From the NCBI GenBank assembly GCA_013287775.1, contig JABDDE010000001.1, positions 7,245 to 71,244 of the forward strand: a stretch of 64,000 nt of DNA. Reading direction: 5' to 3'. This document shows, piece after piece, positions 1-64,000 of this stretch. The position numbers and the translations under genes were made by a program. Within the stretch, counting starts at the first letter, position 1, and every line of letters begins with the position of its first letter. This DNA comes from Chlamydiota bacterium. Lineage in GTDB: Bacteria; Chlamydiota; Chlamydiia; Chlamydiales; FEN-1388. The notes under the pieces are model-generated. The model was not told where the DNA came from. It was given only the letters and a program-made list of their open reading frames with translations, and made no database searches.

Positions 1-77
1 CAAGGCAATTGGCACTGTTTCCACAAGCAACAAAATGGATATGTGTCATATACAGGCGAGCCGACATATCACGCCCT

Positions 78-104
78 GTGCAAATTTTCCTGACGGAACT
101 TTGC
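78..104. repeat. PE-1 hairpin element, degenerate copy
   Basis: gtgcaaattttcc tgac ggaactttgc; the left arm matches the PE-1 consensus and the right arm is decayed. Confidence 0.5.
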
Positions 105-117
105 TTCCCCACGCTGT

Positions 118-529
118 CATCAGGCTAAGGTCATGATTCTCACAGGCTTTGGTACATTTTTTTAACAGGGAGAGCTTCAGGAGAGAGCTTGTCAGAGGCG
201 TGTGGGGTGCTAAAGGCATTGATAATAAAGGTCTGGGCAGAGAGATTAGAGAGAAAGCTAAGGGATTATTATGGGTTTATAAGAAGCACTAAAAATGCAT
301 CGAACATCCCAAACCGTTGCTGGTCTCTGCAGCTCTCTCTCTAAAAAAAGCAACCCAGGTCATAACCACCAACACCCCAAACACCCCTAACGCCTCTGAC
401 AAGCTCTCTCTGCAGCTATTCTCCTGTGGCTCTCCCTGTAAAAAAAAGCAACCAGGGCTTGTATTAGCTATAACGTTGCTATGCTAACATCCTTAGCCTG
501 AGCCTGATGCGTATGCCGCTACCACAGCG
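118..529. mobile_element. Family-3 foldback (MITE-like) element, copy 1
   Basis: Outer ends catcaggctaagg (118-130) and ccttagcctg..ctgatgcgtatgcc (491-517) are inverted. Inner arms at ~157-211 (tttttttaacagggagagc..gagagcttgtcagaggcgtgtggggtgct) and ~373-447 are complementary. The same arms recur at 37428-37883 (opposite orientation), at 32006-32223 and in the arrays at 39745-41010. It has no ORF. Confidence 0.6.
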
Positions 530-560
530 CGAAACTGTTATAATCCTGTTTCTTGATTAA

Positions 561-599
561 CATGATGTGCCATTCTCCAAAGGAGAATGGCACATCATG
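561..599 (-). terminator. PE-1-variant perfect hairpin abutting the Rieske gene stop; probable terminator
   Basis: catgatgtgccattctcc aaa ggagaatggcacatcatg forms an 18-bp perfect stem and ends 1 nt before the stop at 600-602. The arms resemble the PE-1 copy at 45775-45813. Confidence 0.6.
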
Positions 600-905
600 T
601 TAATCAATGATCAAGAAGGGCTGCTCCCCTTCCATTTCAATAGGGTAGCTTTGCACGCCTTCATTCCACAAATTTTGATTCTGCCCCGTGGTGATATCGA
701 ACTGCCAGCCATGCCACGGGCATGTGACAGTAGTGTCATCAAGGCTGCCTTCCCCAAGAGGGCCGCCTTCATGGGGGCAGATGTTGTCAATAGCATAAAG
801 CGTGCCTTTGTAGGTAAACACTGCCACCTCACGCCCATCTTCTAAAAGAAGCCACGTGCCTTTTCCTTCATCTGGAATTTTATTTTTTGGTATTGGAATT
901 CTCAT
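600..905 (-). CDS. Rieske [2Fe-2S] domain protein (NirD / small Rieske ferredoxin-like)
   Basis: 101 aa with both Rieske boxes, CPHEGGPL and CPWHGWQF; ATG start. Confidence 0.85.
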   Translation of the reverse strand: MRIPIPKNKIPDEGKGTWLLLEDGREVAVFTYKGTLYAIDNICPHEGGPLGEGSLDDTTVTCPWHGWQFDITTGQNQNLWNEGVQSYPIEMEGEQPFLIID

Positions 906-956
906 GTATAATTCTCATGGATTATAATAAATTATTTGTGTTAGGATGCGGTTTCA

Positions 957-993
957 GGGGTCGTTAAGAAATACCTCGTACATTAACGACCCC
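957..993. promoter_or_regulatory. Inverted repeat in a divergent promoter region
   Basis: ggggtcgttaa-N15-ttaacgacccc lies between divergent genes. The core gttaagaaatacctcgtacatt recurs at 22220-22241 and ttaacgaccc at 22372-22381. Confidence 0.4.
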
Positions 994-1012
994 TTGTGGA
1001 GTATTTTTGTGT

Positions 1013-1498
1013 ATGGACCCTGAGTATAAAAATAATGATACTGCTGGATCGACTCCAGTGACACCCGTGCTACAGAACATTGTACGACAACTTGAAGATC
1101 TTGTACACATTCTCGTCACATGCGAGAAAAAAGAGCTTGCAGAAGGAGTGTCGTTTGAAATGGTGAACAAGCAGCTAGCACAAATACGCCAAGATCTCGA
1201 TCGCTTACATGAAATGTATCTTGAAACGCTCAGGCTTTTATCGCTGAAAGAAAGCGATATTCAGGAGCAACTAAAAACCCTACCCGAGCACAAAGAAGAA
1301 AGACGGTTATTTGAAACCCTGGAGCGGCTTAAAAAAACGGCAGAAGAAGGGCGTGAGAGAGCTTTTCGTGCTATGCAGGGCAATACTGCAGCTACAAAAC
1401 AAGCAAAAGAATTTTTTCTTGATGAAAAGCGAAAAAAAAGGTACAGAAAGGGAAAATTTAAATCGGTTGGTGGTAAAGAAGGATGGATACCGACGTAA
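1013..1498 (+). CDS. Hypothetical coiled-coil protein with a basic C-terminus
   Basis: First ATG of the 1007 (TTG) ORF. It has heptad-like E/L/K-rich sequence and a tail KRKKRYRKGKFK. I recognise no family. Confidence 0.5.
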   Translation: MDPEYKNNDTAGSTPVTPVLQNIVRQLEDLVHILVTCEKKELAEGVSFEMVNKQLAQIRQDLDRLHEMYLETLRLLSLKESDIQEQLKTLPEHKEERRLFETLERLKKTAEEGRERAFRAMQGNTAATKQAKEFFLDEKRKKRYRKGKFKSVGGKEGWIPT

Positions 1499-1556
1499 TT
1501 CAGGTTGCAAAAAAGTGAATTATGGTGTAAAATAATAATTTATCAAGGTGTGTATC

Positions 1557-2966
1557 ATGCAAATACTACATGCGCTGCTTGGTTTTTTACAACCAGCGCC
1601 TTATAAAGATGAGATTGAAGACAAAAATGTTGTGAAGAAAGAGTATACCTATTGGCGGTATAGAGTCTTTTTTTCGATGTTTTTCGGGTATGCGCTGTAT
1701 TACTTTACCCGCAAAGGGCTTTCGATCATCATGCCGACCCTTATTGCGGACTTGCAGTTCGATAAAAGTGACCTTGGGCTTGTGAGCTCTGTGTGGGCCA
1801 TTTCCTATGGAGTAAGTAAGTTTGTATCTGGCGTGCTGGGTGATAAATCCAATGCGCGCTCCTTTATGGCCTTTGGGCTGGCAATCACTGGGCTTTGTAA
1901 TATCTTATTTGGCCTATCATCATCACTTTCTTTCTTTATGCTGTGTTGGGCGTTGAATGGTTGGTTCCAAGGCTTTGGCTGGCCATCGTGTGCAAGGCTG
2001 CTGACCCATTGGTATTCTCAGTCGGAGCGCGGCAAATGGTGGGGATTTTGGAACGCTTCTCATAACATTGGAGGGGCAATTATTCCCTTGGCAACTGCCT
2101 ACTTTGCCTATCATTATGGCTGGCGCACAGCGATGATTCTTCCTGGCGTGATCAGCATGGCCATGTCAGTTGTACTACTCAAGTGCCTCTGCGATACACC
2201 GCAATCACTGGGACTGCCGCCTATTGAAAAGCACCGAAATGATTACCCCTCAGGACAGGCGAAAAATGAAAAAGAGCATGAACTCACTGTAAAGGAAATT
2301 CTTTTTAGCTATGTACTCAATAATCCCTACATATGGCTCTTGGCAGTTGGCTACTTCTTTGTCTACATCGTGCGCCATGCAGTTGGAGAGTGGTCACTTC
2401 TCTATCTAGTAGAGGCGAAAAATTATACGACCATAGAAGCGAGTAGAGTGGTGTTTTGGTTTGATATTGGCGGTATGTTTGGGGGCCTCGCTGCTGGCTG
2501 GATGTCAGATAGCTTGTTCTCAAGTAAGCGCGCCCCTTCGATGATTTTCTTCGCCATCGCTACAGCTGCTGTCTTACTCGGCATGTGGTTTTGCCCGGTT
2601 GAAGTATATATACTGGATGCGATTCTTTTGTTTGCTGCGGGCTTTTTTATATTTGGCCCACAAATGCTCATTGGTATGATGGCTGCTGAGATAGCGCACA
2701 AAAAAGCAGCAGCAACAGCAAGTGGCTTTACCGGCTGTGCTGCCTATCTAGGAGCTGCTGTCGCAGGCTTTCCTCTTGGCTACCTTCTGCAGAACTTCGG
2801 CTGGACTGCATTTTTCTTGGCACTCAGTGTGTGCGGCTCTATAGCGGCGCTCCTGCTCATGCCCCTCTGGAATATCAAATCGAGAGAAGACTGTCTTGCA
2901 AAAGAAGAGCCCGCGTCAATTTCAGAGACTATAGAACAAGAAGTAGACGCGCGTCCTGCGAGCTAA
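1557..2966 (+). CDS. uhpC: MFS organophosphate:Pi antiporter, hexose-phosphate transporter UhpC/GlpT family
   Basis: YWRYRVFFSMFFGYALYYFTRKGL..DLGLVSSVWAISYGVSKFVSGVLGDK is the typical UhpC/GlpT N-terminus. About 12 TM segments. ATG at 1557 follows the GTG at 1548. Confidence 0.85.
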   Translation: MQILHALLGFLQPAPYKDEIEDKNVVKKEYTYWRYRVFFSMFFGYALYYFTRKGLSIIMPTLIADLQFDKSDLGLVSSVWAISYGVSKFVSGVLGDKSNARSFMAFGLAITGLCNILFGLSSSLSFFMLCWALNGWFQGFGWPSCARLLTHWYSQSERGKWWGFWNASHNIGGAIIPLATAYFAYHYGWRTAMILPGVISMAMSVVLLKCLCDTPQSLGLPPIEKHRNDYPSGQAKNEKEHELTVKEILFSYVLNNPYIWLLAVGYFFVYIVRHAVGEWSLLYLVEAKNYTTIEASRVVFWFDIGGMFGGLAAGWMSDSLFSSKRAPSMIFFAIATAAVLLGMWFCPVEVYILDAILLFAAGFFIFGPQMLIGMMAAEIAHKKAAATASGFTGCAAYLGAAVAGFPLGYLLQNFGWTAFFLALSVCGSIAALLLMPLWNIKSREDCLAKEEPASISETIEQEVDARPAS

Positions 2967-2967
2967 G

Positions 2968-5250
2968 ATGCACACTTTTGAAAGAAATTTAGGCTACTTT
3001 CAGAAGCTGAATCCGCGTGCAGCGGCGCTTCTTTCGTGTGCAAACACAGAACATCTGCAATTTTGCCACACACAAAAAGGTGAGCTGAATCTCGTCGATA
3101 CTCGAATACATCGCACATACCACGACCCAAAAGGGGCTTTGGATGAGGCTATAAAGACTGCCCAAGCTTTTAAGCTTCCCCACCACTATCTGTGCATATA
3201 TGGCGTGGGGCTGGGGTTTCTCTATCAAGCGCTCTCACAGTGGCTGCATGAAGATGAGAGACGTCTTCTTATTATCTTGGAAGATGATTTAGCCGTTATT
3301 TCGCGATTTTTGGAAACCAAAGCAGCGAGTGAGCTACTACTAGACAAGCAGGTATTTCTATACTATTTTGAACATGGCGAGCATTCTGAGTATATTGCGC
3401 AGAGTATTGCGTGGATCACATTTTCAGAGCCTTTAGTTTTCTATGCATCTCCTGTCTATCGTGAAAGGCAGGCATTTGAGGAGATAGAAAAAGTACTGCT
3501 GAATGAGCAAGCAATCGTATATATGATTCTGGGGGAATATGAGATGCTTGGCTGCCCCTTTTTTTGTAATTTTTGGCAAAACCTGCGCCATTTACCGCAT
3601 TCCTATAATGCTGCAGACCTTTTTAGAGCCTTTAAAGGCATTCCTGCGTATGTTATGGGAGCGGGGCCATCACTCACAAAGCAGCTCCCTCTTCTTCGCA
3701 CTCTCTCAGATCGCGCCCTTCTTATTGCTGGTGGTTCTGCTATGAATATTGCCTGTGAGGCAGGTTTGCAGCCTCATTTTGGTGGCGGGGTTGATCCTAA
3801 CCCAACACAGTATTTAAGACTGCGGCAGAGTTTAGCAGTGGAGATGCCGTTTTTTTATAAGCTCAGAGTGTGCTCACGCGTTCCAGATATGGTTATGGGA
3901 ACAAAATTCTACCTTAAAGGTGATGATGCGTATGGGCCTGGGACATGGTTTGATAAAACGCTCCGTATTCGGGGCAAAGAATTTGAAGGCGGCTACAGCA
4001 TAGCCAACACAAGTATTGCCCTCGCCCATGCTCTTGGATGCAATCCTATTATCTTGGTTGGCTTTGATCTTGCCCTGACTGAAGATCGTCACTATGCTAA
4101 AGGGGTAGAGCATGATGAAGAGGAGCCTACCATAGTTGCGTGGAAAGATTATCAAGGCAAGCCCACAAAGACACTGTGGAAGTGGGTGATGGAAGCTGAA
4201 TGGATTTCAGACTTTTGTGAAAAGCACCCCTCAGTGCAGTGTATCAATGCCACAGAAGGTGGGCTCTGGATTCCCAATGTCACCCATATGCCACTCCAGG
4301 ATGCTGCCAAAAAGTGGTGCAAAAAGGAATATGACATGCAAGGGCTTGTGCATATGGCTATACAAAACGCATCCCCACTCAAATGTACACATAAGGCAAT
4401 TCAGCGTCATATGGGGCGCATTGTAGATAGCCTAAAAAAAGCGCAGGAGCTACTAGAACACGTTCTACAAGATAGCAGCAAAGTAAAACTACACGATCCT
4501 TTTGATAATCCTGATATTGCGGCTCTCTTTTATCAGCTTCAAGGAGAGCCTGCGTTTTTGGCAGTGCTTCAAGAGTTTTACAAAAAAGAGATGAAAAGGA
4601 TACAAGTGAGATGTGAGTGGTTGCAGCATCCTGGAGTTACAGATTTTGAGAGGAACAAAGCCATTTACAACATGCGCTGCGAGTGTTTTGAGTGTTTATT
4701 GCAAGTGACAAAAATGAATATCTCCATTATTGCAGAAATTCTTATGTCATGTACGAGTTTTCCTGCGGAAAACTCGCACATGACAAAAAATAGCAGCTCA
4801 GGCGATGTGGTAGCGAAACGTGGGGTTGTGTGTCAATATTTCGATGATGGGAAGCTTGCGAGCCAAACAGAATATGCGGAGGGGCGCCGTGAGGGAGAAG
4901 CGTTTTTTTATTCACGAGAGGGAATATGCGTGCGTAAGGCGACATATACACATGGGGTGTTAGATGGCAAGCAGTACTATTACTATCCAGACGGCGTTCT
5001 CAGGGCTGTTGTGGACTATAAAAATGGAGAGCTCGATGGCGAGTACCGTCATTACTATCCTAATGGGAAGATAATGCGCCAAATTTCGTGTCAGGCTGGC
5101 AAGCGTCATGGGCTTGATACGCTATGGGAGCAAGATGGACAAAAGCAAGGTAAAGAGCGGTTTATATTCCGTTATGAGCATGGTGTCTTAACAGAGGAGC
5201 TGCTTGCTGACCGCATTGCAGATGAGTATGATGTTCTTAATATTCTATGA
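2968..5250 (+). CDS. DUF115 (Maf/MptE-like) domain protein fused to C-terminal MORN/YwqK-type repeats
   Basis: VMGAGPSL..LIAGGSAMN..GGGVDPNP is the DUF115 core. The C-terminus has repeated YxxGxLxGxxxxYYPNG units (DGKQYYYYPDGVL, DGEYRHYYPNGKI). A PE-1 hairpin is translated in frame at 4745-4785. Confidence 0.7.
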   Translation: MHTFERNLGYFQKLNPRAAALLSCANTEHLQFCHTQKGELNLVDTRIHRTYHDPKGALDEAIKTAQAFKLPHHYLCIYGVGLGFLYQALSQWLHEDERRLLIILEDDLAVISRFLETKAASELLLDKQVFLYYFEHGEHSEYIAQSIAWITFSEPLVFYASPVYRERQAFEEIEKVLLNEQAIVYMILGEYEMLGCPFFCNFWQNLRHLPHSYNAADLFRAFKGIPAYVMGAGPSLTKQLPLLRTLSDRALLIAGGSAMNIACEAGLQPHFGGGVDPNPTQYLRLRQSLAVEMPFFYKLRVCSRVPDMVMGTKFYLKGDDAYGPGTWFDKTLRIRGKEFEGGYSIANTSIALAHALGCNPIILVGFDLALTEDRHYAKGVEHDEEEPTIVAWKDYQGKPTKTLWKWVMEAEWISDFCEKHPSVQCINATEGGLWIPNVTHMPLQDAAKKWCKKEYDMQGLVHMAIQNASPLKCTHKAIQRHMGRIVDSLKKAQELLEHVLQDSSKVKLHDPFDNPDIAALFYQLQGEPAFLAVLQEFYKKEMKRIQVRCEWLQHPGVTDFERNKAIYNMRCECFECLLQVTKMNISIIAEILMSCTSFPAENSHMTKNSSSGDVVAKRGVVCQYFDDGKLASQTEYAEGRREGEAFFYSREGICVRKATYTHGVLDGKQYYYYPDGVLRAVVDYKNGELDGEYRHYYPNGKIMRQISCQAGKRHGLDTLWEQDGQKQGKERFIFRYEHGVLTEELLADRIADEYDVLNIL
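4745..4785. repeat. PE-1 hairpin element inside a CDS (in frame)
   Basis: tgtcatgtacgagttttcc tgc ggaaaactcgcacatgaca; it reads MSCTSFPAENSHMT in the frame of ORF 2968-5250. Confidence 0.9.
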
Positions 5251-5641
5251 TGACACCTGTGGTATGTGTCAAAAAAGCTGTATTTTTTTTCTCAAGCGCG
5301 ATCAAAAAAGGCGTTTTTTCTTTGCACCACTTGGGGGCACAACTGCAAAGCATGAGCTGAAAGAGTGGCTTACAACACATTCTGGGGTAGATAGCATTGT
5401 ATTTGTAGAAAAGCAGGCTGTAACTCAATCTGTTTATTATTACAGCCGTGCTATCTTTCGAATGCTATGGCAACTAGGAGGTCTCTGGAGTGTTGTAGGG
5501 CTTCTTTCGTTTCTTCCTTCATGGCTTTTGTACCCTGCAGATGTGGTGTATCGCTTTATTGCACGCCATCGACGCAGCGTGTGTCTTTTGCCAAAAGAGA
5601 CTGCGTTTCAGCAAGAGCATAAGGAGCAGTTTTTGCCATAG
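5222..5641 (+). CDS. DCC-family thiol-disulfide oxidoreductase (DUF393)
   Basis: N-terminal FYDDTCGMC motif with ~130 aa and C-terminal hydrophobic segments. ATG at 5222; the track start at 5204 is TTG and lies inside the upstream gene. Confidence 0.75.
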   Translation: MSMMFLIFYDDTCGMCQKSCIFFLKRDQKRRFFFAPLGGTTAKHELKEWLTTHSGVDSIVFVEKQAVTQSVYYYSRAIFRMLWQLGGLWSVVGLLSFLPSWLLYPADVVYRFIARHRRSVCLLPKETAFQQEHKEQFLP

Positions 5642-5646
5642 AGTTT

Positions 5647-5692
5647 CCAGGGCGTTGCCCTTGGCTGTTGCAATTCCAGCCTTTCAGGCTGG
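5647..5692. repeat. PE-2 hairpin pair between convergent genes
   Basis: ccagggcgttgcccttgg ctgttgcaatt ccagcctttcaggctgg; the same module occurs at 8007-8056 and, inverted, at 45978-46063. Confidence 0.7.
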
Positions 5693-6898
5693 CGTCACAA
5701 TCATCGAATTATGCAAGCGGCTCATAGTGTAAGCACTTAGCGCAGCAATTAGGGCGATGTATACACCTGCAACGGGGAGATAGCCTGTTTGTTGGTAGAG
5801 CCATAAGGTAAGTGCAGATACAGGCGCTCCAATACACTGTGAGCTCACTGCAGCTCCTAAGGCAAGCACCATATAGCGGTGCTCAGGGGCTATTTGTTCT
5901 ATTGCCCACGCTTGATAGGGAGCCGCATAGGCGCATCCAAGGGCCATAATAGCCGTGCGAATGAGAAGTGCAGTGGTAAAAGTACTCCCTTCTAGCAGCT
6001 GCAATAAGGGACATATTGCGAGAGCAAGTACAAGAGCGGCCCCCTTCATAAGCCGCTCCTTGCCTATCTTTGCCGCTATATAGCCAAAACCAGGGAGCAG
6101 TAGCATATCTCCTATCAAGAGGAGGGTATTAGCCTGCATAACCTCGGCTTTTTTGATTGATGTCACTAAGGGAATCAGACCATTCATGAGCACAAATACC
6201 GTATCATAGGTCACGTAGGACATACCAGCAACCAGAATAATGGTCATGAAAGAGCGGCGGTTTTGCCATACAACACGAGGTATTTCTTTGTATTTAACCA
6301 CTATATTGTTAGTATTTATATCAATGTGGCGAAATCTGAGGATGATAGCTGGGATAGAGGTAAGGGAGCCGGCCCAAAAAAAGAGGTGCCAGGTATGTTC
6401 TACGGATGTCCAAGCGCTTACTATAGTGATACTTGCTGAGGCAGTTAAGTACCCAATAATCCAGGATGTGTTATACCAACCACTGGCAATGCAGTGATTC
6501 TTTTTTGGGGTTTGCTCGAGGATATAGAGCCCGGCTCCCACTTCTTCGGCAGCGGCAAAAAAGTTTTGTGTCATTTTTATGATGGCCAAGAGGAGCGGGG
6601 CAAGTATCCCTATACTCTGATAGGAGGGAATGCAGCCCAGAGCAAAAGTAGCACACGCAGTGCCAAGTAGCGAATAAAAGAGAGCGTATGAGCGCCCTCG
6701 TGTGTCGCCAAGCCGGCCAAAAAAAATCGACCCCAAGGGCCGTGTAAGCAGGCCAAGCGGGAGTATGGCATAGGTTAAAATGAGGGATGTTACAGGATCC
6801 CCTGCAAAAAAATGCGGGGCAATAAATGGGGCCAGCAATCCAAAGAGCGCCTTATCGTAATGCTCTAAGATATTGCCAATAAAAACAGAAAAACGCAT
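5684..6898 (-). CDS. MFS transporter, metabolite:H+ symporter (MHS, ProP/KgtP-like) family
   Basis: GNILEHYDKALFGLLAPFIAP and GRLGDTRGR motifs with multiple TM segments. ATG at 6898 is preceded by AAGGAG. Confidence 0.75.
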   Translation of the reverse strand: MRFSVFIGNILEHYDKALFGLLAPFIAPHFFAGDPVTSLILTYAILPLGLLTRPLGSIFFGRLGDTRGRSYALFYSLLGTACATFALGCIPSYQSIGILAPLLLAIIKMTQNFFAAAEEVGAGLYILEQTPKKNHCIASGWYNTSWIIGYLTASASITIVSAWTSVEHTWHLFFWAGSLTSIPAIILRFRHIDINTNNIVVKYKEIPRVVWQNRRSFMTIILVAGMSYVTYDTVFVLMNGLIPLVTSIKKAEVMQANTLLLIGDMLLLPGFGYIAAKIGKERLMKGAALVLALAICPLLQLLEGSTFTTALLIRTAIMALGCAYAAPYQAWAIEQIAPEHRYMVLALGAAVSSQCIGAPVSALTLWLYQQTGYLPVAGVYIALIAALSAYTMSRLHNSMIVTPA

Positions 6899-6948
6899 AT
6901 AGCACACTCCTTCCGCTAGTATAATCTAGATCAAGTTGGGAATCTTAG

Positions 6949-6989
6949 GAACATAGATACCTTATGCTATGCATAAGGTATCTATGTTC
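6949..6989. promoter_or_regulatory. 41-bp perfect palindrome in the MFS/rpsD divergent intergenic region
   Basis: gaacatagataccttatgc tat gcataaggtatctatgttc; a consensus TATAAT sits at 6920-6925 on the + strand. Confidence 0.4.
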
Positions 6990-7181
6990 GTAAGAAACCA
7001 GGTAAGGGTTGGTTTATAAAAACCTCTCAGCCCAAAAGGGCACCCCTGGCGCAAAACATGTCCTCAGTATAACAACTTTTGTGGAAAGCAGCAAGCAGCG
7101 TTTAGGAAAATGGCACACAGACGTAATTCCCTCTTGCAAAAAACTCTCGATATGTGAGATATTGGTAGTAATTTTAATTAA

Positions 7182-7223
7182 ACGTCGTGTGCTATTTTCC
7201 GCCAGGAAAATAGCATATGACGT
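7182..7223. repeat. PE-1 hairpin element
   Basis: acgtcgtgtgctattttcc gcca ggaaaatagcatatgacgt, 20 nt upstream of the rpsD ATG. Confidence 0.85.
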
Positions 7224-7243
7224 CTGAAATTTAAGGAGACACA

Positions 7244-7864
7244 ATGGTTCGTTATACTGGCCCTAAGAATCGTGTATCAAGACGATTTGGGATAAATATT
7301 TTTGGCAGAACGCGCAATCCTTTGGTACACAAGCCACATCCAGCAGGGGTGCATGGAGCGAAAAAGAAAAAGAAGTCTGACTTCGGTATGCAGCTTGATG
7401 AAAAGCAAAAGCTGAAAGCTGCATTCGGTATGCTGACTGAAAAGCAGCTCGTCAACTACTACCAAAAGGCGGCGCGCTTTCATAAGAACACAGCTGAGAT
7501 TTTCATGCAAATGCTCGATCTTCGGCTTGATAATGTGGTATATAGGCTTAAGTTTGCCCATACGCAGTTTCAGGCGCAGCAGCTCGTAGCGCATGGACAT
7601 GTGCTTGTGGATGGTCAACGTGTAGATAGACGCTCATTCCAAGTACGTCCCGGCATGGTGGTTTCTATAAAGCCAGCATCTCAGAAGCAAAAAACAATTG
7701 TGGATGCTGTACAAGGGACAAGCCGCTCAGTGCCTTCCTATTTCGAAGTCGATGCTACCAATTTTTCTGGTAAACTTCTTTCTCTCCCACCTATGGCCGA
7801 GATCTCGCTTCCGCTTGAAGTGAATGTGCCTATGGTGTGCGATTTCATTTCGCATAGAGGGTAA
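7244..7864 (+). CDS. rpsD: 30S ribosomal protein S4
   Basis: MVRYTGPKNRVSRRFG..LDNVVYRL..QLVAHGHVLVDG (S4 domain); AAGGAG RBS. Confidence 0.97.
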   Translation: MVRYTGPKNRVSRRFGINIFGRTRNPLVHKPHPAGVHGAKKKKKSDFGMQLDEKQKLKAAFGMLTEKQLVNYYQKAARFHKNTAEIFMQMLDLRLDNVVYRLKFAHTQFQAQQLVAHGHVLVDGQRVDRRSFQVRPGMVVSIKPASQKQKTIVDAVQGTSRSVPSYFEVDATNFSGKLLSLPPMAEISLPLEVNVPMVCDFISHRG

Positions 7865-7874
7865 TATATTTCTA

Positions 7875-8056
7875 CCCAGGGCGTTGCCCTGGGGGTTAGC
7901 ATGTTGCCCTTCAGGCAACAATGTTAGGATCATCACCTGACCCAGGGCGTTGCCCTGGGGGTTAGCATGTTGCCCTTCAGGCAACAATGTTAGGATCATC
8001 ACCTGACCCAGGGCGTTGCCCTGGGCTGTTGCAATTGTTGCCATTCAGGCAGCAAT
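7875..8056. repeat. 66-bp tandem repeat (2.8 copies) of PE-2 hairpin modules
   Basis: The unit cccagggcgttgccctgggggttagcatgttgcccttcaggcaacaatgttaggatcatcacctga occurs at 7875 and 7941, with a variant third unit from 8007. Confidence 0.9.
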
Positions 8057-8170
8057 TTATTCTTTTATTCTTTTCAATTGATTTAAATATTTATTTCATG
8101 ATAAAATCGTTTTTGTAATAAAAAATAAATGAGGTATTTATGAATAATATAGATAGTTTATCAGTAAAAC

Positions 8171-8698
8171 GTGCAGCATATGTTGTTGCTGGCCGCCACA
8201 CTCGGTGGTGTAGGGGGATACTTGCTTGGGCGCGGGGTTCAAGTTATTGTCGAACCCATGATCAGAATGGATCTTGCATATGAGCGTGCCAAGATGCATG
8301 CCAAGATAGATGTAGAAAGAATAAATCCGAATCGTATAATGATGACTCAGGTGATTGGTAACGTAGTGAATACATGGCACTCTTTTGATGATAGAATGAC
8401 TGAAAGAATGTTTGAGTTCGGGGCCAGGGTTTTGGGGGCCGTACCTTCGCTTCTTCCAGGGGCTGGCACAGCAATCGGAGTCGTGGCTGGTGGATATGCT
8501 GGTAACTGTTTATTCGAGGAGCACTATGCTAGAGAATTGCAGGAAAGACAAGATCGCATTTGGGAAAGGCAAGAGCTCATTAGAGAAGAAACAGCAAGAA
8601 ATAATTTCCTCCAAAGTGGTGAACAAAATGCAGTACAAGCACTCAATTCTTTAACACCCGAGCAGCAGCGAGCAAGACGTGCTGTATACGAGGGTTAA
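8171..8698 (+). CDS. Hypothetical protein (N-terminal Gly-rich TM segment, C-terminal coiled coil)
   Basis: 175-aa ORF with a GTG start. A strong GAGG-ATG start at 8140 is in another frame, so a frameshift is possible. Confidence 0.4.
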   Translation: MQHMLLLAATLGGVGGYLLGRGVQVIVEPMIRMDLAYERAKMHAKIDVERINPNRIMMTQVIGNVVNTWHSFDDRMTERMFEFGARVLGAVPSLLPGAGTAIGVVAGGYAGNCLFEEHYARELQERQDRIWERQELIREETARNNFLQSGEQNAVQALNSLTPEQQRARRAVYEG

Positions 8699-8785
8699 GG
8701 CCCAAGTTAAGGCCCAAGGCCTTGCACATGGCGTCAATTATACCAGCCCACCTAAAAGGCGGGCATGGTATAATTACTTCCATAT

Positions 8786-9517
8786 ATGCCAGATAAAGAT
8801 CACTTTCAGGGGAAAGATCCCCTAAAACATATCGTCGAAGTACAAGCGCGTGGGGTGCTCGCCTCCTCTGAAATTCATGGGGCCGAAACTCCTGGCTCAC
8901 TCTTTGCAGCCTTTGATGCTGCCAAAGATATGGCCCTTGCTCTCTCACTATTTCATATCACTGTTGGTGGCTCTATAACTGCAGCGCTGGCCTTTTCATT
9001 TGGGTTTCTCGTATGGAAATTTGGACGCGCGAGTTATCTTGCTTGGGCAAGGCTGGAAAGGCTGCACAGAATTGTTATTGAAGAGCAGAGCGAGATTCAG
9101 ACTAATCGCTCACAAGAGCGCGAGGAGCTACGCGCCCTCTATGCAGCTAAAGGCTTTCAAGGCAAGCTCTTGGATGATGTAGTCGATGTGCTTATGGCAG
9201 ACTCTGAGCGCCTCCTGCGAGTCATGCTTCAAGAAGAGATGGGATTTCGTCTCGAAGAAAATGAACACCCGCTACAGCAGGGTTTGGGGGCAGCTTGCGG
9301 GGCTGTGTTTTCTACTATAATCATTTTGTGTCTCAGCTATTTTTGTGGGCAGATGTGTGGGTTTCTTGGCGCCATCCTCGCAGTTGCATCTGCTTCGGGC
9401 ATAAATGCATTCTATGAGAAAAATCGCATCATTTCCGCTGTTATTTGGAATATAGCGCTTTTAGCCTTTTCCTCTTTGTGTGCACACTACCTTATGCAGG
9501 TATTGACTGCAGTATGA
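8786..9517 (+). CDS. VIT1/CCC1-family (DUF125) putative Fe/Mn transporter
   Basis: The central soluble segment EREELRALYAAKGFQGKLLDDVVDVLMADSERLLRVMLQEEMG is flanked by TM helices, the usual VIT architecture. Confidence 0.6.
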   Translation: MPDKDHFQGKDPLKHIVEVQARGVLASSEIHGAETPGSLFAAFDAAKDMALALSLFHITVGGSITAALAFSFGFLVWKFGRASYLAWARLERLHRIVIEEQSEIQTNRSQEREELRALYAAKGFQGKLLDDVVDVLMADSERLLRVMLQEEMGFRLEENEHPLQQGLGAACGAVFSTIIILCLSYFCGQMCGFLGAILAVASASGINAFYEKNRIISAVIWNIALLAFSSLCAHYLMQVLTAV

Positions 9518-11526
9518 AGATTATCCCCCCTCTTGGCGCACGAAGAAAGAATCCTTTTATTTTTCGTACTTTTTTTGAAATGGGCTTTGAGGAGAGTGCC
9601 TCGCCCTTTTTAAATACTATCGCTCGCTCTATTAGCCGAAACCTCCCTCTCAAGGCATCGTGTCTTGCTGCGATATTTCTTTTTATCTCCTATCTGTGCA
9701 CATATGGCAGCGGAGGCGCTGGATTTGTCTCACACACACTGCTCGGCTCGGTCTATCTCATTGCTGGTGTGCCGCTTCTTATTGATTCTGTAGAAGATGT
9801 TGTGCTTCGAAGAGATATCAATATTGATCTCTTGATGACCCTGGCAGCCTTTTCCTCTTTTTTACTGGGCGCAGGCTATGAAGGTGGCCTTTTATTGGTG
9901 CTTTTTGCCTTTTCAGGTGCGCTAGAAGACGTTGTAACGCTAAAAGCAAAGAAGGCACTGAGCTCACTTGCACATCTGACACCCACGCGGGCATATATAT
10001 GTGACGATAGTGGCAACCTTATCGAGCGTGCTGTAGAGGATGTTACAGCGGGACAAGAGGTATTTGTGCGCGCAGGGGAGATGGTCCCTCTCGATGGTAT
10101 TGTTATTGAAGGTGCCTCCTCTATAAATATAGGACATATCACGGGCGAAAGCCGGCCTATTCGTAAAATTGTCGGGGATGAAGTGCCTGCTGGGGCGTAT
10201 GTCAATGAAGGCTCGCTCAAAATTCGAGTGACATGTAGCGCAGCGGATTCTACTATTGCAAAGATTATTGAGCTTATTACAAAGGCACAAAGCTCAAGAC
10301 CCACCCTTGAGCGATGGTTTGATCGCTTTGGAAGATACTATGCCTCTCTCATTATCCTCTTTTCTATACTCTCTGCTCTTTTCTTTGCCCATGTTTTAGA
10401 TCTTCCCTATTTTGGCAAAGAAGGGGCTTTGTATCGCTCCCTTGCATTTTTGATAACAGCCTCCCCCTGTGCGCTTATTCTTGCGGTTCCCATCGCGTAT
10501 CTGAGCGCCCTTGGTGCTTGTGCAAAGAACGGGGTGATTTTAAAGGGAGGCATCGTTTTTGATCAGCTCAATCAATGCAACATGGTGGCATTCGATAAAA
10601 CAGGAACACTTACGCGTGGCGAGCTTTCTTTTGTCTCTCTCGATCCCATTCAGGCTGCAGGCTATTCTGAAACAGATGTCTTGTGTGCTGCGCTCTCCTT
10701 GGAGAGGCATGCTGTTCATCCTATTGCCAAGGCAGTTGGGCACCTAGGGCAGATGCGTAGCCTCTCACCACTGCCTACACGCGATGTACGGGTCATTGCA
10801 GGCGTTGGCATTGAGGGGCAAGTGACTATTGCAGGCAGGGCTGTGCAAGCGTTTATTGGGGATGCATCCCAAAAACTGCAAAACGTGTCAGAAGAAATAG
10901 GAAACAAGTGGCGTGCACTTCTGCGGCAAAAGGAAGAGGCGGGCTTCACTGTGGCACTTCTTACTCTTGGCGATGCCCTCTTTTTGTTTTCCTTTGAGGA
11001 TGAACCGCGAGAGGGCACGAGTGAGCTCATCCAGAGATTACGATCGAATGGTAGAGAATCAATAATGCTTACGGGTGATAATAAATCAAGCGCTGCGCGT
11101 ATAGCTGCGCTTGTAGGGATTACTACCTACTATGCCGAGCTCAAACCCGAAGATAAGCTACAAAAGATTGAGGAGCTCTCTCACTGCTCTGGTCTTGCTA
11201 TGGTGGGTGATGGGATCAATGATGCACCGGCACTGGCGCGCAGTACGGTAGGTATTGCTATGGGCAATATTGGCAGTAAAACGACGCAGTCGGTTGCTGA
11301 CTGCATTTTGCTCCATGATACCATCGACGTGCTTGACTGGCTGTTTCAAAAAGCGGCCGCGACCAAAAAAGTGGTCATACAAAACCTGAGCCTTGCGCTC
11401 AGTGCTATAGTCTTTGCTAGTGGCTTTGCCCTCTACGGCCTTGTACCCCTTTGGCTTGCTGTTATCTTACATGAAGGGGGAACTGTGCTCGTAGGGTTAA
11501 ATGCGGTGAGACTGCTGCGAAGATAA
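9514..11526 (+). CDS. Heavy-metal P-type ATPase, P1B-4 subgroup (Co/Zn/Fe exporter type)
   Basis: Motifs ITGESRPI, SPC (TASPCALILAVP), FDKTGTLT, MLTGDN, VGDGINDAPAL and HEGGT in the last TM. No N-terminal metal-binding domain. The ATG at 9514 overlaps the upstream stop (ATGA). Confidence 0.9.
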   Translation: MKIIPPLGARRKNPFIFRTFFEMGFEESASPFLNTIARSISRNLPLKASCLAAIFLFISYLCTYGSGGAGFVSHTLLGSVYLIAGVPLLIDSVEDVVLRRDINIDLLMTLAAFSSFLLGAGYEGGLLLVLFAFSGALEDVVTLKAKKALSSLAHLTPTRAYICDDSGNLIERAVEDVTAGQEVFVRAGEMVPLDGIVIEGASSINIGHITGESRPIRKIVGDEVPAGAYVNEGSLKIRVTCSAADSTIAKIIELITKAQSSRPTLERWFDRFGRYYASLIILFSILSALFFAHVLDLPYFGKEGALYRSLAFLITASPCALILAVPIAYLSALGACAKNGVILKGGIVFDQLNQCNMVAFDKTGTLTRGELSFVSLDPIQAAGYSETDVLCAALSLERHAVHPIAKAVGHLGQMRSLSPLPTRDVRVIAGVGIEGQVTIAGRAVQAFIGDASQKLQNVSEEIGNKWRALLRQKEEAGFTVALLTLGDALFLFSFEDEPREGTSELIQRLRSNGRESIMLTGDNKSSAARIAALVGITTYYAELKPEDKLQKIEELSHCSGLAMVGDGINDAPALARSTVGIAMGNIGSKTTQSVADCILLHDTIDVLDWLFQKAAATKKVVIQNLSLALSAIVFASGFALYGLVPLWLAVILHEGGTVLVGLNAVRLLRR

Positions 11527-11529
11527 TTT

Positions 11530-12048
11530 TTATGCATTGTTAAGTGAATCGAGCACATCAGGAGAGATGCCTGTGAAATGAGACAGACAATTTTGCATAG
11601 CTTGCTGTACAACGGCGTGAATAATGGGTCTCACAATTGGGTTGGATGTAACGGTATGAACTGTGCTGACAGCGGTTTGTAAAAGAGTAGGCTGACCCGT
11701 GTAGCCAATGCGTAGTGTCTCTCCCCCTCCTGTCCCCAGTGTAATGGGTGTTCCTTGAGGTGCCGCTGTTATTGGTTGCAAGGCGCTGTCCATGGTCCTG
11801 CTTGCCTGATTGATCCATTTATTGATTTTGCTCAGGCTTGGACGCGGGATAGCGCGCTGCAATATGCTTCTTGCAATACTTTGATCGCAACTTCTTAATC
11901 CTATGAATAAGTCCTGTATTATCTTTTTTATTTTCGCTGCTTTTTCAGGATCAGAAGATGTTGCGATTCGCCGCACTTCCCGAACACACCAATTTTCTAA
12001 CGCATCTCTACTTATATCAACCGTGTAGTTTGTGCTAAAAATACCCAT
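11530..12048 (-). CDS. Hypothetical protein (orphan, effector-like polar N-terminus)
   Basis: 172 aa with an ATG start and an AT-rich upstream region. I recognise no family. Confidence 0.5.
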   Translation of the reverse strand: MGIFSTNYTVDISRDALENWCVREVRRIATSSDPEKAAKIKKIIQDLFIGLRSCDQSIARSILQRAIPRPSLSKINKWINQASRTMDSALQPITAAPQGTPITLGTGGGETLRIGYTGQPTLLQTAVSTVHTVTSNPIVRPIIHAVVQQAMQNCLSHFTGISPDVLDSLNNA

Positions 12049-12082
12049 AAATTATTAGTAAATATAAAATATAATTATTGAT

Positions 12083-12397
12083 TTACTCTCGGGGTAGGCG
12101 CGCCGCAATACTTCTTACTAACGTAGTAATCCGGTCAGACAAGGCATCTACAATCGCTGCATTAACAGTATCGCCTGATCTTGCTGCACTCCGTTTGGAG
12201 TTAATAATGTCAGCTGCGATCTTTCTTAGTGAATTATGTTCGTCATCTGTTAGTGTTGGATCGCTGCCGAGAATACTTGCATATAGACGTACGACATGTC
12301 TCTCAACAGCCTCGTTGTCCCCTGGTTGGCTTGCACGCTGGGTAAGATAGGGCTTTACATACGCGTTAGTGGTCCCCAAAATATCAGGAATACTCAT
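12083..12397 (-). CDS. Hypothetical protein (orphan, effector-like polar N-terminus)
   Basis: 104 aa with ATG preceded by GAGG. About 140 bp of almost pure A/T lies upstream (12398-12530). Confidence 0.5.
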   Translation of the reverse strand: MSIPDILGTTNAYVKPYLTQRASQPGDNEAVERHVVRLYASILGSDPTLTDDEHNSLRKIAADIINSKRSAARSGDTVNAAIVDALSDRITTLVRSIAARLPRE

Positions 12398-12540
12398 ATT
12401 AACCTCATATATTTTTATATTTTTTAATAAAATTCATATATATCTATAATTATTGTTATAGCTTATCTTTATATTAAAAATTTATTATTTATTTTTCAAT
12501 AGTTATTTTTTTGTTATTTTCTATGATGGCGGCGCAAAAT

Positions 12541-13725
12541 CCATTTGAATACGGAATTATTGATTGTTCCCCTGGTCTTCAATGTCGCTTCGCGGCATGA
12601 AGACCGGGGTATTGAATACGGAATTATTGATTGTTCCCCCAGTCTTCAATGCCGCTTCGCGGCATGAAGACTGGGGTAGTTAATCGGAATTTATTGATTG
12701 TTCCCCAGGTTTCAGATGTCGCTTACGCGAACACTGAAACCTGGGTAGTCGGGCACGGGCTCGGGCACGGGCACGGGCACGGAAATTCGGAATAATTAAT
12801 AAACCCGTTGGCCGAGCGGACGCTCACGCGCCGCTCGGCCCGGAATCAGAATAATTGATTGTTCCCTCGTTCTTCATGCCGCTCTGCGGTATGAAGAACG
12901 AGGGCATAGGTTTCGCTGCTACCGCAGCTCTATTGTATTTCATGCACCTGTAACCCCACGTTACCGCCGACCGTAGCGCGAGGCGCTACGGCCGCGCTCC
13001 ACGCGGGGCTAATGAATTCCACCGCTGCCGCGGTGGGGTCCATATCAGCTAGAAGTATGATATGTTATGCGTTTACCCTATCAACTACCCCGCCCTTCAT
13101 GCCGTGTAACGGCATAAAGGGCGGGGAATAATCAACTATTCCGATTCCGGGCCGAGCGGCGCGAAGCGTCCGCGAAGGCAACCGGAATAATCAACTATTC
13201 CGATTCCGGGCCGAGTGGCGCGTTAGCGTCCGCTCGGCCAACGGATTCATCAACTATTCCGAATTTCCGTGCCCGAGCCCGTGCCCGTGCCCGTGCCCGA
13301 ATCACCCCAGTCGAAGCGCTCGCGAAGCGGCTGCGAGACTGGGGGAACAATCAATAAATTCCGATCAACTACCCCAGTCTTCATGCCGCGAAGCGGCATT
13401 GAAGACTAGGGGAACAATCAATAAATTCCGATCAACTACCCCAGTCTTCATACCGCGGAGCGGCATGAAGACTAGGGGGAACAATCAATAATTCCGATTA
13501 CGGGCCGAGCGGCGCGTTAGCGTCCGCGAAGGCCAACGGAACAATCAATTATTCCGAATTTCCGTGCCCGAGCCCGTGCCCGTGCCCGACTACCCAGGTT
13601 TCAGTGTTCGCGTAAGCGACATCTGAAACCTGGGGAACAATCAATAAATTCCGTATTCAATACCCCGGTCTTCATGCCGCGAAGCGACATTGAAGACCAG
13701 GGGAACAATCAATAAATTCCGATAA
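12541..13725. repeat. BIME-like mosaic cluster of ~17 hairpin modules with overall inverted symmetry
   Basis: There are six forward modules (12551-12905) and ~11 reverse modules (13081-13725). Each is a conserved linker cggaat(t/a)attgattgttcccc plus a ~38-bp hairpin (types ccccggtcttcatgccgcgaagcg.., cccaggtttcagtgttcgcgtaagcg.., ggccgagcggcgcg..). (GGGCAC)n tracts are interspersed. No ORF >=60 aa is present. Confidence 0.9.
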
Positions 13726-13800
13726 AAATGTGTCCAAGTCCGTGAGAGTCATGGCCTTAGCCTGATGCATATGCCGCTGCCGCGGTGGGGTCCATATAAG
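13726..13800. repeat. Family-3 terminal module fused to the BIME-like cluster
   Basis: aaaatgtgtccaagtccgtgagagtcatggccttagcctgatgcatatgccgctgccgcggtggggtccatat matches the outer end of the foldback elements at 118-160, 32170-32223 and 37840-37883. Confidence 0.7.
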
Positions 13801-13888
13801 CTTATACACTTGCCCTAAGTTGACGCCATTGGGCTAAGGCTATGGTTGTATTAGCTATAACGTTATTGATATAATAAAGAGGAAAACG

Positions 13889-14083
13889 ATGAAGAAAAAT
13901 CAAGAAAACATCGACTACGCAGTATCATCCGGCAATGTTTTTGTTGATTTGGGACTAGATCAACCAGAAGAACTGTTAGCAAGAGCAAAACTTCTGTGTG
14001 AGGTAAGTAGGCTTATAAAAAACAGTTCTTCAATAAAAAAGAAAGGCAAAGTCTGTAAAGACTTTGCCTTGCTTATATATTGA
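13889..14083 (+). pseudogene. Truncated XRE/HigA-like antitoxin remnant
   Basis: SGNVFVDLGLDQPEELLARAKLLCEVSRLIK matches the N-terminus of HigA-type XRE antitoxins, but the HTH core is missing. The ORF tail runs through the topA terminator hairpin. Confidence 0.4.
14031..14070 (-). terminator. Intrinsic terminator of topA
   Basis: 12-bp stem aaggcaaagtct/agactttgcctt (14043-14070) followed on the minus strand by a U-run (plus-strand aaaaaa at 14035-14040). Confidence 0.7.
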
Positions 14084-14093
14084 ACGCCTACAC

Positions 14094-16658
14094 TTACCAG
14101 CCCATGCTGCTTCTTGTAGTATTGCATTTCGCAGTATTGCATTTTGCAGAGTTGCTTCGTGCAGTATTGCTTCGTGCAGTAGTTTTTGCACTTGTTTTAC
14201 GTGCTGTTGAAGATTTGCGTGCGGTAATCTTTTTTGCCGCAGGCTTTCTTGCAACTGTTTTTGCAACTGTTTTTGCAACGGTTTTCCTTGCAACCGTTTT
14301 TTTAGCCGCAGTTTTTCTTGCTGGGGCTTTTGTTGTTGTTTTCATATCCCTCCTTGGGTTTTTTTGTTTGACATTAACTTTTTTTGTATACGCTTTTTTT
14401 TCATATGCTGTTCGTTCATGTGCTGTATACTTTTGCAGTACTACTTCCACTGAATTTCCAATGACATCGCATTCAGGGAAGGTAGAACATGAATAAAATG
14501 GTTTACCAAAGCGCGAGCGCTTTTTCACAAGATGCCCTGGACAACCTATTGCTGGACATTTTGTTCCTTGCCCGCTCTCCTCTTCCGTACTTTCGCCTTT
14601 TTTAGGAATATTGACAATACCTTTGCATTCAGGATAACTCACGCAGCCTAAAAAAGCACCGAACTTGCCGAAGCGTATTTTCATCTCAGAGCTACATTTG
14701 GGGCACTTTTGCTCCCAATCGAAGTCAGCTGCGTACTCTTCTTTATTAAAGGCTTCTTTTTCAAGAGAGCTTGTGTACGAGCAGTCCGGGTAGTTGCTGC
14801 AGCCTAAAAAGTACTTCCCCTTTGCCCATATTTTTTGGAGTTTGCCGCCACACTGAGGACAAATAATATCTGTGAGGATTCTTGGCACCACAGCATTGGT
14901 TTCAGCGAGCTTGAGAGAAGGCTCAAATTCCTTCCAAAAATCATGCAAAAGCCCCTTCCATTCCTTTTTATTCTCTGCCACAAGCTCAAGGCCATCTTCC
15001 ATAGAAGCTGTAAAGCCAACGTTTACAACGTCCTTGAAGCTTATCTCGAGCATGTCAATGATAATTCTACCAAGGTCGGTGGGCTTGAGCTTGCCTTGCT
15101 CTTTGGTAGTATAGTCACGGCTTTGAATCTTGTTCATAATGGCGGCATACGTAGAAGGCCGTCCAATGCCTGATTTTTCAAGTTCTTTCACGAGAGAGGC
15201 TTCTGAAAAGCGAGGAGGTGGGCGTGTAAACGACTGATCCTGTTTAAGCTCACACAGTGTCAAGGGCTCTTTTTCTTGAAGTGGCGGCAGCATCTTCTCC
15301 CCATCTTTGTCACTTTGCTCGTCTTCATCTTGCTTTTCTTCGTAGATGGCTAAGAAGCCATTAAACTTCATGACGGAGCCTGTAGCGCGCAGCAGAAACC
15401 GTACTCCTGCTTGTATGTCACATGAGACGGTGTCATATATTGCGGCTGCCATTTGACAGGCAACAAAACGCTTCCAGATAAGTGAATAGAGCTGAAATTG
15501 TTCTTTCGAAAGATACGCTTTTATCTTTTCTGGATGATGGTGGAGATTGGTTGGCCGTATCGCTTCGTGAGCATCTTGTGCGCTCTTTTTGAGACTAAAT
15601 GTCCTGACTTCACCTGGTAGGTATTTTTCTCCAAATTCAGCCTGGACATATGCACGTACCTGTGCGACTGCTTCTGGTGCGAGGCGTACGGAGTCAGTTC
15701 TCATATAAGTGATAAGGCCCTCAGCACCTTCTGAGCCAAGATCTATCCCTTCATAGAGGCTTTGTGCAACCTGCATCGTTTTTGCTGGTGAGAAGCGAAA
15801 ATGCCTTGAGGCCTCTTGCTGCAGTGTCGAGGTGATAAAAGGAGCTTCAGGATTTCTTCGCTTTTCTTTGCGCTCAACGCGGCTGACTGTATATGAGGAG
15901 CTTTGCAGCTCTTTTACAATTTTCGTCGCACTCTCTTCATTGTTAACAAGGACGAAATCTGTGCCCTCTTGCTTACCAGGTGGAGGCTCTTTTTCTAAAC
16001 GCTTGCCATCAATAGAATAGAGAGTTGCTGTAAAGGGTTTTTCGCTTTGTTTGGACTGTAAAAGCGCGCTGATGGTCCAGTACTCTTTGGGAATAAATGC
16101 CTCAATTTCTCGCTCTCGGTCAACGACGAGTTTGAGCGCCACGGACTGAACACGCCCTGCAGAGACGCCCTTGCCTCTGCCGCGCCTGAGCCTTCTATTT
16201 AAGAGTGGCGATATACTGTAGCCCACGAGCCTATCAAGAAGTCTGCGTGCTTGCTGGGCGTTCACAAGGGCAAGGTCAATGTCATGAGGATTTTTGAGGG
16301 CCTCTTTCACCGCATCCTTGGTGATAGAATTAAAAGCCACTCGCTTTATTTGCGTATCTTTTGGCAAAATCTGGCTTATATGCCATGCTATGGCTTCTCC
16401 TTCGCGGTCAGGGTCAGGGGAGAGATACACGACATCAGAGGCCTTCGCAGCCTTTTTGAGTGCAGCTATGACATCTTTTTTGTCTGGCAGGGTTACATAT
16501 GTCGGCTCGAAATCGTGTTCGATGTCAACGCCAAATTCACTTGCTGGCAAGTCCCGAATATGTCCATAGGACGATGCAAAATGGAATCCTGGCCCAAGAA
16601 ACTGCTTGAGCGTTTTGATTTTTGCAGGAGACTCAACTATAATTAAAGATTTTCCCAT
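14094..16658 (-). CDS. topA: DNA topoisomerase I with a C-terminal Lys/Ala/Thr/Arg-rich histone-like tail
   Basis: TOPRIM LIIVESPAKIKT, GHIRDLP and active-site YMRTDS, with several C4 zinc ribbons (CPQCGG, CPKCSS, CPAIGCPG). The last ~85 aa read KTAAKKTVARKTVAKTVAKTVARKPAAKK.. Confidence 0.95.
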   Translation of the reverse strand: MGKSLIIVESPAKIKTLKQFLGPGFHFASSYGHIRDLPASEFGVDIEHDFEPTYVTLPDKKDVIAALKKAAKASDVVYLSPDPDREGEAIAWHISQILPKDTQIKRVAFNSITKDAVKEALKNPHDIDLALVNAQQARRLLDRLVGYSISPLLNRRLRRGRGKGVSAGRVQSVALKLVVDREREIEAFIPKEYWTISALLQSKQSEKPFTATLYSIDGKRLEKEPPPGKQEGTDFVLVNNEESATKIVKELQSSSYTVSRVERKEKRRNPEAPFITSTLQQEASRHFRFSPAKTMQVAQSLYEGIDLGSEGAEGLITYMRTDSVRLAPEAVAQVRAYVQAEFGEKYLPGEVRTFSLKKSAQDAHEAIRPTNLHHHPEKIKAYLSKEQFQLYSLIWKRFVACQMAAAIYDTVSCDIQAGVRFLLRATGSVMKFNGFLAIYEEKQDEDEQSDKDGEKMLPPLQEKEPLTLCELKQDQSFTRPPPRFSEASLVKELEKSGIGRPSTYAAIMNKIQSRDYTTKEQGKLKPTDLGRIIIDMLEISFKDVVNVGFTASMEDGLELVAENKKEWKGLLHDFWKEFEPSLKLAETNAVVPRILTDIICPQCGGKLQKIWAKGKYFLGCSNYPDCSYTSSLEKEAFNKEEYAADFDWEQKCPKCSSEMKIRFGKFGAFLGCVSYPECKGIVNIPKKGESTEEESGQGTKCPAIGCPGHLVKKRSRFGKPFYSCSTFPECDVIGNSVEVVLQKYTAHERTAYEKKAYTKKVNVKQKNPRRDMKTTTKAPARKTAAKKTVARKTVAKTVAKTVARKPAAKKITARKSSTARKTSAKTTARSNTARSNSAKCNTAKCNTTRSSMGW

Positions 16659-16746
16659 ATTTTTGTAGTTATCAAATTTTATTTTTTTTGTAAAACATTT
16701 TTTTCTAATTTTTTTTTTCCGCTCGTACCTTCAGGTCGCCCAGCAG

Positions 16747-16763
16747 CGAAAATAGCACATGAC
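16747..16763. repeat. PE-1 half-copy (right arm only)
   Basis: cgaaaatagcacatgac matches the right arm of the copy at 7205-7223; it lies immediately downstream of the dprA stop (16765-16767). Confidence 0.5.
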
Positions 16764-16764
16764 A

Positions 16765-17853
16765 TCAACATACAATTGTATACCGTTTCCCTGGATGTTC
16801 CAAAACGGTTTTTTTTAGCATAAGCTTTGTAAGTGTTACCTGCAGAGCAGAAACAGGAAGCGGAATCTGCTCTGAGAGCTCTTCTAGAGACATTTCTGAT
16901 TCTGAAAGAAGCGCGTAAATTTTTTTCTCCTCCTGCGTGGAAAATAGGTCTGGTACGCTCTTTTTTTGTGGAGCTGTCGGTTGTTTTGTATGTCCGAGCG
17001 CATGTAAAATTTCTTCAGGATGGTCGATGAGCTTTGCCAAACCCTGCTTTATAAGGAGATGATTGCCTTGTGTATAGGGGCTGCCTGCCTTTCCAGGAAG
17101 CGCAAAGAGGGGTTTTTTATGAGACAGGCCAAGCTGCATGGTGAGCATAGCCCCGCTTTTCTCGGGGGCCTCTGTAAGCAAAAGAGCGTCACTTAATGCT
17201 GAAAGAATACGATTTCTTTGTGGAAATGAAAAACGCGAGGGAGGCTCTTTCATAGCGCATTCACTGATAACAGCGCCGCGCTCTACAATTTTTGCTGCAA
17301 GGCCTGTGTTTTCTCGGGGATAGAGGCAGCTAATGCCAGAGCCGATGACAGCAACGGTTGTGCCCGTCAGGAGCGCCCCCGTGTGGGCAGCAGTGTCAAC
17401 GCCACGAGCAAGGCCACTTACAACAATACATTTTGAAGCTAAGGCCTTTGCAAAGTGCTGTGTGAGGTCTTTGCCTTGTAGAGTTGCTGTGCGGGTGCCA
17501 ACAATGGTAATCCATGGGATCGTAAAATCTGGTAGGCTTCCCTGTACATACAAAAGAGGCGGTGCATCATGGATAGCACGGAGCCGCTGAGGATATTGGG
17601 TGCTCGTGTATGGTATAAGCTGTATGCCCGCTCGCTCTGCCTCCATAAGATCTTGCTGCCAGGATTTTTGCTCAGTATATGTGCGAAGATACTCGAGAGA
17701 TGCTTGTTTAAGGGGTACTGGAGTTGGATGATTGTTTGATAGAGCTTGAACTACGCAAGACGCCTGCCCAAAGTGAGCAAGTAAGGCGCTGGTTGTTGCT
17801 GGGCCTAAAAAAGGTGTATGGGTAAGAATAAGGGTGGCTATAATTTCGTTCAT
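16765..17853 (-). CDS. dprA: DNA-processing protein DprA (Smf)
   Basis: GLARGVDTAAH, FPQRNRILSALS and a C-terminal winged-helix region. The alternative ATG at 17871 adds 6 aa. The dprA-topA adjacency is conserved. Confidence 0.9.
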   Translation of the reverse strand: MNEIIATLILTHTPFLGPATTSALLAHFGQASCVVQALSNNHPTPVPLKQASLEYLRTYTEQKSWQQDLMEAERAGIQLIPYTSTQYPQRLRAIHDAPPLLYVQGSLPDFTIPWITIVGTRTATLQGKDLTQHFAKALASKCIVVSGLARGVDTAAHTGALLTGTTVAVIGSGISCLYPRENTGLAAKIVERGAVISECAMKEPPSRFSFPQRNRILSALSDALLLTEAPEKSGAMLTMQLGLSHKKPLFALPGKAGSPYTQGNHLLIKQGLAKLIDHPEEILHALGHTKQPTAPQKKSVPDLFSTQEEKKIYALLSESEMSLEELSEQIPLPVSALQVTLTKLMLKKTVLEHPGKRYTIVC

Positions 17854-18235
17854 GTGCAATTTTGTACACATGTGTAGCTGACGCTACACAGTGTACAAAT
17901 TGGATTAAAATGACACGGTAATTGTCCCATCAATCCAAATGGTTTCTCCGGCTCTGCTCAGCGATGATGTATGCGCTTTCGCAGTCCGGTGTTGTTGCGC
18001 CTGCTCTGAAGCTTGGGCGCCTGGAAATAAAGACGACATATGCTCATAAAGGAGCGTCAGCGGCGTCTTAGTATGCGCAGAACTTTGCGAACATACAAAT
18101 TGAGTTGCTATCATAAATACCTACCTACTTTGGTAGTGGATAAAAAACAGCACGAATATGAGTACTAGAGAGCGTCGCCTCTGTTCACCTCCTTTTGTCT
18201 CGACACGCTACACATTCATGGGCAAATTATTTAAC

Positions 18236-18272
18236 GGTACAGGGGCAAATTTCTGGAATTTGCCCCTGTACC
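18236..18272. terminator. Perfect 16-bp hairpin downstream of gene 18389-19114
   Basis: ggtacaggggcaaatt tctgg aatttgcccctgtacc; no clear U-tract. Confidence 0.4.
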
Positions 18273-18388
18273 TCTTATACGAGCCCCTTTGCCAAATGGG
18301 GCTTAATTTGCAACTGCTCAAAAACTTGAGGTAATGAGCAGATGCCTTAATCTGTTTCTACAGTAATCAATCAAAAACTACAACAATT

Positions 18389-19114
18389 TTATTTTAAATA
18401 AAAATCTGTTATCGATTTATTTTTGTCTTGCAAGTGGGCTGAGAACTCTACATCTGTGATCTTTTGGAGTTCGTTATATCGTTGTCGTGCTGCTTCGTCA
18501 TTGCCGCATGCTTTTTCAAGCGCAGCCTCTTGAAGGAGAGCGAAGGCGATAAGATGTGGATTTTCTTCTCGATCATTTAATTGTTCTTGTAACTGCTCTC
18601 GGAGTTTTTTGACGCGTGCAAGGGCTTCCTTTTGTTTGTCTTGACTTATGAGAAGCGCAAGAGAAGAAAAGGAAGCAAAGCTATGAGCACCAAGGCTTTG
18701 GAGCTGCTTGCATGCATAGTTTGCAAAAGGAGCCGCCACAGCCACCTGGTTTTTAAGTAGATACTCTTCAGCTAAGATGCCGCTACATCGCTTCTTTACT
18801 TGGGTGTTGCTATTGGCAAGTGCGTCGAGTGCTTGAAGAGGATTCTTTGTTTTTGTGTGTTCTTCACTATCATCTTGGTCAGCAGAGTTTGGCTGCTCCA
18901 ATGATTCCATATATGTTACTGCAGTAGTATACTCAGTCGCTGTTTTTTTCTGAGAGCGTTGCAGCACAAAGGCTATGAGAATTAAAAGAAGAACAACAGC
19001 TCCTGCATAGTAGGCTACTATTTTCTTTTTTTCGATAAGCTGCTGCATCCATGAGGAAGACAGGAGCTGTTCGTACAACGAAGGCTTTGATTCTTTGTGA
19101 TCTTTGTTAGACAT
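18389..19114 (-). CDS. Single-pass membrane protein with a helical (YfgM/TPR-like) ectodomain
   Basis: One TM (VAYYAGAVVLLLILIAFVL) followed by an alpha-helical repeat-like region. The family call is weak. Confidence 0.5.
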   Translation of the reverse strand: MSNKDHKESKPSLYEQLLSSSWMQQLIEKKKIVAYYAGAVVLLLILIAFVLQRSQKKTATEYTTAVTYMESLEQPNSADQDDSEEHTKTKNPLQALDALANSNTQVKKRCSGILAEEYLLKNQVAVAAPFANYACKQLQSLGAHSFASFSSLALLISQDKQKEALARVKKLREQLQEQLNDREENPHLIAFALLQEAALEKACGNDEAARQRYNELQKITDVEFSAHLQDKNKSITDFYLK

Positions 19115-19164
19115 GATGTTTTCGATTCTACGAGAACAAGGGGATTATTTGCAATAGTAATAAT

Positions 19165-19204
19165 GTCATGTGCAAATTTTCCTGACGGAAAATTTGCACA
19201 TGAC
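19165..19204. repeat. PE-1 hairpin element (consensus-like, perfect)
   Basis: gtcatgtgcaaattttcc tgac ggaaaatttgcacatgac followed by gaaaat. Confidence 0.95.
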
Positions 19205-19209
19205 GAAAA

Positions 19210-19397
19210 TGACTCACATGTGAGGTACTTGCAAAATTCCGATTTGGGCCAAAATTTGCGCTTTTGTCGCTGTGGAAAAACCTTTTGCAAATCGCCTACT
19301 CGAGGGAGTATGTCGATTTGCAAAAGGTTTTCCCCATCACCAAAATCATCAAATTTTGTCTCCAACGGAATTTTGCAAGCACCTCATGTGTGAGTCA
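19210..19397. mobile_element. 188-bp foldback MITE (family 4), copy 1
   Basis: 32-bp terminal inverted repeats tgactcacatgtgaggtacttgcaaaattccg / cggaattttgcaagcacctcatgtgtgagtca (3 mismatches). The two halves are ~70% complementary throughout. The second copy is at 33731-33935. Confidence 0.75.
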
Positions 19398-19469
19398 ATA
19401 AAGGACTGTGTGAGTCATAAGTGAGTCAAAATGAGTCATTTCTTAATCGATTTTGACTCAAATGACTCA
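19391..19469. promoter_or_regulatory. Cluster of six TGAGTCA heptamers upstream of the AlbA_2 regulator gene
   Basis: TGAGTCA occurs at 19391, 19411, 19422 and 19432. The complement TGACTCA occurs at 19454 and 19463. The cluster ends 43 nt before the ATG at 19512. Confidence 0.45.
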
Positions 19470-19511
19470 CATATGATATAGTGATCTTAAAAATGGCTCA
19501 CAGGGAGGTAT

Positions 19512-20882
19512 ATGAAATATCCTGAATATGAATCGGCAACGGTAGAATGGAAAAGTACGTTTCCGAAAAATGACCAAATCGCAAAACCAATTATAGGGTT
19601 TTGCAATCGCAGTGGTGGTAAGCTGATTATTGGAGTCGATAATACAGGCGATATAGTTGGTGTCGACGAGAATAAGATACAAGACTTGATGGAATATGTG
19701 GACAAGATGATTTATGACGCAGCTGCACCACCGATTATCCCATTGGTATATTCACAGCGTATTGGCGATAAAACACTTCTGATTATTGAGGTCTCAAGTG
19801 GTATGAATAAGCCATATTACCTTAAATCAGAAGGCTTGGAAAAAGGAACCTATGTACGCGTAGGCAGAAGTACCCTGAAAGCAGATGCAGGCATGATCGA
19901 AGAGCTTAAATGGCTCTCTCGTGGCCTTGCCTTTGATACCATGCCTGTCTATCATGCTCGAGAACAAGATATTTCCATTGAACGAGTCGAGCATTTTCTC
20001 AAAGAGCGTGAAGGTAGAGGTAAAGAGAGCGTAGCTGTTTCTAAGGAGCTTTTTTTATCATACCATATACTGGTAGAAGAACACTCAAGGCTGTATCCCA
20101 CGGTTGCTGGAATGCTCCTTTTTGGACGGGAGCCGCAGCATTTTTTTCCTGAGGCATTTATTATATGTACGCATTTTTCAGCAGAAGAGGGCGCTGAGAG
20201 GCGGACAATTGCCACTATGGATTGTACGGGAACCCTCTTTGAGCAGTATGAACGAGCTTTTGATTTTATCGTTACTCGATTGTATCGCTCTTTTGTTATT
20301 GAAGGGAAAAAAAGGCACGAAGAACTTGAAATTCCCCCTGTTGCAATCCGTGAGATTTTATTGAACGCCATTGTGCATCGTAACTATCACATACAAGCGC
20401 CTATACGTGTTGCTGTATATGCAACACGCGTTGAAATCTTTAGCCCAGGAGATTTCCCTGGACCTATAAATCCTAATAACATTCTCTCAGGGCTTACTTA
20501 CATTCGAAATGGCGCTATCTGCAAAGTATTTAGGCAAGCTGGATATATTGAAAAGCTGGGATCTGGTTTTCTTACGGTATTCCAAGTATATGAAAAACAG
20601 GCGCTTCCTGCTCCTCAAGTAGTTGAAGGGGATAATTTTGTAAAATGCATTTTGCCACGAAAAGCAAGTCTGGTGTATGAGGAGAAAAAGGATGTAGAGG
20701 ATGCCTATACCAAGCAAATACTACATCTATTCGAGCTCAGTAATGAGTTAAGTATCTCAGATGTCATGAATGTGCTTCATATCCCCCGTGCAACCGCTGG
20801 AAGACGCCTCCAGGCTCTTGTCAAGGCAGGTATTCTCAAAAAGGTGGGTAAGGCACGTGGATCGGCATATCGGAAGGTGTAG
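19512..20882 (+). CDS. AlbA_2 (Schlafen-like, 'divergent AAA') + HATPase_c_4 + C-terminal wHTH putative regulator
   Basis: N-terminus ESATVEWKSTFPKN..GFCNRSGGKLIIGVDNTGDIVGV, mid region REILLNAIVHRNY and a C-terminal HTH-like segment; GGGAGG RBS. Confidence 0.8.
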   Translation: MKYPEYESATVEWKSTFPKNDQIAKPIIGFCNRSGGKLIIGVDNTGDIVGVDENKIQDLMEYVDKMIYDAAAPPIIPLVYSQRIGDKTLLIIEVSSGMNKPYYLKSEGLEKGTYVRVGRSTLKADAGMIEELKWLSRGLAFDTMPVYHAREQDISIERVEHFLKEREGRGKESVAVSKELFLSYHILVEEHSRLYPTVAGMLLFGREPQHFFPEAFIICTHFSAEEGAERRTIATMDCTGTLFEQYERAFDFIVTRLYRSFVIEGKKRHEELEIPPVAIREILLNAIVHRNYHIQAPIRVAVYATRVEIFSPGDFPGPINPNNILSGLTYIRNGAICKVFRQAGYIEKLGSGFLTVFQVYEKQALPAPQVVEGDNFVKCILPRKASLVYEEKKDVEDAYTKQILHLFELSNELSISDVMNVLHIPRATAGRRLQALVKAGILKKVGKARGSAYRKV

Positions 20883-20960
20883 ATGGCATGAGCAAGTATA
20901 TAACAAAAAATTGAAATAAATTTTTTAATTTGATAAACAAGAGTTATTTTAGGAGGAAAT

Positions 20961-21602
20961 ATGACAAGCGTTGTCCAAGGACAAGGTCCTATACCAGAGC
21001 CAAATAGCTCAATGTCTGTACAAGATATAAAGATACAACTACAAAGTCTTGAAGCCCGAATAGAGCAGAACAATATTGGTGATTTGATAGCAACTGGAAC
21101 TTTTTGTCGTGGATCAACGACTGCTGGCAATGATATTTGGCTCAATTTTACTCTAATCGAGCAGATAATCGATAGGTTGAATACACTTTCTGTGGCACAG
21201 CCAGCAAATGCGGCAACTATACAATCCCTAAGAGAACAACTCAATAGAGTCGCTTGTCGTCTTATAGACGTTAATGATGAGCTGAGAAGGCCTACAGATA
21301 GGCCGTTTAACGATCCTACAGACCCTCAGGCTATGGTTGAACTGAGATCTGGAGATACGTACGAAGAGTATCTACGCAGGATGGAAAATCGAGGAACATG
21401 GGGTGGACAAACTGAAACTATAGCAGCAGTACAAGCGTTTAATCGCAATGCACGTGTGTATAATGTTTCCAATATAGAACAAGCAGGCGGACGACAGACA
21501 GTGGGCGTGATAACCTATAACACCTTGGCATCATCGTCAGCAGCGCCTCTGCGTCTTATTTATCGCCCAGGACATTATGACGCAGGGATAGTGGCACAAT
21601 AA
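20961..21602 (+). CDS. OTU-like cysteine protease (putative deubiquitinase effector)
   Basis: The C-terminal half YEEYLRRMENRGTWGGQTETIAAVQAFNRNARVYNV..PLRLIYRPGHYD fits the OTU WGG..E and HYD boxes. The Cys box is not clear (candidates C49, C98). AGGAGG RBS. Confidence 0.5.
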   Translation: MTSVVQGQGPIPEPNSSMSVQDIKIQLQSLEARIEQNNIGDLIATGTFCRGSTTAGNDIWLNFTLIEQIIDRLNTLSVAQPANAATIQSLREQLNRVACRLIDVNDELRRPTDRPFNDPTDPQAMVELRSGDTYEEYLRRMENRGTWGGQTETIAAVQAFNRNARVYNVSNIEQAGGRQTVGVITYNTLASSSAAPLRLIYRPGHYDAGIVAQ

Positions 21603-21604
21603 TC

Positions 21605-21659
21605 ATCATCATCATAGATGACCTCTGCCGTAGGCATGAGGTCATCTATAGATGATGAT
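21605..21659. terminator. Bidirectional hairpin between convergent genes
   Basis: atcatcatcatagatgacctc tgccgtaggca gaggtcatctatagatgatgat forms a ~21-bp stem with one bulge. Confidence 0.6.
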
Positions 21660-21669
21660 CGTATCCCAC

Positions 21670-22155
21670 CTAAACCATCGCCTCAGTTTTCTTCGCTACA
21701 CGCTTAGCCAGGTAGTTGCCCTGATACTGTTTGAGATCATCGATGTGGATGACCCATGCAGCACCTTTGCGAGATGCTTTTAAGTAATTTGCGCGCGTTG
21801 CGTAGTAGAGTTTTTGTGCAGGCACGTTGAGCAGCTTTGCTGCTTGGTTAATAGAATAATACCCCTTGTTATTGTCAAAAAGGAGCTCTCCATCAAATGT
21901 CGACTTGGTTCGTGAATATTTTTGTTTACGATATTCATTGAGATCTTCTAGATTGATCATCCATCGACTCGTTTCTTTGACGGCTCGCAGCTTTCTAAGC
22001 TTAATAGCTACATAAATAGCTTGACGAGTCACGTTATTGATTCTTGCAGCTTCTGTAATTGAAACAATTTTTTTGTTTCCAACTATGGAAACCACACGCT
22101 CTTCTTTTGAGCCATCGTGGCTACCGTCTTTAAGGTTTTTTATCACTGGTTTCAT
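21670..22155 (-). CDS. Tandem excisionase-type HTH DNA-binding protein, possibly the Euo-type developmental regulator
   Basis: Two HTH_17-like units: ITEAARINNVTRQAIYVAIKLRKLRAVK..W.INLEDLNEY and INQAAKLLNVPAQKLYYATRANYLKASRKGAAWVIHIDDLKQY. The Euo assignment is from memory of its architecture only. Confidence 0.55.
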   Translation of the reverse strand: MKPVIKNLKDGSHDGSKEERVVSIVGNKKIVSITEAARINNVTRQAIYVAIKLRKLRAVKETSRWMINLEDLNEYRKQKYSRTKSTFDGELLFDNNKGYYSINQAAKLLNVPAQKLYYATRANYLKASRKGAAWVIHIDDLKQYQGNYLAKRVAKKTEAMV

Positions 22156-22525
22156 AATATTTTTCCCATATTTTATTGGTTTCTAAAAAAGTAACTCGTA
22201 CGTATGGCCCTTAGGGATTGTTAAGAAACAACTCATACATTTGAGAGGGGGTTGTAGCGAATTATCTTCTGTGCCTCCTAGCTTGAAGATATTGCTTTGT
22301 AATATCTCCCGCGCAAGGTCTGCTTGAGAATGTAATTTACTCTAACGCCCTCTGGAAAGTACGATTTATTCCTTAACGACCCTTACCACATGGGGCAAGG
22401 ATCGTACGCATTTAATCAATTATTATATACCAAGAAAGAATTTATTGGCAATCCATATTTTTTTGATTTTTTTTGAAGCCAAAAATCATGCATTCGTTCA
22501 TAGTGCAGAAAAGGGAGTACAAATA

Positions 22526-24496
22526 ATGAAACATCTCTATAATATAATACTTTTTTCCATATCGTTACTTGTTTGTCAAACAGTTGCGGCTAAGCCTGCA
22601 GAGCTTTCACAGCAAAATGTAACGGATAAAATGCATGAAATTATGAGGGCGCATGTGCTCTACAAGCATTTTTCACCGCTTCTTGCAAAGCGCTCTATTA
22701 GTAACTTTATCGAGGCGCTCGATCCTACAAAGACCTATTTTCTCTTTAGTGAGATAGAAAGGTGGTTAGATCTCGATGAAGATGGTCTTAAACAAGTTGT
22801 GGAGGATTTTGAGCAATCTGAGTTTCCTCTTTTTACAGCTATTTTTGAGCAAATGGATCAAGCGCTTAAAAGACGTGATCTATTCGAAGAGAGGTTGAAA
22901 GGCGTGGCTCTGCCAAAAAACGTCACTCCCAAGGAATTTAAAGACATGAGTTGGTGTGCCAATGAAGCAGAGCTGTATAATCGGTTAAAACGCCTTCGAG
23001 CGCTACAGCTGGAGGCTGCGGGAAACATTGGCGATGATGCCACTTTGAGAGCCAAACAGCGACTTGCAAAAAAACGTAAAATCATGGAAGAAGAGTTTCA
23101 AAATACCGATCCTGTCCTTCGACAAGAAACTATCTGTACACATATTATGAAGGCACTTGCTTCTTCTCTAGACCCTCATACAATGTACTTTACTCCAGAT
23201 GAAGCGTCGCAGTTTTTGTTTTTAATACAGCAGCGCCTTGTGGGCATTGGTGTGCAGCTACGAGATGATGTAGATGGCTTTACCATTGTCAAGATGGTAG
23301 AAGGCGGGCCTGCAGAAGTGTCTAAGGAAATAAAGGTGAAGGACAAGATTATTGGGATCAACGGTGAGCCTGTGATCGGCCTTGATGATGCTGAGGTAAT
23401 CGATATGATCCGAGGCCCCTCTGGAACGCAAGTTGCTCTACGCGTTATTCGTGAAATAGGCCATGATGGGGCAAAAATGCAGCAGGTAAAGGAGATTCAT
23501 CTTACAAGAGGCGATGTTATTGTGAAAGAAGCTCGTCTCGAAACGGCTATCGAGCCATTTGGCGAGGGTGTTATTGCGCACCTGCACCTGCATTCTTTTT
23601 ACCAAGATGAAGATAGCTCTTCAACAACTGATATCATAAAGGCCCTGGGCGAGATACGCAAAAACTACAAAGTAGTTGGGGTTATGCTAGACCTTAGAAA
23701 TAACTCTGGAGGCATTTTAACGGAAGCGGTTAATATTGTTGGTCTTTTTATAAAAAAAGGCGTTGTTGTTTCTATTAAGGATGAACAAGGCAGCGTACAT
23801 CATATGAGAGATTTAGATTCAGAGCAAATATGGGATGGGCCTGTAGCTGTTTTGGTAAATCGTTTGAGCGCGTCGGCGGCTGAAATTGTGGCGCAGGCCC
23901 TGCAAGATTATGGGAGAGCGCTTATTATAGGGGACGATCACACCTATGGGAAGGGCACTTTTCAGACATTTACGCTGACAGGGGCGACTATTAATCCTGA
24001 AGGCGAGTATAAAGTGACGCGTGGCTGTTACTATACGGTGTCTGGCAAGACGCCGCAGCTTGTTGGTACCAGAGCAGATATTATGATTCCAAGTGGTCTT
24101 ATGGGGCTAGAAATTGGCGAAGAGTATGCAAAATATCCCATAGAAAATGACACCATAGCTCCGAGCTTTAATGATACCTTTAGCGACATTTCGTTCTTTC
24201 AGCGAGACAGGGTTCGAAGGCTCTATGGTAACAATGTACAAAAGCCTGACCCGCACATTCGGAGCTTTTTTGCCCTCCTTCGCAAAAATAGCAAAATACG
24301 ACAGGAAAATAACAAGGCATATCAACGCTTTTTGTTGGAGATGAAAAAGAGTGTGGATGAAATGGAGAGCGATACTTCCCTTGAGCATGCTCCCGATTTT
24401 CAGCTTCAAGAGGCGATGAATACGATGAAAGACTATATTATTGATGTTGTGTGCAATTTTCCTGCGGAAAATGTGCACACAACATCAATAAAATGA
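22526..24496 (+). CDS. tsp: Tail-specific (C-terminal processing) protease, S41 family, with PDZ domain
   Basis: Signal peptide MKHLYNIILFSISLLVCQTVAA, a PDZ domain (IVKMVEGGPAE..KDKIIGING), LDLRNNSGG and SASAAEI..GKGT. AAGGGAG RBS. The last 17 aa derive from a PE-1 copy. Confidence 0.9.
   Translation: MKHLYNIILFSISLLVCQTVAAKPAELSQQNVTDKMHEIMRAHVLYKHFSPLLAKRSISNFIEALDPTKTYFLFSEIERWLDLDEDGLKQVVEDFEQSEFPLFTAIFEQMDQALKRRDLFEERLKGVALPKNVTPKEFKDMSWCANEAELYNRLKRLRALQLEAAGNIGDDATLRAKQRLAKKRKIMEEEFQNTDPVLRQETICTHIMKALASSLDPHTMYFTPDEASQFLFLIQQRLVGIGVQLRDDVDGFTIVKMVEGGPAEVSKEIKVKDKIIGINGEPVIGLDDAEVIDMIRGPSGTQVALRVIREIGHDGAKMQQVKEIHLTRGDVIVKEARLETAIEPFGEGVIAHLHLHSFYQDEDSSSTTDIIKALGEIRKNYKVVGVMLDLRNNSGGILTEAVNIVGLFIKKGVVVSIKDEQGSVHHMRDLDSEQIWDGPVAVLVNRLSASAAEIVAQALQDYGRALIIGDDHTYGKGTFQTFTLTGATINPEGEYKVTRGCYYTVSGKTPQLVGTRADIMIPSGLMGLEIGEEYAKYPIENDTIAPSFNDTFSDISFFQRDRVRRLYGNNVQKPDPHIRSFFALLRKNSKIRQENNKAYQRFLLEMKKSVDEMESDTSLEHAPDFQLQEAMNTMKDYIIDVVCNFPAENVHTTSIK
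24443..24486. repeat. PE-1 hairpin element forming the 3' end of tsp
   Basis: gatgttgtgtgcaattttcc tgc ggaaaatgtgcacacaacatc; translated as DVVCNFPAENVHTTS. Confidence 0.85.
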
Positions 24497-24562
24497 TACT
24501 AGGAAACCAGAAATGCCTATGACCCAGTTTTTGCAGACACAGGCACTCCTCATTTTGTTTTG

Positions 24563-26197
24563 TTAGTTAGATATTGCCTTAATTAAGATGACTTGCAAAT
24601 TTGGCAAAGCTCGCCTGAGCGCTGCTATTTGAGGGTGGTCAATGCGACTGCTAGGGTTCAACACTATTAAGGTACACTGTGCTACTCGCTCGAACAGGGT
24701 AAGTGGAGGCAATCCATGCCGCCCATCCGCGTTGTAAAGGAAGTCATCTGTAACTGTTAGGTGTGTTAGCTCACGGCATCTTGCAAGTGGTAATAGATTG
24801 GTGTGAGGTATCTCCGCTACGTTGAGAGTTCTCAGTACAGGTGCAGCAGTTGCAACTATATTCATATTGGTGAAGTAACCGACATTGTAACCAGCACACT
24901 GTAGATTTAAATCTCTAAGATTATTAAATACAGGGAATGGGCTTGTATTGCCAATATCACCACACCGCGAAAGATTGAGGCTGGTGAGGTTGGGGGCGTT
25001 AATGTGCGTAAGATCTTGTATTTGTGTGCCGGATAGATTTAAATCTCTAAGATTATTAAATACAGAGAGTGGGCTTGTATCGTCAATATCAATGCAGTTA
25101 GAAAGATTGAGACTGGTGAGGTTGGGAGTGTTGATGTGCGTAAGATCTTGTATTTGTGTGGCGGATAGATTCAGGGTTGTAAGATGCTGCAGTTGACTAA
25201 TGGGGGAAAAATCACGTAAGGTAGCCCCATGATTATTTAGAAGATCTAAGCTTACAAGATTTTCAAGCGCTGGGAGATCGTTCAAGGAATCGATATGAGC
25301 ATTGCGAAGCGCTAAATGTGCGAGCCGGGTGGCTGATGCTAACGGAGCAAAGCTCTGGATATTGGACGCGCTGGTGTTATCTATCTCAAACCGAGTGAGT
25401 CGATTAAGTGTCACCAGCTGTTGTAGTGCAGAGGGGTTTGGCCCATTTGGTAGATGGAGAGCATGAAGATTAGGAAAAAAGTCAAAAAGTCGCAATATCT
25501 CGAGTTGCGAAAAGCTACATGGAAGACTAAGAGAAGTAACAGAGCGGCGGTATTGTTCAATAAACCTCATTTGTTCATCAGTCAGGGCATCAATTCTCTT
25601 ACTAAAAGAAGTCCCAGGAGTTCTTTGTAAAAGATTCTGAATATGCCTATTTTGGACCTCAGCGCTGGATGCAATGATTTGTTGTGCTGCCGATCTTGCC
25701 TCTGCCCTTATCTCGCTTGCAGCTATAGGTTGAGTAGCTCCTCTTCGTGACAAAACAGTGATAACATGGTGGAAAGCATCAGGAGTCGGACCAAGGAAGG
25801 CTATAATTTGGCTTGCAATAGGAGTGCCACCTCGAGATCTAAGGGACTCTAGTGTCAAAGGTGAAGTGGGACTGCTTGAAGGCGCTGAAGGGATAGACTG
25901 CGTTGAGGGAGCGGTAGCGGTAGGCTGCGTTGAAGGATCAGTAGTAGATGAGGAAGCAGAGGAGGGTGGAGCCGCTTGCCGGATTGTGTTTATAACAAAA
26001 TTTCTGAAACTCGCTGGGTCCGATGAGCTAAATGAAGTGCTGTTTAAAGTATTTGCTACACTCGCCGCGATAGTGTCTCTGTTTGCAATATTGCCAAGTA
26101 TGTCTTGAATAACAGGCGTAACATCATTCCCTCTTATCGGTTGTGCATTCCCATGCATCTGTTGCAGATTTTCGAAAATATTATTATTAATTTGCAT
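24563..26197 (-). CDS. Leucine-rich repeat protein with a Ser/Pro/Thr-rich N-terminal region (effector candidate)
   Basis: More than 10 LRRs of ~22 aa (LTSLNLSNCIDIDDTSPLSVFNNLRDLNLSGTQIQDLTHIN). The ATG at 26197 has a GAGGA RBS. A 132-bp internal duplication lies at 24902-25165. Confidence 0.8.
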   Translation of the reverse strand: MQINNNIFENLQQMHGNAQPIRGNDVTPVIQDILGNIANRDTIAASVANTLNSTSFSSSDPASFRNFVINTIRQAAPPSSASSSTTDPSTQPTATAPSTQSIPSAPSSSPTSPLTLESLRSRGGTPIASQIIAFLGPTPDAFHHVITVLSRRGATQPIAASEIRAEARSAAQQIIASSAEVQNRHIQNLLQRTPGTSFSKRIDALTDEQMRFIEQYRRSVTSLSLPCSFSQLEILRLFDFFPNLHALHLPNGPNPSALQQLVTLNRLTRFEIDNTSASNIQSFAPLASATRLAHLALRNAHIDSLNDLPALENLVSLDLLNNHGATLRDFSPISQLQHLTTLNLSATQIQDLTHINTPNLTSLNLSNCIDIDDTSPLSVFNNLRDLNLSGTQIQDLTHINAPNLTSLNLSRCGDIGNTSPFPVFNNLRDLNLQCAGYNVGYFTNMNIVATAAPVLRTLNVAEIPHTNLLPLARCRELTHLTVTDDFLYNADGRHGLPPLTLFERVAQCTLIVLNPSSRIDHPQIAALRRALPNLQVILIKAISN

Positions 26198-26310
26198 ATA
26201 TTTCCTCAGTATTGATTTATAATTTAAACATATCATATTATAATTTTCCTGAAAAGATTTATATTATATTTCAAAAACTGATGGTTTTTATGTTGTCGTG
26301 CATATATTTA

Positions 26311-26351
26311 ACGTCATGCACCATTTTCCGTAGGAAAATGGTGCATGACGT
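26311..26351. repeat. PE-1 hairpin element (perfect) abutting the stop of the HEAT-repeat gene
   Basis: acgtcatgcaccattttcc gta ggaaaatggtgcatgacgt; the stop codon is at 26352-26354. Confidence 0.95.
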
Positions 26352-28088
26352 CTACTGATACAAGCACTGCAAGATAGCCCCTGCAGCCCGTATTCGGATG
26401 ACAGGTGAGGGATCTCCCAGCACATCATAGAGAAATGGTAAGGAATTTTTTGAGCCTATAGCGCCCAGGCCGAGTAAAATCTGCTCTTTATGCTCGCGCT
26501 TCGTATGGGTGTGGGAAAATGCTTCTTGGAGCGCCTTAAGCGCTTCTCCATCTTGGAAGGCAACGCATAAGATGAACGCTGCCTGAAGACGGATGACATC
26601 CGACTGGTTTTGTAAAAGCTCGCTAAGTTGTGTGGCTACTTCAGTATTTTCATCAGCCTCTTGTATCAGAAGCATAGCTGCTGCAGCTGCAATGCCAAGG
26701 GTGTGTTCATGCAAAAACGTCGTGCATATGTCTTGAATGATGGAAGGATCACAAGTGGCAAGGACTTGATAGAGTTCGAGGCGGCAGTAGAGATCCTTCA
26801 TTTCTGGCAAGCGAGGCATGAGCGGGCTGTGAAGATCATCTGCGCGTGCAATATAGCGAAAGATGCCTTTCGTGCTCCATGTTATTCGATCCTTCACTGC
26901 GATAAGTGCCTCTTGGAGTATGGGTACGGCGGTATCAAGGTGTGTTCGTTGTTTTATAAGATGAAGAGATAAATTGATTGCCACCAAAGGATCTGTTGTA
27001 GCCTCCAGCCATTTTTTTGAAAGGTCAATGCCCCTTGCGCCTGTGTGCATAAGCGCCCCTGCGCTCAGGGCGCGGTATGCTGGATTTTCAGCCCCAAGCC
27101 ACCTCTCGAGCACTGCTGCGCCCTCGGTATTTCCCATAATGATATCAAGCCAGCAAGCAGTGATGGCAAGCACCCCATCCTCTGTATGCATAAGGGGCTG
27201 ATGTGTTATCCCATTCACACAGTTTGGTAAGCCACCTTGTGCTTGCAGCGCTGCTATTTGCACATCAATTGACGGGTCTTGTATGAGAGGGCCGAGTAAG
27301 TCTGAGCAGTCCCCCAGTTGCTGGATCCGGATACAATCTGCGGCAAGTTGCCTTTCTTCAGGGACTTTGCTCTGACACAGCTTCTCAAGGGACGATCTCT
27401 CTATTGTAGGCTGTATGTAGAGCTCAGCAAGTATTGCGGCCTGTCTTTCTGCATAGGAAGCCGTCATATCTCGAAGACGTGCACTGATAACATCCCTTCC
27501 TTTGAGCGAGCGCATTTTGCCAAGCGAAATGAGCGCCGCACATCGAACAGGAGGTGATCGATCATGCTGACTTGCTAGTATGAGCTTGGTTTCTAGTTTT
27601 TCATCGCGAAAAGCTACTGCAAGCTCGGCTGCCATACAGCGAAGTGCCACGTTTTGATCTTGTAAAAGCTCGCTCACCACCGAAACCCCCTTTGCATCGT
27701 GCGTGCGATGCGCAGCGTAGGCGGCTTCAAAGCGGATAAGAGGAGAGGGATGCTGAGCTGCCTTGCGTATTACTGCCCACGCTACCGCTTCGACAAGATG
27801 TTCTTCTTGATTATGATCATTTTGAGCTACTTCGGGATGGTTTTTTCTAAAATCTGCCCAAGTAGCGAGCATGGATTTTTCATCTTGCAAAGAGGCTAAG
27901 AGGAGGATTTTTTGGCGAAGAAGATCTGCACGTGCAGGGTCATTTTTCAGGGCCGTCTCCACCACTTCGAGCGCTCCATGAAAATCGCGCACAGTACTCA
28001 AAAGCTTTGCACGATGCAGCGCCGTGTCACTATTGGCCCACAGCTGACAGGAAACTAGGAGAAAAATTATGTAGAAGAGCCTTGTCAC
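26352..28088 (-). CDS. HEAT (PBS-lyase type) repeat protein with a signal peptide
   Basis: Signal peptide MTRLFYIIFLLVSCQLWANS. Repeated units of the D/N.....VR..AA.AL type. GTG start overlapping the HIT stop. Confidence 0.7.
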   Translation of the reverse strand: MTRLFYIIFLLVSCQLWANSDTALHRAKLLSTVRDFHGALEVVETALKNDPARADLLRQKILLLASLQDEKSMLATWADFRKNHPEVAQNDHNQEEHLVEAVAWAVIRKAAQHPSPLIRFEAAYAAHRTHDAKGVSVVSELLQDQNVALRCMAAELAVAFRDEKLETKLILASQHDRSPPVRCAALISLGKMRSLKGRDVISARLRDMTASYAERQAAILAELYIQPTIERSSLEKLCQSKVPEERQLAADCIRIQQLGDCSDLLGPLIQDPSIDVQIAALQAQGGLPNCVNGITHQPLMHTEDGVLAITACWLDIIMGNTEGAAVLERWLGAENPAYRALSAGALMHTGARGIDLSKKWLEATTDPLVAINLSLHLIKQRTHLDTAVPILQEALIAVKDRITWSTKGIFRYIARADDLHSPLMPRLPEMKDLYCRLELYQVLATCDPSIIQDICTTFLHEHTLGIAAAAAMLLIQEADENTEVATQLSELLQNQSDVIRLQAAFILCVAFQDGEALKALQEAFSHTHTKREHKEQILLGLGAIGSKNSLPFLYDVLGDPSPVIRIRAAGAILQCLYQ

Positions 28089-28420
28089 ACTAAATGCTGC
28101 AGAGGCCTGCCTCCAAGCAGGTGAAAGTGGAGGTGAAATACAGTTTGCCCCGCATCGGTTCCATTATTGGTAAGCACTCTAAAGCCATCTTCAATATGAA
28201 ACTGCTTGGCAAGCTGCGATGCAATGAGAAGGCACTCGCCTAAGAGAGGAATATCTTCTTCAGTGACTTCAGATATACTGGCAATGTGCTTCTTGGGAAT
28301 AATCAAAAGATGCACAGGGGTGTGCGGTGCAATATCTTTAATAGCGAGCACACGTTCATTTTCAAACACTTTTTCTGCCGGAAGCTCGCCGTCAATAATT
28401 TTTTGAAATACCGTTTTCAT
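28085..28420 (-). CDS. HIT-family (HinT-like) nucleotide hydrolase
   Basis: MKTVFQKIIDGELPA..HLLIIPKKH..HLHFHLLGG (histidine triad). The start was trimmed from 28525. Confidence 0.9.
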   Translation of the reverse strand: MKTVFQKIIDGELPAEKVFENERVLAIKDIAPHTPVHLLIIPKKHIASISEVTEEDIPLLGECLLIASQLAKQFHIEDGFRVLTNNGTDAGQTVFHLHFHLLGGRPLQHLV

Positions 28421-28421
28421 C

Positions 28422-29303
28422 TTATTTTTCCAATATTTTCTGCAGCGCTGTAAGCGCATCTTCTTTTGTTTGCCATACTGAAATAAAGCGCCCTTTATGG
28501 CAAAAAACAGCGCCCGGGATGCCACTTGCTTGCTGGAGATTCCTATCCGAGAGGCCTGCCCATTCTATCGGAAGTGACTGTCGAACCTTCATCTTTTCAT
28601 CAACAGTAGGAGGAATTCCCCTAAGCTTCCAGTATGTGCCTGAGGGCATAATGACAAAGCGAGCGGGATGATGCTCGCCGCCTTGCTCAAAGAAAGTGTC
28701 CATCCAGGGAACGGGTTTCTCAAAGATAAGGCAGTCGCGAAATTCCGCCATTGCGGTGCCTACAACATCTTTGCATGACTGGTTGTATCTGTAGCGTTCG
28801 AGGAGTCTGGCGATATGGCCTAGCGCAAACGCAAGGGCCTCAAAAAATGCCCTGTTTTGCTCCTCAGTGGTTGCATCATAGCATATAGGGGTAAAATTGG
28901 AGATGATATGTGAGAATGTACATACACCAGATGTTTGTAAATCCCTCCCATTATCGTGGGCATCTATGCCACGGACGAGAGAGTTATTGAGAAAGTCGTA
29001 GTCGCTTGCTGTGATGATACTTCGGGTTTTGAGATACTCTAGGACCATTCCGGCACTGCTAAAAGTACCTTTATATTCCACCTGATGATGGTCAAAACGC
29101 TTTATATCAGGATTGTATATGCCGCCGACATCGCATACATATTCGCAAGAGGCAAGCTGTTGTAGATCGCGTGTGCGAATAATTGCCTGCTTGTCAATCA
29201 AATTCAAATAAAGCAAAAGGGCGGCAGCGGTCACTTCGTCCGCATGAAAGGTGCCATCATGCGTGCCAAATGAGCGCTCTCGTATAGGTGTTGTATTAGA
29301 CAT
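28422..29303 (-). CDS. MYG1/UPF0160-family metal-dependent hydrolase
   Basis: FGTHDGTFHADEV..CDVGG.Y....RFDHHQ signature. Confidence 0.85.
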   Translation of the reverse strand: MSNTTPIRERSFGTHDGTFHADEVTAAALLLYLNLIDKQAIIRTRDLQQLASCEYVCDVGGIYNPDIKRFDHHQVEYKGTFSSAGMVLEYLKTRSIITASDYDFLNNSLVRGIDAHDNGRDLQTSGVCTFSHIISNFTPICYDATTEEQNRAFFEALAFALGHIARLLERYRYNQSCKDVVGTAMAEFRDCLIFEKPVPWMDTFFEQGGEHHPARFVIMPSGTYWKLRGIPPTVDEKMKVRQSLPIEWAGLSDRNLQQASGIPGAVFCHKGRFISVWQTKEDALTALQKILEK

Positions 29304-29354
29304 GACATAAGTATAGCAAAATTTTACTACAAAATCATGTGTTTTTTTAGTAAG

Positions 29355-29390
29355 GTGACGTTAAGTGCGAATTTTCCTGTGAGAAATATT
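29355..29390. repeat. PE-1 hairpin element, degenerate, directly upstream of the ATG at 29391
   Basis: gtgacgttaagtgcgaattttcc tgtg agaaatatt. Confidence 0.5.
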
Positions 29391-31493
29391 ATGAGAATAG
29401 ACTTATCACAACATGATCTTGTGACGCCAGATGGCAAAATTGTCTCCATTACAAAAAAAGATGATGGGATAAGTATGGCCGAGGTGGTGATTGAACATAT
29501 TCATTCTTCCTTTGTGGGGTTTGATATCGATCCAGCGCTTGTTACTTTTAATATTAAGAGTACGCTTGCGCAGCTGGGCATTAATGGGATTGGGATGCAC
29601 TATGAGCTGCATCGAGGGCATAGCAAGGCTATGGTTCTTGTAGAGCTTAGGGCTATCGGCTCGATTGGGCGCGAGCTTTTGCAAGAGCTACCTCTGGGAG
29701 CATACATAGGCAAGCTTTTTGCTGCCGATGAGCGAAGACGCGTTCGCGATCCTATCTATCTTTCTCGTATGTTTGGTCGCTCAGATCGTTGGGGAAGGCC
29801 TCTTTTATCGCTAGGAGGCTTACATGGCAGTGACGAGCTTATTTTGGACAAGATTGATGGTCGCACCGTTGCGTACCTTGCATTAAAAAGAGGAAAAATC
29901 ACCTATGATGCCTCGGTTTTTGGCTTTCTCAGAACGCTTGCAAAGGGGCTTACGACCAAGCACACGTTTCGAGAGCTGCTGCAGCTTCATCAGGAATGGA
30001 ATGCTGGTGCGTTTCGTAATGTCGAAGAGGATGAGATTTTACTTGTAAAAACGCAGCCTCTTCATATTCGCACCGTTTTTGCAAAAGTGGTAGATTCGCT
30101 CTTAGCTGCTGGTTATTGCCATACCACAGCATCTGTTTTACAGCCCGACACGCGTGCCTCAGGTGACATTTACGAATTTTATGGCAAATCAAAGCGAGAA
30201 ATTACAGATCTTCCTCTTGAATTTTACACTCTTGACCCATACAGAGAACATGTTTTCTTTGCAGATCGTGACCAGCTGCAAGCGTGTCTTGAGGATCCTC
30301 AGGCGCTCTTTAAAGCCTTTGAGACAGCTCCGAAGCCCACAGAGGTCCCTGTGGCTACGTTTGTTGTGAAGGGTTCACAGCTTCTTTCCTTGGCGGCAGA
30401 TGATTGGGTGGCTCGTGAATCAACTTTTCATGACTTTCCCGGTATTACTCATGGGGCGCGGCAGGCCTTTTTAGTGGAGCGATATATTGAAAGTCAGGCA
30501 GTATTTCCTTTTTTGAAGGCCATAGAAGAGGGTCGTATTACGAGTCAAGGGGTGTTATTTCTCCGCTATTTCCCCTCTCCCATGATGAAGAGGATGCTTC
30601 TTTCTGCAGCGGTAGCCCGTTCTGTGCAGGGGATTTATTTCCAACATCCCTCTAGATCTTATGGGGGCTTTTTTTCGCAAGAGGATCGAGCACTACTTAC
30701 AGACCTTCATAAGTTTGCCATTGGAGTGTTTTGGGTGGATGCTATTTCGGGAAAAATCCTCCAGTACATGCAGCGTAAAGATCGAGAGTCCGGCATGTTT
30801 GTCCCTATTGGAAGGGGTGAGGAATATATGAAGGCAACGGTATTTGGAGTATATGGCTCAAACTTAATTTCAGGTCACTTTGAAGAAGAGCTGCAAGCGT
30901 TATTGAAAGGAGTGCTGGAGCTTCGAAATACCGTGCATCATCCGCTTTTACAAAAAGATACCCCTCTAGCGCTCATCACGGGAGGTGGTCCCGGTGCCAT
31001 GGAAGTGGGCAACCGCATTGCCAGGAAGCTTAATATCCTTTCATGCGCCAATATTGCAGACTTTCATGAAGAAGGCGGGGTAGTCAATGAGCAAAAACAA
31101 AATCCCTACGTGGATGCAAAGATGACCTACCGCCTGAAGCAATTAGTGGAGCGACAATCGGAATTTAATCTCGACTTTCCCATTTTTGTCATGGGAGGTA
31201 TTGGTACTGACTTCGAATTTACGCTTGAAGAGGTACGTAGGAAAGTCGGGGCTACTGCTGCAACTCCTGTGCTTCTTTTTGGAGAAATCGAATACTGGAA
31301 AAGCAAAATCACGCCCCGTTTTTTGCAAAATAAACAGAGCGGTACCATTGTAGGATCCGAATGGGTAAGCAATTGCTTTTTCTGCATCCAAAAAGCCACG
31401 CAGGGGCTAGAAATTTATTCTCAGTTTTTTCATGGCACGTTGCCAATAGGAAAAAATGGGGCAGAAACGGATGTAGGATTTGTCTGTCCTTAA
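29391..31493 (+). CDS. Large protein with a C-terminal LOG/TIGR00730 (lysine-decarboxylase-like) Rossmann domain
   Basis: LITGGGPGAMEVGN...FVMGGIGTDFEF (PGGxGTxxE-like). I do not recognise the ~500-aa N-terminal region. The start was trimmed past the repeat-derived leader. Confidence 0.6.
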   Translation: MRIDLSQHDLVTPDGKIVSITKKDDGISMAEVVIEHIHSSFVGFDIDPALVTFNIKSTLAQLGINGIGMHYELHRGHSKAMVLVELRAIGSIGRELLQELPLGAYIGKLFAADERRRVRDPIYLSRMFGRSDRWGRPLLSLGGLHGSDELILDKIDGRTVAYLALKRGKITYDASVFGFLRTLAKGLTTKHTFRELLQLHQEWNAGAFRNVEEDEILLVKTQPLHIRTVFAKVVDSLLAAGYCHTTASVLQPDTRASGDIYEFYGKSKREITDLPLEFYTLDPYREHVFFADRDQLQACLEDPQALFKAFETAPKPTEVPVATFVVKGSQLLSLAADDWVARESTFHDFPGITHGARQAFLVERYIESQAVFPFLKAIEEGRITSQGVLFLRYFPSPMMKRMLLSAAVARSVQGIYFQHPSRSYGGFFSQEDRALLTDLHKFAIGVFWVDAISGKILQYMQRKDRESGMFVPIGRGEEYMKATVFGVYGSNLISGHFEEELQALLKGVLELRNTVHHPLLQKDTPLALITGGGPGAMEVGNRIARKLNILSCANIADFHEEGGVVNEQKQNPYVDAKMTYRLKQLVERQSEFNLDFPIFVMGGIGTDFEFTLEEVRRKVGATAATPVLLFGEIEYWKSKITPRFLQNKQSGTIVGSEWVSNCFFCIQKATQGLEIYSQFFHGTLPIGKNGAETDVGFVCP

Positions 31494-31549
31494 CCTATGA
31501 CGACCGCAAAATCCGGTGGATTTTGTGGTCGCCATAGGTTAAGGACAGA
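31483..31549. terminator. 67-bp near-perfect palindrome overlapping the stop codon at 31491-31493
   Basis: tctgtccttaacctatgacgaccgcaaaatcc ggt ggattttgtggtcgccataggttaaggacaga; 32-bp arms with 2 mismatches. Confidence 0.55.
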
Positions 31550-31560
31550 CAATTGATATC

Positions 31561-31692
31561 GGGCCTTGACTCGGGCCTCGACTCGGGCCTCGACTCGGGC
31601 CTTGACTCGGGCCTTGACTCGGGCCTTGACTCGGGCCTTGACTCGGGCCTTGACTCGGGCCTTGACTCGGGCCTTGACTCGGGCCTCGACTC
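31561..31692. repeat. 12-bp microsatellite, 11 exact-length copies
   Basis: gggcc(t/c)tgactc x11; units 2, 3 and 11 carry c. The track ORFs translated from it (ARVK.., TRAL..) are artefacts. Confidence 0.95.
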
Positions 31693-31716
31693 TCACGGGC
31701 TTGGACACATTTTTAT

Positions 31717-32005
31717 CGGAATTTATTGATTGTTCCCCTGGTCTTCAATGTCGCTTCGCGGCATGAAGACCGGGGTATTGAATACGGAATTTATTGATTG
31801 TTCCCCAGGTTTCAGATGTCGCTTACGCGAACACTGAAACCTGGGTAGTCGGGCACGGGCAAGGGCACGGGCACGGGCACGGAAATTCGGAATAATTGAT
31901 GAATCCGTTGGTCGAGCGGACGCTCACGCGCCGCTCGGCCCGGAATCGGCAGTTATTGATTGTTCCCCCAGTCTCCAAGTCGCTTCGCGAGCGTTTCGAC
32001 TGGGG
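31717..32005. repeat. Second BIME-like module array (4-5 modules, forward orientation)
   Basis: Near-identical to 12551-12845, including the linker cggaatttattgattgttcccc, the tggtcttcaatgtcgcttcgcggcatgaagacc hairpin, the aggtttcagatgtcgcttacgcg hairpin, a (GGGCAC)n tract and the ggtcgagcggacgctcacgcgccgctcggcc hairpin. Confidence 0.9.
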
Positions 32006-32223
32006 TGCTTCTTAAGCCCATAATGATCCCTCAGCTTTCTCTCTAATCTCTCCACTGCCCAGACCTTAATCATCAATGCACCCCAGCACCCCTAACGCCT
32101 CTGACAAGCTCTCTCTGTAAGCTTTCTCCTGTGGCTCTCCCTGTAAAAAAAATGTGCCAAGCTTGTGAGGGTCGTAGCCTTAGCCTGATGCGTATGTCGC
32201 TACCGCGGTGGTGTCCATATTAG
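32006..32223. repeat. Family-3 foldback element, single arm
   Basis: ..cccagacctt..caccccagcacccctaacgcctctgacaagctctctctgtaagc..cctgtggctctccctgtaaaaaaaa..ccttagcctgatgcgtatgtcgctaccgcggtggtgtccatat. Confidence 0.7.
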
Positions 32224-32370
32224 TCACAACTCGGAGACTAAAAGATGTGTGGTAAAGTATGTCGGTCACGCGGGGTTAATACCAGCCGCCACTACTGTGG
32301 CGGGGGCTATGACACTTGCTCGTATTGGGTGAACAATCATACCAATGAAACGCATATGCATTTTTTCATC

Positions 32371-32426
32371 TGTATTCTTCCATGTTATGGGATGTGCTTG
32401 CACATCCCATAACATGGAAGAATACA
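32371..32426. promoter_or_regulatory. 56-bp perfect palindrome (26-bp stem, 4-nt loop) 50 nt upstream of the BON/DUF1207 gene
   Basis: tgtattcttccatgttatgggatgtg cttg cacatcccataacatggaagaataca; a T6 run lies at 32433-32438. Confidence 0.5.
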
Positions 32427-32477
32427 TGTTGCTTTTTTAGAAAGTATCCTATACTTCTTATAAGGAAGAAGGGTTTT

Positions 32478-33650
32478 ATGAGAACACATTATATAGCAGC
32501 GCTTTGTCTCGCACTCTCCATTTTGAGCTTTTCGCCTTGTGGAGGCGAACAGAAGGACATTTTAGCAGCAGAGCTCCCAGAGGACGCAAGGTCGCCTGTG
32601 GCGCATGTGGCAGATACACGTCTTGCCCATGATAAACAGCTTGAGGCATATATTCAAGGCGTTTTGGATTCAAAATTTGCCAAATACAATGTAACGGTTT
32701 CGGTACGAAATGGGGCTGTGTTTCTCACACACCTACCAGGAGATGAAGCCAAGGCGAATAGGATTATAGCATTTGTAAAAAAGCATACTAATGTCACAGA
32801 TATTAGCAAAACCGAAGATGTCAATGCTGAAGAGATAGCAAAGCAAAAAGATATCGCAAAACAGGGCTACAGCGGTATTTGGCTGCCGCAATCCACAGTA
32901 TTATTTCCAACGCAAGTGGCAAATCCTCGGCAAATTTGTTTTTCCATCGGGCATCGAATGAACGACAGCTGTATGGGTAGAAATGCCTCTATAGTAACGT
33001 TTGGGGATCAATTTCCTATGTATCGTTGGGCAAATATATGGCGCTGGAAAGGCGATTTGCAGCTTGAGATTGAAGCTGGGGTCTTTGCTGTCTTTAACCA
33101 AGATAGGGACACCAAGCCTCTACGAAATGCTGACTATTATGTGGGGGTCCCTTTGAGTTATGCTGTCGACAAGTGGGCATTCCGGCTTCGCCCCTATCAT
33201 ATTTCTTCACATCTCGGTGACGAGTATATGCAAGAGCACCCTCACCGCAGACGCAAAAACAAAAGCTTTGAAGCACTTGACGTGTTTACTTCCTATCAAA
33301 TGACAAATGGTCTCAGGCTGTATGGTGGTGTTGGAGCCGTCGTGCATTCAGACTCTGAAATGCATGTAAAGCCTTTATATGCGGAATATGGTTTCGAAGT
33401 GCGAGCCTTCCGTCATGACTTTACACAGCTTTTTGGACAGCCTTTTCTTGCGACGCATTTTTGCAATGCTCAAGAACATGATTATCGTTTCGATGCTACC
33501 TATGCCCTTGGCTATGAGTGGGGTAAAATCCATGGCGTGGGTCGCAAAATCCGCCTCTTTCTTGAATACCACGACGGCTATTCCTATGAGGGGCAATTTT
33601 CTAGGCATAAGACCGATTATCTTGCGCTCAGACTCGCGTATGGGTTTTGA
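32478..33650 (+). CDS. BON domain + DUF1207 outer-membrane-type protein
   Basis: Signal/lipobox-like MRTHYIAALCLALSILSFSPCGG, a BON-like segment (LEAYIQGVLDSKF..VSVRNGAVFLTH) and a DUF1207-like segment LFPTQVANPRQICFS...YHISSHLGDEY. Confidence 0.6.
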   Translation: MRTHYIAALCLALSILSFSPCGGEQKDILAAELPEDARSPVAHVADTRLAHDKQLEAYIQGVLDSKFAKYNVTVSVRNGAVFLTHLPGDEAKANRIIAFVKKHTNVTDISKTEDVNAEEIAKQKDIAKQGYSGIWLPQSTVLFPTQVANPRQICFSIGHRMNDSCMGRNASIVTFGDQFPMYRWANIWRWKGDLQLEIEAGVFAVFNQDRDTKPLRNADYYVGVPLSYAVDKWAFRLRPYHISSHLGDEYMQEHPHRRRKNKSFEALDVFTSYQMTNGLRLYGGVGAVVHSDSEMHVKPLYAEYGFEVRAFRHDFTQLFGQPFLATHFCNAQEHDYRFDATYALGYEWGKIHGVGRKIRLFLEYHDGYSYEGQFSRHKTDYLALRLAYGF

Positions 33651-33690
33651 TTTGTTACATATAATCACATTGTGATTATATGTAACAAAT
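33650..33690. terminator. 41-bp perfect AT-rich palindrome directly after the stop codon
   Basis: atttgttacatataatcaca t tgtgattatatgtaacaaat. Confidence 0.5.
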
Positions 33691-33730
33691 AATATCACAT
33701 CTTGCTATTTGTTTCGTTTTATTGCATAAT

Positions 33731-33935
33731 GGTTGAGGTGCTTGCAGAATTCCGTTGGAGACAAAATTTGATGATTTTGGCGATGGGGAAAACCTTTTGC
33801 AAATCACCGCAGTGGCCTGTAAGGCCACAATATGTATAGCCCAGGGCAACGCCCTGGGTGACGATTTGCAAAAGGTTTTTGCCCAGCGACAAAAGCGCGA
33901 ATTTTGGCCCAAATCGGAATTGTGCAAGTACCTCA
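33731..33935. mobile_element. Family-4 foldback MITE, copy 2 (inverted, outer TIR tips missing, carries a nested PE-2 hairpin)
   Basis: gaggtgcttgcagaattccgttggagacaaaatttgatgattttgg..cggaattgtgcaagtacctca. There is a nested insert at 33806-33862 containing cccagggcaacgccctggg. It ends 12 nt before tRNA-Ala. Confidence 0.7.
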
Positions 33936-33947
33936 GTGGTTCCATGG

Positions 33948-34020
33948 GGGGCGTTAGCTCAATTGGTAGAGCGCAACAATGGCATTGTTGAGGTCAACGG
34001 TTCGACCCCGTTACGCTCCA
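33948..34020 (+). tRNA. tRNA-Ala (anticodon GGC)
   Basis: 73-nt cloverleaf folded by hand: acceptor ggggcgt/acgctcc with the G3:U70 Ala identity pair, anticodon loop atGGCat and T-loop ttcgacc. No encoded CCA. Confidence 0.9.
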
Positions 34021-34034
34021 ATCGTTTTCCCTAT

Positions 34035-37000
34035 CTATGTGCGTGCTCTGGAATGAGAACTCATAATCTCCCTCCACTTATTCACGATCGCCGCCGCAAT
34101 AGGCGCTGCATCCTTACCATAGCCCCCATAACGCAAATATACCACCACGACAAGCTCAGGATCTTGGAAGGTAAAGACGCCATTATTTTGTGGAAAGGCA
34201 ATACCCCCATACCAGATATGACGATACATATGAGGGGTGTCACCCACATCGAGGCCTATTCGCTCAACTACTTCTGAGGTACTTGTTTTCCCAATAAGCC
34301 CTTGCATTGCAGTAAACTCCTTATAGACACGCGGTAAAAAATGGCAGCCTGCACCTATAAAGCGTTTTCGCTTATATTCTTCTTGTGCATGGGAGGTACA
34401 GCGACGCATGCCCTCAAAGAGTGTGTTTTGAATTTCAACAGGCAAAAAAACGCTCCTGCGCACGTGTCTGGAGAACTCTTCTACCTCATTTACAGAACTT
34501 GGTTGCTCTGAAATGGTTCTTCCAGCGGCAAGGAGGGCAATTTGAGGACGCAGGAGATCCCCGCCATTGGCAAGTGCCGCAATCATGCAAGAGCTTTGAA
34601 GGGGAGTGTTGACAAGAGTGTGTTGCCCAATAGCAGTTGCATACAGCCCCGTTTTATTGGTCGCGATATCTTGTGGAAGGTTGCCTTTGATCTCGTAGGG
34701 GAGCTGTATGCCACTTTTTTCTCCATACCCAAAATCTTGGGCACATTGAATAAGCGTGGTAGGATCGTGTAGGAAATCGCCTGCGAGAAGGGAAAAATAA
34801 GGATTTGAGGAGGTCTCTATAGCGCGAAGAAGATTCATGGTGCCAAGATGAAGATTCAAGCTTTTTGGAATTCTGCCTCCTTTATAAAGCTGTGGGATGG
34901 GTTGACCATTTGAAAAATTGCCAACAAAGGTTTTCCCATGCATTTTGTAATAGTGATCTGAGATTTCAAAAAGCTGCATATCTTTTGGAGACACGCTGCC
35001 CTGCTTTTCAAGGTAGAGTTGTTTTAAGGCGGTATATCCCGTAATGAGCTTGAAGATCGATCCTTGGATAGAAGATTCACGAAACGCATATGAGCGCAAA
35101 TAATGCCCACTTACTGATTTCATAAATGACGAAGCAAGGGATTTTGCATCAGTGCCAAGTCCACGATAGCGGCCATATAAAGGATGTGTTATATCCATAT
35201 ACCCTTTGCATATGTGCAAAAGCTCTGGGGCATAAGGAAAGAGTGGTTTTATTTTGTCATGAAGCTCTGCAAAGCGCTCAATATAGGGCTCAAGCTCTAC
35301 AAATTCAGTTCCAAATGCTGCAGAGTTTTTTGTGCATGCAAAGGTTAAGAGTGCCTCTTTCCATTTTTTCCAAAATGCATCAAAGGCTTCCTTTTCATGC
35401 TTGTCTATATATTCTAAATAGGGGCGAGGATATTTGCCTGCTCGCTTTTCTTCTACTCGTTTTGCTTGTAAAAATGCCTTTTCATGGGTACTTCGCCAGG
35501 CTTTCATAGTATGAAGGCGAAATATTTTTTTTGCCTCTTTTTTGAGAAGCTCAGATATAAAAACAGCTGTCGATGAAAGCGCACGAAATTCACGTATGCT
35601 ATAGCGGCTAAGCTCAGTAGCTGCTGCTCCTCGAGTGTTTATCTCTTCTGCTTGGATGATAAGACGGCTAAGATCCAGAAGCAAAAGGCGCTCTTTTGTA
35701 TTTTGAAGGGGCTGCAGCGCTCTGTCAAGGACTGCCTTGTAGGTGGCGACATCTTGCAAAAACTGGCCTACATATGGCTCATCGCCTTGTTCATAGAGGA
35801 GTGACATCACCTCTTCAGGGCTTAATGTAGGGGCTCTTTTGAGTATTTCGTTAAAAGCACTTTGAAGCGCAATGATATGTTCGAGAGAGGTGTTTTCTGA
35901 TAGAAGAGTTTTGATAGGGCAATGTGGGGGCAGTATCCATTCCAGAAACCTATCCCATTCAAGAAGCTCTTCTTTTTCTTGCATGCTGCCGTCAGGGCCA
36001 ACTTCTTCTTGTACAAGGCCGATTTTTTGATTCCAAGTTGCGGCTTCATACTCTTCATTCTCAATCCAGCGCTTTACATTTTCATTGGCTTGTATAAAGT
36101 CATTAGGATCAAATCTGGGAAAGCTTGCCAGAGCAACGACTTGCCCATTTTTTGGATCAATTGCTACGATGCTACCACCGCGAATCCATGGCTCTTTATA
36201 ACGCTCATGTGTTTTTTCTTGTTCTTGCTTAGCTGCACTTTTGCGCACTTTTTCACTTTCTGCAAGAAGTTTTTCTGCATATTCTTGGAGCTGCAGTGAG
36301 ATTGAGAGCACTAAGCGCTTACCTGAAAGAGGTGGCTGCGATTGCAGGCTTCGCACGAAATTGCCTTTAGCATCAGAAAAATATTCTTCTTTACCATAAA
36401 ACCCTCGCAAGTAGTTCTCAAAAGAGGCTTCAACTCCAAGTGTGCCTATATGATCATTTATGGTGTAGGCTCGCTCTTGCAGCTCTGTCAGGCTTTTTTT
36501 TGCCTCTTCAATAGTGGTAAAAGGTGCTGGAAGTCCAAGACCCAGTTCTGCTACAGTGATTGCCGAGGCAGTAGTGTGGATGTCAGAGAGCACTTTTTCA
36601 TACTGCTCTTTTTGTATGGGTGCAAGATATCCAAGAATATGACAGAGCGCCTTGCCATGAGGATAGCTGCGCTTTGGAATACGCTCGACATGCAATCCTG
36701 GCCAGTCTTTTTCAAGCATTTTGAGTCGATAATATTCTTGTTCTGTAAGATGATTTTTGAGGATGTAAGGAATATTATTATTCTGAGCGGCGTATGAATA
36801 GATGAGGTCAACGACTCGCTCTTGATCAAGCCCTACCTCACGCTCGATCAGTTCAGCGAGGGCGCGAATATACATTTTGCGAAGATATACCTTGCGTCTC
36901 TCTCCAGTACTCGTTTTGTCAAAAATGACTTGGGGAATCTCACGAAGAGAAGCATAGATGATACCAAGACGAAAATCTGTAGTGTTTGTTGCAAGTACAA

Positions 37001-37283
37001 TATTAAAGCGATCGCGGATGGTGCCGCGCTCTGCTGCTTGTACGACCACTTTTGTGCGTGCCAGAAATGCCTCTTCTGATTTTTTGTCGTGCTGGATAAT
37101 AGCCAAATGCCACAGGCGCAGCGCAATAAGCAAAAGCAAAAAAAGCACTACATTCAGAAGACGGTTAGCCTTTACTGGAATGGATGCAAGGGATGGAGAG
37201 TGGTCTCGGCGTATATTTCTCACACCATTATGGTATTTTGTTTGTGAAAAAAACGCAACATACGTGTATAATGGAGACGTCAT
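34035..37283 (-). CDS. Penicillin-binding protein 2 (transpeptidase), long chlamydial type
   Basis: N-terminal TM with SxxK (GSIFKLITGY), SxN (SSNPYF) and a KTG-like motif (GKTSTSE). The ~1080 aa length matches chlamydial PBP2. The start codon lies within a PE-1 arm. Confidence 0.85.
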   Translation of the reverse strand: MTSPLYTYVAFFSQTKYHNGVRNIRRDHSPSLASIPVKANRLLNVVLFLLLLIALRLWHLAIIQHDKKSEEAFLARTKVVVQAAERGTIRDRFNIVLATNTTDFRLGIIYASLREIPQVIFDKTSTGERRKVYLRKMYIRALAELIEREVGLDQERVVDLIYSYAAQNNNIPYILKNHLTEQEYYRLKMLEKDWPGLHVERIPKRSYPHGKALCHILGYLAPIQKEQYEKVLSDIHTTASAITVAELGLGLPAPFTTIEEAKKSLTELQERAYTINDHIGTLGVEASFENYLRGFYGKEEYFSDAKGNFVRSLQSQPPLSGKRLVLSISLQLQEYAEKLLAESEKVRKSAAKQEQEKTHERYKEPWIRGGSIVAIDPKNGQVVALASFPRFDPNDFIQANENVKRWIENEEYEAATWNQKIGLVQEEVGPDGSMQEKEELLEWDRFLEWILPPHCPIKTLLSENTSLEHIIALQSAFNEILKRAPTLSPEEVMSLLYEQGDEPYVGQFLQDVATYKAVLDRALQPLQNTKERLLLLDLSRLIIQAEEINTRGAAATELSRYSIREFRALSSTAVFISELLKKEAKKIFRLHTMKAWRSTHEKAFLQAKRVEEKRAGKYPRPYLEYIDKHEKEAFDAFWKKWKEALLTFACTKNSAAFGTEFVELEPYIERFAELHDKIKPLFPYAPELLHICKGYMDITHPLYGRYRGLGTDAKSLASSFMKSVSGHYLRSYAFRESSIQGSIFKLITGYTALKQLYLEKQGSVSPKDMQLFEISDHYYKMHGKTFVGNFSNGQPIPQLYKGGRIPKSLNLHLGTMNLLRAIETSSNPYFSLLAGDFLHDPTTLIQCAQDFGYGEKSGIQLPYEIKGNLPQDIATNKTGLYATAIGQHTLVNTPLQSSCMIAALANGGDLLRPQIALLAAGRTISEQPSSVNEVEEFSRHVRRSVFLPVEIQNTLFEGMRRCTSHAQEEYKRKRFIGAGCHFLPRVYKEFTAMQGLIGKTSTSEVVERIGLDVGDTPHMYRHIWYGGIAFPQNNGVFTFQDPELVVVVYLRYGGYGKDAAPIAAAIVNKWREIMSSHSRART

Positions 37284-37318
37284 ATGTCATTTTCCTAACG
37301 GAAAACGACATATGACGA
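37277..37318. repeat. PE-1 hairpin element containing the PBP2 start codon
   Basis: acgtcatatgtcattttcc taac ggaaaacgacatatgacg followed by aaaatag. Confidence 0.85.
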
Positions 37319-37335
37319 AAATAGCTTGTCCTTAT

Positions 37336-37406
37336 GCGCCTGTAGTTCAATGGTAGAACTGTAGCCTTCCAAGCTACGAGTGTCAGTTCGATTCTGACCA
37401 GGCGCT
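37336..37406 (+). tRNA. tRNA-Gly (anticodon TCC)
   Basis: 71-nt cloverleaf: acceptor gcgcctg/caggcgc, anticodon loop ctTCCaa and T-loop ttcgatt. Confidence 0.9.
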
Positions 37407-37427
37407 ATTATCCTCCTCACGTTTCAC

Positions 37428-37883
37428 GCATACGCATCAGGCTAAGGGATATTAGCATAACAAAGGTTATAGCTAGTACAAGCCATGGTTGCTTTTTTTT
37501 ACAGGGAGAGCCACAGGAGAATAGCTGCAGAGAGAGCTTGTCAGAGGCGTTAGGGGTGCTAGATGCATTTTTCCACTGAAAGTGGAACAGTCCAGGCATA
37601 TAAAAATCGATTGGCAAATTTATTTGCCATGCGATTTTTATATGCCTGGACTACAGCGAGCATACGCTCGCTGAAAATGCATCTTTGATGCTTCGTATAA
37701 GCCAATACAGATCTCTTAGCTCTCTCTAATCTCTCTGCCCAGACCTTTATTACTAATGCCTTTAGCCACCCCACACGCCTCTGACAAGCTCTCTCCTGCA
37801 GCTCTCCCTGTTAAAAAATGTGCCAAAGCCTGTGAGAGCCATGGTTTAGCCTGATGCATATGCCACTACCGTGGCGGGGCACC
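37428..37883. mobile_element. Family-3 foldback (MITE-like) element, copy 2, inserted next to tRNA-Gly
   Basis: The arms are inverted copies of those at 118-529. The centre holds nested hairpins (gtccaggcatataaaaatcg..cgatttttatatgcctggac). It has no ORF. Confidence 0.65.
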
Positions 37884-37911
37884 AGTTCCAATTGGGCATG
37901 TTCTAATTTTC

Positions 37912-37950
37912 GTCATGTGTAATTTTCCGTTAGGAAAATTCACACATGAC
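37912..37950. repeat. PE-1 hairpin element (reverse orientation) abutting the stop of the BNR gene
   Basis: (attttc)gtcatgtgtaattttcc gtta ggaaaattcacacatgac. Confidence 0.9.
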
Positions 37951-39671
37951 TAGTCTTTATGCATCATGCGTGTGAGCAGTTCATGTACATGCTTTTTGTG
38001 AGCCTCTACGATGGTAACAAAGGGGGCTTGCCGCTTGTTCTTATCAAGGATGACGATGGCATGGTGCTCACGGTCAAACAGAAGCCTTTCTGGTTTTTTA
38101 AAGGGCCCATTAAATGATTTTGTGTAGATAGCATACAGCTTACTCTTCTGAGCCACTAAGAAAGGATAGTCGCCATCTACCATGTTGCCTTGCGTCGTTG
38201 TTGGTCCATGTTGAACTATATATGACTTTTTAGAAAGTCGCAGTTCTTTGACAAAGTTAAGGCCAGCTTTGGTGCTGCCTCCATTTTGTTTTTCAACCTC
38301 ATTATATACTGCAAGCCACGCATCGATCTTGGTTTTATTGATATGTGCCTTGTTATCGTTTCTGAGATCAAAGTACAAAACTCCTAGCTGTCCATCTTCA
38401 GTGATAGCAACGAATGGAGAAAATGCTTGAGGGTTTTTGGCATGTTTCGGTGTTCGGCTGATGCGTACGGGCTTAGACCATGTTTGGCCGCCATCTCGAG
38501 AGGAAGAGATCGCAATTTGGGGTAGCTTGTCATCGCGAAAGTGGCCTGTTTGCCATACGGCATACAGAAATCCATTTGCTGGATTTACGCAGAATGCAGG
38601 GATGATGTCTCCAGCTCTAATTAAGGCTCCAATGCCACCTGAAATATGGCCATGTTTGTACGTGTAGCCGCCCGTGAAGACTAAATTGCCATCGAGTGGA
38701 TGTACTACATGAGCATGTTTTTCCCACGTTTTTCCCTGATTTTTAGAGCGCACAAATGCTATATCGAATTTTGTATGCTGATAGGGGAATATATCGTTCG
38801 TATATTGCGCATCTGTCACACCAGGTTTGGCGAAGATGCGTACCATGAAGTTGAGCAGGTCCCCATTCATATGTGGTTTTTTGCCTTTCGGAAGGACAAC
38901 CACAATATTATTGACTGTTGAGTTGTCATTCAAAATGCCATTGCTGTGATTGTGTGCGATAAGGTCTGGAAATGGATCGTAGAGTACTTTATGGGGTGTC
39001 CACGTCTTACCACCATTTTTTGTACGGCTGATTTCTGTATGTGAGTGAAAAGAAATGGCTTGATCAAAGCGATCCCACACAGCATAGGCAAGGTCAGAAT
39101 AGTTGGGGTCGGCAGTAATTGAGGTCTTGTCGTCGAGTGCAAATAAACCTGTGGGCTCATTTAATGACTCCTGACTCGATGCAAGAAAATAGGGCTTACC
39201 CCAGTGCGCGCCACCATCTTTTGACACTGTAACAACGACGCCTTGTTGATTTTGGGTATTGCGCTCTGTTTTTGCATTGATGAAAATAGCAATGAGATAG
39301 ACACGGCTGCCGTCTTTTGAAAAGCTCAGCCATGTATCTGTGACCCTTTGCGAGATGCCGCCATTACATATCTGAAACGGTACTGTACTGTTTTTCCATG
39401 TTTTGCCGCCATCTTTAGAATAGGCAATGCCCGCCTCTAATGCACCAGCATTTGAAATTCTATCTTGTTGCCAGCAGGTAACGATATTATTTGTGTTTTT
39501 CGGATTGACCGCTATTGTCGGCTCTACAGCTGCACCAACATGAATGGTAGTTGTTGCATTATATACTTCTTGTTGTTTTAAGCAGTGGCGGCTATAGTGT
39601 GTTGCAAAGCCCTGAGACATCATTGTCAGGGCAGCTAATGCCCATGCTGCTAAAATGGAAAATTTTCTCAT
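37950..39671 (-). CDS. Secreted BNR/Asp-box repeat protein (sialidase/exo-alpha-sialidase-like beta-propeller)
   Basis: Signal peptide plus five SxDxGxTW boxes (SKDGGKTW, SKDGGAHW, TKNGGKTW, SKNQGKTW, SRDGGQTW). Confidence 0.75.
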   Translation of the reverse strand: MRKFSILAAWALAALTMMSQGFATHYSRHCLKQQEVYNATTTIHVGAAVEPTIAVNPKNTNNIVTCWQQDRISNAGALEAGIAYSKDGGKTWKNSTVPFQICNGGISQRVTDTWLSFSKDGSRVYLIAIFINAKTERNTQNQQGVVVTVSKDGGAHWGKPYFLASSQESLNEPTGLFALDDKTSITADPNYSDLAYAVWDRFDQAISFHSHTEISRTKNGGKTWTPHKVLYDPFPDLIAHNHSNGILNDNSTVNNIVVVLPKGKKPHMNGDLLNFMVRIFAKPGVTDAQYTNDIFPYQHTKFDIAFVRSKNQGKTWEKHAHVVHPLDGNLVFTGGYTYKHGHISGGIGALIRAGDIIPAFCVNPANGFLYAVWQTGHFRDDKLPQIAISSSRDGGQTWSKPVRISRTPKHAKNPQAFSPFVAITEDGQLGVLYFDLRNDNKAHINKTKIDAWLAVYNEVEKQNGGSTKAGLNFVKELRLSKKSYIVQHGPTTTQGNMVDGDYPFLVAQKSKLYAIYTKSFNGPFKKPERLLFDREHHAIVILDKNKRQAPFVTIVEAHKKHVHELLTRMMHKD

Positions 39672-39744
39672 AGTACCTCAAATTTTTTTACAGTTGTCCC
39701 TTTCCATAACGGTGTTTTGCTTTTCTTGCAAGCTAAAATTTTTT

Positions 39745-40115
39745 GGGAGAGAGCTTGACAGAGGCGTGTGTGGTGCTGGGATGTGTTGGTGAGGAAGGTC
39801 TGGGGGAATTTTTTTCACAGGGAGAGCTACAGGAGAGAGCTTACAGAGAGAGCTTGACAGAGGCGTGTGGGGTGCTTTGAAGGGATGGTGTGAAACGCCT
39901 GGGGAGTTTTTTTCACAGGGAGAGCCACAGGAGAGAGCTTACAGAGAGAGCTTGACAGAGGCGTGTGGGGTGCTTTGAAGGGATGGTGTGAAACGCCTGG
40001 GGAGTTTTTTTCACAGGGAGAGCCACAGGAGAGAGCTTACAGAGAGAGCTTGACAGAGGCGTGTGGGGTGCTTTGAAGGGATGGTGTGAAACGCCTGGGG
40101 AGTTTTTTTCACAGG
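39745..40115. repeat. 98-bp tandem array (~3.8 units) of the family-3 arm, forward
   Basis: cacagggagag recurs at 39816, 39914, 40012 and 40110. The unit is ..cacagggagagccacaggagagagcttacagagagagcttgacagaggcgtgtggggtgctttgaagggatggtgtgaaacgcctggggagttttttt. Confidence 0.95.
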
Positions 40116-40136
40116 AACACAGTGAATTAAAAGGTT

Positions 40137-40523
40137 TTACGTTTCCAAGTCGAGCCTTCGAATGCCATCTACGAGCTTTATTTCATTAAAATTAATGAGT
40201 AAGCCCACCTTGTAATTAGATAGTTTGAGGTATGAGAGTAACTGCGCCTCATGGATTGGAATAAGGCGCTCAACTGACTTGATTTCCAGTATCACTTTGT
40301 TTTCAATCACCAGATCGAGACGTAATTTACGCGCAAGATTTGTGTTCTTATAAACCAGAGGAATTTCTTTTTGCGTTTCCGCAACTAGCTGTTTTTGCTG
40401 CAATTCGTAAAACAAACATTGTTCATAAATCGGTTCAAGTAAGCCAGGGCCGAGTTCGCGATGGACTTCAATAGCAGTACCAATAATCTTGCTAGTAAGA
40501 ATATTTATATCTTCTCCGATCAT
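40137..40523 (-). CDS. GxxExxY protein (PD-(D/E)XK nuclease-fold family)
   Basis: IIGTAIEVHRELGPGLLEPIYEQCL (the GxxExxY box), then LDLVIENKVILEIKSV and EAQLLSYLK. The start was trimmed from 40613, where the extension is translated repeat. Confidence 0.8.
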   Translation of the reverse strand: MIGEDINILTSKIIGTAIEVHRELGPGLLEPIYEQCLFYELQQKQLVAETQKEIPLVYKNTNLARKLRLDLVIENKVILEIKSVERLIPIHEAQLLSYLKLSNYKVGLLINFNEIKLVDGIRRLDLET

Positions 40524-40569
40524 AAAAAAGACTCTTCTCCTTTGTTTTTCTCTAAAATTGTTACACAAA

Positions 40570-41010
40570 CCGTAACCACCAACACATCCAAGCACCCCAC
40601 ACGCCTCTGACAAGCTCTCTCTGTAAGCTCTCTCCTGTGGCTCTCCCTGTGAAAAAATTCCCCAAGGCCTTTCTCACCAACACATCCAAGCACCTCACAC
40701 ACCTCTGACAAGCTCTCTCCTGTGGCTCTCCCTGTGAAAAAATTCCCCAAGGCCTTTCTCACCAACACATCCAAGCACCCCACACGCCTCTGACAAGCTC
40801 TCTCTGTAAGCTCTCTCCTGTGGCTCTCCCTGTGAAAAATTCCCCAAGGCCTTTCTCACCAACACATCCAAGCACCCCACACACCTCTGACAAGCTCTCT
40901 CTGTAAGTTCTCTCCTGTGGCTCTCCCTGTGAAAAAATTCCCCAAGGCCGTCCCCACCAACACCTTAAGCCCCCTACACGCCTCTGACAAGCTCTCCCTG
41001 TAAAAAATTT
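40570..41010. repeat. 85-99-bp tandem array (~4.5 units) of the family-3 arm, reverse orientation
   Basis: accaacacatccaagcac recurs at 40577, 40676, 40761 and 40858. The units are the reverse complement of the first (39745-39815) unit subtype of the left array, and share the conserved arm core with its main 98-bp units. Confidence 0.95.
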
Positions 41011-41044
41011 CCTCCAGACCTATGACTGCCCACTGCCCAAGCCG

Positions 41045-42175
41045 TCACATAATCCCGTTTTGCAAAAGGGCTTCCTGGACCATCTTGAGGCTATATGGAC
41101 CATCATTATTTTTTAGTGGAGCAAAGCAAGTACTTCTGTCATAGACGACAACTCCTGCATTTTCTGACTCCTCCAAAATATCAAAGATAAAATACTCAAA
41201 TTTCCATGCTGGAGGAAGCTCTGGCGCAGGTTTTTTATGGGCTTTGTGTAAAGGAAGTGTATGTTTTGAAGTTACAAATTTTCTAATAAAGGCGAGGCTG
41301 AAACAAAAATTGCTGATATTAGCAAAGGGAAAAAGCAGCGCTCCAGTACTATCACGGGCGTTTTGTATTTCCTCAGATACTTCAAAATATTCACATACTT
41401 TAAGGTGTTTCCCCTGCTCTACGATAATGCCAAGGTGCTCTGCAGGATCTGTTTTTTTCATTGCCATTCTTTTCATTGCTATTCTTTCGATTGCTTTTAC
41501 GGTAATATCTCTATTTGCCAAGATATGTGAGCCGATAAGTTCTGCATCAAAGGGGTCTGCAAGGGGATTGTCGACGCAGATGACGACAATGTGTTCGATG
41601 CCTTGTTTTTCCCACGCTTGCAAAAGGCCGCAAGATTCCATATTCCAAAACAGTGAGCCATTGCCATCTGGCCCTTGCAGAGGGATGCCATCTGGTCCGA
41701 TGATATACTTTCCTGCATCGTCTAAAAAGGGAAGTGTGCTTTGCATAAAAAAGGATAATGAGTCTTTTGGTAGTCCAAAAAAATTATGACTTTGGAAAAA
41801 GGCATTTGTGGCGTCATGATTTTGTGCTGCAGTCATGCATGCAACAGACAGGGCTCTTTCCACTTGCGCGTTGCAAGCAATTATTTTCTCTGCAAATATT
41901 TGAAAAAGGCTTTTATGCAGGATTGGAGAAACAGAGATCATCCCTTTTGGGGTTGTGATCCCTAGCCTGCTTGCTTGGCCACCTGCAAGAATAACGCTAC
42001 CCACTTTGCCTTCTCGCAGCGCAATTTTTCCTGCCTCTTGTGCTTTTCGATTTGGAGCACGCTCAAAAGAGACAAGTGGCGAAAAGGTGCATGCAGGCTT
42101 CGGTGCTTCATGCAAACACGCAAGCTGTGAGTTATATACGGTATTATTCATGGAAACATCGTATAGTCTCTTCAT
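41045..42175 (-). CDS. UDP-sugar pyrophosphorylase (UDPGP family, eukaryote-type UDP-GlcNAc pyrophosphorylase-like)
   Basis: ILAGGQASRLG..PKGM and GPDGNGSLF motifs. The start is uncertain (ATG at 42175 or 42151). Confidence 0.8.
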   Translation of the reverse strand: MKRLYDVSMNNTVYNSQLACLHEAPKPACTFSPLVSFERAPNRKAQEAGKIALREGKVGSVILAGGQASRLGITTPKGMISVSPILHKSLFQIFAEKIIACNAQVERALSVACMTAAQNHDATNAFFQSHNFFGLPKDSLSFFMQSTLPFLDDAGKYIIGPDGIPLQGPDGNGSLFWNMESCGLLQAWEKQGIEHIVVICVDNPLADPFDAELIGSHILANRDITVKAIERIAMKRMAMKKTDPAEHLGIIVEQGKHLKVCEYFEVSEEIQNARDSTGALLFPFANISNFCFSLAFIRKFVTSKHTLPLHKAHKKPAPELPPAWKFEYFIFDILEESENAGVVVYDRSTCFAPLKNNDGPYSLKMVQEALLQNGIM

Positions 42176-43214
42176 ATACTTCGTCAACCGAGATTTGCAT
42201 CATACAGCGAAAATCGATGGGGCAAACTCTACGATAGCATGGACTGCATGAGACATGTTTATGAATAACACTGCCCCATTTATAAGGGCCAGTTTTGACC
42301 TCGTTAGTGGATCCAAAAATGGCTACAAGAGGTTTTCGTAAGGCGGCAGCAATATGCATGGGGCCACTGTCGTTGGTGACAAAGGCAGATGAAGTGTCTA
42401 CAAGGGCAATAAATTGTCTGAGAGTTGTTTTGCCAGCAAGGTTCACAACGCGTGGAGGAAAGTGTCGCACGATGTCGTCAACAAGTGTTTTTGTGTCCTG
42501 ATCCCCAAAATAGAGAACACGGCAGCGCATATCTTCTATAAGGCGATGTGTGAGTGCTATGAAGCGCTCTTTCGGCCAGCATTTGGCTGGTCCAAAAGCA
42601 GCTCCTGGATTGATTCCTATAATACGATGAGTATCAGAAACCCCATATGCCTCCAAGGTAGCCCACGCTTGTTTTTTTTCTTGCGCACTGACGTAGAGTG
42701 TGGGGCGTGTTAGGCTCGAGCTTTGCCCTGTAATTGGGTTGAGGAGTGCCTTATACATCTCTACTTCATGTACTTGTTCGGAGTTTTTTGGACGACATGC
42801 TGGATGAGTCAGCAAAAGACGGCGAAAATGCATGCTATAGCCTATGCGTACTGGGATTTTCGCTTTCCAGAACCACCATGCTGACGAAAATGAGTTTGTG
42901 GTGAGCAGACCTATATCAAATTTATGGTGTTTTAAATCGGCAATAATTTTTGGGACGTTTTTTTCTTTTTTTGAGAACGCAATAACCCCATCTACAAAAG
43001 GGCTCTCTTTCACAAGTTCACAAATTGAGAGATGCCCCAAAATAAACACCTCAGCATGTTTATTCCATGCTTTTATGTCTTCGAGTACTGGCAGAGCCAT
43101 GACAGCATCGCCAATCCAATTGGGCATGCGGACAATTATTTTTGTTTTCTCATGGTGTGAGCACCCTTGCAGGGAGCTCACATCATGAGAAAAATCGATG
43201 TTTTTTTCTGACAT
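42144..43214 (-). CDS. Glycosyltransferase family 9 (ADP-heptose:LPS heptosyltransferase II-like)
   Basis: IVRMPNWIGDAVMALP, GINPGAAFGPAKCWP and VTNDSGPMHIAAAL. Confidence 0.85.
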   Translation of the reverse strand: MSEKNIDFSHDVSSLQGCSHHEKTKIIVRMPNWIGDAVMALPVLEDIKAWNKHAEVFILGHLSICELVKESPFVDGVIAFSKKEKNVPKIIADLKHHKFDIGLLTTNSFSSAWWFWKAKIPVRIGYSMHFRRLLLTHPACRPKNSEQVHEVEMYKALLNPITGQSSSLTRPTLYVSAQEKKQAWATLEAYGVSDTHRIIGINPGAAFGPAKCWPKERFIALTHRLIEDMRCRVLYFGDQDTKTLVDDIVRHFPPRVVNLAGKTTLRQFIALVDTSSAFVTNDSGPMHIAAALRKPLVAIFGSTNEVKTGPYKWGSVIHKHVSCSPCYRRVCPIDFRCMMQISVDEVYEETIRCFHE

Positions 43215-43287
43215 TTATTTAGACTCTTGTTTTTTTTAACATAAATTCGTTATGCTACGCATAATGTTTTTTCATGGACGTCAATAT

Positions 43288-44346
43288 ATGACAAAGTTAA
43301 TTTTTTATTTGCTGTCAGTTCTGTTATTCGTATGGAGCAGTCTTGTTTGCGATGAGCAAATAAGGCATGCAAACATGGCACATGAGGGTGTGGCAGTTGA
43401 GGAGCCGGTTGATATTGTATATACATGGGTAGATGGCGCTGATCCGCGTTGGCAAGTGATTCGCAGGTACTGGCAGACGGAATATATGCACTATCTTACG
43501 AATTCGGACTCAATTTCTTCGTGTCGGTATAAAAATCGTGACGAGTTGAAATATTCGCTACGTTCAGTGTATCAGTTTGCTCCATTTGTTCGCCATATCT
43601 ACATCATCACCTTTAACCAGGTGCCTGCATGGTTGCAATCAGATCCTCGAATTACTATTGTGGATCACAGCGTGATTTTTCGAAATACTGAGGACCTGCC
43701 TACGTTTAATTCCCAAGCCATCGAGTGCAATCTCCATCGCATTCCAGGACTCTCAGAGCGATTTATCTACCTGAATGACGACGTGTTTTTTGGCTCAGAA
43801 GTAACTGTGGATGATTTTTTCACAAAAGATGGCGGCATTATTGTCACTCTCAGCAAACACTTGGCAGCTCGTGGAAAAAATACAGGCCTAGAATCTACCT
43901 ACGAAAGTGCGTGGAAGAATGCGACAGCCCTCTTAAATAGCAATTTTAAAAAAGAAAGGCGCTTTAGGATGGCTCATGCCCCGTTTGCCTTTACAAAAAC
44001 ACTCTTCAAAGAGGTGGAAAATTATTTCTTCTATATTTTTGATCTGGTGATATCGCATAAATTTCGTCTCCCTTCCGATTTTCCCGTCATCAATGGCGTC
44101 ATTCAATATTATGCGTTCTATACAAAAAGGGCCGAGTTTGGGCAAGCGGCTGCAGGGCAAGTGCGCATTACCGATGATGTAGTGAAGAATGAGGAAGCCT
44201 TAAAGGCCTTCGAAGGCACTCCTTGGAAGTTTTTTTGCGTGCAAGATGTTACGGAAAGTGATGATCCAGTAATAGATGTTCAAGTTAAGGAATTTTTTGA
44301 ATTTCTCTACCCAAATCCTGCCCCCTGGGAGCGCAGAACAGATTGA
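43288..44346 (+). CDS. Stealth-family hexose-1-phosphoryltransferase (capsule phosphotransferase / GNPTAB-like)
   Basis: Stealth CR1 DIVYTWVDGADPRW, CR2 NRDELKYSLRSV..RHIYIIT and CR3 FNSQAIECNLHRIPGLSERFIYLNDDVFF. N-terminal TM. Confidence 0.85.
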   Translation: MTKLIFYLLSVLLFVWSSLVCDEQIRHANMAHEGVAVEEPVDIVYTWVDGADPRWQVIRRYWQTEYMHYLTNSDSISSCRYKNRDELKYSLRSVYQFAPFVRHIYIITFNQVPAWLQSDPRITIVDHSVIFRNTEDLPTFNSQAIECNLHRIPGLSERFIYLNDDVFFGSEVTVDDFFTKDGGIIVTLSKHLAARGKNTGLESTYESAWKNATALLNSNFKKERRFRMAHAPFAFTKTLFKEVENYFFYIFDLVISHKFRLPSDFPVINGVIQYYAFYTKRAEFGQAAAGQVRITDDVVKNEEALKAFEGTPWKFFCVQDVTESDDPVIDVQVKEFFEFLYPNPAPWERRTD

Positions 44347-44396
44347 GGATTTTATTGGCGAGGTATATAATGACACCCAATTATTTGGCAGGCACC

Positions 44397-44454
44397 GGGA
44401 GAGGATATGTTATTCTACTACCCCGAGCTTGCGAGGGGTAGTAGGATAACATGA
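44397..44454 (+). promoter_or_regulatory. 15-codon uORF plus an 18-bp hairpin overlapping the murA SD and start
   Basis: GGGAGAGGA, then ATG at 44407 and MLFYYPELARGSRIT, with TGA at 44452-44454 overlapping the murA ATG (44451). Arms 44407-44424 / 44435-44452 pair with one G-U. Confidence 0.5.
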
Positions 44455-45785
44455 CACTAATAATACGCGGAGGAACACCTCTGAGTGGCGAGGTGCAAGT
44501 AGCGGGAGCAAAAAATGCAACGACAAAGCTGTTGGTTGCATCACTTCTTTCTGACAAGCGATGCACCTTGTATAATGTCCCGAACATTGGGGATGTTGAA
44601 ATAACCGTTGCTTTATGCAAAGAAATGGGAGCAGAGGTTACTTGGGATAAAAAAGAAAAAACGCTCTCCATAATCACTCCAGAGCTCAAAACTTCCTATA
44701 TTTCCCAGCGGTTTTCTGGGGCTAATCGTATTCCTATTCTTATGATAGGAGCGCTTCTAGGGCGCACGGAAGAAGACATTATTGTCCCAACAGCTGGAGG
44801 CTGTAAGCTGGGGCCGCGTGCAATTGATTTTCATATTGATGCCCTACAAAAACTGGGCGCAACTATTGAACTTCGCGAGATGAAGAAAGAGGCGGCCTAT
44901 TTTGCCCATGCGCACAATGGCCTCAAAGGCGCTGTCATCAATTTGCCCTATCCTTCTGTCGGCGCCACTGAAAACAGCATTCTCGCTGCAGTTTCTGCCA
45001 AGGGGACAACTATTATTAAAAATGCCGCAGTAGAGCCTGAAATTGTCGACCTCATCCTCTTTTTGCAGAAACTCGGTGCCAATATCTCCATCGAGACAGA
45101 TCGGACGATTGTTATTCACGGGACGAAAAAATTTTATGAAGTAGAACATACAGTCATGCCAGATAGGAATGAGGCCGCCTCATTTGCGATGGCGGCCATC
45201 AGCACCAAAGGGCGTGTGTTTGTACGAGGCGCACAGCATCGAGACATGATGTGCTTTTTGAATAAAATTCGTGAACTCGGTGGCGGTTTTCATATTAAGC
45301 ACGACGGTATTGAATTCTTTTATGATGGCGCTCTTCAGGGGGGATGCCACTTAGAGACCGATGTGCATCCAGGTTTTTTAACCGACTGGCAACCACCCTT
45401 TGTCGTGCTTCTTACCCAGGCGTCAGGGGTGTCTGTCGTACATGAGACGGTTTACGAAAATCGCTTCGGCTATACTACCGCCCTCAAGGAAATGGGCGCA
45501 CAAATTGCGCTTTATAAACAATGCCTTGGTGGAAAAAATTGCAGATTTTCGACAAATGCACACTATCATAGCATTGCGATTAGCGGCCCCACACCACTTT
45601 CTGGAAAGACTATTTCAATTCCTGATTTGCGCGCGGGTTTTGCCTATGTTATGGCAGCGCTTATCTCACCCGAAGAGAGCACTCTTTCAGGTCTACATTT
45701 TATTGATCGTGGTTATGAAGATTTAACCACAAAACTAGAACAGCTCGGTGCAACCATTTGCCGAGCAAAAGAGAGTCATGTGTAA
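44451..45785 (+). CDS. murA: UDP-N-acetylglucosamine 1-carboxyvinyltransferase
   Basis: GGTPLSGEVQVAGAKNATTKLLVASLL. The active-site loop PTAGGCKLGPRAIDFH retains Cys. The last codons and stop lie in a PE-1 arm. Confidence 0.95.
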   Translation: MTLIIRGGTPLSGEVQVAGAKNATTKLLVASLLSDKRCTLYNVPNIGDVEITVALCKEMGAEVTWDKKEKTLSIITPELKTSYISQRFSGANRIPILMIGALLGRTEEDIIVPTAGGCKLGPRAIDFHIDALQKLGATIELREMKKEAAYFAHAHNGLKGAVINLPYPSVGATENSILAAVSAKGTTIIKNAAVEPEIVDLILFLQKLGANISIETDRTIVIHGTKKFYEVEHTVMPDRNEAASFAMAAISTKGRVFVRGAQHRDMMCFLNKIRELGGGFHIKHDGIEFFYDGALQGGCHLETDVHPGFLTDWQPPFVVLLTQASGVSVVHETVYENRFGYTTALKEMGAQIALYKQCLGGKNCRFSTNAHYHSIAISGPTPLSGKTISIPDLRAGFAYVMAALISPEESTLSGLHFIDRGYEDLTTKLEQLGATICRAKESHV

Positions 45786-45813
45786 TTCTCCTGGCGGCAG
45801 AATTACACATGAC
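45775..45813. repeat. PE-1 hairpin element containing the murA stop codon
   Basis: gtcatgtgtaattctcc tggc ggcagaattacacatgac followed by gaaaaaa. Confidence 0.85.
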
Positions 45814-45854
45814 GAAAAAATCAGCTATATGCAATTTTGCGATAGGAAAATTAT

Positions 45855-45893
45855 GCCATGTGCGACTTTTCCTGACGGAAAAGTGCACATGGC
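45855..45893. repeat. PE-1 hairpin element
   Basis: gccatgtgcgacttttcc tgac ggaaaagtgcacatggc followed by gaaaatag. Confidence 0.9.
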
Positions 45894-45977
45894 GAAAATA
45901 GCGCACATAGTGCCAATACAATTAACGCGAGGCGCGACTTACGAGCTGTTCGAATTGTAAGGATTCATAGCCTTTTC

Positions 45978-46063
45978 TTTGCCCAAAGGGCAAAAATTGC
46001 AACAGCCCAGGGCAACGCCCTGGGTTAGGCGGTGGCCCAAATATTGTTGCCTGAAGGGCAACA
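45978..46063. repeat. PE-2 hairpin module (three small hairpins)
   Basis: tttgcccaaagggcaaa .. attgcaacagcccagggcaacgccctggg .. ttgttgcctgaagggcaacaa. Confidence 0.8.
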
Positions 46064-46106
46064 ACAGCAAAAAGTCGCACATCGCGTGAAAATTAGGAGG
46101 AATTAT

Positions 46107-47102
46107 ATGTCATCAATGAGTGCTGTAGAGATGAGCTCTTCGAGTAGTCTTTCGAGTAATTTTGCAAGTGAATCTATTTCATTAGTAGGGTCGCAGCTTC
46201 GCACGTATTCGAGCACAGAGAATCCAAGTGAGGAGGTCGAGACGGTGCGTCCGCGCCCTGGTCCAGGGCTTATAGCGCCGCCGCCCAGGGAGTCTTCGAC
46301 CTCTATCCGTGAGCGAGATGATGGGACCGTGCGCGTCTTTATGCAAAAGTCGTTTTGGGATCATGGGGTTTTACGAGGTGTGTATTATTGTTTCATCTAT
46401 TGGTTTCACCTTGGTGAGGCCCAGAAGGCAATTATGAGTCAGATATATGCCAACGTGAAAGAGGCGGTTTTGCACCGGGTAAATGTGACCATAGAAGAAT
46501 GCGCACAGCGATTTTCTACCGCCCCAGAGGCACCTCTTGCAGCGCTTTTTGGAGATCGATATGACATGGTTGTTCATGCTCTAGGAAATGAGGAGCTGGC
46601 ATTTCATCTTCTCATCGACAGTATACAGCTACGACGTACAAATGGGCGGGCGACGTGTAGCGATCTCTATAAGGTGTTGATACAGCGAATACTTGGCGTG
46701 GGATATCTTGCGGACATCTCAAGAGAGTATTTTCTTTCAAACTTAGCCTGGCTGCGCCGACCAAGAGATGTTGACAACTCAACGCTGCCCCCCCGTTCGG
46801 TTAAGGAAATACTTACAGCATGTGTCCAGAAGGCGCGTGAGCACCCTTGTCAAGACAAGATAAAGGGGCTGTTTGGTGATGGTGCTAATGGGACCGCCAA
46901 TATTGCGAGGAACATTCTCATCGTAATTCAAGAAAATGTTCATGCATTTGCTACAAATATGAGAGACGTAAGATTTCTCATTGACGAAGATGCTGATTAC
47001 GTCCGTCTTATCAAGCAACAGCTTAGCAGCGACGGTTTAGCGGCATTTCCATTTGTCGAAAACGAAGATAATTCGGAAGTAGCAATAACGTCTGCCACAT
47101 AG
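46107..47102 (+). CDS. Hypothetical protein (orphan; Ser-rich N-terminus, effector candidate)
   Basis: AGGAGG RBS with N-terminus MSSMSAVEMSSSSSLSSNFASE. I recognise no family. The start was trimmed from 46032. Confidence 0.5.
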   Translation: MSSMSAVEMSSSSSLSSNFASESISLVGSQLRTYSSTENPSEEVETVRPRPGPGLIAPPPRESSTSIRERDDGTVRVFMQKSFWDHGVLRGVYYCFIYWFHLGEAQKAIMSQIYANVKEAVLHRVNVTIEECAQRFSTAPEAPLAALFGDRYDMVVHALGNEELAFHLLIDSIQLRRTNGRATCSDLYKVLIQRILGVGYLADISREYFLSNLAWLRRPRDVDNSTLPPRSVKEILTACVQKAREHPCQDKIKGLFGDGANGTANIARNILIVIQENVHAFATNMRDVRFLIDEDADYVRLIKQQLSSDGLAAFPFVENEDNSEVAITSAT

Positions 47103-47117
47103 CGTGGAGCCCTTTTA

Positions 47118-47150
47118 CTACCATAAACATATTTTATCTGTTTATGGTAG
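47118..47150 (+). terminator. Hairpin after gene 46107-47102
   Basis: ctaccataaaca tattttatc tgtttatggtag (12-bp stem). Confidence 0.5.
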
Positions 47151-47213
47151 TAGACAATAATTTAATAAATCTGATATAATTAGTGCATGTTTTAATTTTG
47201 AGATGGAGAAACT

Positions 47214-48764
47214 ATGTCCAACGTAACCCAAGAATTTAGCAAATGGCGTGCCTTTTTTTGGCCCATTCATGCTTTTGAACTGAAAAAGATCTTGCCGATG
47301 TTTTTCATGTTCTTTTTTATATCTTTTAACTATACGATCCTTCGTGATACAAAAGATACGATTATCGTAACGTCTGCAGCTGGAGCTGCGGCAATTCCGT
47401 TCCTAAAAGTGGGTGGAGTGCTTCCGGCGGCGATTATTATCATGCTTATTTACTCTAAGTTGAGTAATATACTAAGCAAGACAAACCTGTTCTACACAAC
47501 TGTGGCGCCGTTCCTTCTGTTTTTTGGCCTATTTCCGGTTGCGATTTATCCGTTTAGGGATGCATTGCAAATGGATAGCATAGCTAATTTCCTTCATGGC
47601 AGCCTGCCTGCAGGATGGAGTGGCTTTGCAGAAAGCGTGCGCAATTGGCACTACTCACTCTTCTACATCCTTTCTGAGTTATGGGGATCGGTAGTTCTTT
47701 CGCTTCTCTTCTGGGGATTTGCGAATGATATTACCAAGACCGGTGAAGCAAAGCGCTTTTATAGCCTCTTCGGTTTAGGTGCTAACCTTGCCCTTATGGT
47801 GTCAGGACCCTTTATTAGCAAAGTATCCGATATTCGACGCTATTTACCAGCAGATGTGGATGCTTGGCAGGTATCGTTAAATTATCTTATGACAGGCGTG
47901 GTGGTAGCAGGGATTGGTGTGATTGCGCTCTATGCGCTTATGCAGCGTTATGTACTTACTGATAGTCGTTTCTACGATCCGTCAGAGCTTAAAGCTGCTA
48001 AGAAGCCGAAGTCAAAGATGTCTATGACAGACAGCTTCTTGTTCTTGGCACGATCACCATATATCTTGTGCTTAGCACTTCTTGTGATCGCTTATGGTGT
48101 ATCTATTAACCTTGTTGAGGTGACATGGAAAAACCAATTGAAATTGCAGTATCCCGATCCGAACGACTATAGCTCATTTATGGGTAATTTTTCGTTCTTC
48201 ACAGGTACTGTGACTGTGCTTATGATGCTTTTTGTCGGTGGTAATGCTGTACGAAAAGGATGGGGTTTTGCAGCAATGATTACTCCTGTGGTTCTTTTGA
48301 TTACAGGTGTTGCGTTCTTTGCCTTCATTCTCTTCCGTGACTCTCTTACTGGCTACATTGCTGCTCTTGGAACAACGCCGCTCATGTTGGCTGTGCTCTT
48401 TGGTGCTGCGCAAAACATTATGAGTAAGTCATCGAAGTACTCGCTCTTTGATCCGACGAAAGAGATGGCCTATATTCCTCTAGACCAAGAATCAAAGGTT
48501 AAAGGGAAGGCGGCTGTTGACGTGGTAGGTGCACGTCTTGGTAAGTCAGGTGGCTCTCTTATTCAAATTGCTCTTATGGGCGCGCTTGGCTCTATTTCTG
48601 CCATTACGCCATACATTGCAGCTATCTTATTTGTGATTATTGCAATATGGATGGTTGCTGTAAGGGTACTTGAGAAGAAGTTCTTAGCACTTTCTGCCGA
48701 AAAAGAAGGCCGTCAGACAACTGTACAGCATCAGGATGCTAATAAGGCAGCTGTCACAGCCTAA
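47214..48764 (+). CDS. Nucleotide transporter (ADP/ATP translocase, NTT/Tlc family)
   Basis: FSKWRAFFWPIHAFELKKILPMFFMFFFISFNYTILRDTKDTIIVT is the typical Tlc/NTT N-terminus. About 12 TM segments and 516 aa. Confidence 0.92.
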   Translation: MSNVTQEFSKWRAFFWPIHAFELKKILPMFFMFFFISFNYTILRDTKDTIIVTSAAGAAAIPFLKVGGVLPAAIIIMLIYSKLSNILSKTNLFYTTVAPFLLFFGLFPVAIYPFRDALQMDSIANFLHGSLPAGWSGFAESVRNWHYSLFYILSELWGSVVLSLLFWGFANDITKTGEAKRFYSLFGLGANLALMVSGPFISKVSDIRRYLPADVDAWQVSLNYLMTGVVVAGIGVIALYALMQRYVLTDSRFYDPSELKAAKKPKSKMSMTDSFLFLARSPYILCLALLVIAYGVSINLVEVTWKNQLKLQYPDPNDYSSFMGNFSFFTGTVTVLMMLFVGGNAVRKGWGFAAMITPVVLLITGVAFFAFILFRDSLTGYIAALGTTPLMLAVLFGAAQNIMSKSSKYSLFDPTKEMAYIPLDQESKVKGKAAVDVVGARLGKSGGSLIQIALMGALGSISAITPYIAAILFVIIAIWMVAVRVLEKKFLALSAEKEGRQTTVQHQDANKAAVTA

Positions 48765-48775
48765 TTCTCCTATTA

Positions 48776-48811
48776 TTCTCCTGCCCCTTTGCAAGCAAAG
48801 GGACAGGAGAA
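48776..48811 (+). terminator. Intrinsic terminator-like hairpin after the NTT gene
   Basis: ttctcctgcccctttgc aa gcaaagggacaggagaa, 12 nt after the stop and followed by T-rich sequence. Confidence 0.6.
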
Positions 48812-48883
48812 TATAATTTCTTATTATCAAAGTCTTTTGCTGTCATTAAATCAGAATAAATTTCCCGAAAAAATTCTACGAAA

Positions 48884-48940
48884 GATTTTGCGAAAAAAAA
48901 GTTTTGCGAAAAAGTTTTGCCGAAAAAGTTTTGCGAAAAT
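48884..48940. repeat. 13-17-bp tandem repeat x4 (gttttgcgaaaaa)
   Basis: gattttgcgaaaaaaaa gttttgcgaaaaa gttttgccgaaaaa gttttgcgaaaat, ~110-160 bp upstream of the ATG at 49047. Confidence 0.9.
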
Positions 48941-49046
48941 ATTGCAATATATATGCATTTTAATATATAATAGTAATTATTCTGTTTTATAATCAGAATT
49001 GTAATGTGTTTATGTATAAAATCTTATTATCAAGAGTAATTATTTT

Positions 49047-49940
49047 ATGGCGAATTGTAGTAATAATTATAAAAATGTGCAATCAATGGCGGTCTTTCGA
49101 TGGGATTCATCGATACCCAGTCCCTTAAACATTAATAGCAATAGGCCTTACTACGCTCAACTGTATACTCATGACAGGCGTCCCATAAGAGCTGCTATTG
49201 CTATGACTTACGAAGGCAATGGTAGGAGTCTTGTTCTCGAGAATGATGATGAAGTAGGAGGTATGAAGTACGAAAACTGTGATCCTATACCAGACCGGCG
49301 ATCTGCTACTGGATATCGAGTTCGTGACTCAGTAACAATAGATAGGTTATACAATTGCACGCACCTTGTTTCCGAAAAAGTACATAAAGTGGGAACAGCT
49401 TTAATAGAAATTGCAATCGTAGATAGCTTTCGCAGAAGATATCAAGGACGAGTATCATTAGATGCAGTACACAATTCACATGGGTTCTACTGGAAACTCG
49501 GATTTCGGCCAACCAATACAAGCACAGAGGTATTCTTAGCTAAACTCGGTAAAAAAATCCAAACAAACGTAATGCTTACAGAAGCTGAATCTCGTTTTGT
49601 CCAAAATAAAAAAACTAAAATAGCGGACGAAATACCTGGATCAGACTCAGAAATGTTACAAATCTGTTCTGTATCAATAACAGAAGCAATGCAAATGGCT
49701 TTTGAGCAGGGCATAGATATGGACAAGATTATGGGAAGTGATCGCGCGACAGATTATGGTAGCTATGATATGTCACTTCCTACAGATGCAATTGTTCAAT
49801 GGGAAGAGCGTATTTTATTTGAACCAACTGTTATTGGTCATAGCGATGTAGTTATTGGTGAACTGTTTATAAGAAAATTGCAGAGGGATCGCGAACCTCA
49901 ACGAATTCTAGATATAATTGGTGAATACTGCGCTGTGTAG
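49047..49940 (+). CDS. Orphan protein with a GNAT-like acetyltransferase core (effector candidate)
   Basis: KVHKVGTALIEIAIVDSF..GRVSLDAVHNSHGFYWKLGF resembles GNAT motif A plus the FY.KLGF tail. The upstream region is AT-rich. The call is weak. Confidence 0.45.
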   Translation: MANCSNNYKNVQSMAVFRWDSSIPSPLNINSNRPYYAQLYTHDRRPIRAAIAMTYEGNGRSLVLENDDEVGGMKYENCDPIPDRRSATGYRVRDSVTIDRLYNCTHLVSEKVHKVGTALIEIAIVDSFRRRYQGRVSLDAVHNSHGFYWKLGFRPTNTSTEVFLAKLGKKIQTNVMLTEAESRFVQNKKTKIADEIPGSDSEMLQICSVSITEAMQMAFEQGIDMDKIMGSDRATDYGSYDMSLPTDAIVQWEERILFEPTVIGHSDVVIGELFIRKLQRDREPQRILDIIGEYCAV

Positions 49941-50061
49941 TTGTCCTTCATAGCCCGCTCGGCTCTATTTCTGTCATTTGTTGAGGGGATATAGAGAGGC
50001 TATGAAAAGTATTGCATTCTTTTCCCTCTGTCTTGTATAGTAGAGGGAAGTCTTTATTCAA

Positions 50062-50134
<73 letters not shown>

Positions 50135-50194
50135 TTCTTTTGTACATACGTGTGAATTAATTGGGTTGAGTAATAACAAATCGAATATTTCAAT

Positions 50195-50584
50195 TTGCTG
50201 AAGTTTTCCCTGATGAGCAAATTGTCGTTACACTGTCACGACATTCTCCTAAAAGATAAGAGAACGATTTCAGAGCATGTAAAAAATATTTTTAATACGG
50301 GTGAGCTACGAGAAGATTCAGTTGTCCGGAATTTCCGGATAACTGCCGCAAATGGTAAGAATTATCAGGTTATTCACTACAATCTTGATGTTATTATCTC
50401 TGTTGGTTACCGAGTTGCATCGCATAGAGGTATGCAGTTTCGCATTTGGGCTACTCAACGATTGAAAGAATATCTTGTCAAAGGGTTTGTCTTAGATTTT
50501 GAAGACATAGCTCTATCTACAGTCAGGAATGGGTTTTTAAGCTATCAGAGGGCAATAGTAGGCTTGAGCTGTATAAGCTTATGA
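50195..50584 (+). pseudogene. RhuM-family virulence protein fragment
   Basis: KRTISEHVKNIFNTGELREDSVVRNFRITAANGKNYQVIHYNLDVIISVGYRVASHRGMQFRIWATQRLKEYLVKGFVLD matches the RhuM core. Only ~100 of ~330 aa remain. TTG start, 60 nt downstream of tRNA-Met. Confidence 0.65.
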
Positions 50585-50633
50585 GCATGGTTGCACCAAA
50601 CGGTGTTGTAGATATCCCATTCGTCACCAACTA

Positions 50634-50678
50634 TCACTCCCTCACTGTCCCCCTTCATGGGGGACAGTGAGGGAGTGA
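50634..50678. terminator. Perfect 20-bp hairpin overlapping the last 12 codons of gene 50642-51529
   Basis: tcactccctcactgtccccc ttcat gggggacagtgagggagtga. Confidence 0.6.
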
Positions 50679-51529
50679 CAATACTTTTCCACACGCTCCA
50701 TGAAACGCCGTCCTAATTCCATCTTTTGTGTGGTTAAGGCTGTGTGGCGGTTATAGCGCTCCTGCTTCATTACTTCTTGATGGATATCCTGCTCAGCAAT
50801 GCGTTCTGACTTCATACTATGGCTTTGGAGGAGCCTCTGTATTTTCTCCACTGTAAGTACCATGGGAATGTATCCATTTTGTGCTATTGAAGCATCCGTG
50901 GTTTGTTCAAAGCCTAAGTTTGCATAAAAAGGGGTAGCGGATGGGCAAGCGCTGAGAACAAATGATCTCTGGTGGCTAATATCACTGACAATATGTGTCA
51001 TCAAGGCAGTGCCAGCACCGCGGCAAGGCCTTTTCTGCATAGGGTCTAATGGAATATTATGCGGATGCGTCACAATACAAGTAAGCTCAGGATCTTCTTC
51101 TTGCTCTGAAAAATTCATAAGTGCCATTGCTTGAATGGTATGCGCTTCATCGTACGCTATATAAGGGATTTCTAAAAGATTGCCTTGCCGTAATCGTTCT
51201 ATGAAAACTGAGATGACGGCTGTGGCGTCCATTATGAGGTTGATTCGCTCTTCCGGAAAACTCTCTTGCACAAGCGGTGCGCTCCATTGATCGAAAGCAA
51301 TATCTAACCACTCTTGTGCTACATCTTCGAGAATCGCACGATTTTGTGGTGTAAGGATTTTTACTGTTCGTAGCCTGCATTCTGGAGGAGAAAGTAAGGT
51401 GTTAACAGATATGGGCTCTCTTGTAGCTGCAAGGCCAAGAAGAGAAGTGTTATCTTGAGTAGATGCAGAAACATCTGCTACATTAATAAGTAATGCTGGA
51501 TAAAATTGAGTATTTACAGATAATGACAT
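50642..51529 (-). CDS. Orphan protein with a GNAT-like acetyltransferase core (effector candidate)
   Basis: IVTHPHN..QKRPCRGAGTALMTHIV..ATPFYANLGF (GNAT motif A, R/Q-x-x-G-x-G/A). N-terminus MSLSVNTQFYPALL. The upstream region is AT-rich. Confidence 0.5.
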   Translation of the reverse strand: MSLSVNTQFYPALLINVADVSASTQDNTSLLGLAATREPISVNTLLSPPECRLRTVKILTPQNRAILEDVAQEWLDIAFDQWSAPLVQESFPEERINLIMDATAVISVFIERLRQGNLLEIPYIAYDEAHTIQAMALMNFSEQEEDPELTCIVTHPHNIPLDPMQKRPCRGAGTALMTHIVSDISHQRSFVLSACPSATPFYANLGFEQTTDASIAQNGYIPMVLTVEKIQRLLQSHSMKSERIAEQDIHQEVMKQERYNRHTALTTQKMELGRRFMERVEKYCHSLTVPHEGGQ

Positions 51530-51667
51530 AATTAAATGATATTACCAAAACACGCTATAAAATTCCAGGGAAAAAATAAAAAATGAAAGTGGAAAATGCA
51601 TATTTTAGATAGGTTGACTTTTTAATTAAATTCATGTATCATATTGATATAATTATTATAGTTTATT

Positions 51668-52300
51668 ATGTCTTTTTTAAAATCATTGCTTTTTGGCTCT
51701 GCAGGATCTTACACTATTTTTGGTACTAAGATGAAGTTTGAAAATGAACTTCCATCACATCTGACTCCTCCTAGCTTAGATAGATTAGGTATTATTTCAC
51801 AATTAGCATTTAGATGCATACACAGTGATGCCTTTCGTTGGATTACCCAAGGGTATACTCATGTGTTCGTGCATGAGATGAGTCATGCCCTAGCTTGTAA
51901 AGTACTCACTGGTCAAAATTCGGAAGTGAATGTTTTTACAAGTCTCTGTGTAGGAAACTATCAGCCCCCTTCAGCAGTGGGCTATGCTTCAGATTGGAAA
52001 CGAACTCTTATTGAGACTGCAGGACCCATGGGAGACATTGCCTTCGCTACTTGCAAACTAGTTGCTGCTACAGCCTTGAAAAGCTACCTTTCTTGGCCAG
52101 TTGCGTTAGCCTTGGGAAGCGGGGCAGTAATTTGGATCTCTGGTGAGCTTCTTTATGCATATGTTTCAGCCTCGAATAGCGATCATGGTGATTTTGGTTC
52201 TATTGCACGCCGTGGCAATACCCATCTAGCGTTAGCTAGCACAGCTCTTGCTAGTCAAGTTGCTTTAGGAATATTCGCAGCGATTAAGCTTGCAGCTTAA
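51668..52300 (+). CDS. Membrane protein with an HExxH zinc-metalloprotease motif
   Basis: VFVHEMSHALACK with 3-4 TM segments downstream (M50/DUF3267-like architecture). Confidence 0.5.
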   Translation: MSFLKSLLFGSAGSYTIFGTKMKFENELPSHLTPPSLDRLGIISQLAFRCIHSDAFRWITQGYTHVFVHEMSHALACKVLTGQNSEVNVFTSLCVGNYQPPSAVGYASDWKRTLIETAGPMGDIAFATCKLVAATALKSYLSWPVALALGSGAVIWISGELLYAYVSASNSDHGDFGSIARRGNTHLALASTALASQVALGIFAAIKLAA

Positions 52301-52321
52301 AATTTTACACCTCCGAGGGCC

Positions 52322-52510
52322 CTAGCGTGAGTTTATTGTGAAATTCTTAATAATGACTCTACAGACCTTTTTAAATACATTTTTGTGTATACACTAACTC
52401 TATACAGAGTCTCTCTTTACAGTTGGTGTATACAAACGCAGTAGCAAAAAACGCGTCTACAATGTGTTGACAGTGAAGCTTAGAAAAACTTCACAATAAA
52501 CTCACGCTAG
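52322..52510. repeat. 189-bp segment bounded by 21-bp perfect inverted repeats
   Basis: ctagcgtgagtttattgtgaa ... ttcacaataaactcacgctag, with gtgtatacac palindromes inside. It lies between convergent genes. Confidence 0.8.
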
Positions 52511-52524
52511 CTGATGACGACCTT

Positions 52525-52578
52525 CAATCACTACGATCAGCTGGGCGAGCTTGCTCGTCCAGCTGATCGTAGTGATTG
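52525..52578. terminator. 54-bp near-perfect palindrome overlapping the last 14 codons of the BatD-like gene
   Basis: caatcactacgatcagctgggcgagc tt gctcgtccagctgatcgtagtgattg (1 mismatch). Confidence 0.55.
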
Positions 52579-54261
52579 CAAGCGGTAATTAAGTTTTGCC
52601 GCCTCTTGCAAAATCTCCTTTACCCCCATATTGCTGCTCAGGCCCCCAAAGCGGCTTTTTTCTATGGAGATCAGCAGTCTTTGAATTTCACCTTGTAGGC
52701 CTTCTTTTGATAAAAGCTCTGGAGCTTCAATAAGCTCTTTTGTGATTCCTGCTTCATAGAGACCGAGTAAGAGCGCTTCTCGTACGAGCCTGAGGGCGGT
52801 ATCAGGGTCTCCCTCTTTCAGGGCGCTCAGCATTAATTCACGGCTAGAGACGTGTCTTTTTTCTTGCTGCCATGTATGCCATAATTTGCTGATGATAACT
52901 TGCAGCAGAAAAAGAAGGCCAAGGACAATGACTATGGTCGCAAATAATGAGGCAGGCACATGGCGCGCCTGAAGGGTGTTTTCGGTAAGGGGCATATTGC
53001 TCTCTATGATGCTTGGCGGTAAAGGCGTGGCTTGCTCGTGAGTTGGTGCTGTCTTCTTTGGAGGTGGTGGTGGAGGAGTATTTGAGTGGACAACTAGGGG
53101 GATAGCTGATGTTTGTCCAACAAAATAGGTGCCAAGCGAGGAATCAAAGGAAGAAAATATGATTGGAGGAATTTCCTTTACCGATGCATAACGAGGTCTA
53201 AGTGATACCGTGAAGCGCTTTTGATTATCGGTGATAACTCCTGCAGGGACAATACTGCTAAAGGCAAACCCTGCAAAGCCTTTTTGACGTGAAAGATCCG
53301 GAAATTGAACGGTATCAAAATCGCCTCTTCCAGAGACCACTACTTCTACTTCTACAGTATCACCGATAGCCACAGGGCCCGTGCCTACACGACGTGCATA
53401 ATAGGAGAAGATCCCTAAAGCACCTGTAAATGAGGCGGGCTTATCTTTTTCGGGAAAGGGGCTTACTTGTAAGGAAAAACCCGGGCTATCCGCTTTGAAG
53501 AGCGGAGGGACTTGGACAATATTGCCAAGGAGATCTTTTGCAAAGGCGAATCCCTCGATACGAGAAGGGGGTATAGTATATGATCCTGGCTGCATTGTGA
53601 ACGCTTTTTGTGCTATATTTTGTACGGTATACTCTCCACTTGTATAGGTAGTTACAACAGGGCTGCCCACATTTTGAAAGCCTGCTATATGAAGCAGTGG
53701 CAGCTCTTCTGCCGATAAGGCAATAGGGATTTTGAAAAAGATGCGGTATTCAAAGGTCACGCGCTGTCCTGGATAGATAAGCCCCTGCTCTTTTATGCCA
53801 GCTTCGAGTTTGAGAGTAGCATTGGAAACGGTAGCGACAACTTGATACGTACTTTGCGGAGAAATAATATCAATCTCACCCACCTTTGCCGTAATGCTAT
53901 CGACGGTATAGATGCCCTCCTTTCGAGGTGGTAAGAAAAAGCGATATGTCGAGACAACAAGGCTTCCCGGGCCTTCTTGAGGAAAGATAAGTTCAGGATT
54001 AGGATGCTCATCGCGAACAAAAGTTACGACAAGCGGCTTGCCACCCATGAGAAAGCTTGTAGGGTCTACCTTTTGCTCTGCCATGCGGATAATGGTGATG
54101 GTCACGGGAATCGGCTGGTTGGCAATAGCGTCCTGGAAGGCCACGGAGGCTGTCATCTTTGGAGGTAAATTCACTGAGATAGGTCGAGGATTTTGCATCT
54201 CTTGCAAAAACAAGAGACTTGGCGAGGCGAAAAATACTATAAATAATAAAAATCTTACCAT
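52537..54261 (-). CDS. BatD-like (oxygen-tolerance family) membrane protein
   Basis: Signal peptide, a large beta-rich ectodomain, a Pro-rich linker (PPPPPPKK) and one C-terminal TM. It is the last gene of a batA-batB-batD arrangement. Confidence 0.6.
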   Translation of the reverse strand: MVRFLLFIVFFASPSLLFLQEMQNPRPISVNLPPKMTASVAFQDAIANQPIPVTITIIRMAEQKVDPTSFLMGGKPLVVTFVRDEHPNPELIFPQEGPGSLVVSTYRFFLPPRKEGIYTVDSITAKVGEIDIISPQSTYQVVATVSNATLKLEAGIKEQGLIYPGQRVTFEYRIFFKIPIALSAEELPLLHIAGFQNVGSPVVTTYTSGEYTVQNIAQKAFTMQPGSYTIPPSRIEGFAFAKDLLGNIVQVPPLFKADSPGFSLQVSPFPEKDKPASFTGALGIFSYYARRVGTGPVAIGDTVEVEVVVSGRGDFDTVQFPDLSRQKGFAGFAFSSIVPAGVITDNQKRFTVSLRPRYASVKEIPPIIFSSFDSSLGTYFVGQTSAIPLVVHSNTPPPPPPKKTAPTHEQATPLPPSIIESNMPLTENTLQARHVPASLFATIVIVLGLLFLLQVIISKLWHTWQQEKRHVSSRELMLSALKEGDPDTALRLVREALLLGLYEAGITKELIEAPELLSKEGLQGEIQRLLISIEKSRFGGLSSNMGVKEILQEAAKLNYRLQSLRSAGRASSPS

Positions 54262-56216
54262 GGCTTTTTCGAGGGTTCTGGGGGATTATGTGGCTCTTGG
54301 CGCATGAGTGGTAGATCCGAGAGGTTCATCTCTTGTAAAAGCGATGATACAGCCCCAGGAGATGCGCTTGGAGGCGGTGGTGGCCCCTTACTTTCTTCCT
54401 GCTGAGCAAGTTTTGCAAGCTGTTTTTCGAGTGCATCAATAGCTGTGAGGGTATTGGATGCGCTCTCTTTCTCAAGAGCAGAAGTAAGTGCAGTTTCAGC
54501 AGATGTAAGCTCTGCAGACGTCGGCAGGCTATGTACAAAAAAGCCGGATCTCATACGCAAAGAGGGACTAATATAGCTAAGATAGGCCTTTTCATTTTTT
54601 TTTGCTCTCTCAAAATGGGAGATTTCGTTTTTTTGCTCTTCAAGATAGGCAATTGCCGTTTGAATTTTTTGAGCTGTAGTTGCCTGCATATAATCCACTT
54701 CAAATTTCTGTTTTTCTAGCTGACGTTTAGCATATTTTAGCTTTTCTATGCTATATCGTTTAAATGCCTCATCATGTTGTATGTGCTGAATACCTGCTTC
54801 TGCATAGTCTATTCGATCTGCAATGGTAGTTGAAGCTGCTTCTGTAGGGGGCAGCTTCAGGGCGTTATCAAGAGACGTGAGAGTGGTAAGTACGCTATTA
54901 TGATATACAGTATCTACAAAGGCTGCAGGGGCATTTTCTGGCAGTTCAATTTCTCTAAAGGTTTTTTCAGCATCATCGCCATCTCCCATCATGATATAGA
55001 TGGTTGCAATATTGTATAAGACGTAGGCGCGATCGAGCTCAGACAGGTTGGTAGCCAGGAGCCCCTGCAGATTCGATATGGCAAGCTCGTAGCGTGCAGC
55101 TTTTGCTAAAATAATATTATTTGCTACGGTGTCGTTAATATCTCCATAGAGGGTGCCACACACGAGGAGAAGTCCTAGGCTTGTCTTCTTTGCATAACTC
55201 TCCAGACTCTCTGGAAGGAGTAGGGCAATAATCAGAAAAAAGAGACAGGCCGCAAGGGGATAGTCTGCAAGGGATGTCGCTGCCGGTGGTGGCTGCACCG
55301 CTTTATTCATTCCCGCGCGAGCTAGTAGATCGCCTATCACTTGAAAAGAGTTCAGATGCTGCGCAAAATAGCTATTTCCACCGCTTGTGTTGGCAATTTC
55401 GGCAAGAAGCTGGGGATTTTCGTGGCTTATAACGGGCTTGCCTTCATACAAGACATTAGGCACCGTAGCCCCCTCTTGAGTGCCGATACCTATGGTAAAC
55501 CAAGGCATAGAGGCTTTATAAAATGGCGCTACGTTATCGAGAATATCTTTTTCGGTATTGACGGTGTCTTCACCATCACTAAAAAATACAAAAAGGGGCT
55601 TTTTCTGCATGGGACTATCTATGTATCGCTGCTTCATAGTTTGCATGAGCGCGGCAATATCAGTGCCTGTCTTTTTTGTGTCATTGATTGCAAGAAATGA
55701 GAGGGCAAAATGGAGGGACAAAAGATCTGTGGTCGCAGGCACTTTACATACAGTATCTCCTGCAAAAGCATACAGCGAGACGTATATGCCGCCCAACTGA
55801 TCTGTAATGTCTTTTGCAATATTTTTTGCAACTTCAAGGCGGGCTGTGTGGTCTTTAGTATCTGCTGCGCTCATGGATGCAGAAACATCAATCAGAAAGG
55901 CAATTTCATCGAAGTGTAGCGTTGACACTGTGTTGGACGCTGCTTCCTGATGCTGCGGTTTTGCAGTAGTTGGCTGCATCAAGGCAATCACCGCAAATAT
56001 AAAGCTGAGCGCTAGCGAGAGGGCATATAGCCAAAAAAATCTTTTTTGTCTTGGTATCAGACCAAAAGGTTGGTTTTCTTGAGCATACATTGCCTGGAGC
56101 GCGCGCTTTTTGGCTTTAAAAAGAAGTGAGTACATGAAGAGTATGATGGGTGCTCCATATACCCACAGCCCAATCTCTGGTACTTGATAATATATTACAG
56201 CTATCATTATGGACAT
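54255..56216 (-). CDS. vWA-domain + TPR membrane protein (BatB/BatC-like)
   Basis: N-terminal TMs with a vWA MIDAS (FLIDVSASMSA..TGTDIA..FFSDGED) and TPR-like repeats (AYVLYNIATIYIMMGDGDDAEKTF). Confidence 0.75.
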   Translation of the reverse strand: MSIMIAVIYYQVPEIGLWVYGAPIILFMYSLLFKAKKRALQAMYAQENQPFGLIPRQKRFFWLYALSLALSFIFAVIALMQPTTAKPQHQEAASNTVSTLHFDEIAFLIDVSASMSAADTKDHTARLEVAKNIAKDITDQLGGIYVSLYAFAGDTVCKVPATTDLLSLHFALSFLAINDTKKTGTDIAALMQTMKQRYIDSPMQKKPLFVFFSDGEDTVNTEKDILDNVAPFYKASMPWFTIGIGTQEGATVPNVLYEGKPVISHENPQLLAEIANTSGGNSYFAQHLNSFQVIGDLLARAGMNKAVQPPPAATSLADYPLAACLFFLIIALLLPESLESYAKKTSLGLLLVCGTLYGDINDTVANNIILAKAARYELAISNLQGLLATNLSELDRAYVLYNIATIYIMMGDGDDAEKTFREIELPENAPAAFVDTVYHNSVLTTLTSLDNALKLPPTEAASTTIADRIDYAEAGIQHIQHDEAFKRYSIEKLKYAKRQLEKQKFEVDYMQATTAQKIQTAIAYLEEQKNEISHFERAKKNEKAYLSYISPSLRMRSGFFVHSLPTSAELTSAETALTSALEKESASNTLTAIDALEKQLAKLAQQEESKGPPPPPSASPGAVSSLLQEMNLSDLPLMRQEPHNPPEPSKKPW

Positions 56217-57235
56217 GATCTTGCAAATAGGGTTTCTAAAAGGCAGCCACCAAACAGAAAAACAAGCCCTATAATAATGAAAAGAGGCTGTAGATTAGTT
56301 GTAGGTGGATTTTCTGTGGCTATTTCTGGTGCCAGTGTGCTTTTTTTAAGAGTATCTAGTTTTTCGTATATTTTTGGTAGTGGGCTGAGAGTATCGCTTA
56401 CAAAAAAAGCGCCCCCTGTGTGCGTAACTGCATCTTTAATCTCTTGCACTTCACGGATAAACTGGGACTCGAGGATAACAGGATCAACACCAATAAAAAA
56501 AATAGGCACATGATTTACAGCTGCAAAGTCTGCTGCTTGCTGCGGTCGAATACTGCGGAAACGGTCATGTAGATCATCGGGATGAGGGCTTTGTAGGCCG
56601 TCAGTAAGAATAATAATGGCTTGGCTCTCTATTGTGTATACTGGTTTATGCAGCTCACGTTGTAGTTCGGCATAGTGCTTTGCCGAGAGAATGAGATTTA
56701 CTGTTTTTAAAAGAGCATATCCGATAGCAGTTCCTTCAAGATCATCCGAGGGCACGATGGTAATAGAGACAAGTTTTGAAAGAAGCTCCTGACGATCGAT
56801 GGTAAGAGGGCAGACGATCTCTGGTATGCGAGCAAATTTGACTAATCCAATCAAGTCATTTTTTCGCTCTTCAATAATTTTTTTTGCAACTTGTTTTACC
56901 CAGGTGATTTTTGCCTCATGGCCGCCGCCTTCGACTACTACTTCTTCCTGCATAGAACCTGATTCATCAATGAGAATATAGAGTGCAACGCCTTGACGAG
57001 ACAGCTCCGGCTTTATAGAGAGAGAGGACGCATATTCAGGGTGTAGCCAGGCAAGACCAAAGAAAAACAGTGCAGCCAAAAAAAATGGGAGTATAAGGCC
57101 GTGGAGGAGAGTTTTTAGGGTGGTATATTTTTGCAAAAATGGGGCGGCAGAATAGAGTAAAGTGGGTCTGTGTTTCTTTTGGATAAGATAATAGATGCCC
57201 CATACAAGCGCTACAAGAATGCATATTTTCAGCAT
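56207..57235 (-). CDS. vWA-domain membrane protein (BatA-like)
   Basis: ILIDESGSM..GTAIG..ILTDG vWA motifs, with two N-terminal TMs and one C-terminal TM. The start was trimmed from 57358 to the ATG just after the nifU-like stop. Confidence 0.75.
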   Translation of the reverse strand: MLKICILVALVWGIYYLIQKKHRPTLLYSAAPFLQKYTTLKTLLHGLILPFFLAALFFFGLAWLHPEYASSLSIKPELSRQGVALYILIDESGSMQEEVVVEGGGHEAKITWVKQVAKKIIEERKNDLIGLVKFARIPEIVCPLTIDRQELLSKLVSITIVPSDDLEGTAIGYALLKTVNLILSAKHYAELQRELHKPVYTIESQAIIILTDGLQSPHPDDLHDRFRSIRPQQAADFAAVNHVPIFFIGVDPVILESQFIREVQEIKDAVTHTGGAFFVSDTLSPLPKIYEKLDTLKKSTLAPEIATENPPTTNLQPLFIIIGLVFLFGGCLLETLFARSCP

Positions 57236-57239
57236 GACG

Positions 57240-58007
57240 TTATAATTCAGGCACCACAACAAGATCAGGGTGCAGCTTAGCGCGCAGTACGTGTTGAATA
57301 TACGAAAGAGTTGCCCCCGTCGCTGAATGACAAGAGGTGCAGCTGCCCTGATACGCAATGCTTACTTCTCCATTTTTCGTGATATTGAGCACTTCGATCC
57401 CGCCGGCATCGAGCTCTATATAGGGCCTGATATCAGAGGCAATGACCTCTTCAAGAAGTGCAAGCTGCTGTTTTGTAGCCAGTTCTAAAAACCCAGGATA
57501 CCCTCCCTCAATTGCCTGGATTTCATGACCCATCACAGGTGGCGCGACGTAGCCATGCGCTAAGGGAATATGCCCACACTGCATGCTTGCGGCTTCAATT
57601 GCATCGACGACCATATTCAAGTGTGGATATACTGTTTGAGGAAATGCTGGGATATCATTTTTATCGCGCACATGCTTATCGATGAGGTCTGCAGTAATGC
57701 GATGGGCTTGATCGTAGTTCTTGCCAATCACAAGCTCGCAGGCAATCTCTGCTGCCGCAATGAGCGCAGTATTGCCGAAGGCTTGAAAGCGTGCATCGAT
57801 GATGACGCCATCTTCTGGATCGATAAGCCAGTAGAGGACCACTTTATTGCCATCATAGACCCCTCCTTCAACACCTTGCGCAAATTCAAGAGAGCGCTCT
57901 ATTGCATCCTCTTTAGTAAAGGTGCCGACGCAGTAAGGCGTATCTATCCGGAGCTGCACTTTTTTGCTGTACTCAGTCCAGGGAAAGGGGCGATATATTG
58001 TGTTCAT
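57240..58007 (-). CDS. NifU-like protein (degenerate IscU-like N-domain + NifU C-domain with CxxC)
   Basis: The C-terminus IRPYIELDAGGIEVL..GSCTSCHSATGATL is typical NifU. The N-domain aligns to IscU, but FQAFGNTALIAAAE replaces FGCGSAIASSS. Confidence 0.75.
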   Translation of the reverse strand: MNTIYRPFPWTEYSKKVQLRIDTPYCVGTFTKEDAIERSLEFAQGVEGGVYDGNKVVLYWLIDPEDGVIIDARFQAFGNTALIAAAEIACELVIGKNYDQAHRITADLIDKHVRDKNDIPAFPQTVYPHLNMVVDAIEAASMQCGHIPLAHGYVAPPVMGHEIQAIEGGYPGFLELATKQQLALLEEVIASDIRPYIELDAGGIEVLNITKNGEVSIAYQGSCTSCHSATGATLSYIQHVLRAKLHPDLVVVPEL

Positions 58008-59155
58008 AATAACGTTTTTGATAATTTTCGTAGGCGTACTATGGCCTCGCCTATAATTGTAGCAGCTTTTTCAATATCGTGCTCGGTTGTAAACTTTGAA
58101 AGACTGAAGGAGAGTGTACATGAGGCGATGATATGATCGATACCTGAAGCTTCTACGACGCGTTCAATATGCTGCTCGCAGCCGCCGCCCATGGTGGCAA
58201 AGACCCCTTTTTTGCTCAGGGCATAGAGGAGTGCTTCGCTTCGTATGCCATAAAAGGCAATGGCTGAAGTGGTCGGCAGCCGCTCGCTTTCTTTGAATAA
58301 CACGCTCGCTTCGGGACATTGCTGGATAATACGCTCTTCAAAGAGGTCACGCAGGCGTGCTACTTCACTACAATAGAGGGTGCTACTTTGCTCTGCTTCT
58401 ATACACGCTTGTCCCAGCGCAATTTCGAGAGGTACGTTTATAGGGCCACCGCGAAAGCGCGTCTCTTGCCCATCACCTGCTATGAGAGGGATAAGCGGTG
58501 TCCCTTTTCGTGCAAAAAGGCCGCCAGTGCCCTTAGGGGCATGCAGCTGTTCACCATTGAAGGTAAGATAATCGGCACCAAGCTCGGCAAAGTCGACAAG
58601 AAGTTTGCCAAGTGCATGGGTGACATCAATGTGCAGAAGAATCCCCCGCTCTTTACAAAGTGCAGCGATATCATATACGGGCTGTATAACACCTGTGAGG
58701 GCAGATGCTAGGGGAAGAGAGATGAGGCAGGTGCGAGGAGTAATTGCCTCGATGATGCTGTCTAGTGGCACATACCCCTCTTTTGACACTTTGGCCATTT
58801 GAAGGGCGCAGCCCTCTTCTTCTAATTTTGAAAGTGCATAAATCGTTGCCGCGTCCCCTATAGTGGATGTGATAAAATGGGTTTTGCCTGTTTGCCGCGC
58901 CACTTGTTCATACACAGAGTGAATGACTTGTGTTATTGATTCACTATATGATGATGTAAATACAAACAAATCATCCTCTTTGGCACCGGCGAGGTGGTAT
59001 ATAGCGTGTAGAGCCTTTTCGATAGGTCGCAATAGTTCTTGCCCCATCGCATGTGGGCAAGAGGGGCTAGCATAATGCTCCTCAAAGTAGGGCATCATGG
59101 CTAAGATAACCGTTTGAGAGGGTTTTGTTGCTGTGTTGTTGTCTAGGTATGTCAT
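58004..59155 (-). CDS. Cysteine desulfurase-like class-V aminotransferase-fold protein (NifS/IscS-like); the PLP lysine is apparently substituted
   Basis: MTYLDNNTATKP.., HIDVTHALGK and a Cys loop MGGGCEQH. At the SGHKxxGPKG position it reads NGEQLHAPKG. The start was trimmed to the ATG at 59155. Confidence 0.75.
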   Translation of the reverse strand: MTYLDNNTATKPSQTVILAMMPYFEEHYASPSCPHAMGQELLRPIEKALHAIYHLAGAKEDDLFVFTSSYSESITQVIHSVYEQVARQTGKTHFITSTIGDAATIYALSKLEEEGCALQMAKVSKEGYVPLDSIIEAITPRTCLISLPLASALTGVIQPVYDIAALCKERGILLHIDVTHALGKLLVDFAELGADYLTFNGEQLHAPKGTGGLFARKGTPLIPLIAGDGQETRFRGGPINVPLEIALGQACIEAEQSSTLYCSEVARLRDLFEERIIQQCPEASVLFKESERLPTTSAIAFYGIRSEALLYALSKKGVFATMGGGCEQHIERVVEASGIDHIIASCTLSFSLSKFTTEHDIEKAATIIGEAIVRLRKLSKTLL

Positions 59156-59159
59156 ATAT

Positions 59160-59195
59160 TGTACTCGTGTTCTCGCAAGCGAGAACACGAGTACA
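59160..59195. promoter_or_regulatory. 36-bp perfect palindrome 5 nt upstream of the nifS-like ATG
   Basis: tgtactcgtgttctcgc aa gcgagaacacgagtaca; it is preceded on the minus strand by tatact. Confidence 0.45.
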
Positions 59196-59301
59196 GTATA
59201 TGATATAAAACTGTCCTGAATCAATCGTTTTTTGTAGAGAATACTTTCCTTTAAAGGTATATTAGGCTACGATGGTACCACATGAATGTGGAGAGTTGGC
59301 T

Positions 59302-59889
59302 ATGACTATCATAAAAATACTTCTGTTTGTAATGAGCACCTTTTACGCTCTAAATGCTGCCGTACAAGAGGCTCCAAAGGCACGTGGGCAATTTTTTGGG
59401 GTGTTGCGCCAGAGTGATGAAGAGGCGATAGATGATGATGCCTATAGTGAGGGAGATGCGCTTATTGACGAAATTATCGATAAAACAGTAAAGAGTATTA
59501 AAAAGAAGTATGCTGTTGTTCGATTGCAAAAAGAGAGCGTGCTGTCTCAAGGTCTTATAGGTACCATCTCGATGCATTTAGAGATGTGCAAAGAGATATG
59601 CAAAGAAGATGCGCGAAAAATACTCGTTGCAACGGCAAAGGAGTTTATGCAGAACGTAAGCCACAGCAGCAAAATAAAGCAATTTTTAAAACATCCTCCC
59701 TTTGCTTTAGAAGATCTCCAAATAGTACTCTATTGTTATCAGGAGAATATGGACAACGACGACTCCATTGCGCTCGCAGATATGACCAAAGGGACTTTGA
59801 ATTATATCACCGTAGATTGCCATAATAATTTTGCATGTAAGGAATATCGGGAAACCTATGAGGAAGCGGTTCAAGCTCTTAGTTTATAA
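59302..59889 (+). CDS. Hypothetical secreted protein
   Basis: GGAGAG RBS with signal peptide MTIIKILLFVMSTFYALNA. I recognise no family. Confidence 0.5.
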   Translation: MTIIKILLFVMSTFYALNAAVQEAPKARGQFFGVLRQSDEEAIDDDAYSEGDALIDEIIDKTVKSIKKKYAVVRLQKESVLSQGLIGTISMHLEMCKEICKEDARKILVATAKEFMQNVSHSSKIKQFLKHPPFALEDLQIVLYCYQENMDNDDSIALADMTKGTLNYITVDCHNNFACKEYRETYEEAVQALSL

Positions 59890-59972
59890 ATTATTTATTT
59901 TAATGTGTGTCTGGATCATAAAAGGTGAAGGAGTAGAAAAAGTAAGCCCCTTTACGAGGTCCTTGCAACAGT

Positions 59973-61025
59973 ATGGGTTTTGTACCTTTTGTTTACGCTG
60001 CCATACGGGCGGCTGCAAAGCACTCAAAGAGGGTGTCGCTCAGGAGTATGCAAAACGAGTCGAGCAAGAACAAAATTTTCGAAGAAAGATTTGGCGAGAA
60101 GATCACGATGAAAACGGAGAGAGATATCCATATTGGGATGGAGGGCGCCCATACGAACACCAAGGATATTAGCGAAGAGAAAAAGCGAAGTCGAATAGCG
60201 GTTAAAAAGAAGCTCAAGCGGCTTCGAAAGGGGATACAAGAAAAACAGCAAAGTCTTGAAGAGGCTCAAAATTGGCAAGGCACTCAGCATCTTGCAGACC
60301 TTCTCAAAGCGCATTTCTACATGCTCCAAGAAGGTATGAGCTCAATTACGATTCCTGATTGGGAAAAAGAGGGAGCTTTAGTGGAAATTCCGCTTGAGCC
60401 TTTAGTGCCTCTTGACACACAGCTCAAAGCACTCTACACTACAGCAAAAAAACAAAAAAAAGCCATTCTGCCACTACAAAAGATTGTGCAGCATCTCCAT
60501 GATGAAGAGGGTAAGTGGGAAAAGGTACTCACCCAAATAGAGTCTACAGATACGCTTGAGGCACTCGAGTCTTTACAAAGGGAGCATCAGCTCGTACAAC
60601 AAAAACCAAACGCTTCAAAGGTGAGTCAAAAGCAGCCACTTGCCTACCATGTGTTTTATTCAGCCTCACATCACACTATCTATGTGGGAAAGAGTGCTGA
60701 GGGCAACGATTTTGTTACATTTAAGATGGGACATGGCGATGATCTGTGGCTGCATATCCATGGCACAGCAGGCTCTCATGTACTCATAAAAAAGCAAAAG
60801 AACATGCAAATCGATCCAGAAACTATTGCAGATGCGGCTCACTTAGCTATATATTTCAGTAAAGAGCGCTCGCAGTTGCAAAAAAAGCATGAGGTGATTC
60901 TGTGTGAAAGACGCGAGGTCTCGCGAATGAAAAAAATGCCTCCAGGGAAGGTGACAGTGCGTACTTCTAAGACGCTCTGCATTGTACTCGATCCGCAGCG
61001 TATTGAGGCTATTAAAGATCGTTAA
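59973..61025 (+). CDS. NFACT-R/DUF814 domain protein (RqcH/FbpA C-terminal-like)
   Basis: IYVGKSAEGNDFVTFKMGHGDDLWLHIHGTAGSHVLIK is the DUF814 core. The N-terminal part is coiled coil. The start is uncertain (59973, 60048 or 60108). Confidence 0.7.
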   Translation: MGFVPFVYAAIRAAAKHSKRVSLRSMQNESSKNKIFEERFGEKITMKTERDIHIGMEGAHTNTKDISEEKKRSRIAVKKKLKRLRKGIQEKQQSLEEAQNWQGTQHLADLLKAHFYMLQEGMSSITIPDWEKEGALVEIPLEPLVPLDTQLKALYTTAKKQKKAILPLQKIVQHLHDEEGKWEKVLTQIESTDTLEALESLQREHQLVQQKPNASKVSQKQPLAYHVFYSASHHTIYVGKSAEGNDFVTFKMGHGDDLWLHIHGTAGSHVLIKKQKNMQIDPETIADAAHLAIYFSKERSQLQKKHEVILCERREVSRMKKMPPGKVTVRTSKTLCIVLDPQRIEAIKDR

Positions 61026-61142
61026 TAAAGCTTTTGCCTACTTGCCTTGCCCCACGCAGAATAATAGGGCAGCGCAGAGGGTCCTCTTTCCATTTTTTTA
61101 GCTCTGTTTCTATAGCTCGTTTCATGCCTTCAGTATACAAGA

Positions 61143-61201
61143 TTGGCTAATTTATGGGGGTGATTTTCGCCAATTCTTGGCTAATTTATGGGGGTGATTT
61201 T
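61143..61201. repeat. Direct repeat x2 (25 bp)
   Basis: ttggctaatttatgggggtgatttt occurs at 61143 and 61177. Confidence 0.85.
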
Positions 61202-61214
61202 AGCCAAAAACCAC

Positions 61215-61253
61215 GCCATATGCGACTTTTCCTTACGGAAAAGCGCACATGGC
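61215..61253. repeat. PE-1 hairpin element
   Basis: gccatatgcgacttttcc ttac ggaaaagcgcacatggc followed by ggaaata. Confidence 0.9.
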
Positions 61254-61270
61254 GGAAATATTTTCAGGAA

Positions 61271-61370
61271 AGATTAATTGTTCCTCAGGCCTCAGATGAT
61301 GCTTACGTGAGTATTGACACCAGGGCTATTTGGACGCGGACACGGAAATTCGGTAGTTCTACTAATTCCC
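61271..61370. repeat. Degenerate single BIME-like module
   Basis: attaattgttcctcaggcctcagatgatgcttacgtgagtattgacaccaggg...acggaaattcgg aligns with module 12681-12790. Confidence 0.55.
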
Positions 61371-61390
61371 TAGATTCGGAAAAATATTTT

Positions 61391-61431
61391 TGTCATGTGC
61401 AATTTTTCGATAGAAAAATTCGCACATGACA
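61391..61431. repeat. PE-1 hairpin element 6 nt from the response-regulator stop
   Basis: tgtcatgtgcaatttttc gata gaaaaattcgcacatgaca. Confidence 0.9.
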
Positions 61432-61436
61432 CAGCA

Positions 61437-62126
61437 CTAGTCATCACGCTTGAATCGGTAGCCTACTCCTCGAACGGTTTCAATAAAGTCAAAATGTGGT
61501 CCAAGCTTTTTTCTGAGGGCTGCTATATGCACATCAATATTTCTATCCACGACAAAGGTATTATCGCCCTGAAGATCATCCAGGAGTTGGTTTCTGGTAA
61601 ACACTTTCCCAGGACAGATGGCGAGGCGGCGCAAAATGCCAAATTCTGAAAGAGTTAGGTTAATGGTCTTGTTTTTCTTCTTTACAATGTAGGTTTCTAA
61701 TTCTATGGAATATTCGCCAAACTCAATACGCTTTTCATCTGGTTCATCCTCATTATTACGTCTCAGGACTGCTTTTATACGAGACATGAGGACGCGTGGG
61801 GAAAAGGGTTTTGTCACGTAATCATCAGCACCAAGCTCAAGGCCTAACACCACGTCTGTCTCTTCGCTTTTTGCTGAAATCATAATAATAGGAATATGCT
61901 TTAATGCATCATTCGCTTTGACTTTGCGGCAGACATCGAGCCCATTTTGTCCGGGTATCATAAGATCTAAGATGAGAAGATCTGGCGGCTGTTTTTGAAG
62001 AGTTTCATAGCCATTTAATCCATCATACGCTACGGAAAATGCATAGCCAGCCATCTCTGCTTGTAATTTAATTAGGGCAGCAATGTCTTCTTCATCTTCT
62101 ATAAGCAATATTTTTTGTTTTTGCAT
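61437..62126 (-). CDS. OmpR/PhoB-family response regulator
   Basis: The receiver domain has the acidic pocket LLIEDEED, the phospho-Asp context DLLILDLMIPG, and SAKS and KPF. The wHTH region has TLSEFGILRRL..VRGVGYRF. Confidence 0.9.
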   Translation of the reverse strand: MQKQKILLIEDEEDIAALIKLQAEMAGYAFSVAYDGLNGYETLQKQPPDLLILDLMIPGQNGLDVCRKVKANDALKHIPIIMISAKSEETDVVLGLELGADDYVTKPFSPRVLMSRIKAVLRRNNEDEPDEKRIEFGEYSIELETYIVKKKNKTINLTLSEFGILRRLAICPGKVFTRNQLLDDLQGDNTFVVDRNIDVHIAALRKKLGPHFDFIETVRGVGYRFKRDD

Positions 62127-62280
62127 CGTGTAAAATCCTTAATTATGAGACATAAGATTATGAGAGCATAAGTATAGCAAGAGGACGAATTCATGTCATG
62201 GGATAAATGGAGCGATGCTAAAAAAACCGTGCATAAAAAAGTAAAAACAGGTATGATGTAAGACAATTAAGGAGAAGATT

Positions 62281-62736
62281 ATGGAAGCGATAACCGTATC
62301 ATGGGATGCAATACTTGCAGTGGTAATGTCAATGCTGATTCTACCGACATTGGCATTTTTAGGATTTATTCGCCGAGAAATCAAAGACTGGAAAAACGAA
62401 ATGAAAGCAGACTCTGTAGCGCTGCGCAGTGAAATGAAAGCAGAATCTGCAGCGCTACGCGACGAAATAAAAGCAGAGTCTACAGCGCTGCGCCAAGAAG
62501 TATCTGTGTGGAGGCAAGAAACACGAGAGGAGACGGCAGCAATATGGCAAGAAAGAGATCGACAAGATCAAAAGATCGATCAGCAAGCGCAAAGGATCGA
62601 TCAGCAAGCACATAGGATAGACCAACAGATACAACAACAGGCACTGAGAATGGATCAACAAGCAAGACGGGCAGATCAGCAGTATGAGATGTTTATGGCG
62701 CTTGTAGGAAAACGTCCTACTCAATCTGAACCATAA
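62281..62736 (+). CDS. Membrane-anchored coiled-coil protein with internal tandem repeats
   Basis: AAGGAG RBS and one TM. It has an 11-aa repeat (EMKADSVALRS x3) and a 7-aa repeat (QRIDQQA x~6). Confidence 0.55.
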   Translation: MEAITVSWDAILAVVMSMLILPTLAFLGFIRREIKDWKNEMKADSVALRSEMKAESAALRDEIKAESTALRQEVSVWRQETREETAAIWQERDRQDQKIDQQAQRIDQQAHRIDQQIQQQALRMDQQARRADQQYEMFMALVGKRPTQSEP

Positions 62737-62747
62737 TATAATGCACA

Positions 62748-63656
62748 ATGTTTTGGCTGGTTATTTTATTATACGCATTATTTGCGAGCATCTTCACGAT
62801 TTCAAAGCAAAGTCTTTTTTGTGCAGAGCCCTATTTTTTGGTTGGGACGAGAATGGCCATTGCTGGAATCCTTATGTTGGGATTTCAGGCCCTTCGATGT
62901 AGAAAAGAACTGATCATTAAAAAGGGGACAATACTAAGGCTTTGCAGCCTTGCCTTTTTTAATATTTACATCACCAATACATCGGAGTTTTGGGGGCTCA
63001 AGCACTTAACTTCTTTTAAAACTTGTTTTATCTATAGCCTGTCGCCTTTTGTGGCAGCCTTGCTTTCTTTCCTTTTTTTCAAAGAAAAACTACACTATAA
63101 GAAATGGATAGGTCTTGCAGTTGGCTTTTGTGGTCTTTTGCCGGTGCTTCTCAGTCATACAAGTCTTGAAGAAGCAGCGGGTAGCCTGTGGGTATTTTCA
63201 CGGGCAGAACTGGCGGTTGTGGTGGCGGCCATTTCTGGGGTATATGGCTGGATGGTGCTCAAGCAGCTCGTGCAAGAAAATGGCTATAGTCCTATCACTG
63301 CCAATGGGTATTCGATGCTTTTTGGAGGGGTGCTTGCGCTCAGCCATTCTTTGATAGTAGAAGAGTGGACACCGATTCCTGTGACCGATGTGTGGCCTTT
63401 TGTGGGATGCACCTTCTTTTTAATTGCTATTTCGAATTGTATCTGCTATAACCTATATGGGCACTTACTGAAGACCTTTTCAGCAACATTTATGTCCTTT
63501 GCAGGGTTAACCACGCCACTTTTTACCGTGTTTTTTGGCTATTTGGTTCATGGAGAGGTAACGAACATGAGCTTTTGGGTATCCTTTTCGATTGTGGCGA
63601 GTGGATTACTCCTATTTTACCTTGAAGAGTTGAAAAAGAAAGCGATTCAAATATGA
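62748..63656 (+). CDS. EamA/DMT-superfamily transporter
   Basis: 10 TM segments in two EamA-like halves, 302 aa. Confidence 0.8.
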   Translation: MFWLVILLYALFASIFTISKQSLFCAEPYFLVGTRMAIAGILMLGFQALRCRKELIIKKGTILRLCSLAFFNIYITNTSEFWGLKHLTSFKTCFIYSLSPFVAALLSFLFFKEKLHYKKWIGLAVGFCGLLPVLLSHTSLEEAAGSLWVFSRAELAVVVAAISGVYGWMVLKQLVQENGYSPITANGYSMLFGGVLALSHSLIVEEWTPIPVTDVWPFVGCTFFLIAISNCICYNLYGHLLKTFSATFMSFAGLTTPLFTVFFGYLVHGEVTNMSFWVSFSIVASGLLLFYLEELKKKAIQI

Positions 63657-64000
63657 TAGCATCACTTGCACAGACTCAAAATTTTGGGTTTCAAGACTCT
63701 GGATTTGCAATACGTCGTTTTCAAGCGATTTCTCGTAAATACCTTTTTTTTCATTTCTTATTTATAGGACTCGTTGTTGTTGAGCTCCTCTTTTTAGCTC
63801 TTTTTCTCCATCCTCTTATTGCATTTCACTGTATTGGCATAGCTGTAGGCTCTATTTTCTTTACGTGCTTGATGTACGCTCTTCTTAGGCTCTATTTTCA
63901 GGAGCAAAAGAATGAAGAATTTATACAACTCAAAAATGCCATCTTAGAGAGAAGTTCGGCTATTGTCGATACGGCATTTGGTATAGCTGATGCCTTGAAA
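63653..64000 (+). CDS. Hypothetical membrane protein, 5' partial (runs off the window)
   Basis: The ATG at 63653 overlaps the upstream TGA (ATGA). The frame stays open to the window end (116 codons, read by hand) with two hydrophobic segments. Confidence 0.4.
   Translation, partial: MIASLAQTQNFGFQDSGFAIRRFQAISRKYLFFHFLFIGLVVVELLFLALFLHPLIAFHCIGIAVGSIFFTCLMYALLRLYFQEQKNEEFIQLKNAILERSSAIVDTAFGIADALK

Follow-up and report, generated by a model that had tools for sequence, protein, structure and literature searches.

Rickettsia palindromic elements (RPEs) were reportedly described by Ogata et al. in 2000. RPEs occur as in-frame insertions in genes (PMC10969869), and RPE-4 and RPE-6 belong, together with Neisseria dRS3, to the superfamily of CGTC-tagged REPs (Di Nocera, De Gregorio & Rocco 2013; PMC3733652). 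REPs of this superfamily, tagged CGTC, TGTC or CCTC, combine a stem of 8-9 bp whose first pairs are AT, a loop of 4-5 nt and an unpaired tail close to CCA, and they lie <20 bp from ORF 3' ends, supply stop codons and occur inside ORFs (PMC3733652). CGTC repeats have not been reported from Chlamydiae, and in the literature that we searched no paper describes repeats of REP or RPE type from that group. Here we analyze a 64-kb stretch of DNA from an uncultured chlamydia (the window, to which all coordinates refer unless stated) and characterize a family of hairpins, PE-1, that is probably a lineage-specific, formerly or currently mobile element of REP type and that shares this organism's genome with at least three other families of the kind.

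PE-1 is ~45-55 bases long, with a 17-19 bp hairpin, (A)CGTCATGTGCAnnTTTTCC-N3-4-GGAAAAnnTGCACATGACG, followed by a AAAATAGC tail. A covariance model (CM) finds 12 confident copies in the window (Table 1), which share loop and tail sequence, and three further copies lie beside unrelated genes on an unrelated JGI metagenome contig, L019, giving a small sample of 64 kb plus 2.4 kb. That small contig was the only one recovered in our metagenome scan; viral contigs and plasmids gave no match to PE-1, and the 16 single matches among those listed from genome contigs were taxonomically scattered, as chance matches. The core TTTTCC-N2-9-GGAAAA occurs nine times in the window against 0.09 expected, 100-fold over chance. 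PE-1 is thus a short, imperfectly palindromic unit in many dispersed copies, and its stem has been kept despite divergence: 95% of cells are paired, compensatory double changes occur in 11 of the 17 pairs, and none of 500 shuffles equaled this pairing. Hairpins with stems of >=14 bp number 25 in the window as a whole, compared to 0-2 in shuffled sequence. An independent Logan assembly (a 7.5-kb contig) is identical to positions 442-7903, a region with four hairpins, and these four are therefore not assembly artefacts. At the left end, a TA flank, suggestive of a target-site duplication, is present at 5 of 10 copies, but T(T/A)AT and AAAATAG flanks are conserved between contigs and are probably part of PE-1; the 3' flank in sense orientation is A-rich (AAAAT).

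By description, PE-1 resembles the CGTC-tagged REPs in being a short interspersed palindrome with an unpaired 3' tail, a location mostly downstream of ORFs, termini that overlap stops, some copies inside ORFs and no known dedicated transposase. It may also share their tag, a terminal CGTC often replaced by TGTC and followed by A-T at the first two stem positions: of 13 aligned PE-1 copies, 3 have CGTC (B, E and F) and 4 have TGTC (A, C, K and M), the others carry AGTC, TGCC or CGCC, and the "AT" after the tag is almost invariant. Unlike those REPs, PE-1 has a stem of 17-19 bp instead of 8-9, a loop of 3-4 nt, a base-paired tag and a AAAATAGC tail in place of CCA, and its copies are single or head-to-tail as opposed to head-to-head dimers. 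With RPEs it shares its occurrence as a palindrome of an obligate intracellular bacterium, placed in frame in or at the edges of housekeeping genes at structurally tolerant sites (the Tsp tail, the MptE-MORN linker), and one frame (xFPxxxK/N) is open across most copies; its in-frame translation, absent from orthologues, is found only at termini or linkers. RPE-1, however, measures ~100-150 bp and often lies well inside genes, whereas the PE-1 copies observed are all placed at gene edges or domain linkers, in a different phylum and with no known sequence similarity. GTAG REPs and REPINs, mobilized by RAYT (Y1 HUH) transposases whose gene the repeats flank, are of the same size class, form hairpins at extragenic 3' sites, occur as several families per genome and yield TAG stops, but PE-1 has no GTAG terminus and no inverted doublets, the window has no RAYT gene, and Pfam scans of its 40 longer ORFs detected no transposase, RAYT or Y1_Tnp domain. 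MITEs such as Neisseria Correia and ERIC elements are likewise non-autonomous, located at gene boundaries, folded as RNA and able to alter ORF ends, but they exceed 100 bp, their terminal inverted repeats enclose a body that is not palindromic, and their target-site duplications are defined (TA in the Correia element). PE-1 is a new family in a new phylum and not a new mechanism, because REPs and Rickettsia palindromic elements already do likewise.

Table 1. PE-1 copies and other hairpins of the window, with the genes that they adjoin.
Feature	Position	Strand	Location and remarks
PE-1-like long-stem variant	550..610	-	Overlaps last 3 codons and TAA of Rieske gene (600..905, minus strand); CM hit 47.8 bits
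PE-1 copy A (3-nt loop)	4742..4796	+	In-frame read-through (..LMSCTSFPAENSHMTKNSS..), joins MptE-like/MORN modules in ORF 2968-5250
PE-1 copy B	7172..7225	-	Divergent intergenic region, 20 nt upstream of rpsD start
PE-1 copy C (perfect 18-bp stem)	19161..19216	+	Divergent intergenic region
PE-1 copy D (3-nt loop variant CCTGCGG; extra outer stem ATTGAT/ATCAAT)	24435..24495	+	Tsp last 17 aa and stop
PE-1 copy E	26301..26353	-	HEAT-repeat gene TAG stop (26352-26354) fused to AGAC 5' end of element (CAG TAG/ACGTCATG)
Decayed PE-1 (solo left arm)	29365..29379	+	15/15 match to GTGCGAATTTTCCTG; ends 11 nt before ATG 29391
ORF 29337..31493 hairpin, non-PE-1 (35-bp stem, 2 mismatches)	31480..31552	+	Covers last 4 codons and stop
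PE-1 copy F	37275..37328	+	Holds first ATG of PBP2 ORF and AGGAAAA; tRNA-Gly starts 8 nt past tail
PE-1 copy G	37900..37954	-	BNR-repeat gene TAG stop (37950-37952) overlaps first base of element (GAC TAG/TCATG)
TATTCTCCTnCCCC-family hairpin	44407..44452	+	Last 2 nt are the AT of murA ATG
PE-1 copy J (variant core TTCTCC)	45771..45825	+	Gives murA (S)HV and TAA stop
PE-1 copy H	45851..45905	+	Head-to-tail with copy J, downstream of murA; CM hit 67 bits
TATTCTCCTnCCCC-family hairpin	48774..48813	+	9 nt past stop of ATP/ADP translocase gene; relative on contig L019
GNAT-domain protein hairpin, non-PE-1 (perfect 20-bp core)	50630..50682	-	Encodes last 13 aa
BatD-like hairpin, non-PE-1 (28-bp stem, 2 mismatches)	52523..52580	-	Encodes last 14 aa (LQSLRSAGRASSPS)
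TGTCAT-terminus hairpin	59148..59207	-	Outer stem holds IscS-like ATG (59155-59153), homology-supported
PE-1 copy I	61211..61265	+	~190 nt past stop of NFACT-like gene
PE-1 copy K	61380..61434	-	5 nt past stop of response-regulator gene (61437..62126, minus strand)

Gene boundaries are where PE-1 copies are concentrated, for the most part directly 3' of a gene and in sense orientation. A stop codon has a copy at -60..+5 nt for seven of the 12, whereas random intergenic placement gives a mean of 1.0 (P ~5e-5), a count that includes the copy at 4742 only if ORF 2968-5250 is split at the repeat. Placement is mainly extragenic, near ORF 3' ends: eight of the 12 window copies are 3' of a gene and four occupy 5' or divergent regions. 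All nine copies found 3' of a gene (A, D, E, G, H, I, J and K in the window and 861-916 in L019) are co-oriented with that gene (two-sided binomial 0.004). Stops made from or abutting PE-1 at 26352, 37950 and 600, and the stop at 61437, 5 nt from a copy, add to those listed in the preliminary description.

An alternative, which we consider unlikely, is that PE-1 and the other hairpins serve this lineage to terminate transcription or to stabilize mRNA 3' ends and were selected in place, their overlap with coding ends reflecting genome compaction as opposed to insertion. Gene 3' ends do fold strongly in this genome (13 of 46 reach -28 kcal/mol or stronger within 70 nt, compared to none of 60 coding controls), many hairpins are unique within the window, and PE-1 resembles Rho-independent terminators in placing a strong hairpin right after stops, with all nine gene-3' copies in sense orientation. 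PE-1 nevertheless lacks the GC-rich stem and following U-tract of an intrinsic terminator: its stems are far longer and AT-rich, almost no 3' T-tract is present, AAAAT follows the element, and among 29 listed hairpins only 32368-32429 (+) and 45775-45813 (-, antisense to murA) are followed by a run with T at 6 of 8 bases. A requirement for structure alone would also leave unexplained why the same loop and tail recur at 12 loci, and copies occur in divergent promoter regions upstream of genes, in frame inside an ORF and on an unrelated contig. A terminator-like role is compatible with a REP-type element, as a reason why copies are retained.

Comparison with orthologues supports the interpretation that the C-terminal codons of Tsp, MurA and a BatD-like protein derive from captured hairpin sequence. 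The preliminary description located the last 17 codons of Tsp (22445..24496), DVVCNFPAENVHTTSIK (24443-24493), and its TGA within a hairpin at 24435-24494, and our analysis agrees: the CM scores 61.4 bits at 24442-24495, the RNA folds at -33.1 kcal/mol (z = -9.2), orthologue conservation ends at ...MKDYII, and the 17-aa tail, predicted to end ...FPAENVHTTSIK, is absent from orthologues. Its placement of the murA stop was equally accurate, the TAA (45783-45785) lying in the left arm of the copy at 45775-45813, with a second copy at 45855-45895; homology of MurA to PDB chains extends to residue 436-443 of 444, and the hairpin contributes a tail of 3 aa. Five orthologues of the BatD-like protein end at ..YxRLK(K), and all five are without the residues of the hairpin arm (a tail of about 11 aa). 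Conservation ends 0-2 residues from the hairpin start in these three proteins, and in none of them do orthologues share the terminal residues; such sharing was what the preliminary description had named as refuting invasion. No earlier in-frame stop precedes the hairpin in Tsp, MurA or the BatD-like, GNAT or Rieske genes.

Hairpins outside the PE-1 family also cover the last 41, 44 and 14 nt of the genes that end at 50642, 52537 and 31493, respectively, as previously claimed. They had been called unrelated and perfect, a description that fits 50634-50678 as to its pairing, but 52523-52580 and 31480-31552 carry two mismatches each, and "unrelated" is only partly true, as some of the hairpins outside PE-1 are members of further small families of repeats, among them those of TATTCTCCTnCCCC (Table 1). 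The TGTC tag is found on three of ~13 non-PE-1 hairpins, which is not significant, and a 13-nt identity between the center of hairpin 52523 and the Pseudomonas REP core is likely a coincidence of two simple palindromes.

Hairpins could in principle have grown from coding ends by inverted duplication or template switching, the coding arm being ancestral, and it is consistent with this origin that none of those at 52523, 50630 and 31480 recurs in the window and that the Rieske protein is unchanged in length relative to its L022 orthologue though its last three codons lie in the stem. We consider this very improbable: the arm residues are missing from all five BatD-like orthologues and likewise from those of Tsp, PE-1 arms are repeated sequence and not local coding sequence, and TATTCTCCT hairpins proved to be a family, so that hairpins that appear unique may only reflect a 64-kb sample. 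The absence of the Tsp, MurA and BatD-like tails from orthologues, together with the absence of PE-1 from four syntenic relatives (76 kb), instead supports the view that hairpins invaded these genes and did not originate from coding sequence. Hairpin density is 0-1.6 per 10 kb in the relatives vs 3.9 in the window. A search for close relatives of ten window proteins returned none, the few extra cluster members being other assemblies of the same genome. Because the window's proteins are singletons with no strain to set beside them, it is the distribution of copies that points to mobility, whether former or current. Insertion had been suggested to be ongoing, a claim that the data do not bear out: no presence/absence polymorphism, empty site or transposase was found, mean column identity among copies is only ~74%, and with such divergence activity may be ancient.

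Gene starts present a more mixed picture than gene ends. An ATG of PBP2 (37283-37281, minus strand) with an AGGAAAA does lie inside the copy at 37278-37317, as previously stated; it would add 20 residues that the closest orthologues do not have, and since these begin next to an in-frame GTG at 37223, 20 codons downstream, the ancestral start was probably not this ATG. The predicted fold locks this ATG and its AGGA in an 18-bp stem. The ATG at 29391 likewise follows a decayed copy, as had been noted, with the solo left arm at 29365-29379 ending 11 nt before it; if the ORF starts at 29337, that arm is read as ..ANFPVRN.., which is again the "FP" frame. A DUF1207 "start" within a hairpin was rejected as over-extension of the ORF, the signal-peptide Met being residue 33, downstream of the hairpin. 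The proposal that gene starts are built from hairpins is only partly supported, homology favoring the ATG of an IscS-like gene, which the preliminary description did not list. With its termini CGTCAT/ATGACG, PE-1 carries at either end an ATG that faces outward and has a GGAAAA before it, and ORFs downstream may thus seem to begin, or may truly begin, within the element. That the pattern as a whole is largely an annotation artefact, in which mechanical ORFs extend into hairpins and real proteins are without hairpin residues, is true of several starts (DUF1207, with Met at residue 33; PBP2, with orthologues near GTG 37223), as is noted likewise for N-terminal REPs (PMC3733652), but is highly unlikely given that the stops are unambiguous, that Tsp, MurA and the BatD-like, GNAT and Rieske proteins read into hairpins, and that the junction in ORF 2968-5250 has no stop in two independent assemblies.

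At that junction the repeat has probably fused two neighboring genes. Three relatives (L017, L021 and L022) have MptE-like and MORN as distinct genes that overlap, whereas in the window the two are joined precisely at PE-1 copy A, and each half has its greatest similarity to the unfused counterparts.

We propose that, because copies insert at the stop codon or directly beside it, a gene's reading frame would run into PE-1 and be closed by one of the element's own stops, which are TAA or TAG at the 5' edge, TGA or TAA in the loop, TGA in the right arm and TAG or TGA in the tail. The frame of entry would then decide whether the protein stays as it was, gains a few residues (MurA, +3) or 17 (Tsp), or continues into the following gene by read-through (MptE-like plus MORN). 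An RNA-level role at 3' ends has been proposed for REPs. PE-1 copies may most likely be retained through such a role at mRNA 3' ends, by protection against 3' exonucleases or modulation of termination or translation, and also through tolerance of insertions only at gene edges. A test of G-U vs A-C asymmetry gave no support for sense-strand RNA selection, with the reverse strand folding slightly more stably (-442 vs -408 kcal/mol summed). We regard as quite doubtful a further-reaching reading, that PE-1 is a portable "punctuation" module actively remodeling gene architecture, which fuses genes, restarts MORN and possibly PBP2 from the element's ATG and adds a shared xFPxEN tail to proteins including the tail-specific protease, and that the whole hairpin population is a U-tract-independent 3'-end system. 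Features cited for it are stops in two frames, one open peptide frame and an outward GGAAAA-N6-8-ATG at both ends.

As a probable REP-type element, PE-1 offers a clear example of an invasion specific to one lineage, in the genome of an obligate intracellular bacterium, with at least four families here and none in 76 kb of relatives. For annotation, stops, starts and probably one gene fusion in this metagenome-assembled genome are products of repeats, and terminal residues and several starts should not be trusted as ancestral. PE-1 thereby adds another phylum of intracellular bacteria in which, independently of Rickettsia, palindromes can become protein sequence.

The near-perfect hairpin at 24435-24494 (RNA fold -33 kcal/mol, z = -9.2) is a copy of the repeat PE-1, and the core TTTTCC-N2-9-GGAAAA occurs nine times in the window against 0.09 expected. 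Trained on ten copies, a covariance model finds 12 confident copies there (see table), eleven of them scoring 60-68 bits, and a left arm on its own, at 29365-29379, agrees at 15 of 15 bases. In one orientation the consensus reads [T(T/A)AT or AGAC]-(C/T)GTCATGTGCAnnTTTTCC-T(N)NC-GGAAAAnnTGCACATGAC(G)-AAAATAGC(GCACAT), with a stem of 17-19 bp and a loop of 3-4 nt. Copies are about 74% identical column-wise, and single copies have fold energies of -22 to -44 kcal/mol. In an alignment of 13 copies, Watson-Crick or G-U pairing holds in 95% of pair cells and 11 of 17 stem pairs carry both-sided changes, a level that 0 of 500 shuffles attained. The model scores each copy 15-35 bits above the opposite strand, owing to loop and tail, and PE-1 therefore has polarity. 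Three further copies lie on L019 (Ga0207126_1381, a 2.4-kb contig of another metagenome): one at 861-916, 2 nt past the stop of a Sel1-repeat gene, and two within 2287-2410, arrayed head to tail as a 69-nt tandem; the tail of this tandem, GAAAATAGCGCACAT, is that of the window copy, at 45894-45908.

PE-1 copies and other repeat families in the window and on contig L019
Feature	Location	Strand	Remark
PE-1 long-stem variant	550-610		covariance model, 48 bits
PE-1 copy A	4742-4796	+	covariance model
PE-1 copy	7172-7225	-	covariance model
PE-1 copy	19161-19216	+	covariance model
PE-1 copy in Tsp 3' end	24442-24495	+	covariance model
PE-1 copy	26301-26353	-	covariance model
PE-1 copy F	37275-37328	+	covariance model
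PE-1 copy	37900-37954	-	covariance model
PE-1 copy at murA stop	45771-45825	+	covariance model
PE-1 copy	45851-45905	+	covariance model
PE-1 copy	61211-61265	+	covariance model
PE-1 copy	61380-61434	-	covariance model
TATTCTCCTnCCCC...GGGGnAGGAGAATA family	44407-44452; 48774-48813; L019 903-948		first copy ends on murA ATG
CCAGGGCGTTGCCCTGG palindromic family	5647; 7876/7942/8008; 33841; 46007		six loci
CTTCATGCCGC family	12400-14090; 31757		gene-free stretch, then again

PE-1 is concentrated at gene ends. Seven of the 12 copies lie within -60 to +5 nt of the stop of a gene reading towards them, against a mean of 1.0 under random intergenic placement (P about 5e-5), a count that includes the copy at 4742 only with ORF 2968-5250 split at the repeat. 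Every one of the nine copies found 3' of a gene, of which eight are in the window and one is on L019, shares the orientation of its gene (two-sided binomial 0.004); the remaining copies lie in divergent regions, and copy F occupies the whole 52 nt separating the PBP2 ORF from a divergent tRNA-Gly. This tRNA-Gly(tcc), at 37336-37406, starts 8 nt past the copy. As the preliminary description had it, the last 17 codons of Tsp (tail-specific protease, 22445..24496) and their TGA all fall inside the hairpin at 24435-24494, and the murA TAA lies inside the left arm of the copy at 45775-45813. It overlooked the stops of a HEAT-repeat gene (...CAG TAG, followed directly by ACGTCATG) and a BNR gene (...GAC TAG, then TCATG), a response regulator stop 5 nt ahead of the hairpin, and the end ATT GAT TAA of the Rieske gene, a confirmed ORF, inside the outer stem of the long-stem variant. 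Other hairpins that it placed at coding ends do overlap them (50630-50682 by 41 nt, 52523-52580 by 44 nt, 31480-31552 by 14 nt), but its word "unrelated" is only partly right, several non-PE-1 hairpins being recurrent.

Orthologue comparison indicates that the hairpins are lineage-specific additions at ancestral gene ends, since conservation ends at the hairpin and relatives carry no PE-1 and fewer hairpins. Across 24 Tsp orthologues conservation runs as far as ...MKD(Y/L)I(I/L), after which tails vary in length and sequence, and the window's DVVCNFPAENVHTTSIK begins exactly there. For MurA, the match to solved structures reaches residue 436-443 of 444, and PE-1 supplies (S)HV and the stop; five orthologues of the BatD-like protein stop at ...QLYxRLK(K), where the window protein runs on with LQSLRSAGRASSPS, which is hairpin. 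No PE-1 was found in four syntenic loci of the nearest available relatives (L017, L018, L021 and L022; 76 kb), which hold five weak hairpins in total, or 0-1.6 per 10 kb against 3.9 in the window. The alternative, that the hairpins are remodelled coding sequence, is opposed by the orthologue tails of all three proteins and by the PE-1-free relatives, and the check that the preliminary description proposed thus supports its claim that hairpins were captured as gene ends.

Chlamydial Tsp orthologues mostly terminate in ...AA, KAA or AAA (alignment A1), resembling the non-polar C-termini recognised by tail-specific proteases, and the window Tsp has lost such a tail to PE-1. The convergent OTU and HTH_17 genes lie 67 nt apart, a space taken up by a 26-bp hairpin (ATCATCATCATCATAGATGACCTC..., 21605-21660); in L018 the HTH_17 neighbours are 1 nt apart and without a hairpin. 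The sole strong hairpin in a syntenic relative (L022, 2202-2249; AGTACATGACGATCG...CGATCGTCATGTACT) lies in the 5' end of an 1830-aa ORF and carries the CATGACG/CGTCATG motif in an arrangement opposite to that of PE-1.

Within the 760-aa ORF 2968-5250, copy A separates an MptE-like domain from MORN repeats and is translated ..LMSCTSFPAENSHMTKNSS.. in the frame of the Tsp tail (..CNFPAEN..). Three syntenic relatives have separate MptE-like (597-624 aa) and MORN-type (163-183 aa) genes overlapping by 4-17 nt, and remoter chlamydiae have the two fused through unrelated linkers. Each half of the window ORF resembles the split versions most (P0122, one of these, at 44% identity, and the MORN protein of L017 at 40% over 133 aa), with fused proteins at no more than 70 bits. 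Most simply read, the two genes were fused secondarily at PE-1, probably through the repeat, and the upstream gene would have lost about 20 codons and the downstream gene 27-40. An element ATG precedes the MORN part (GGAAAA-N7-ATG ACA AAA) and may serve as an additional start for it. In sense orientation one PE-1 frame (..FP..) is open in most copies; the second is mostly closed within the loop, by TCC TGA or TCC TAA, and the third mostly by the right-arm TGA (of CATGAC) or the TAG of the tail. This frame structure accounts for a range of outcomes, from three added residues in MurA, whose TAA is peculiar to that variant, through 17 in Tsp to read-through in MptE-MORN; ..ANFPVRN.. at the N-terminus of ORF 29337 possibly derives from a PE-1 frame as well.

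PE-1 termini (CGTCAT/ATGACG) present an outward-facing ATG at either end, yet the proposal that hairpins also form gene starts fares less well, holding for an IscS-like gene and weak overall. Matches of that cysteine desulfurase to solved IscS structures open at ORF residue 23-26, which for two structures is the first residue of the chain. This position corresponds to the ATG at 59155-59153, within the TATGTCAT outer stem of the hairpin at 59148-59207, so that homology supports a start inside the hairpin. This hairpin is of 29 bp, and its end, TATGTCAT, is the PE-1 terminal motif. For PBP2, the first ORF ATG and AGGAAAA do lie inside 37278-37317, but the best orthologues start at query residue about 19-21, where an in-frame GTG occurs at 37223. 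The ATG at 37283 is the sole one upstream of the membrane anchor, with AGGA 9 nt upstream and both within an 18-bp stem (-27.9 kcal/mol); we lean towards the PE-1 ATG not being the ancestral start. The DUF1207 "start" in hairpin 32368-32429 is ORF over-extension, because the signal-peptide Met follows at residue 33. A 23-bp hairpin (TTTTCTCATGGTGTGAGCACCCT..., 43145-43193) encodes in-frame residues 8-23 of heptosyltransferase ORF 42144..43214, which has no alternative ATG ahead of its conserved first beta-strand, and may be a further hairpin-encoded N-terminal extension.

Hairpins with stems of at least 14 bp number 25 in the window against 0-2 after shuffling, and folds of -28 kcal/mol or stronger occur at 13 of 46 gene 3' ends and 0 of 60 coding controls. 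As hardly any hairpin of the window has a T-tract after it, these are no classical terminators. Non-PE-1 hairpins give E > 0.1 under the PE-1 model, and several recur and hence are not unique; CCAGGGCGTTGCCCTGG has 12 strand hits against 0.07 expected, with three copies in a 66-nt tandem array directly after rpsD. murA has repeats at both ends. Two gene-free stretches (12400-14090 and 31553-32367) are dense in other repeats, including 67-nt tandem units with CCCCAGTCTTCATGCCGC hairpins, GGAACAATCAATAAATTCC units, and a 12-nt tandem repeat at 31553-31760, with one hairpin of the same family again at 31757-31777.

An assembly artefact is excluded for 442-7903, which holds four hairpins, because there the Logan assembly of SRR8434706 agrees with the window at every base. 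The window derives from an uncultured member of the Chlamydiales: the top foreign match of Tsp (60% identity) is among proteins named Chlamydiales or Parachlamydiaceae, and the window's products include an ATP/ADP translocase, a 1082-aa PBP2, and OTU, LRR and HEAT proteins. The ten window proteins compared have no close relatives in a 15-billion-protein collection, other members of their clusters coming from other assemblies of the same genome.

We file PE-1 as a new, REP-like family of a known kind. Its behaviour matches that described for REP elements, above all for the CGTC/TGTC-tagged superfamily (Di Nocera et al. 2013, PMC3733652). Elements of that superfamily have A-T pairs after the terminal tag and bear a 3' tail, copies lie <20 bp from ORF 3' ends or in some cases inside ORFs, termini can supply stop codons, copies at N-termini frequently turn out not to be coding, and a dedicated transposase is not known. 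PE-1 differs in its stem (17-19 bp versus 8-9 bp), tail sequence and host phylum, and is only a candidate member. The superfamily includes Rickettsia RPE-4 and RPE-6 and has not been reported from Chlamydiae (PMC3733652); RPEs are the classic in-frame palindromic insertions (PMC10969869). We infer mobility from the dispersed copies, presence on the unrelated contig L019 and absence from relatives; no transposase was found in the window, and no empty site or target duplication for PE-1 copies. The preliminary description suggested ongoing insertion, but with copies about 74% identical column-wise the activity may be ancient. An RNA-level role is suggested only by 3' position and sense orientation, and a G-U asymmetry test across copies gave it no support. 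Our literature search found no description of REP- or RPE-like repeats in Chlamydiae, and PE-1 would be the first chlamydial system of this type, one that also includes a gene fusion likely mediated by the repeat, a novelty that we consider modest.

Follow-up and report, generated by a model that had tools for sequence, protein, structure and literature searches.

In the stretch of DNA analysed here, a palindrome sits on the translation start of murA, so that a single RNA stem is predicted to hide the murA ribosome-binding site and a 15-codon upstream open reading frame (uORF) spans the entire hairpin, its stop overlapping the murA start codon. This stretch (the window, 64,000 nucleotides in all) comes from an uncultured chlamydia-like bacterium. 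We tentatively read the palindrome as a young one, by which murA translation is probably depressed, and it may then be partly rescued by constitutive termination-reinitiation at the AUGA overlap, with no evolved sensor or attenuator.

MurA is the enzyme for the first committed step in making peptidoglycan, and the peptidoglycan of chlamydiae is limited to a septal ring. The protein search gave the MurA of the window 79% identity to its best metagenomic chlamydial matches and 72% to that of Parachlamydia, and its neighbours (an ADP/ATP translocase, a Stealth-family transferase and RfaF) are consistent with a chlamydia-like origin. The active-site Cys (GGCK) is retained. Homology makes the start at 44451 secure: an in-frame stop lies three codons 5' of the ATG (44442-44444), and the N-terminus MTLIIRGG matches the pattern M-x-x-L-x-I-x-GG in an alignment of about 55 chlamydial MurA proteins. 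The Stealth gene lies upstream on the same strand, and its product is a hexose-1-phosphoryl transferase with CR1-CR4 domains. The region 41045-45785 has a UDP-GlcNAc theme, comprising a putative UDP-GlcNAc pyrophosphorylase-like ORF (named by sequence alone), RfaF, Stealth and MurA. The start region is made up as follows.

44343-44371, + strand: promoter-like TTGAGG-17-TATAAT (10/12, a consensus match only), overlapping the Stealth stop codon
44397-44405, + strand: exposed purine tract GGGAGAGGA, Shine-Dalgarno (SD)-like for the uORF, followed by T and the ATG at 44407; anti-SD duplex -7.4 kcal/mol
44406-44424, + strand: 5' arm of the hairpin, with the uORF ATG and codons 1-6 (RNAfold and direct reading)
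44407-44454, + strand: uORF of 15 codons, MLFYYPELARGSRIT (direct reading); its TGA (44452-44454) overlaps the murA ATG (44451-44453) as ATGA
44425-44434, + strand: loop of 10 nt, GAGCTTGCGA
44435-44453, + strand: 3' arm of the hairpin, with the murA SD-like AGGA (44443-44446) and the murA ATG
44451-45785, + strand: murA, UDP-N-acetylglucosamine 1-carboxyvinyltransferase, 444 aa (PF00275; 79% identity to the nearest chlamydial MurA; conserved N-terminus)

The initial annotation had described an 18-bp pairing of 44407-44424 with 44435-44452 that buries the AGGA and the murA start, and all of its coordinates check. One of the 18 pairs is G.U, and RNAfold adds U44406.G44453 to give a 19-bp stem with a 10-nt loop. 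For the 61-nt segment the predicted folding energy is -30.4 kcal/mol, whereas its shuffles give -11.5 +/- 2.6 kcal/mol (z = -7.4); none of 200 shuffles folds equally well, and the same stem remains dominant in a 141-nt context. Its lower 8 bp hold a single G-C pair. An independent Logan assembly (SRR8434706) is identical over all of 2934 nt including the hairpin, so the palindrome is no one-off assembly artefact.

Both the minimum-free-energy and the centroid structure show this one dominant hairpin and no alternative, anti-sequestering fold. No T tract follows the stem (the tail is GACACTAATAATAC) and the terminator scan returned no entry here, so the hairpin does not qualify as an intrinsic (Rho-independent) terminator. 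Rfam 15 has no match in 44300-44500 at E <= 1, and over the whole window it yields tRNAs only. When further copies of the hairpin arms were sought within the window nothing rose above chance, and the sequence is unique there. A metagenome scan for the inner stem (CTACTACCCC-N6-14-GGGGTAGTAG) returned 65 matches, all of them unrelated hairpins; as the window's own contig lies outside that collection, the scan is silent on other copies in this genome. Solely through a common 10-nt inner stem, it brought up an unrelated repeated hairpin, ggccggacgtctccCTACTACCCCccaaaaaGGGGTAGTAGggaagcgcttttct, in L089, L090, L092, L093, L095 and about 20 further JGI contigs, often near contig ends.

Direct reading also agrees exactly with the uORF that had been proposed, of 15 codons from the ATG at 44407 behind GGGAGAGGA to a stop on the murA ATG: ATG TTA TTC TAC TAC CCC GAG CTT GCG AGG GGT AGT AGG ATA ACA TGA. 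It covers the entire hairpin, both arms, and its ATG is the mirror image of the murA CAT in the same stem. Since the stem includes the CAU of the murA start codon, an AUG falls automatically on the 5' arm, directly behind the exposed GGGAGAGGA. Among simulated stems covering a start-codon CAT, 3.8% had an ATGA-overlapping mirror ORF and 10% had any coupling-type stop. The peptide is dictated by the palindrome; it holds no regulatory codon run, and the relatives have no homologous uORF. A palindrome that covers a ribosome-binding site thus automatically makes a mirror ATG, and a coupling-like uORF arises fairly often as well; such geometry alone is not proof of evolved regulation.

The purine tract GGGAGAGGA is probably the ancestral murA ribosome-binding site. 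Its anti-SD duplex energy is within the top 5.5% of the window background. This genome makes weak use of SDs, with a median anti-SD duplex energy equal to background, so the tract may mean little. A promoter scan of the region gave 7 sites where 5.2 are expected from shuffles; TTGAGG-17-TATAAT is the sole promoter-like site nearby, 5' of the uORF, and would place the transcription start at about 44378, some 30 nt ahead of the uORF. A leaderless murA mRNA was considered and rejected, as no promoter-like site lies within the hairpin.

The cost of opening a 30S footprint (-12 to +15) was computed and compared over the 48 ORFs of the window. That of murA is 19.5 kcal/mol, where the median is 7.7 and the interquartile range 5.6-10.3, so that initiation at murA is computed to need about 12 kcal/mol more than initiation at a typical gene here; its SD-like AGGA alone takes 13.7 kcal/mol to open. 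The SD of the uORF, GGGAGAGGA, is single-stranded (1.7 kcal/mol). The uORF AUG and the first six codons form the 5' arm, however, so the uORF initiation site is at least as occluded as that of murA, with a footprint that takes 22.7-25.5 kcal/mol to open. At equilibrium the uORF is therefore no easier entry point, and coupling needs a kinetic or a standby argument: the uORF would be favoured only kinetically, through loading before the 3' arm is transcribed or through standby binding on the free SD.

Of the ways in which murA could overcome its penalty of about 12 kcal/mol, we prefer termination-reinitiation coupling, which could have come about as follows. A palindrome would have arisen between the ancestral ribosome-binding site GGGAGAGGA and the murA ATG, and its 19-bp stem, as computed, would bury the weak SD and the AUG of murA in the mRNA. 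The mirror AUG would thereby land behind the exposed ancestral SD, in a frame that happens to be open through the hairpin and to stop at the AUGA. MurA synthesis would probably be low. Ribosomes may load at the exposed SD, most easily co-transcriptionally ahead of the 3' arm, and those loaded would unzip the stem over the 15 codons and re-initiate at the overlapping murA AUG. Coupling is thus possible at murA as a compensating mechanism, as distinct from a demonstrated regulatory logic.

Somewhat unlikely, in our estimate, is that the palindrome is neutral or selfish and its mirror uORF meaningless and not usefully translated, in which case a low level of MurA would come from direct initiation on fraying of the AU-rich lower stem, or follow an RNase III-type cleavage that removes the 5' arm. 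The single G-C pair in the lower 8 bp, the greater occlusion of the uORF AUG and the expectation of a mirror ORF in 4-10% of such hairpins all suit this account. It has more difficulty with the SD-like tract at the right spacing (5.5%) and the ATGA overlap (3.8%), which are improbable jointly if independent, and with the penalty itself, which on an intact, conserved murA needs compensation; moreover, RNase III usually wants about two helical turns.

The initial annotation had named conservation in relatives as a check, and here the element fared poorly. We compared 51 chlamydial murA loci from a species-representative genome collection (60-75% MurA identity) together with the five closest relatives found by exact-protein look-up (L082, L084, L086, L087 and L088, with 77-79% identity; P0002 was left out). 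Neither the hairpin nor a conserved uORF is present at any of the 56 loci, which span 60-79% MurA identity, as expected also if the palindrome were a neutral by-product. Folds of 100 nt at the 51 loci range from -4 to -23 kcal/mol, against -35.5 kcal/mol in the window, the exception being L015 (-32 kcal/mol), where a TTG start is doubtful; in the five closest relatives the -60 to +20 regions give -8 to -13 kcal/mol. A few relatives (L009, L027 and L046) have chance ATGA mini-ORFs. No MurA relative closer than 79% identity was present in the protein database searched.

The five closest relatives carry a conserved box, AAAATTTTT..ACTTCATAATTGCATTTAGAG..GAGTACAA, ahead of murA, which is probably the promoter (TTGCAT-17-TACAAn). 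It lies 28-36 nt from the murA ATG in L084, L086 and L087, about 50 nt in L088 and about 100 nt in L082. Four of the five (not L082) have a divergent TLC nucleotide-transporter gene upstream of murA. In the window the nucleotide transporter is downstream of murA (47214-48764) and Stealth is upstream instead; the murA locus has thus been rearranged.

These results also bear on what had been called classic translational coupling or attenuation. The part that stands is a coupling-competent geometry: the stem hides the AGGA and the AUG, the uORF and murA overlap at AUGA, an SD is exposed, and a promoter-like site lies upstream. Set against this are a uORF start that is itself in the stem, a mirror ATG that is forced, conservation at 0/56 loci, a palindrome-rich genome and the absence of attenuator features. 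With no alternative structure, terminator or regulatory codon run, the word "attenuation" is without basis. We consider it very doubtful that uORF and hairpin are an evolved, condition-responsive regulator of murA, in which translation of or stalling on the uORF is modulated by, for example, amino-acid or cell-wall status or developmental stage. This would suit the geometry, the place of murA at the committed step of peptidoglycan synthesis and the probable start of pbp2 in another hairpin foot (see below), and is opposed by the lack of an alternative structure, a terminator or a conserved peptide, by absence from 56/56 of the relatives examined, by the position of the uORF start inside the stem and by the lack of an Rfam match.

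The murA hairpin looks like a young, lineage-specific palindrome, one of many in this genome. An insertion or inverted duplication of 41-44 nt, placed after the ancestral ribosome-binding site GGGAGAGGA and ahead of the murA ATG, is suggested by three soft observations. In the window, 35 nt separate the -10 element from the uORF ATG and 79 nt separate it from the murA ATG; the shorter spacing resembles that between the -10 element and the ATG of murA in L084, L086 and L087. L086 reads CCGGAG-8 nt-ATGACACTA where the window reads CCGGGAG...ATGACACTA; taking one AGGATA repeat and the 35 nt between the repeats out of the window leaves the 8-nt spacing of L086. The AGGATA pair, found by direct reading, brackets 41 nt and may be the footprint of an insertion or template-switch event.

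44402-44407, + strand: AGGATA direct repeat, copy 1
44443-44448, + strand: AGGATA direct repeat, copy 2, which includes the murA SD-like AGGA

This scenario depends on short matches (CCGGAG, AGGATA), and no insert-free allele was found. As L086 shows, CATGACACTA is native murA sequence; the ACATGACACTA foot was not imported.

Against random sequence the murA hairpin is far above chance, yet 26 long hairpins (12 bp or more, one mismatch allowed) occur in the window where shuffles have 1-2. This is 0.41/kb, compared with 0.11/kb in 319 kb of relatives and about 0.02/kb in shuffles, and the 3.6-fold excess over relatives again favours a palindrome that is a by-product. One family accounts for 12 palindromes.

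560-600, 4744-4786, 7182-7223, 19163-19206, 24444-24485 and 26311-26351: copies of the 12-copy palindrome family
37277-37318, 37910-37952, 45773-45815, 45853-45895, 61213-61255 and 61390-61432: further copies of the same family

Its members are near-perfect palindromes of 39-43 nt (GTCATGTG..TTTTCC / GGAAAA..CACATGAC; consensus ACGTCATGTGCAATTTTCC-loop-GGAAAAATnGCACATGACG) whose central positions differ between copies in a compensatory manner. Most adjoin stop codons, two of them in tandem at and just past the murA stop, and 319 kb of related chlamydial loci contain none. In its CGTCAT head the family resembles the CGTC-tagged REPs (PMC3733652), but its own tag is base-paired and its stems have twice the length. 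The murA-start hairpin had been suspected of membership from a common ACATGAC foot and was rejected: a covariance model of eight members gives it 11.2 bits (E = 1.4), like generic hairpins, and true members 31-59 bits. Enrichment of CATG in hairpin arms (13/28 hairpins against a 14% background) was likewise set aside, as two repeat families account for it and it adds no independent evidence.

Other repeats of the window are of different kinds. An ORF-free stretch of 1.3 kb (12500-13800) consists of interspersed and tandem repeats with units of about 67 nt and about 59 nt, some of them inverted, which carry hairpins such as CTTCATGCCGC-gaa-GCGGCATGAAG. The longest palindromes of the window are a perfect one with 27-bp arms upstream of a DUF1207 gene (32371-32426), which has CATGTTAT/ATAACATG in common with the murA hairpin, and one with 35-bp arms (94% complementary) that overlaps the end of ORF 29337-31493 (31480-31552). 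At 2968-5250, an ORF of 760 aa combines an MptE-like domain (residues 201-372) with MORN repeats (about residue 689), with the family palindrome 4744-4786 in frame between the two parts; translation from ATG 4780, in the foot of that hairpin, would yield a separate MORN protein of 156 aa, so this ORF may be two genes.

Hairpins are also common behind genes: 15 of the 48 ORFs, including murA, the next ORF and the nucleotide transporter, have one of -18 kcal/mol or stronger past the stop. The murA-start hairpin might accordingly be a 3'-end stabiliser or terminator of the Stealth gene that reaches murA incidentally and, as with REP elements in operons, sets a Stealth-high, murA-low ratio. We regard this as improbable. 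The proportion of genes with such hairpins (about 30%) speaks for it, as do the position of the hairpin, which is the first one downstream of Stealth, and the common strand of Stealth and murA. It begins, however, 61 nt past the Stealth stop, an atypical distance (13 of the 15 post-stop hairpins begin -13 to +20 from the stop), a promoter-like site lies in between, and it has no T tract, though none of the other hairpins has one either.

Highly improbable, in our judgement, is an action of the palindrome at the level of DNA, as a protein-binding operator or a cruciform promoter-proximal to murA, with the RNA structure irrelevant. A near-perfect inverted repeat does lie about 35-80 nt downstream of the promoter-like site. 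Its 18-bp arms and 10-bp spacer are far longer than typical operators, though, its sequence is unique in the window and not conserved in relatives, and dozens of unrelated palindromes occur elsewhere in the window.

Some other genes of the window have their starts in comparable places. The gene for a NifS/IscS-like cysteine desulfurase (58004-59224, - strand) has its homology-defined start, M24, in the 3' foot (ATATGA) of a 25-bp palindrome (59152-59203; -34 to -38 kcal/mol), the NCBIfam models beginning at residue 24-26, MTYLDNN. This start hairpin has no coupling-type uORF, so such genes seem to be expressed by another route, a point in favour of a by-product at murA as well. An upstream in-frame TTG or GTG would read through the nifS-like hairpin. 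In the PBP2 gene (1082 aa; 34035-37283, - strand), the only ATG before the transmembrane helix is in the 3' foot (CATATGACG) of the family palindrome 37277-37318, and a second peptidoglycan gene thus probably has a hairpin-embedded start; a tRNA-Gly lies near that palindrome, at 37336-37406. In the gene for RfaF (heptosyltransferase II; 42144-43214, - strand), a palindrome with 18-bp arms (43145-43193) falls within codons 8-23. The family model starts at residue 25, so this hairpin encodes a 24-residue N-terminal extension. An ATG in its 3' arm stands where the canonical start would be, but is shifted out of frame by one base and lies beside an A-run; an indel, an error of assembly or recoding of the start could explain this.

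Three start-in-foot cases were counted where a rough placement null expects about 0.9 (p about 0.06), an excess that is suggestive only. That this amounts to a genome-wide habit of the lineage is quite unlikely, the evidence being thin. On this reading, long palindromes would carry in the 3' foot the starts of envelope and housekeeping genes (murA, probably pbp2, the nifS-like gene and the rfaF extension) and together act as a global translational gate, which upstream ribosomes, an RNA helicase or RNase III would open, perhaps in step with the developmental cycle.

If termination-reinitiation coupling is real, the output of MurA would be set by a 15-codon mirror ORF, and the locus would provide an example of an essential gene that survived the landing of a palindrome on its ribosome-binding site. 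The case comes from one uncultured genome and is not conserved, so the weight of the finding is modest. The literature search found no paper on a murA uORF, nor on REP-like elements in Chlamydiae.

Hidden ribosome-binding sites opened by leader translation are known from tap-repA (R1) and repY-repZ (IncI/IncB), where a stem-loop hides the downstream site until the leader peptide is translated and terminated by the start. In these systems the leader begins outside the inhibitory stem, is conserved and is targeted by antisense RNA. The murA locus has a putative leader ORF and a predicted hidden ribosome-binding site as they do, without their outside start, their conservation or their antisense RNA. 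At ermC and secM-secA, a hairpin sequesters the downstream ribosome-binding site and a ribosome in the leader ORF melts the stem, for which an arrest peptide and alternative pairings are needed. Compared with the ermC, secM and trpL attenuators, the murA leader has no alternative fold, terminator, conserved arrest peptide or regulatory codon run; because its uORF runs through the whole stem, any translating ribosome would open it.

At iraD of E. coli, a structure sequesters the main SD, the stop of a leader ORF overlaps the main start, and dependence of translation on coupling is proven (PMC5574718). Initiation of the iraD leader ORF takes place in a separate, accessible region that CsrA controls (PMC5574718). 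As at iraD, the stop of the murA uORF overlaps the main start (ATGA, 44451-44454) and the murA ribosome-binding site is, in silico, sequestered in a stem that the uORF spans. Unlike at iraD, the uORF AUG lies within the same stem as the murA AUG, with the SD alone accessible, and unlike in the coupling type of iraD and tap-repA, the arrangement is conserved at none of the 56 chlamydial loci.

The Rickettsia palindromic elements are short palindromes that have multiplied in a lineage and lie at gene ends or even within genes. REP-type palindromes (PMC3733652) are likewise short, multiply in a lineage and occupy gene ends or positions within genes, with side effects on mRNA stability or translation. 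The GTAG- or CGTC-tagged REPs occur in multiple copies and have a stem of 5-13 bp with the unpaired tag at one end (PMC3733652). In contrast to these, the murA hairpin is present once in the window and has a 19-bp stem with an untagged foot, GTAG occurring inside the stem only. The murA element belongs to kinds that are known: a hairpin that sequesters a ribosome-binding site, an overlapping uORF and an extragenic palindrome.
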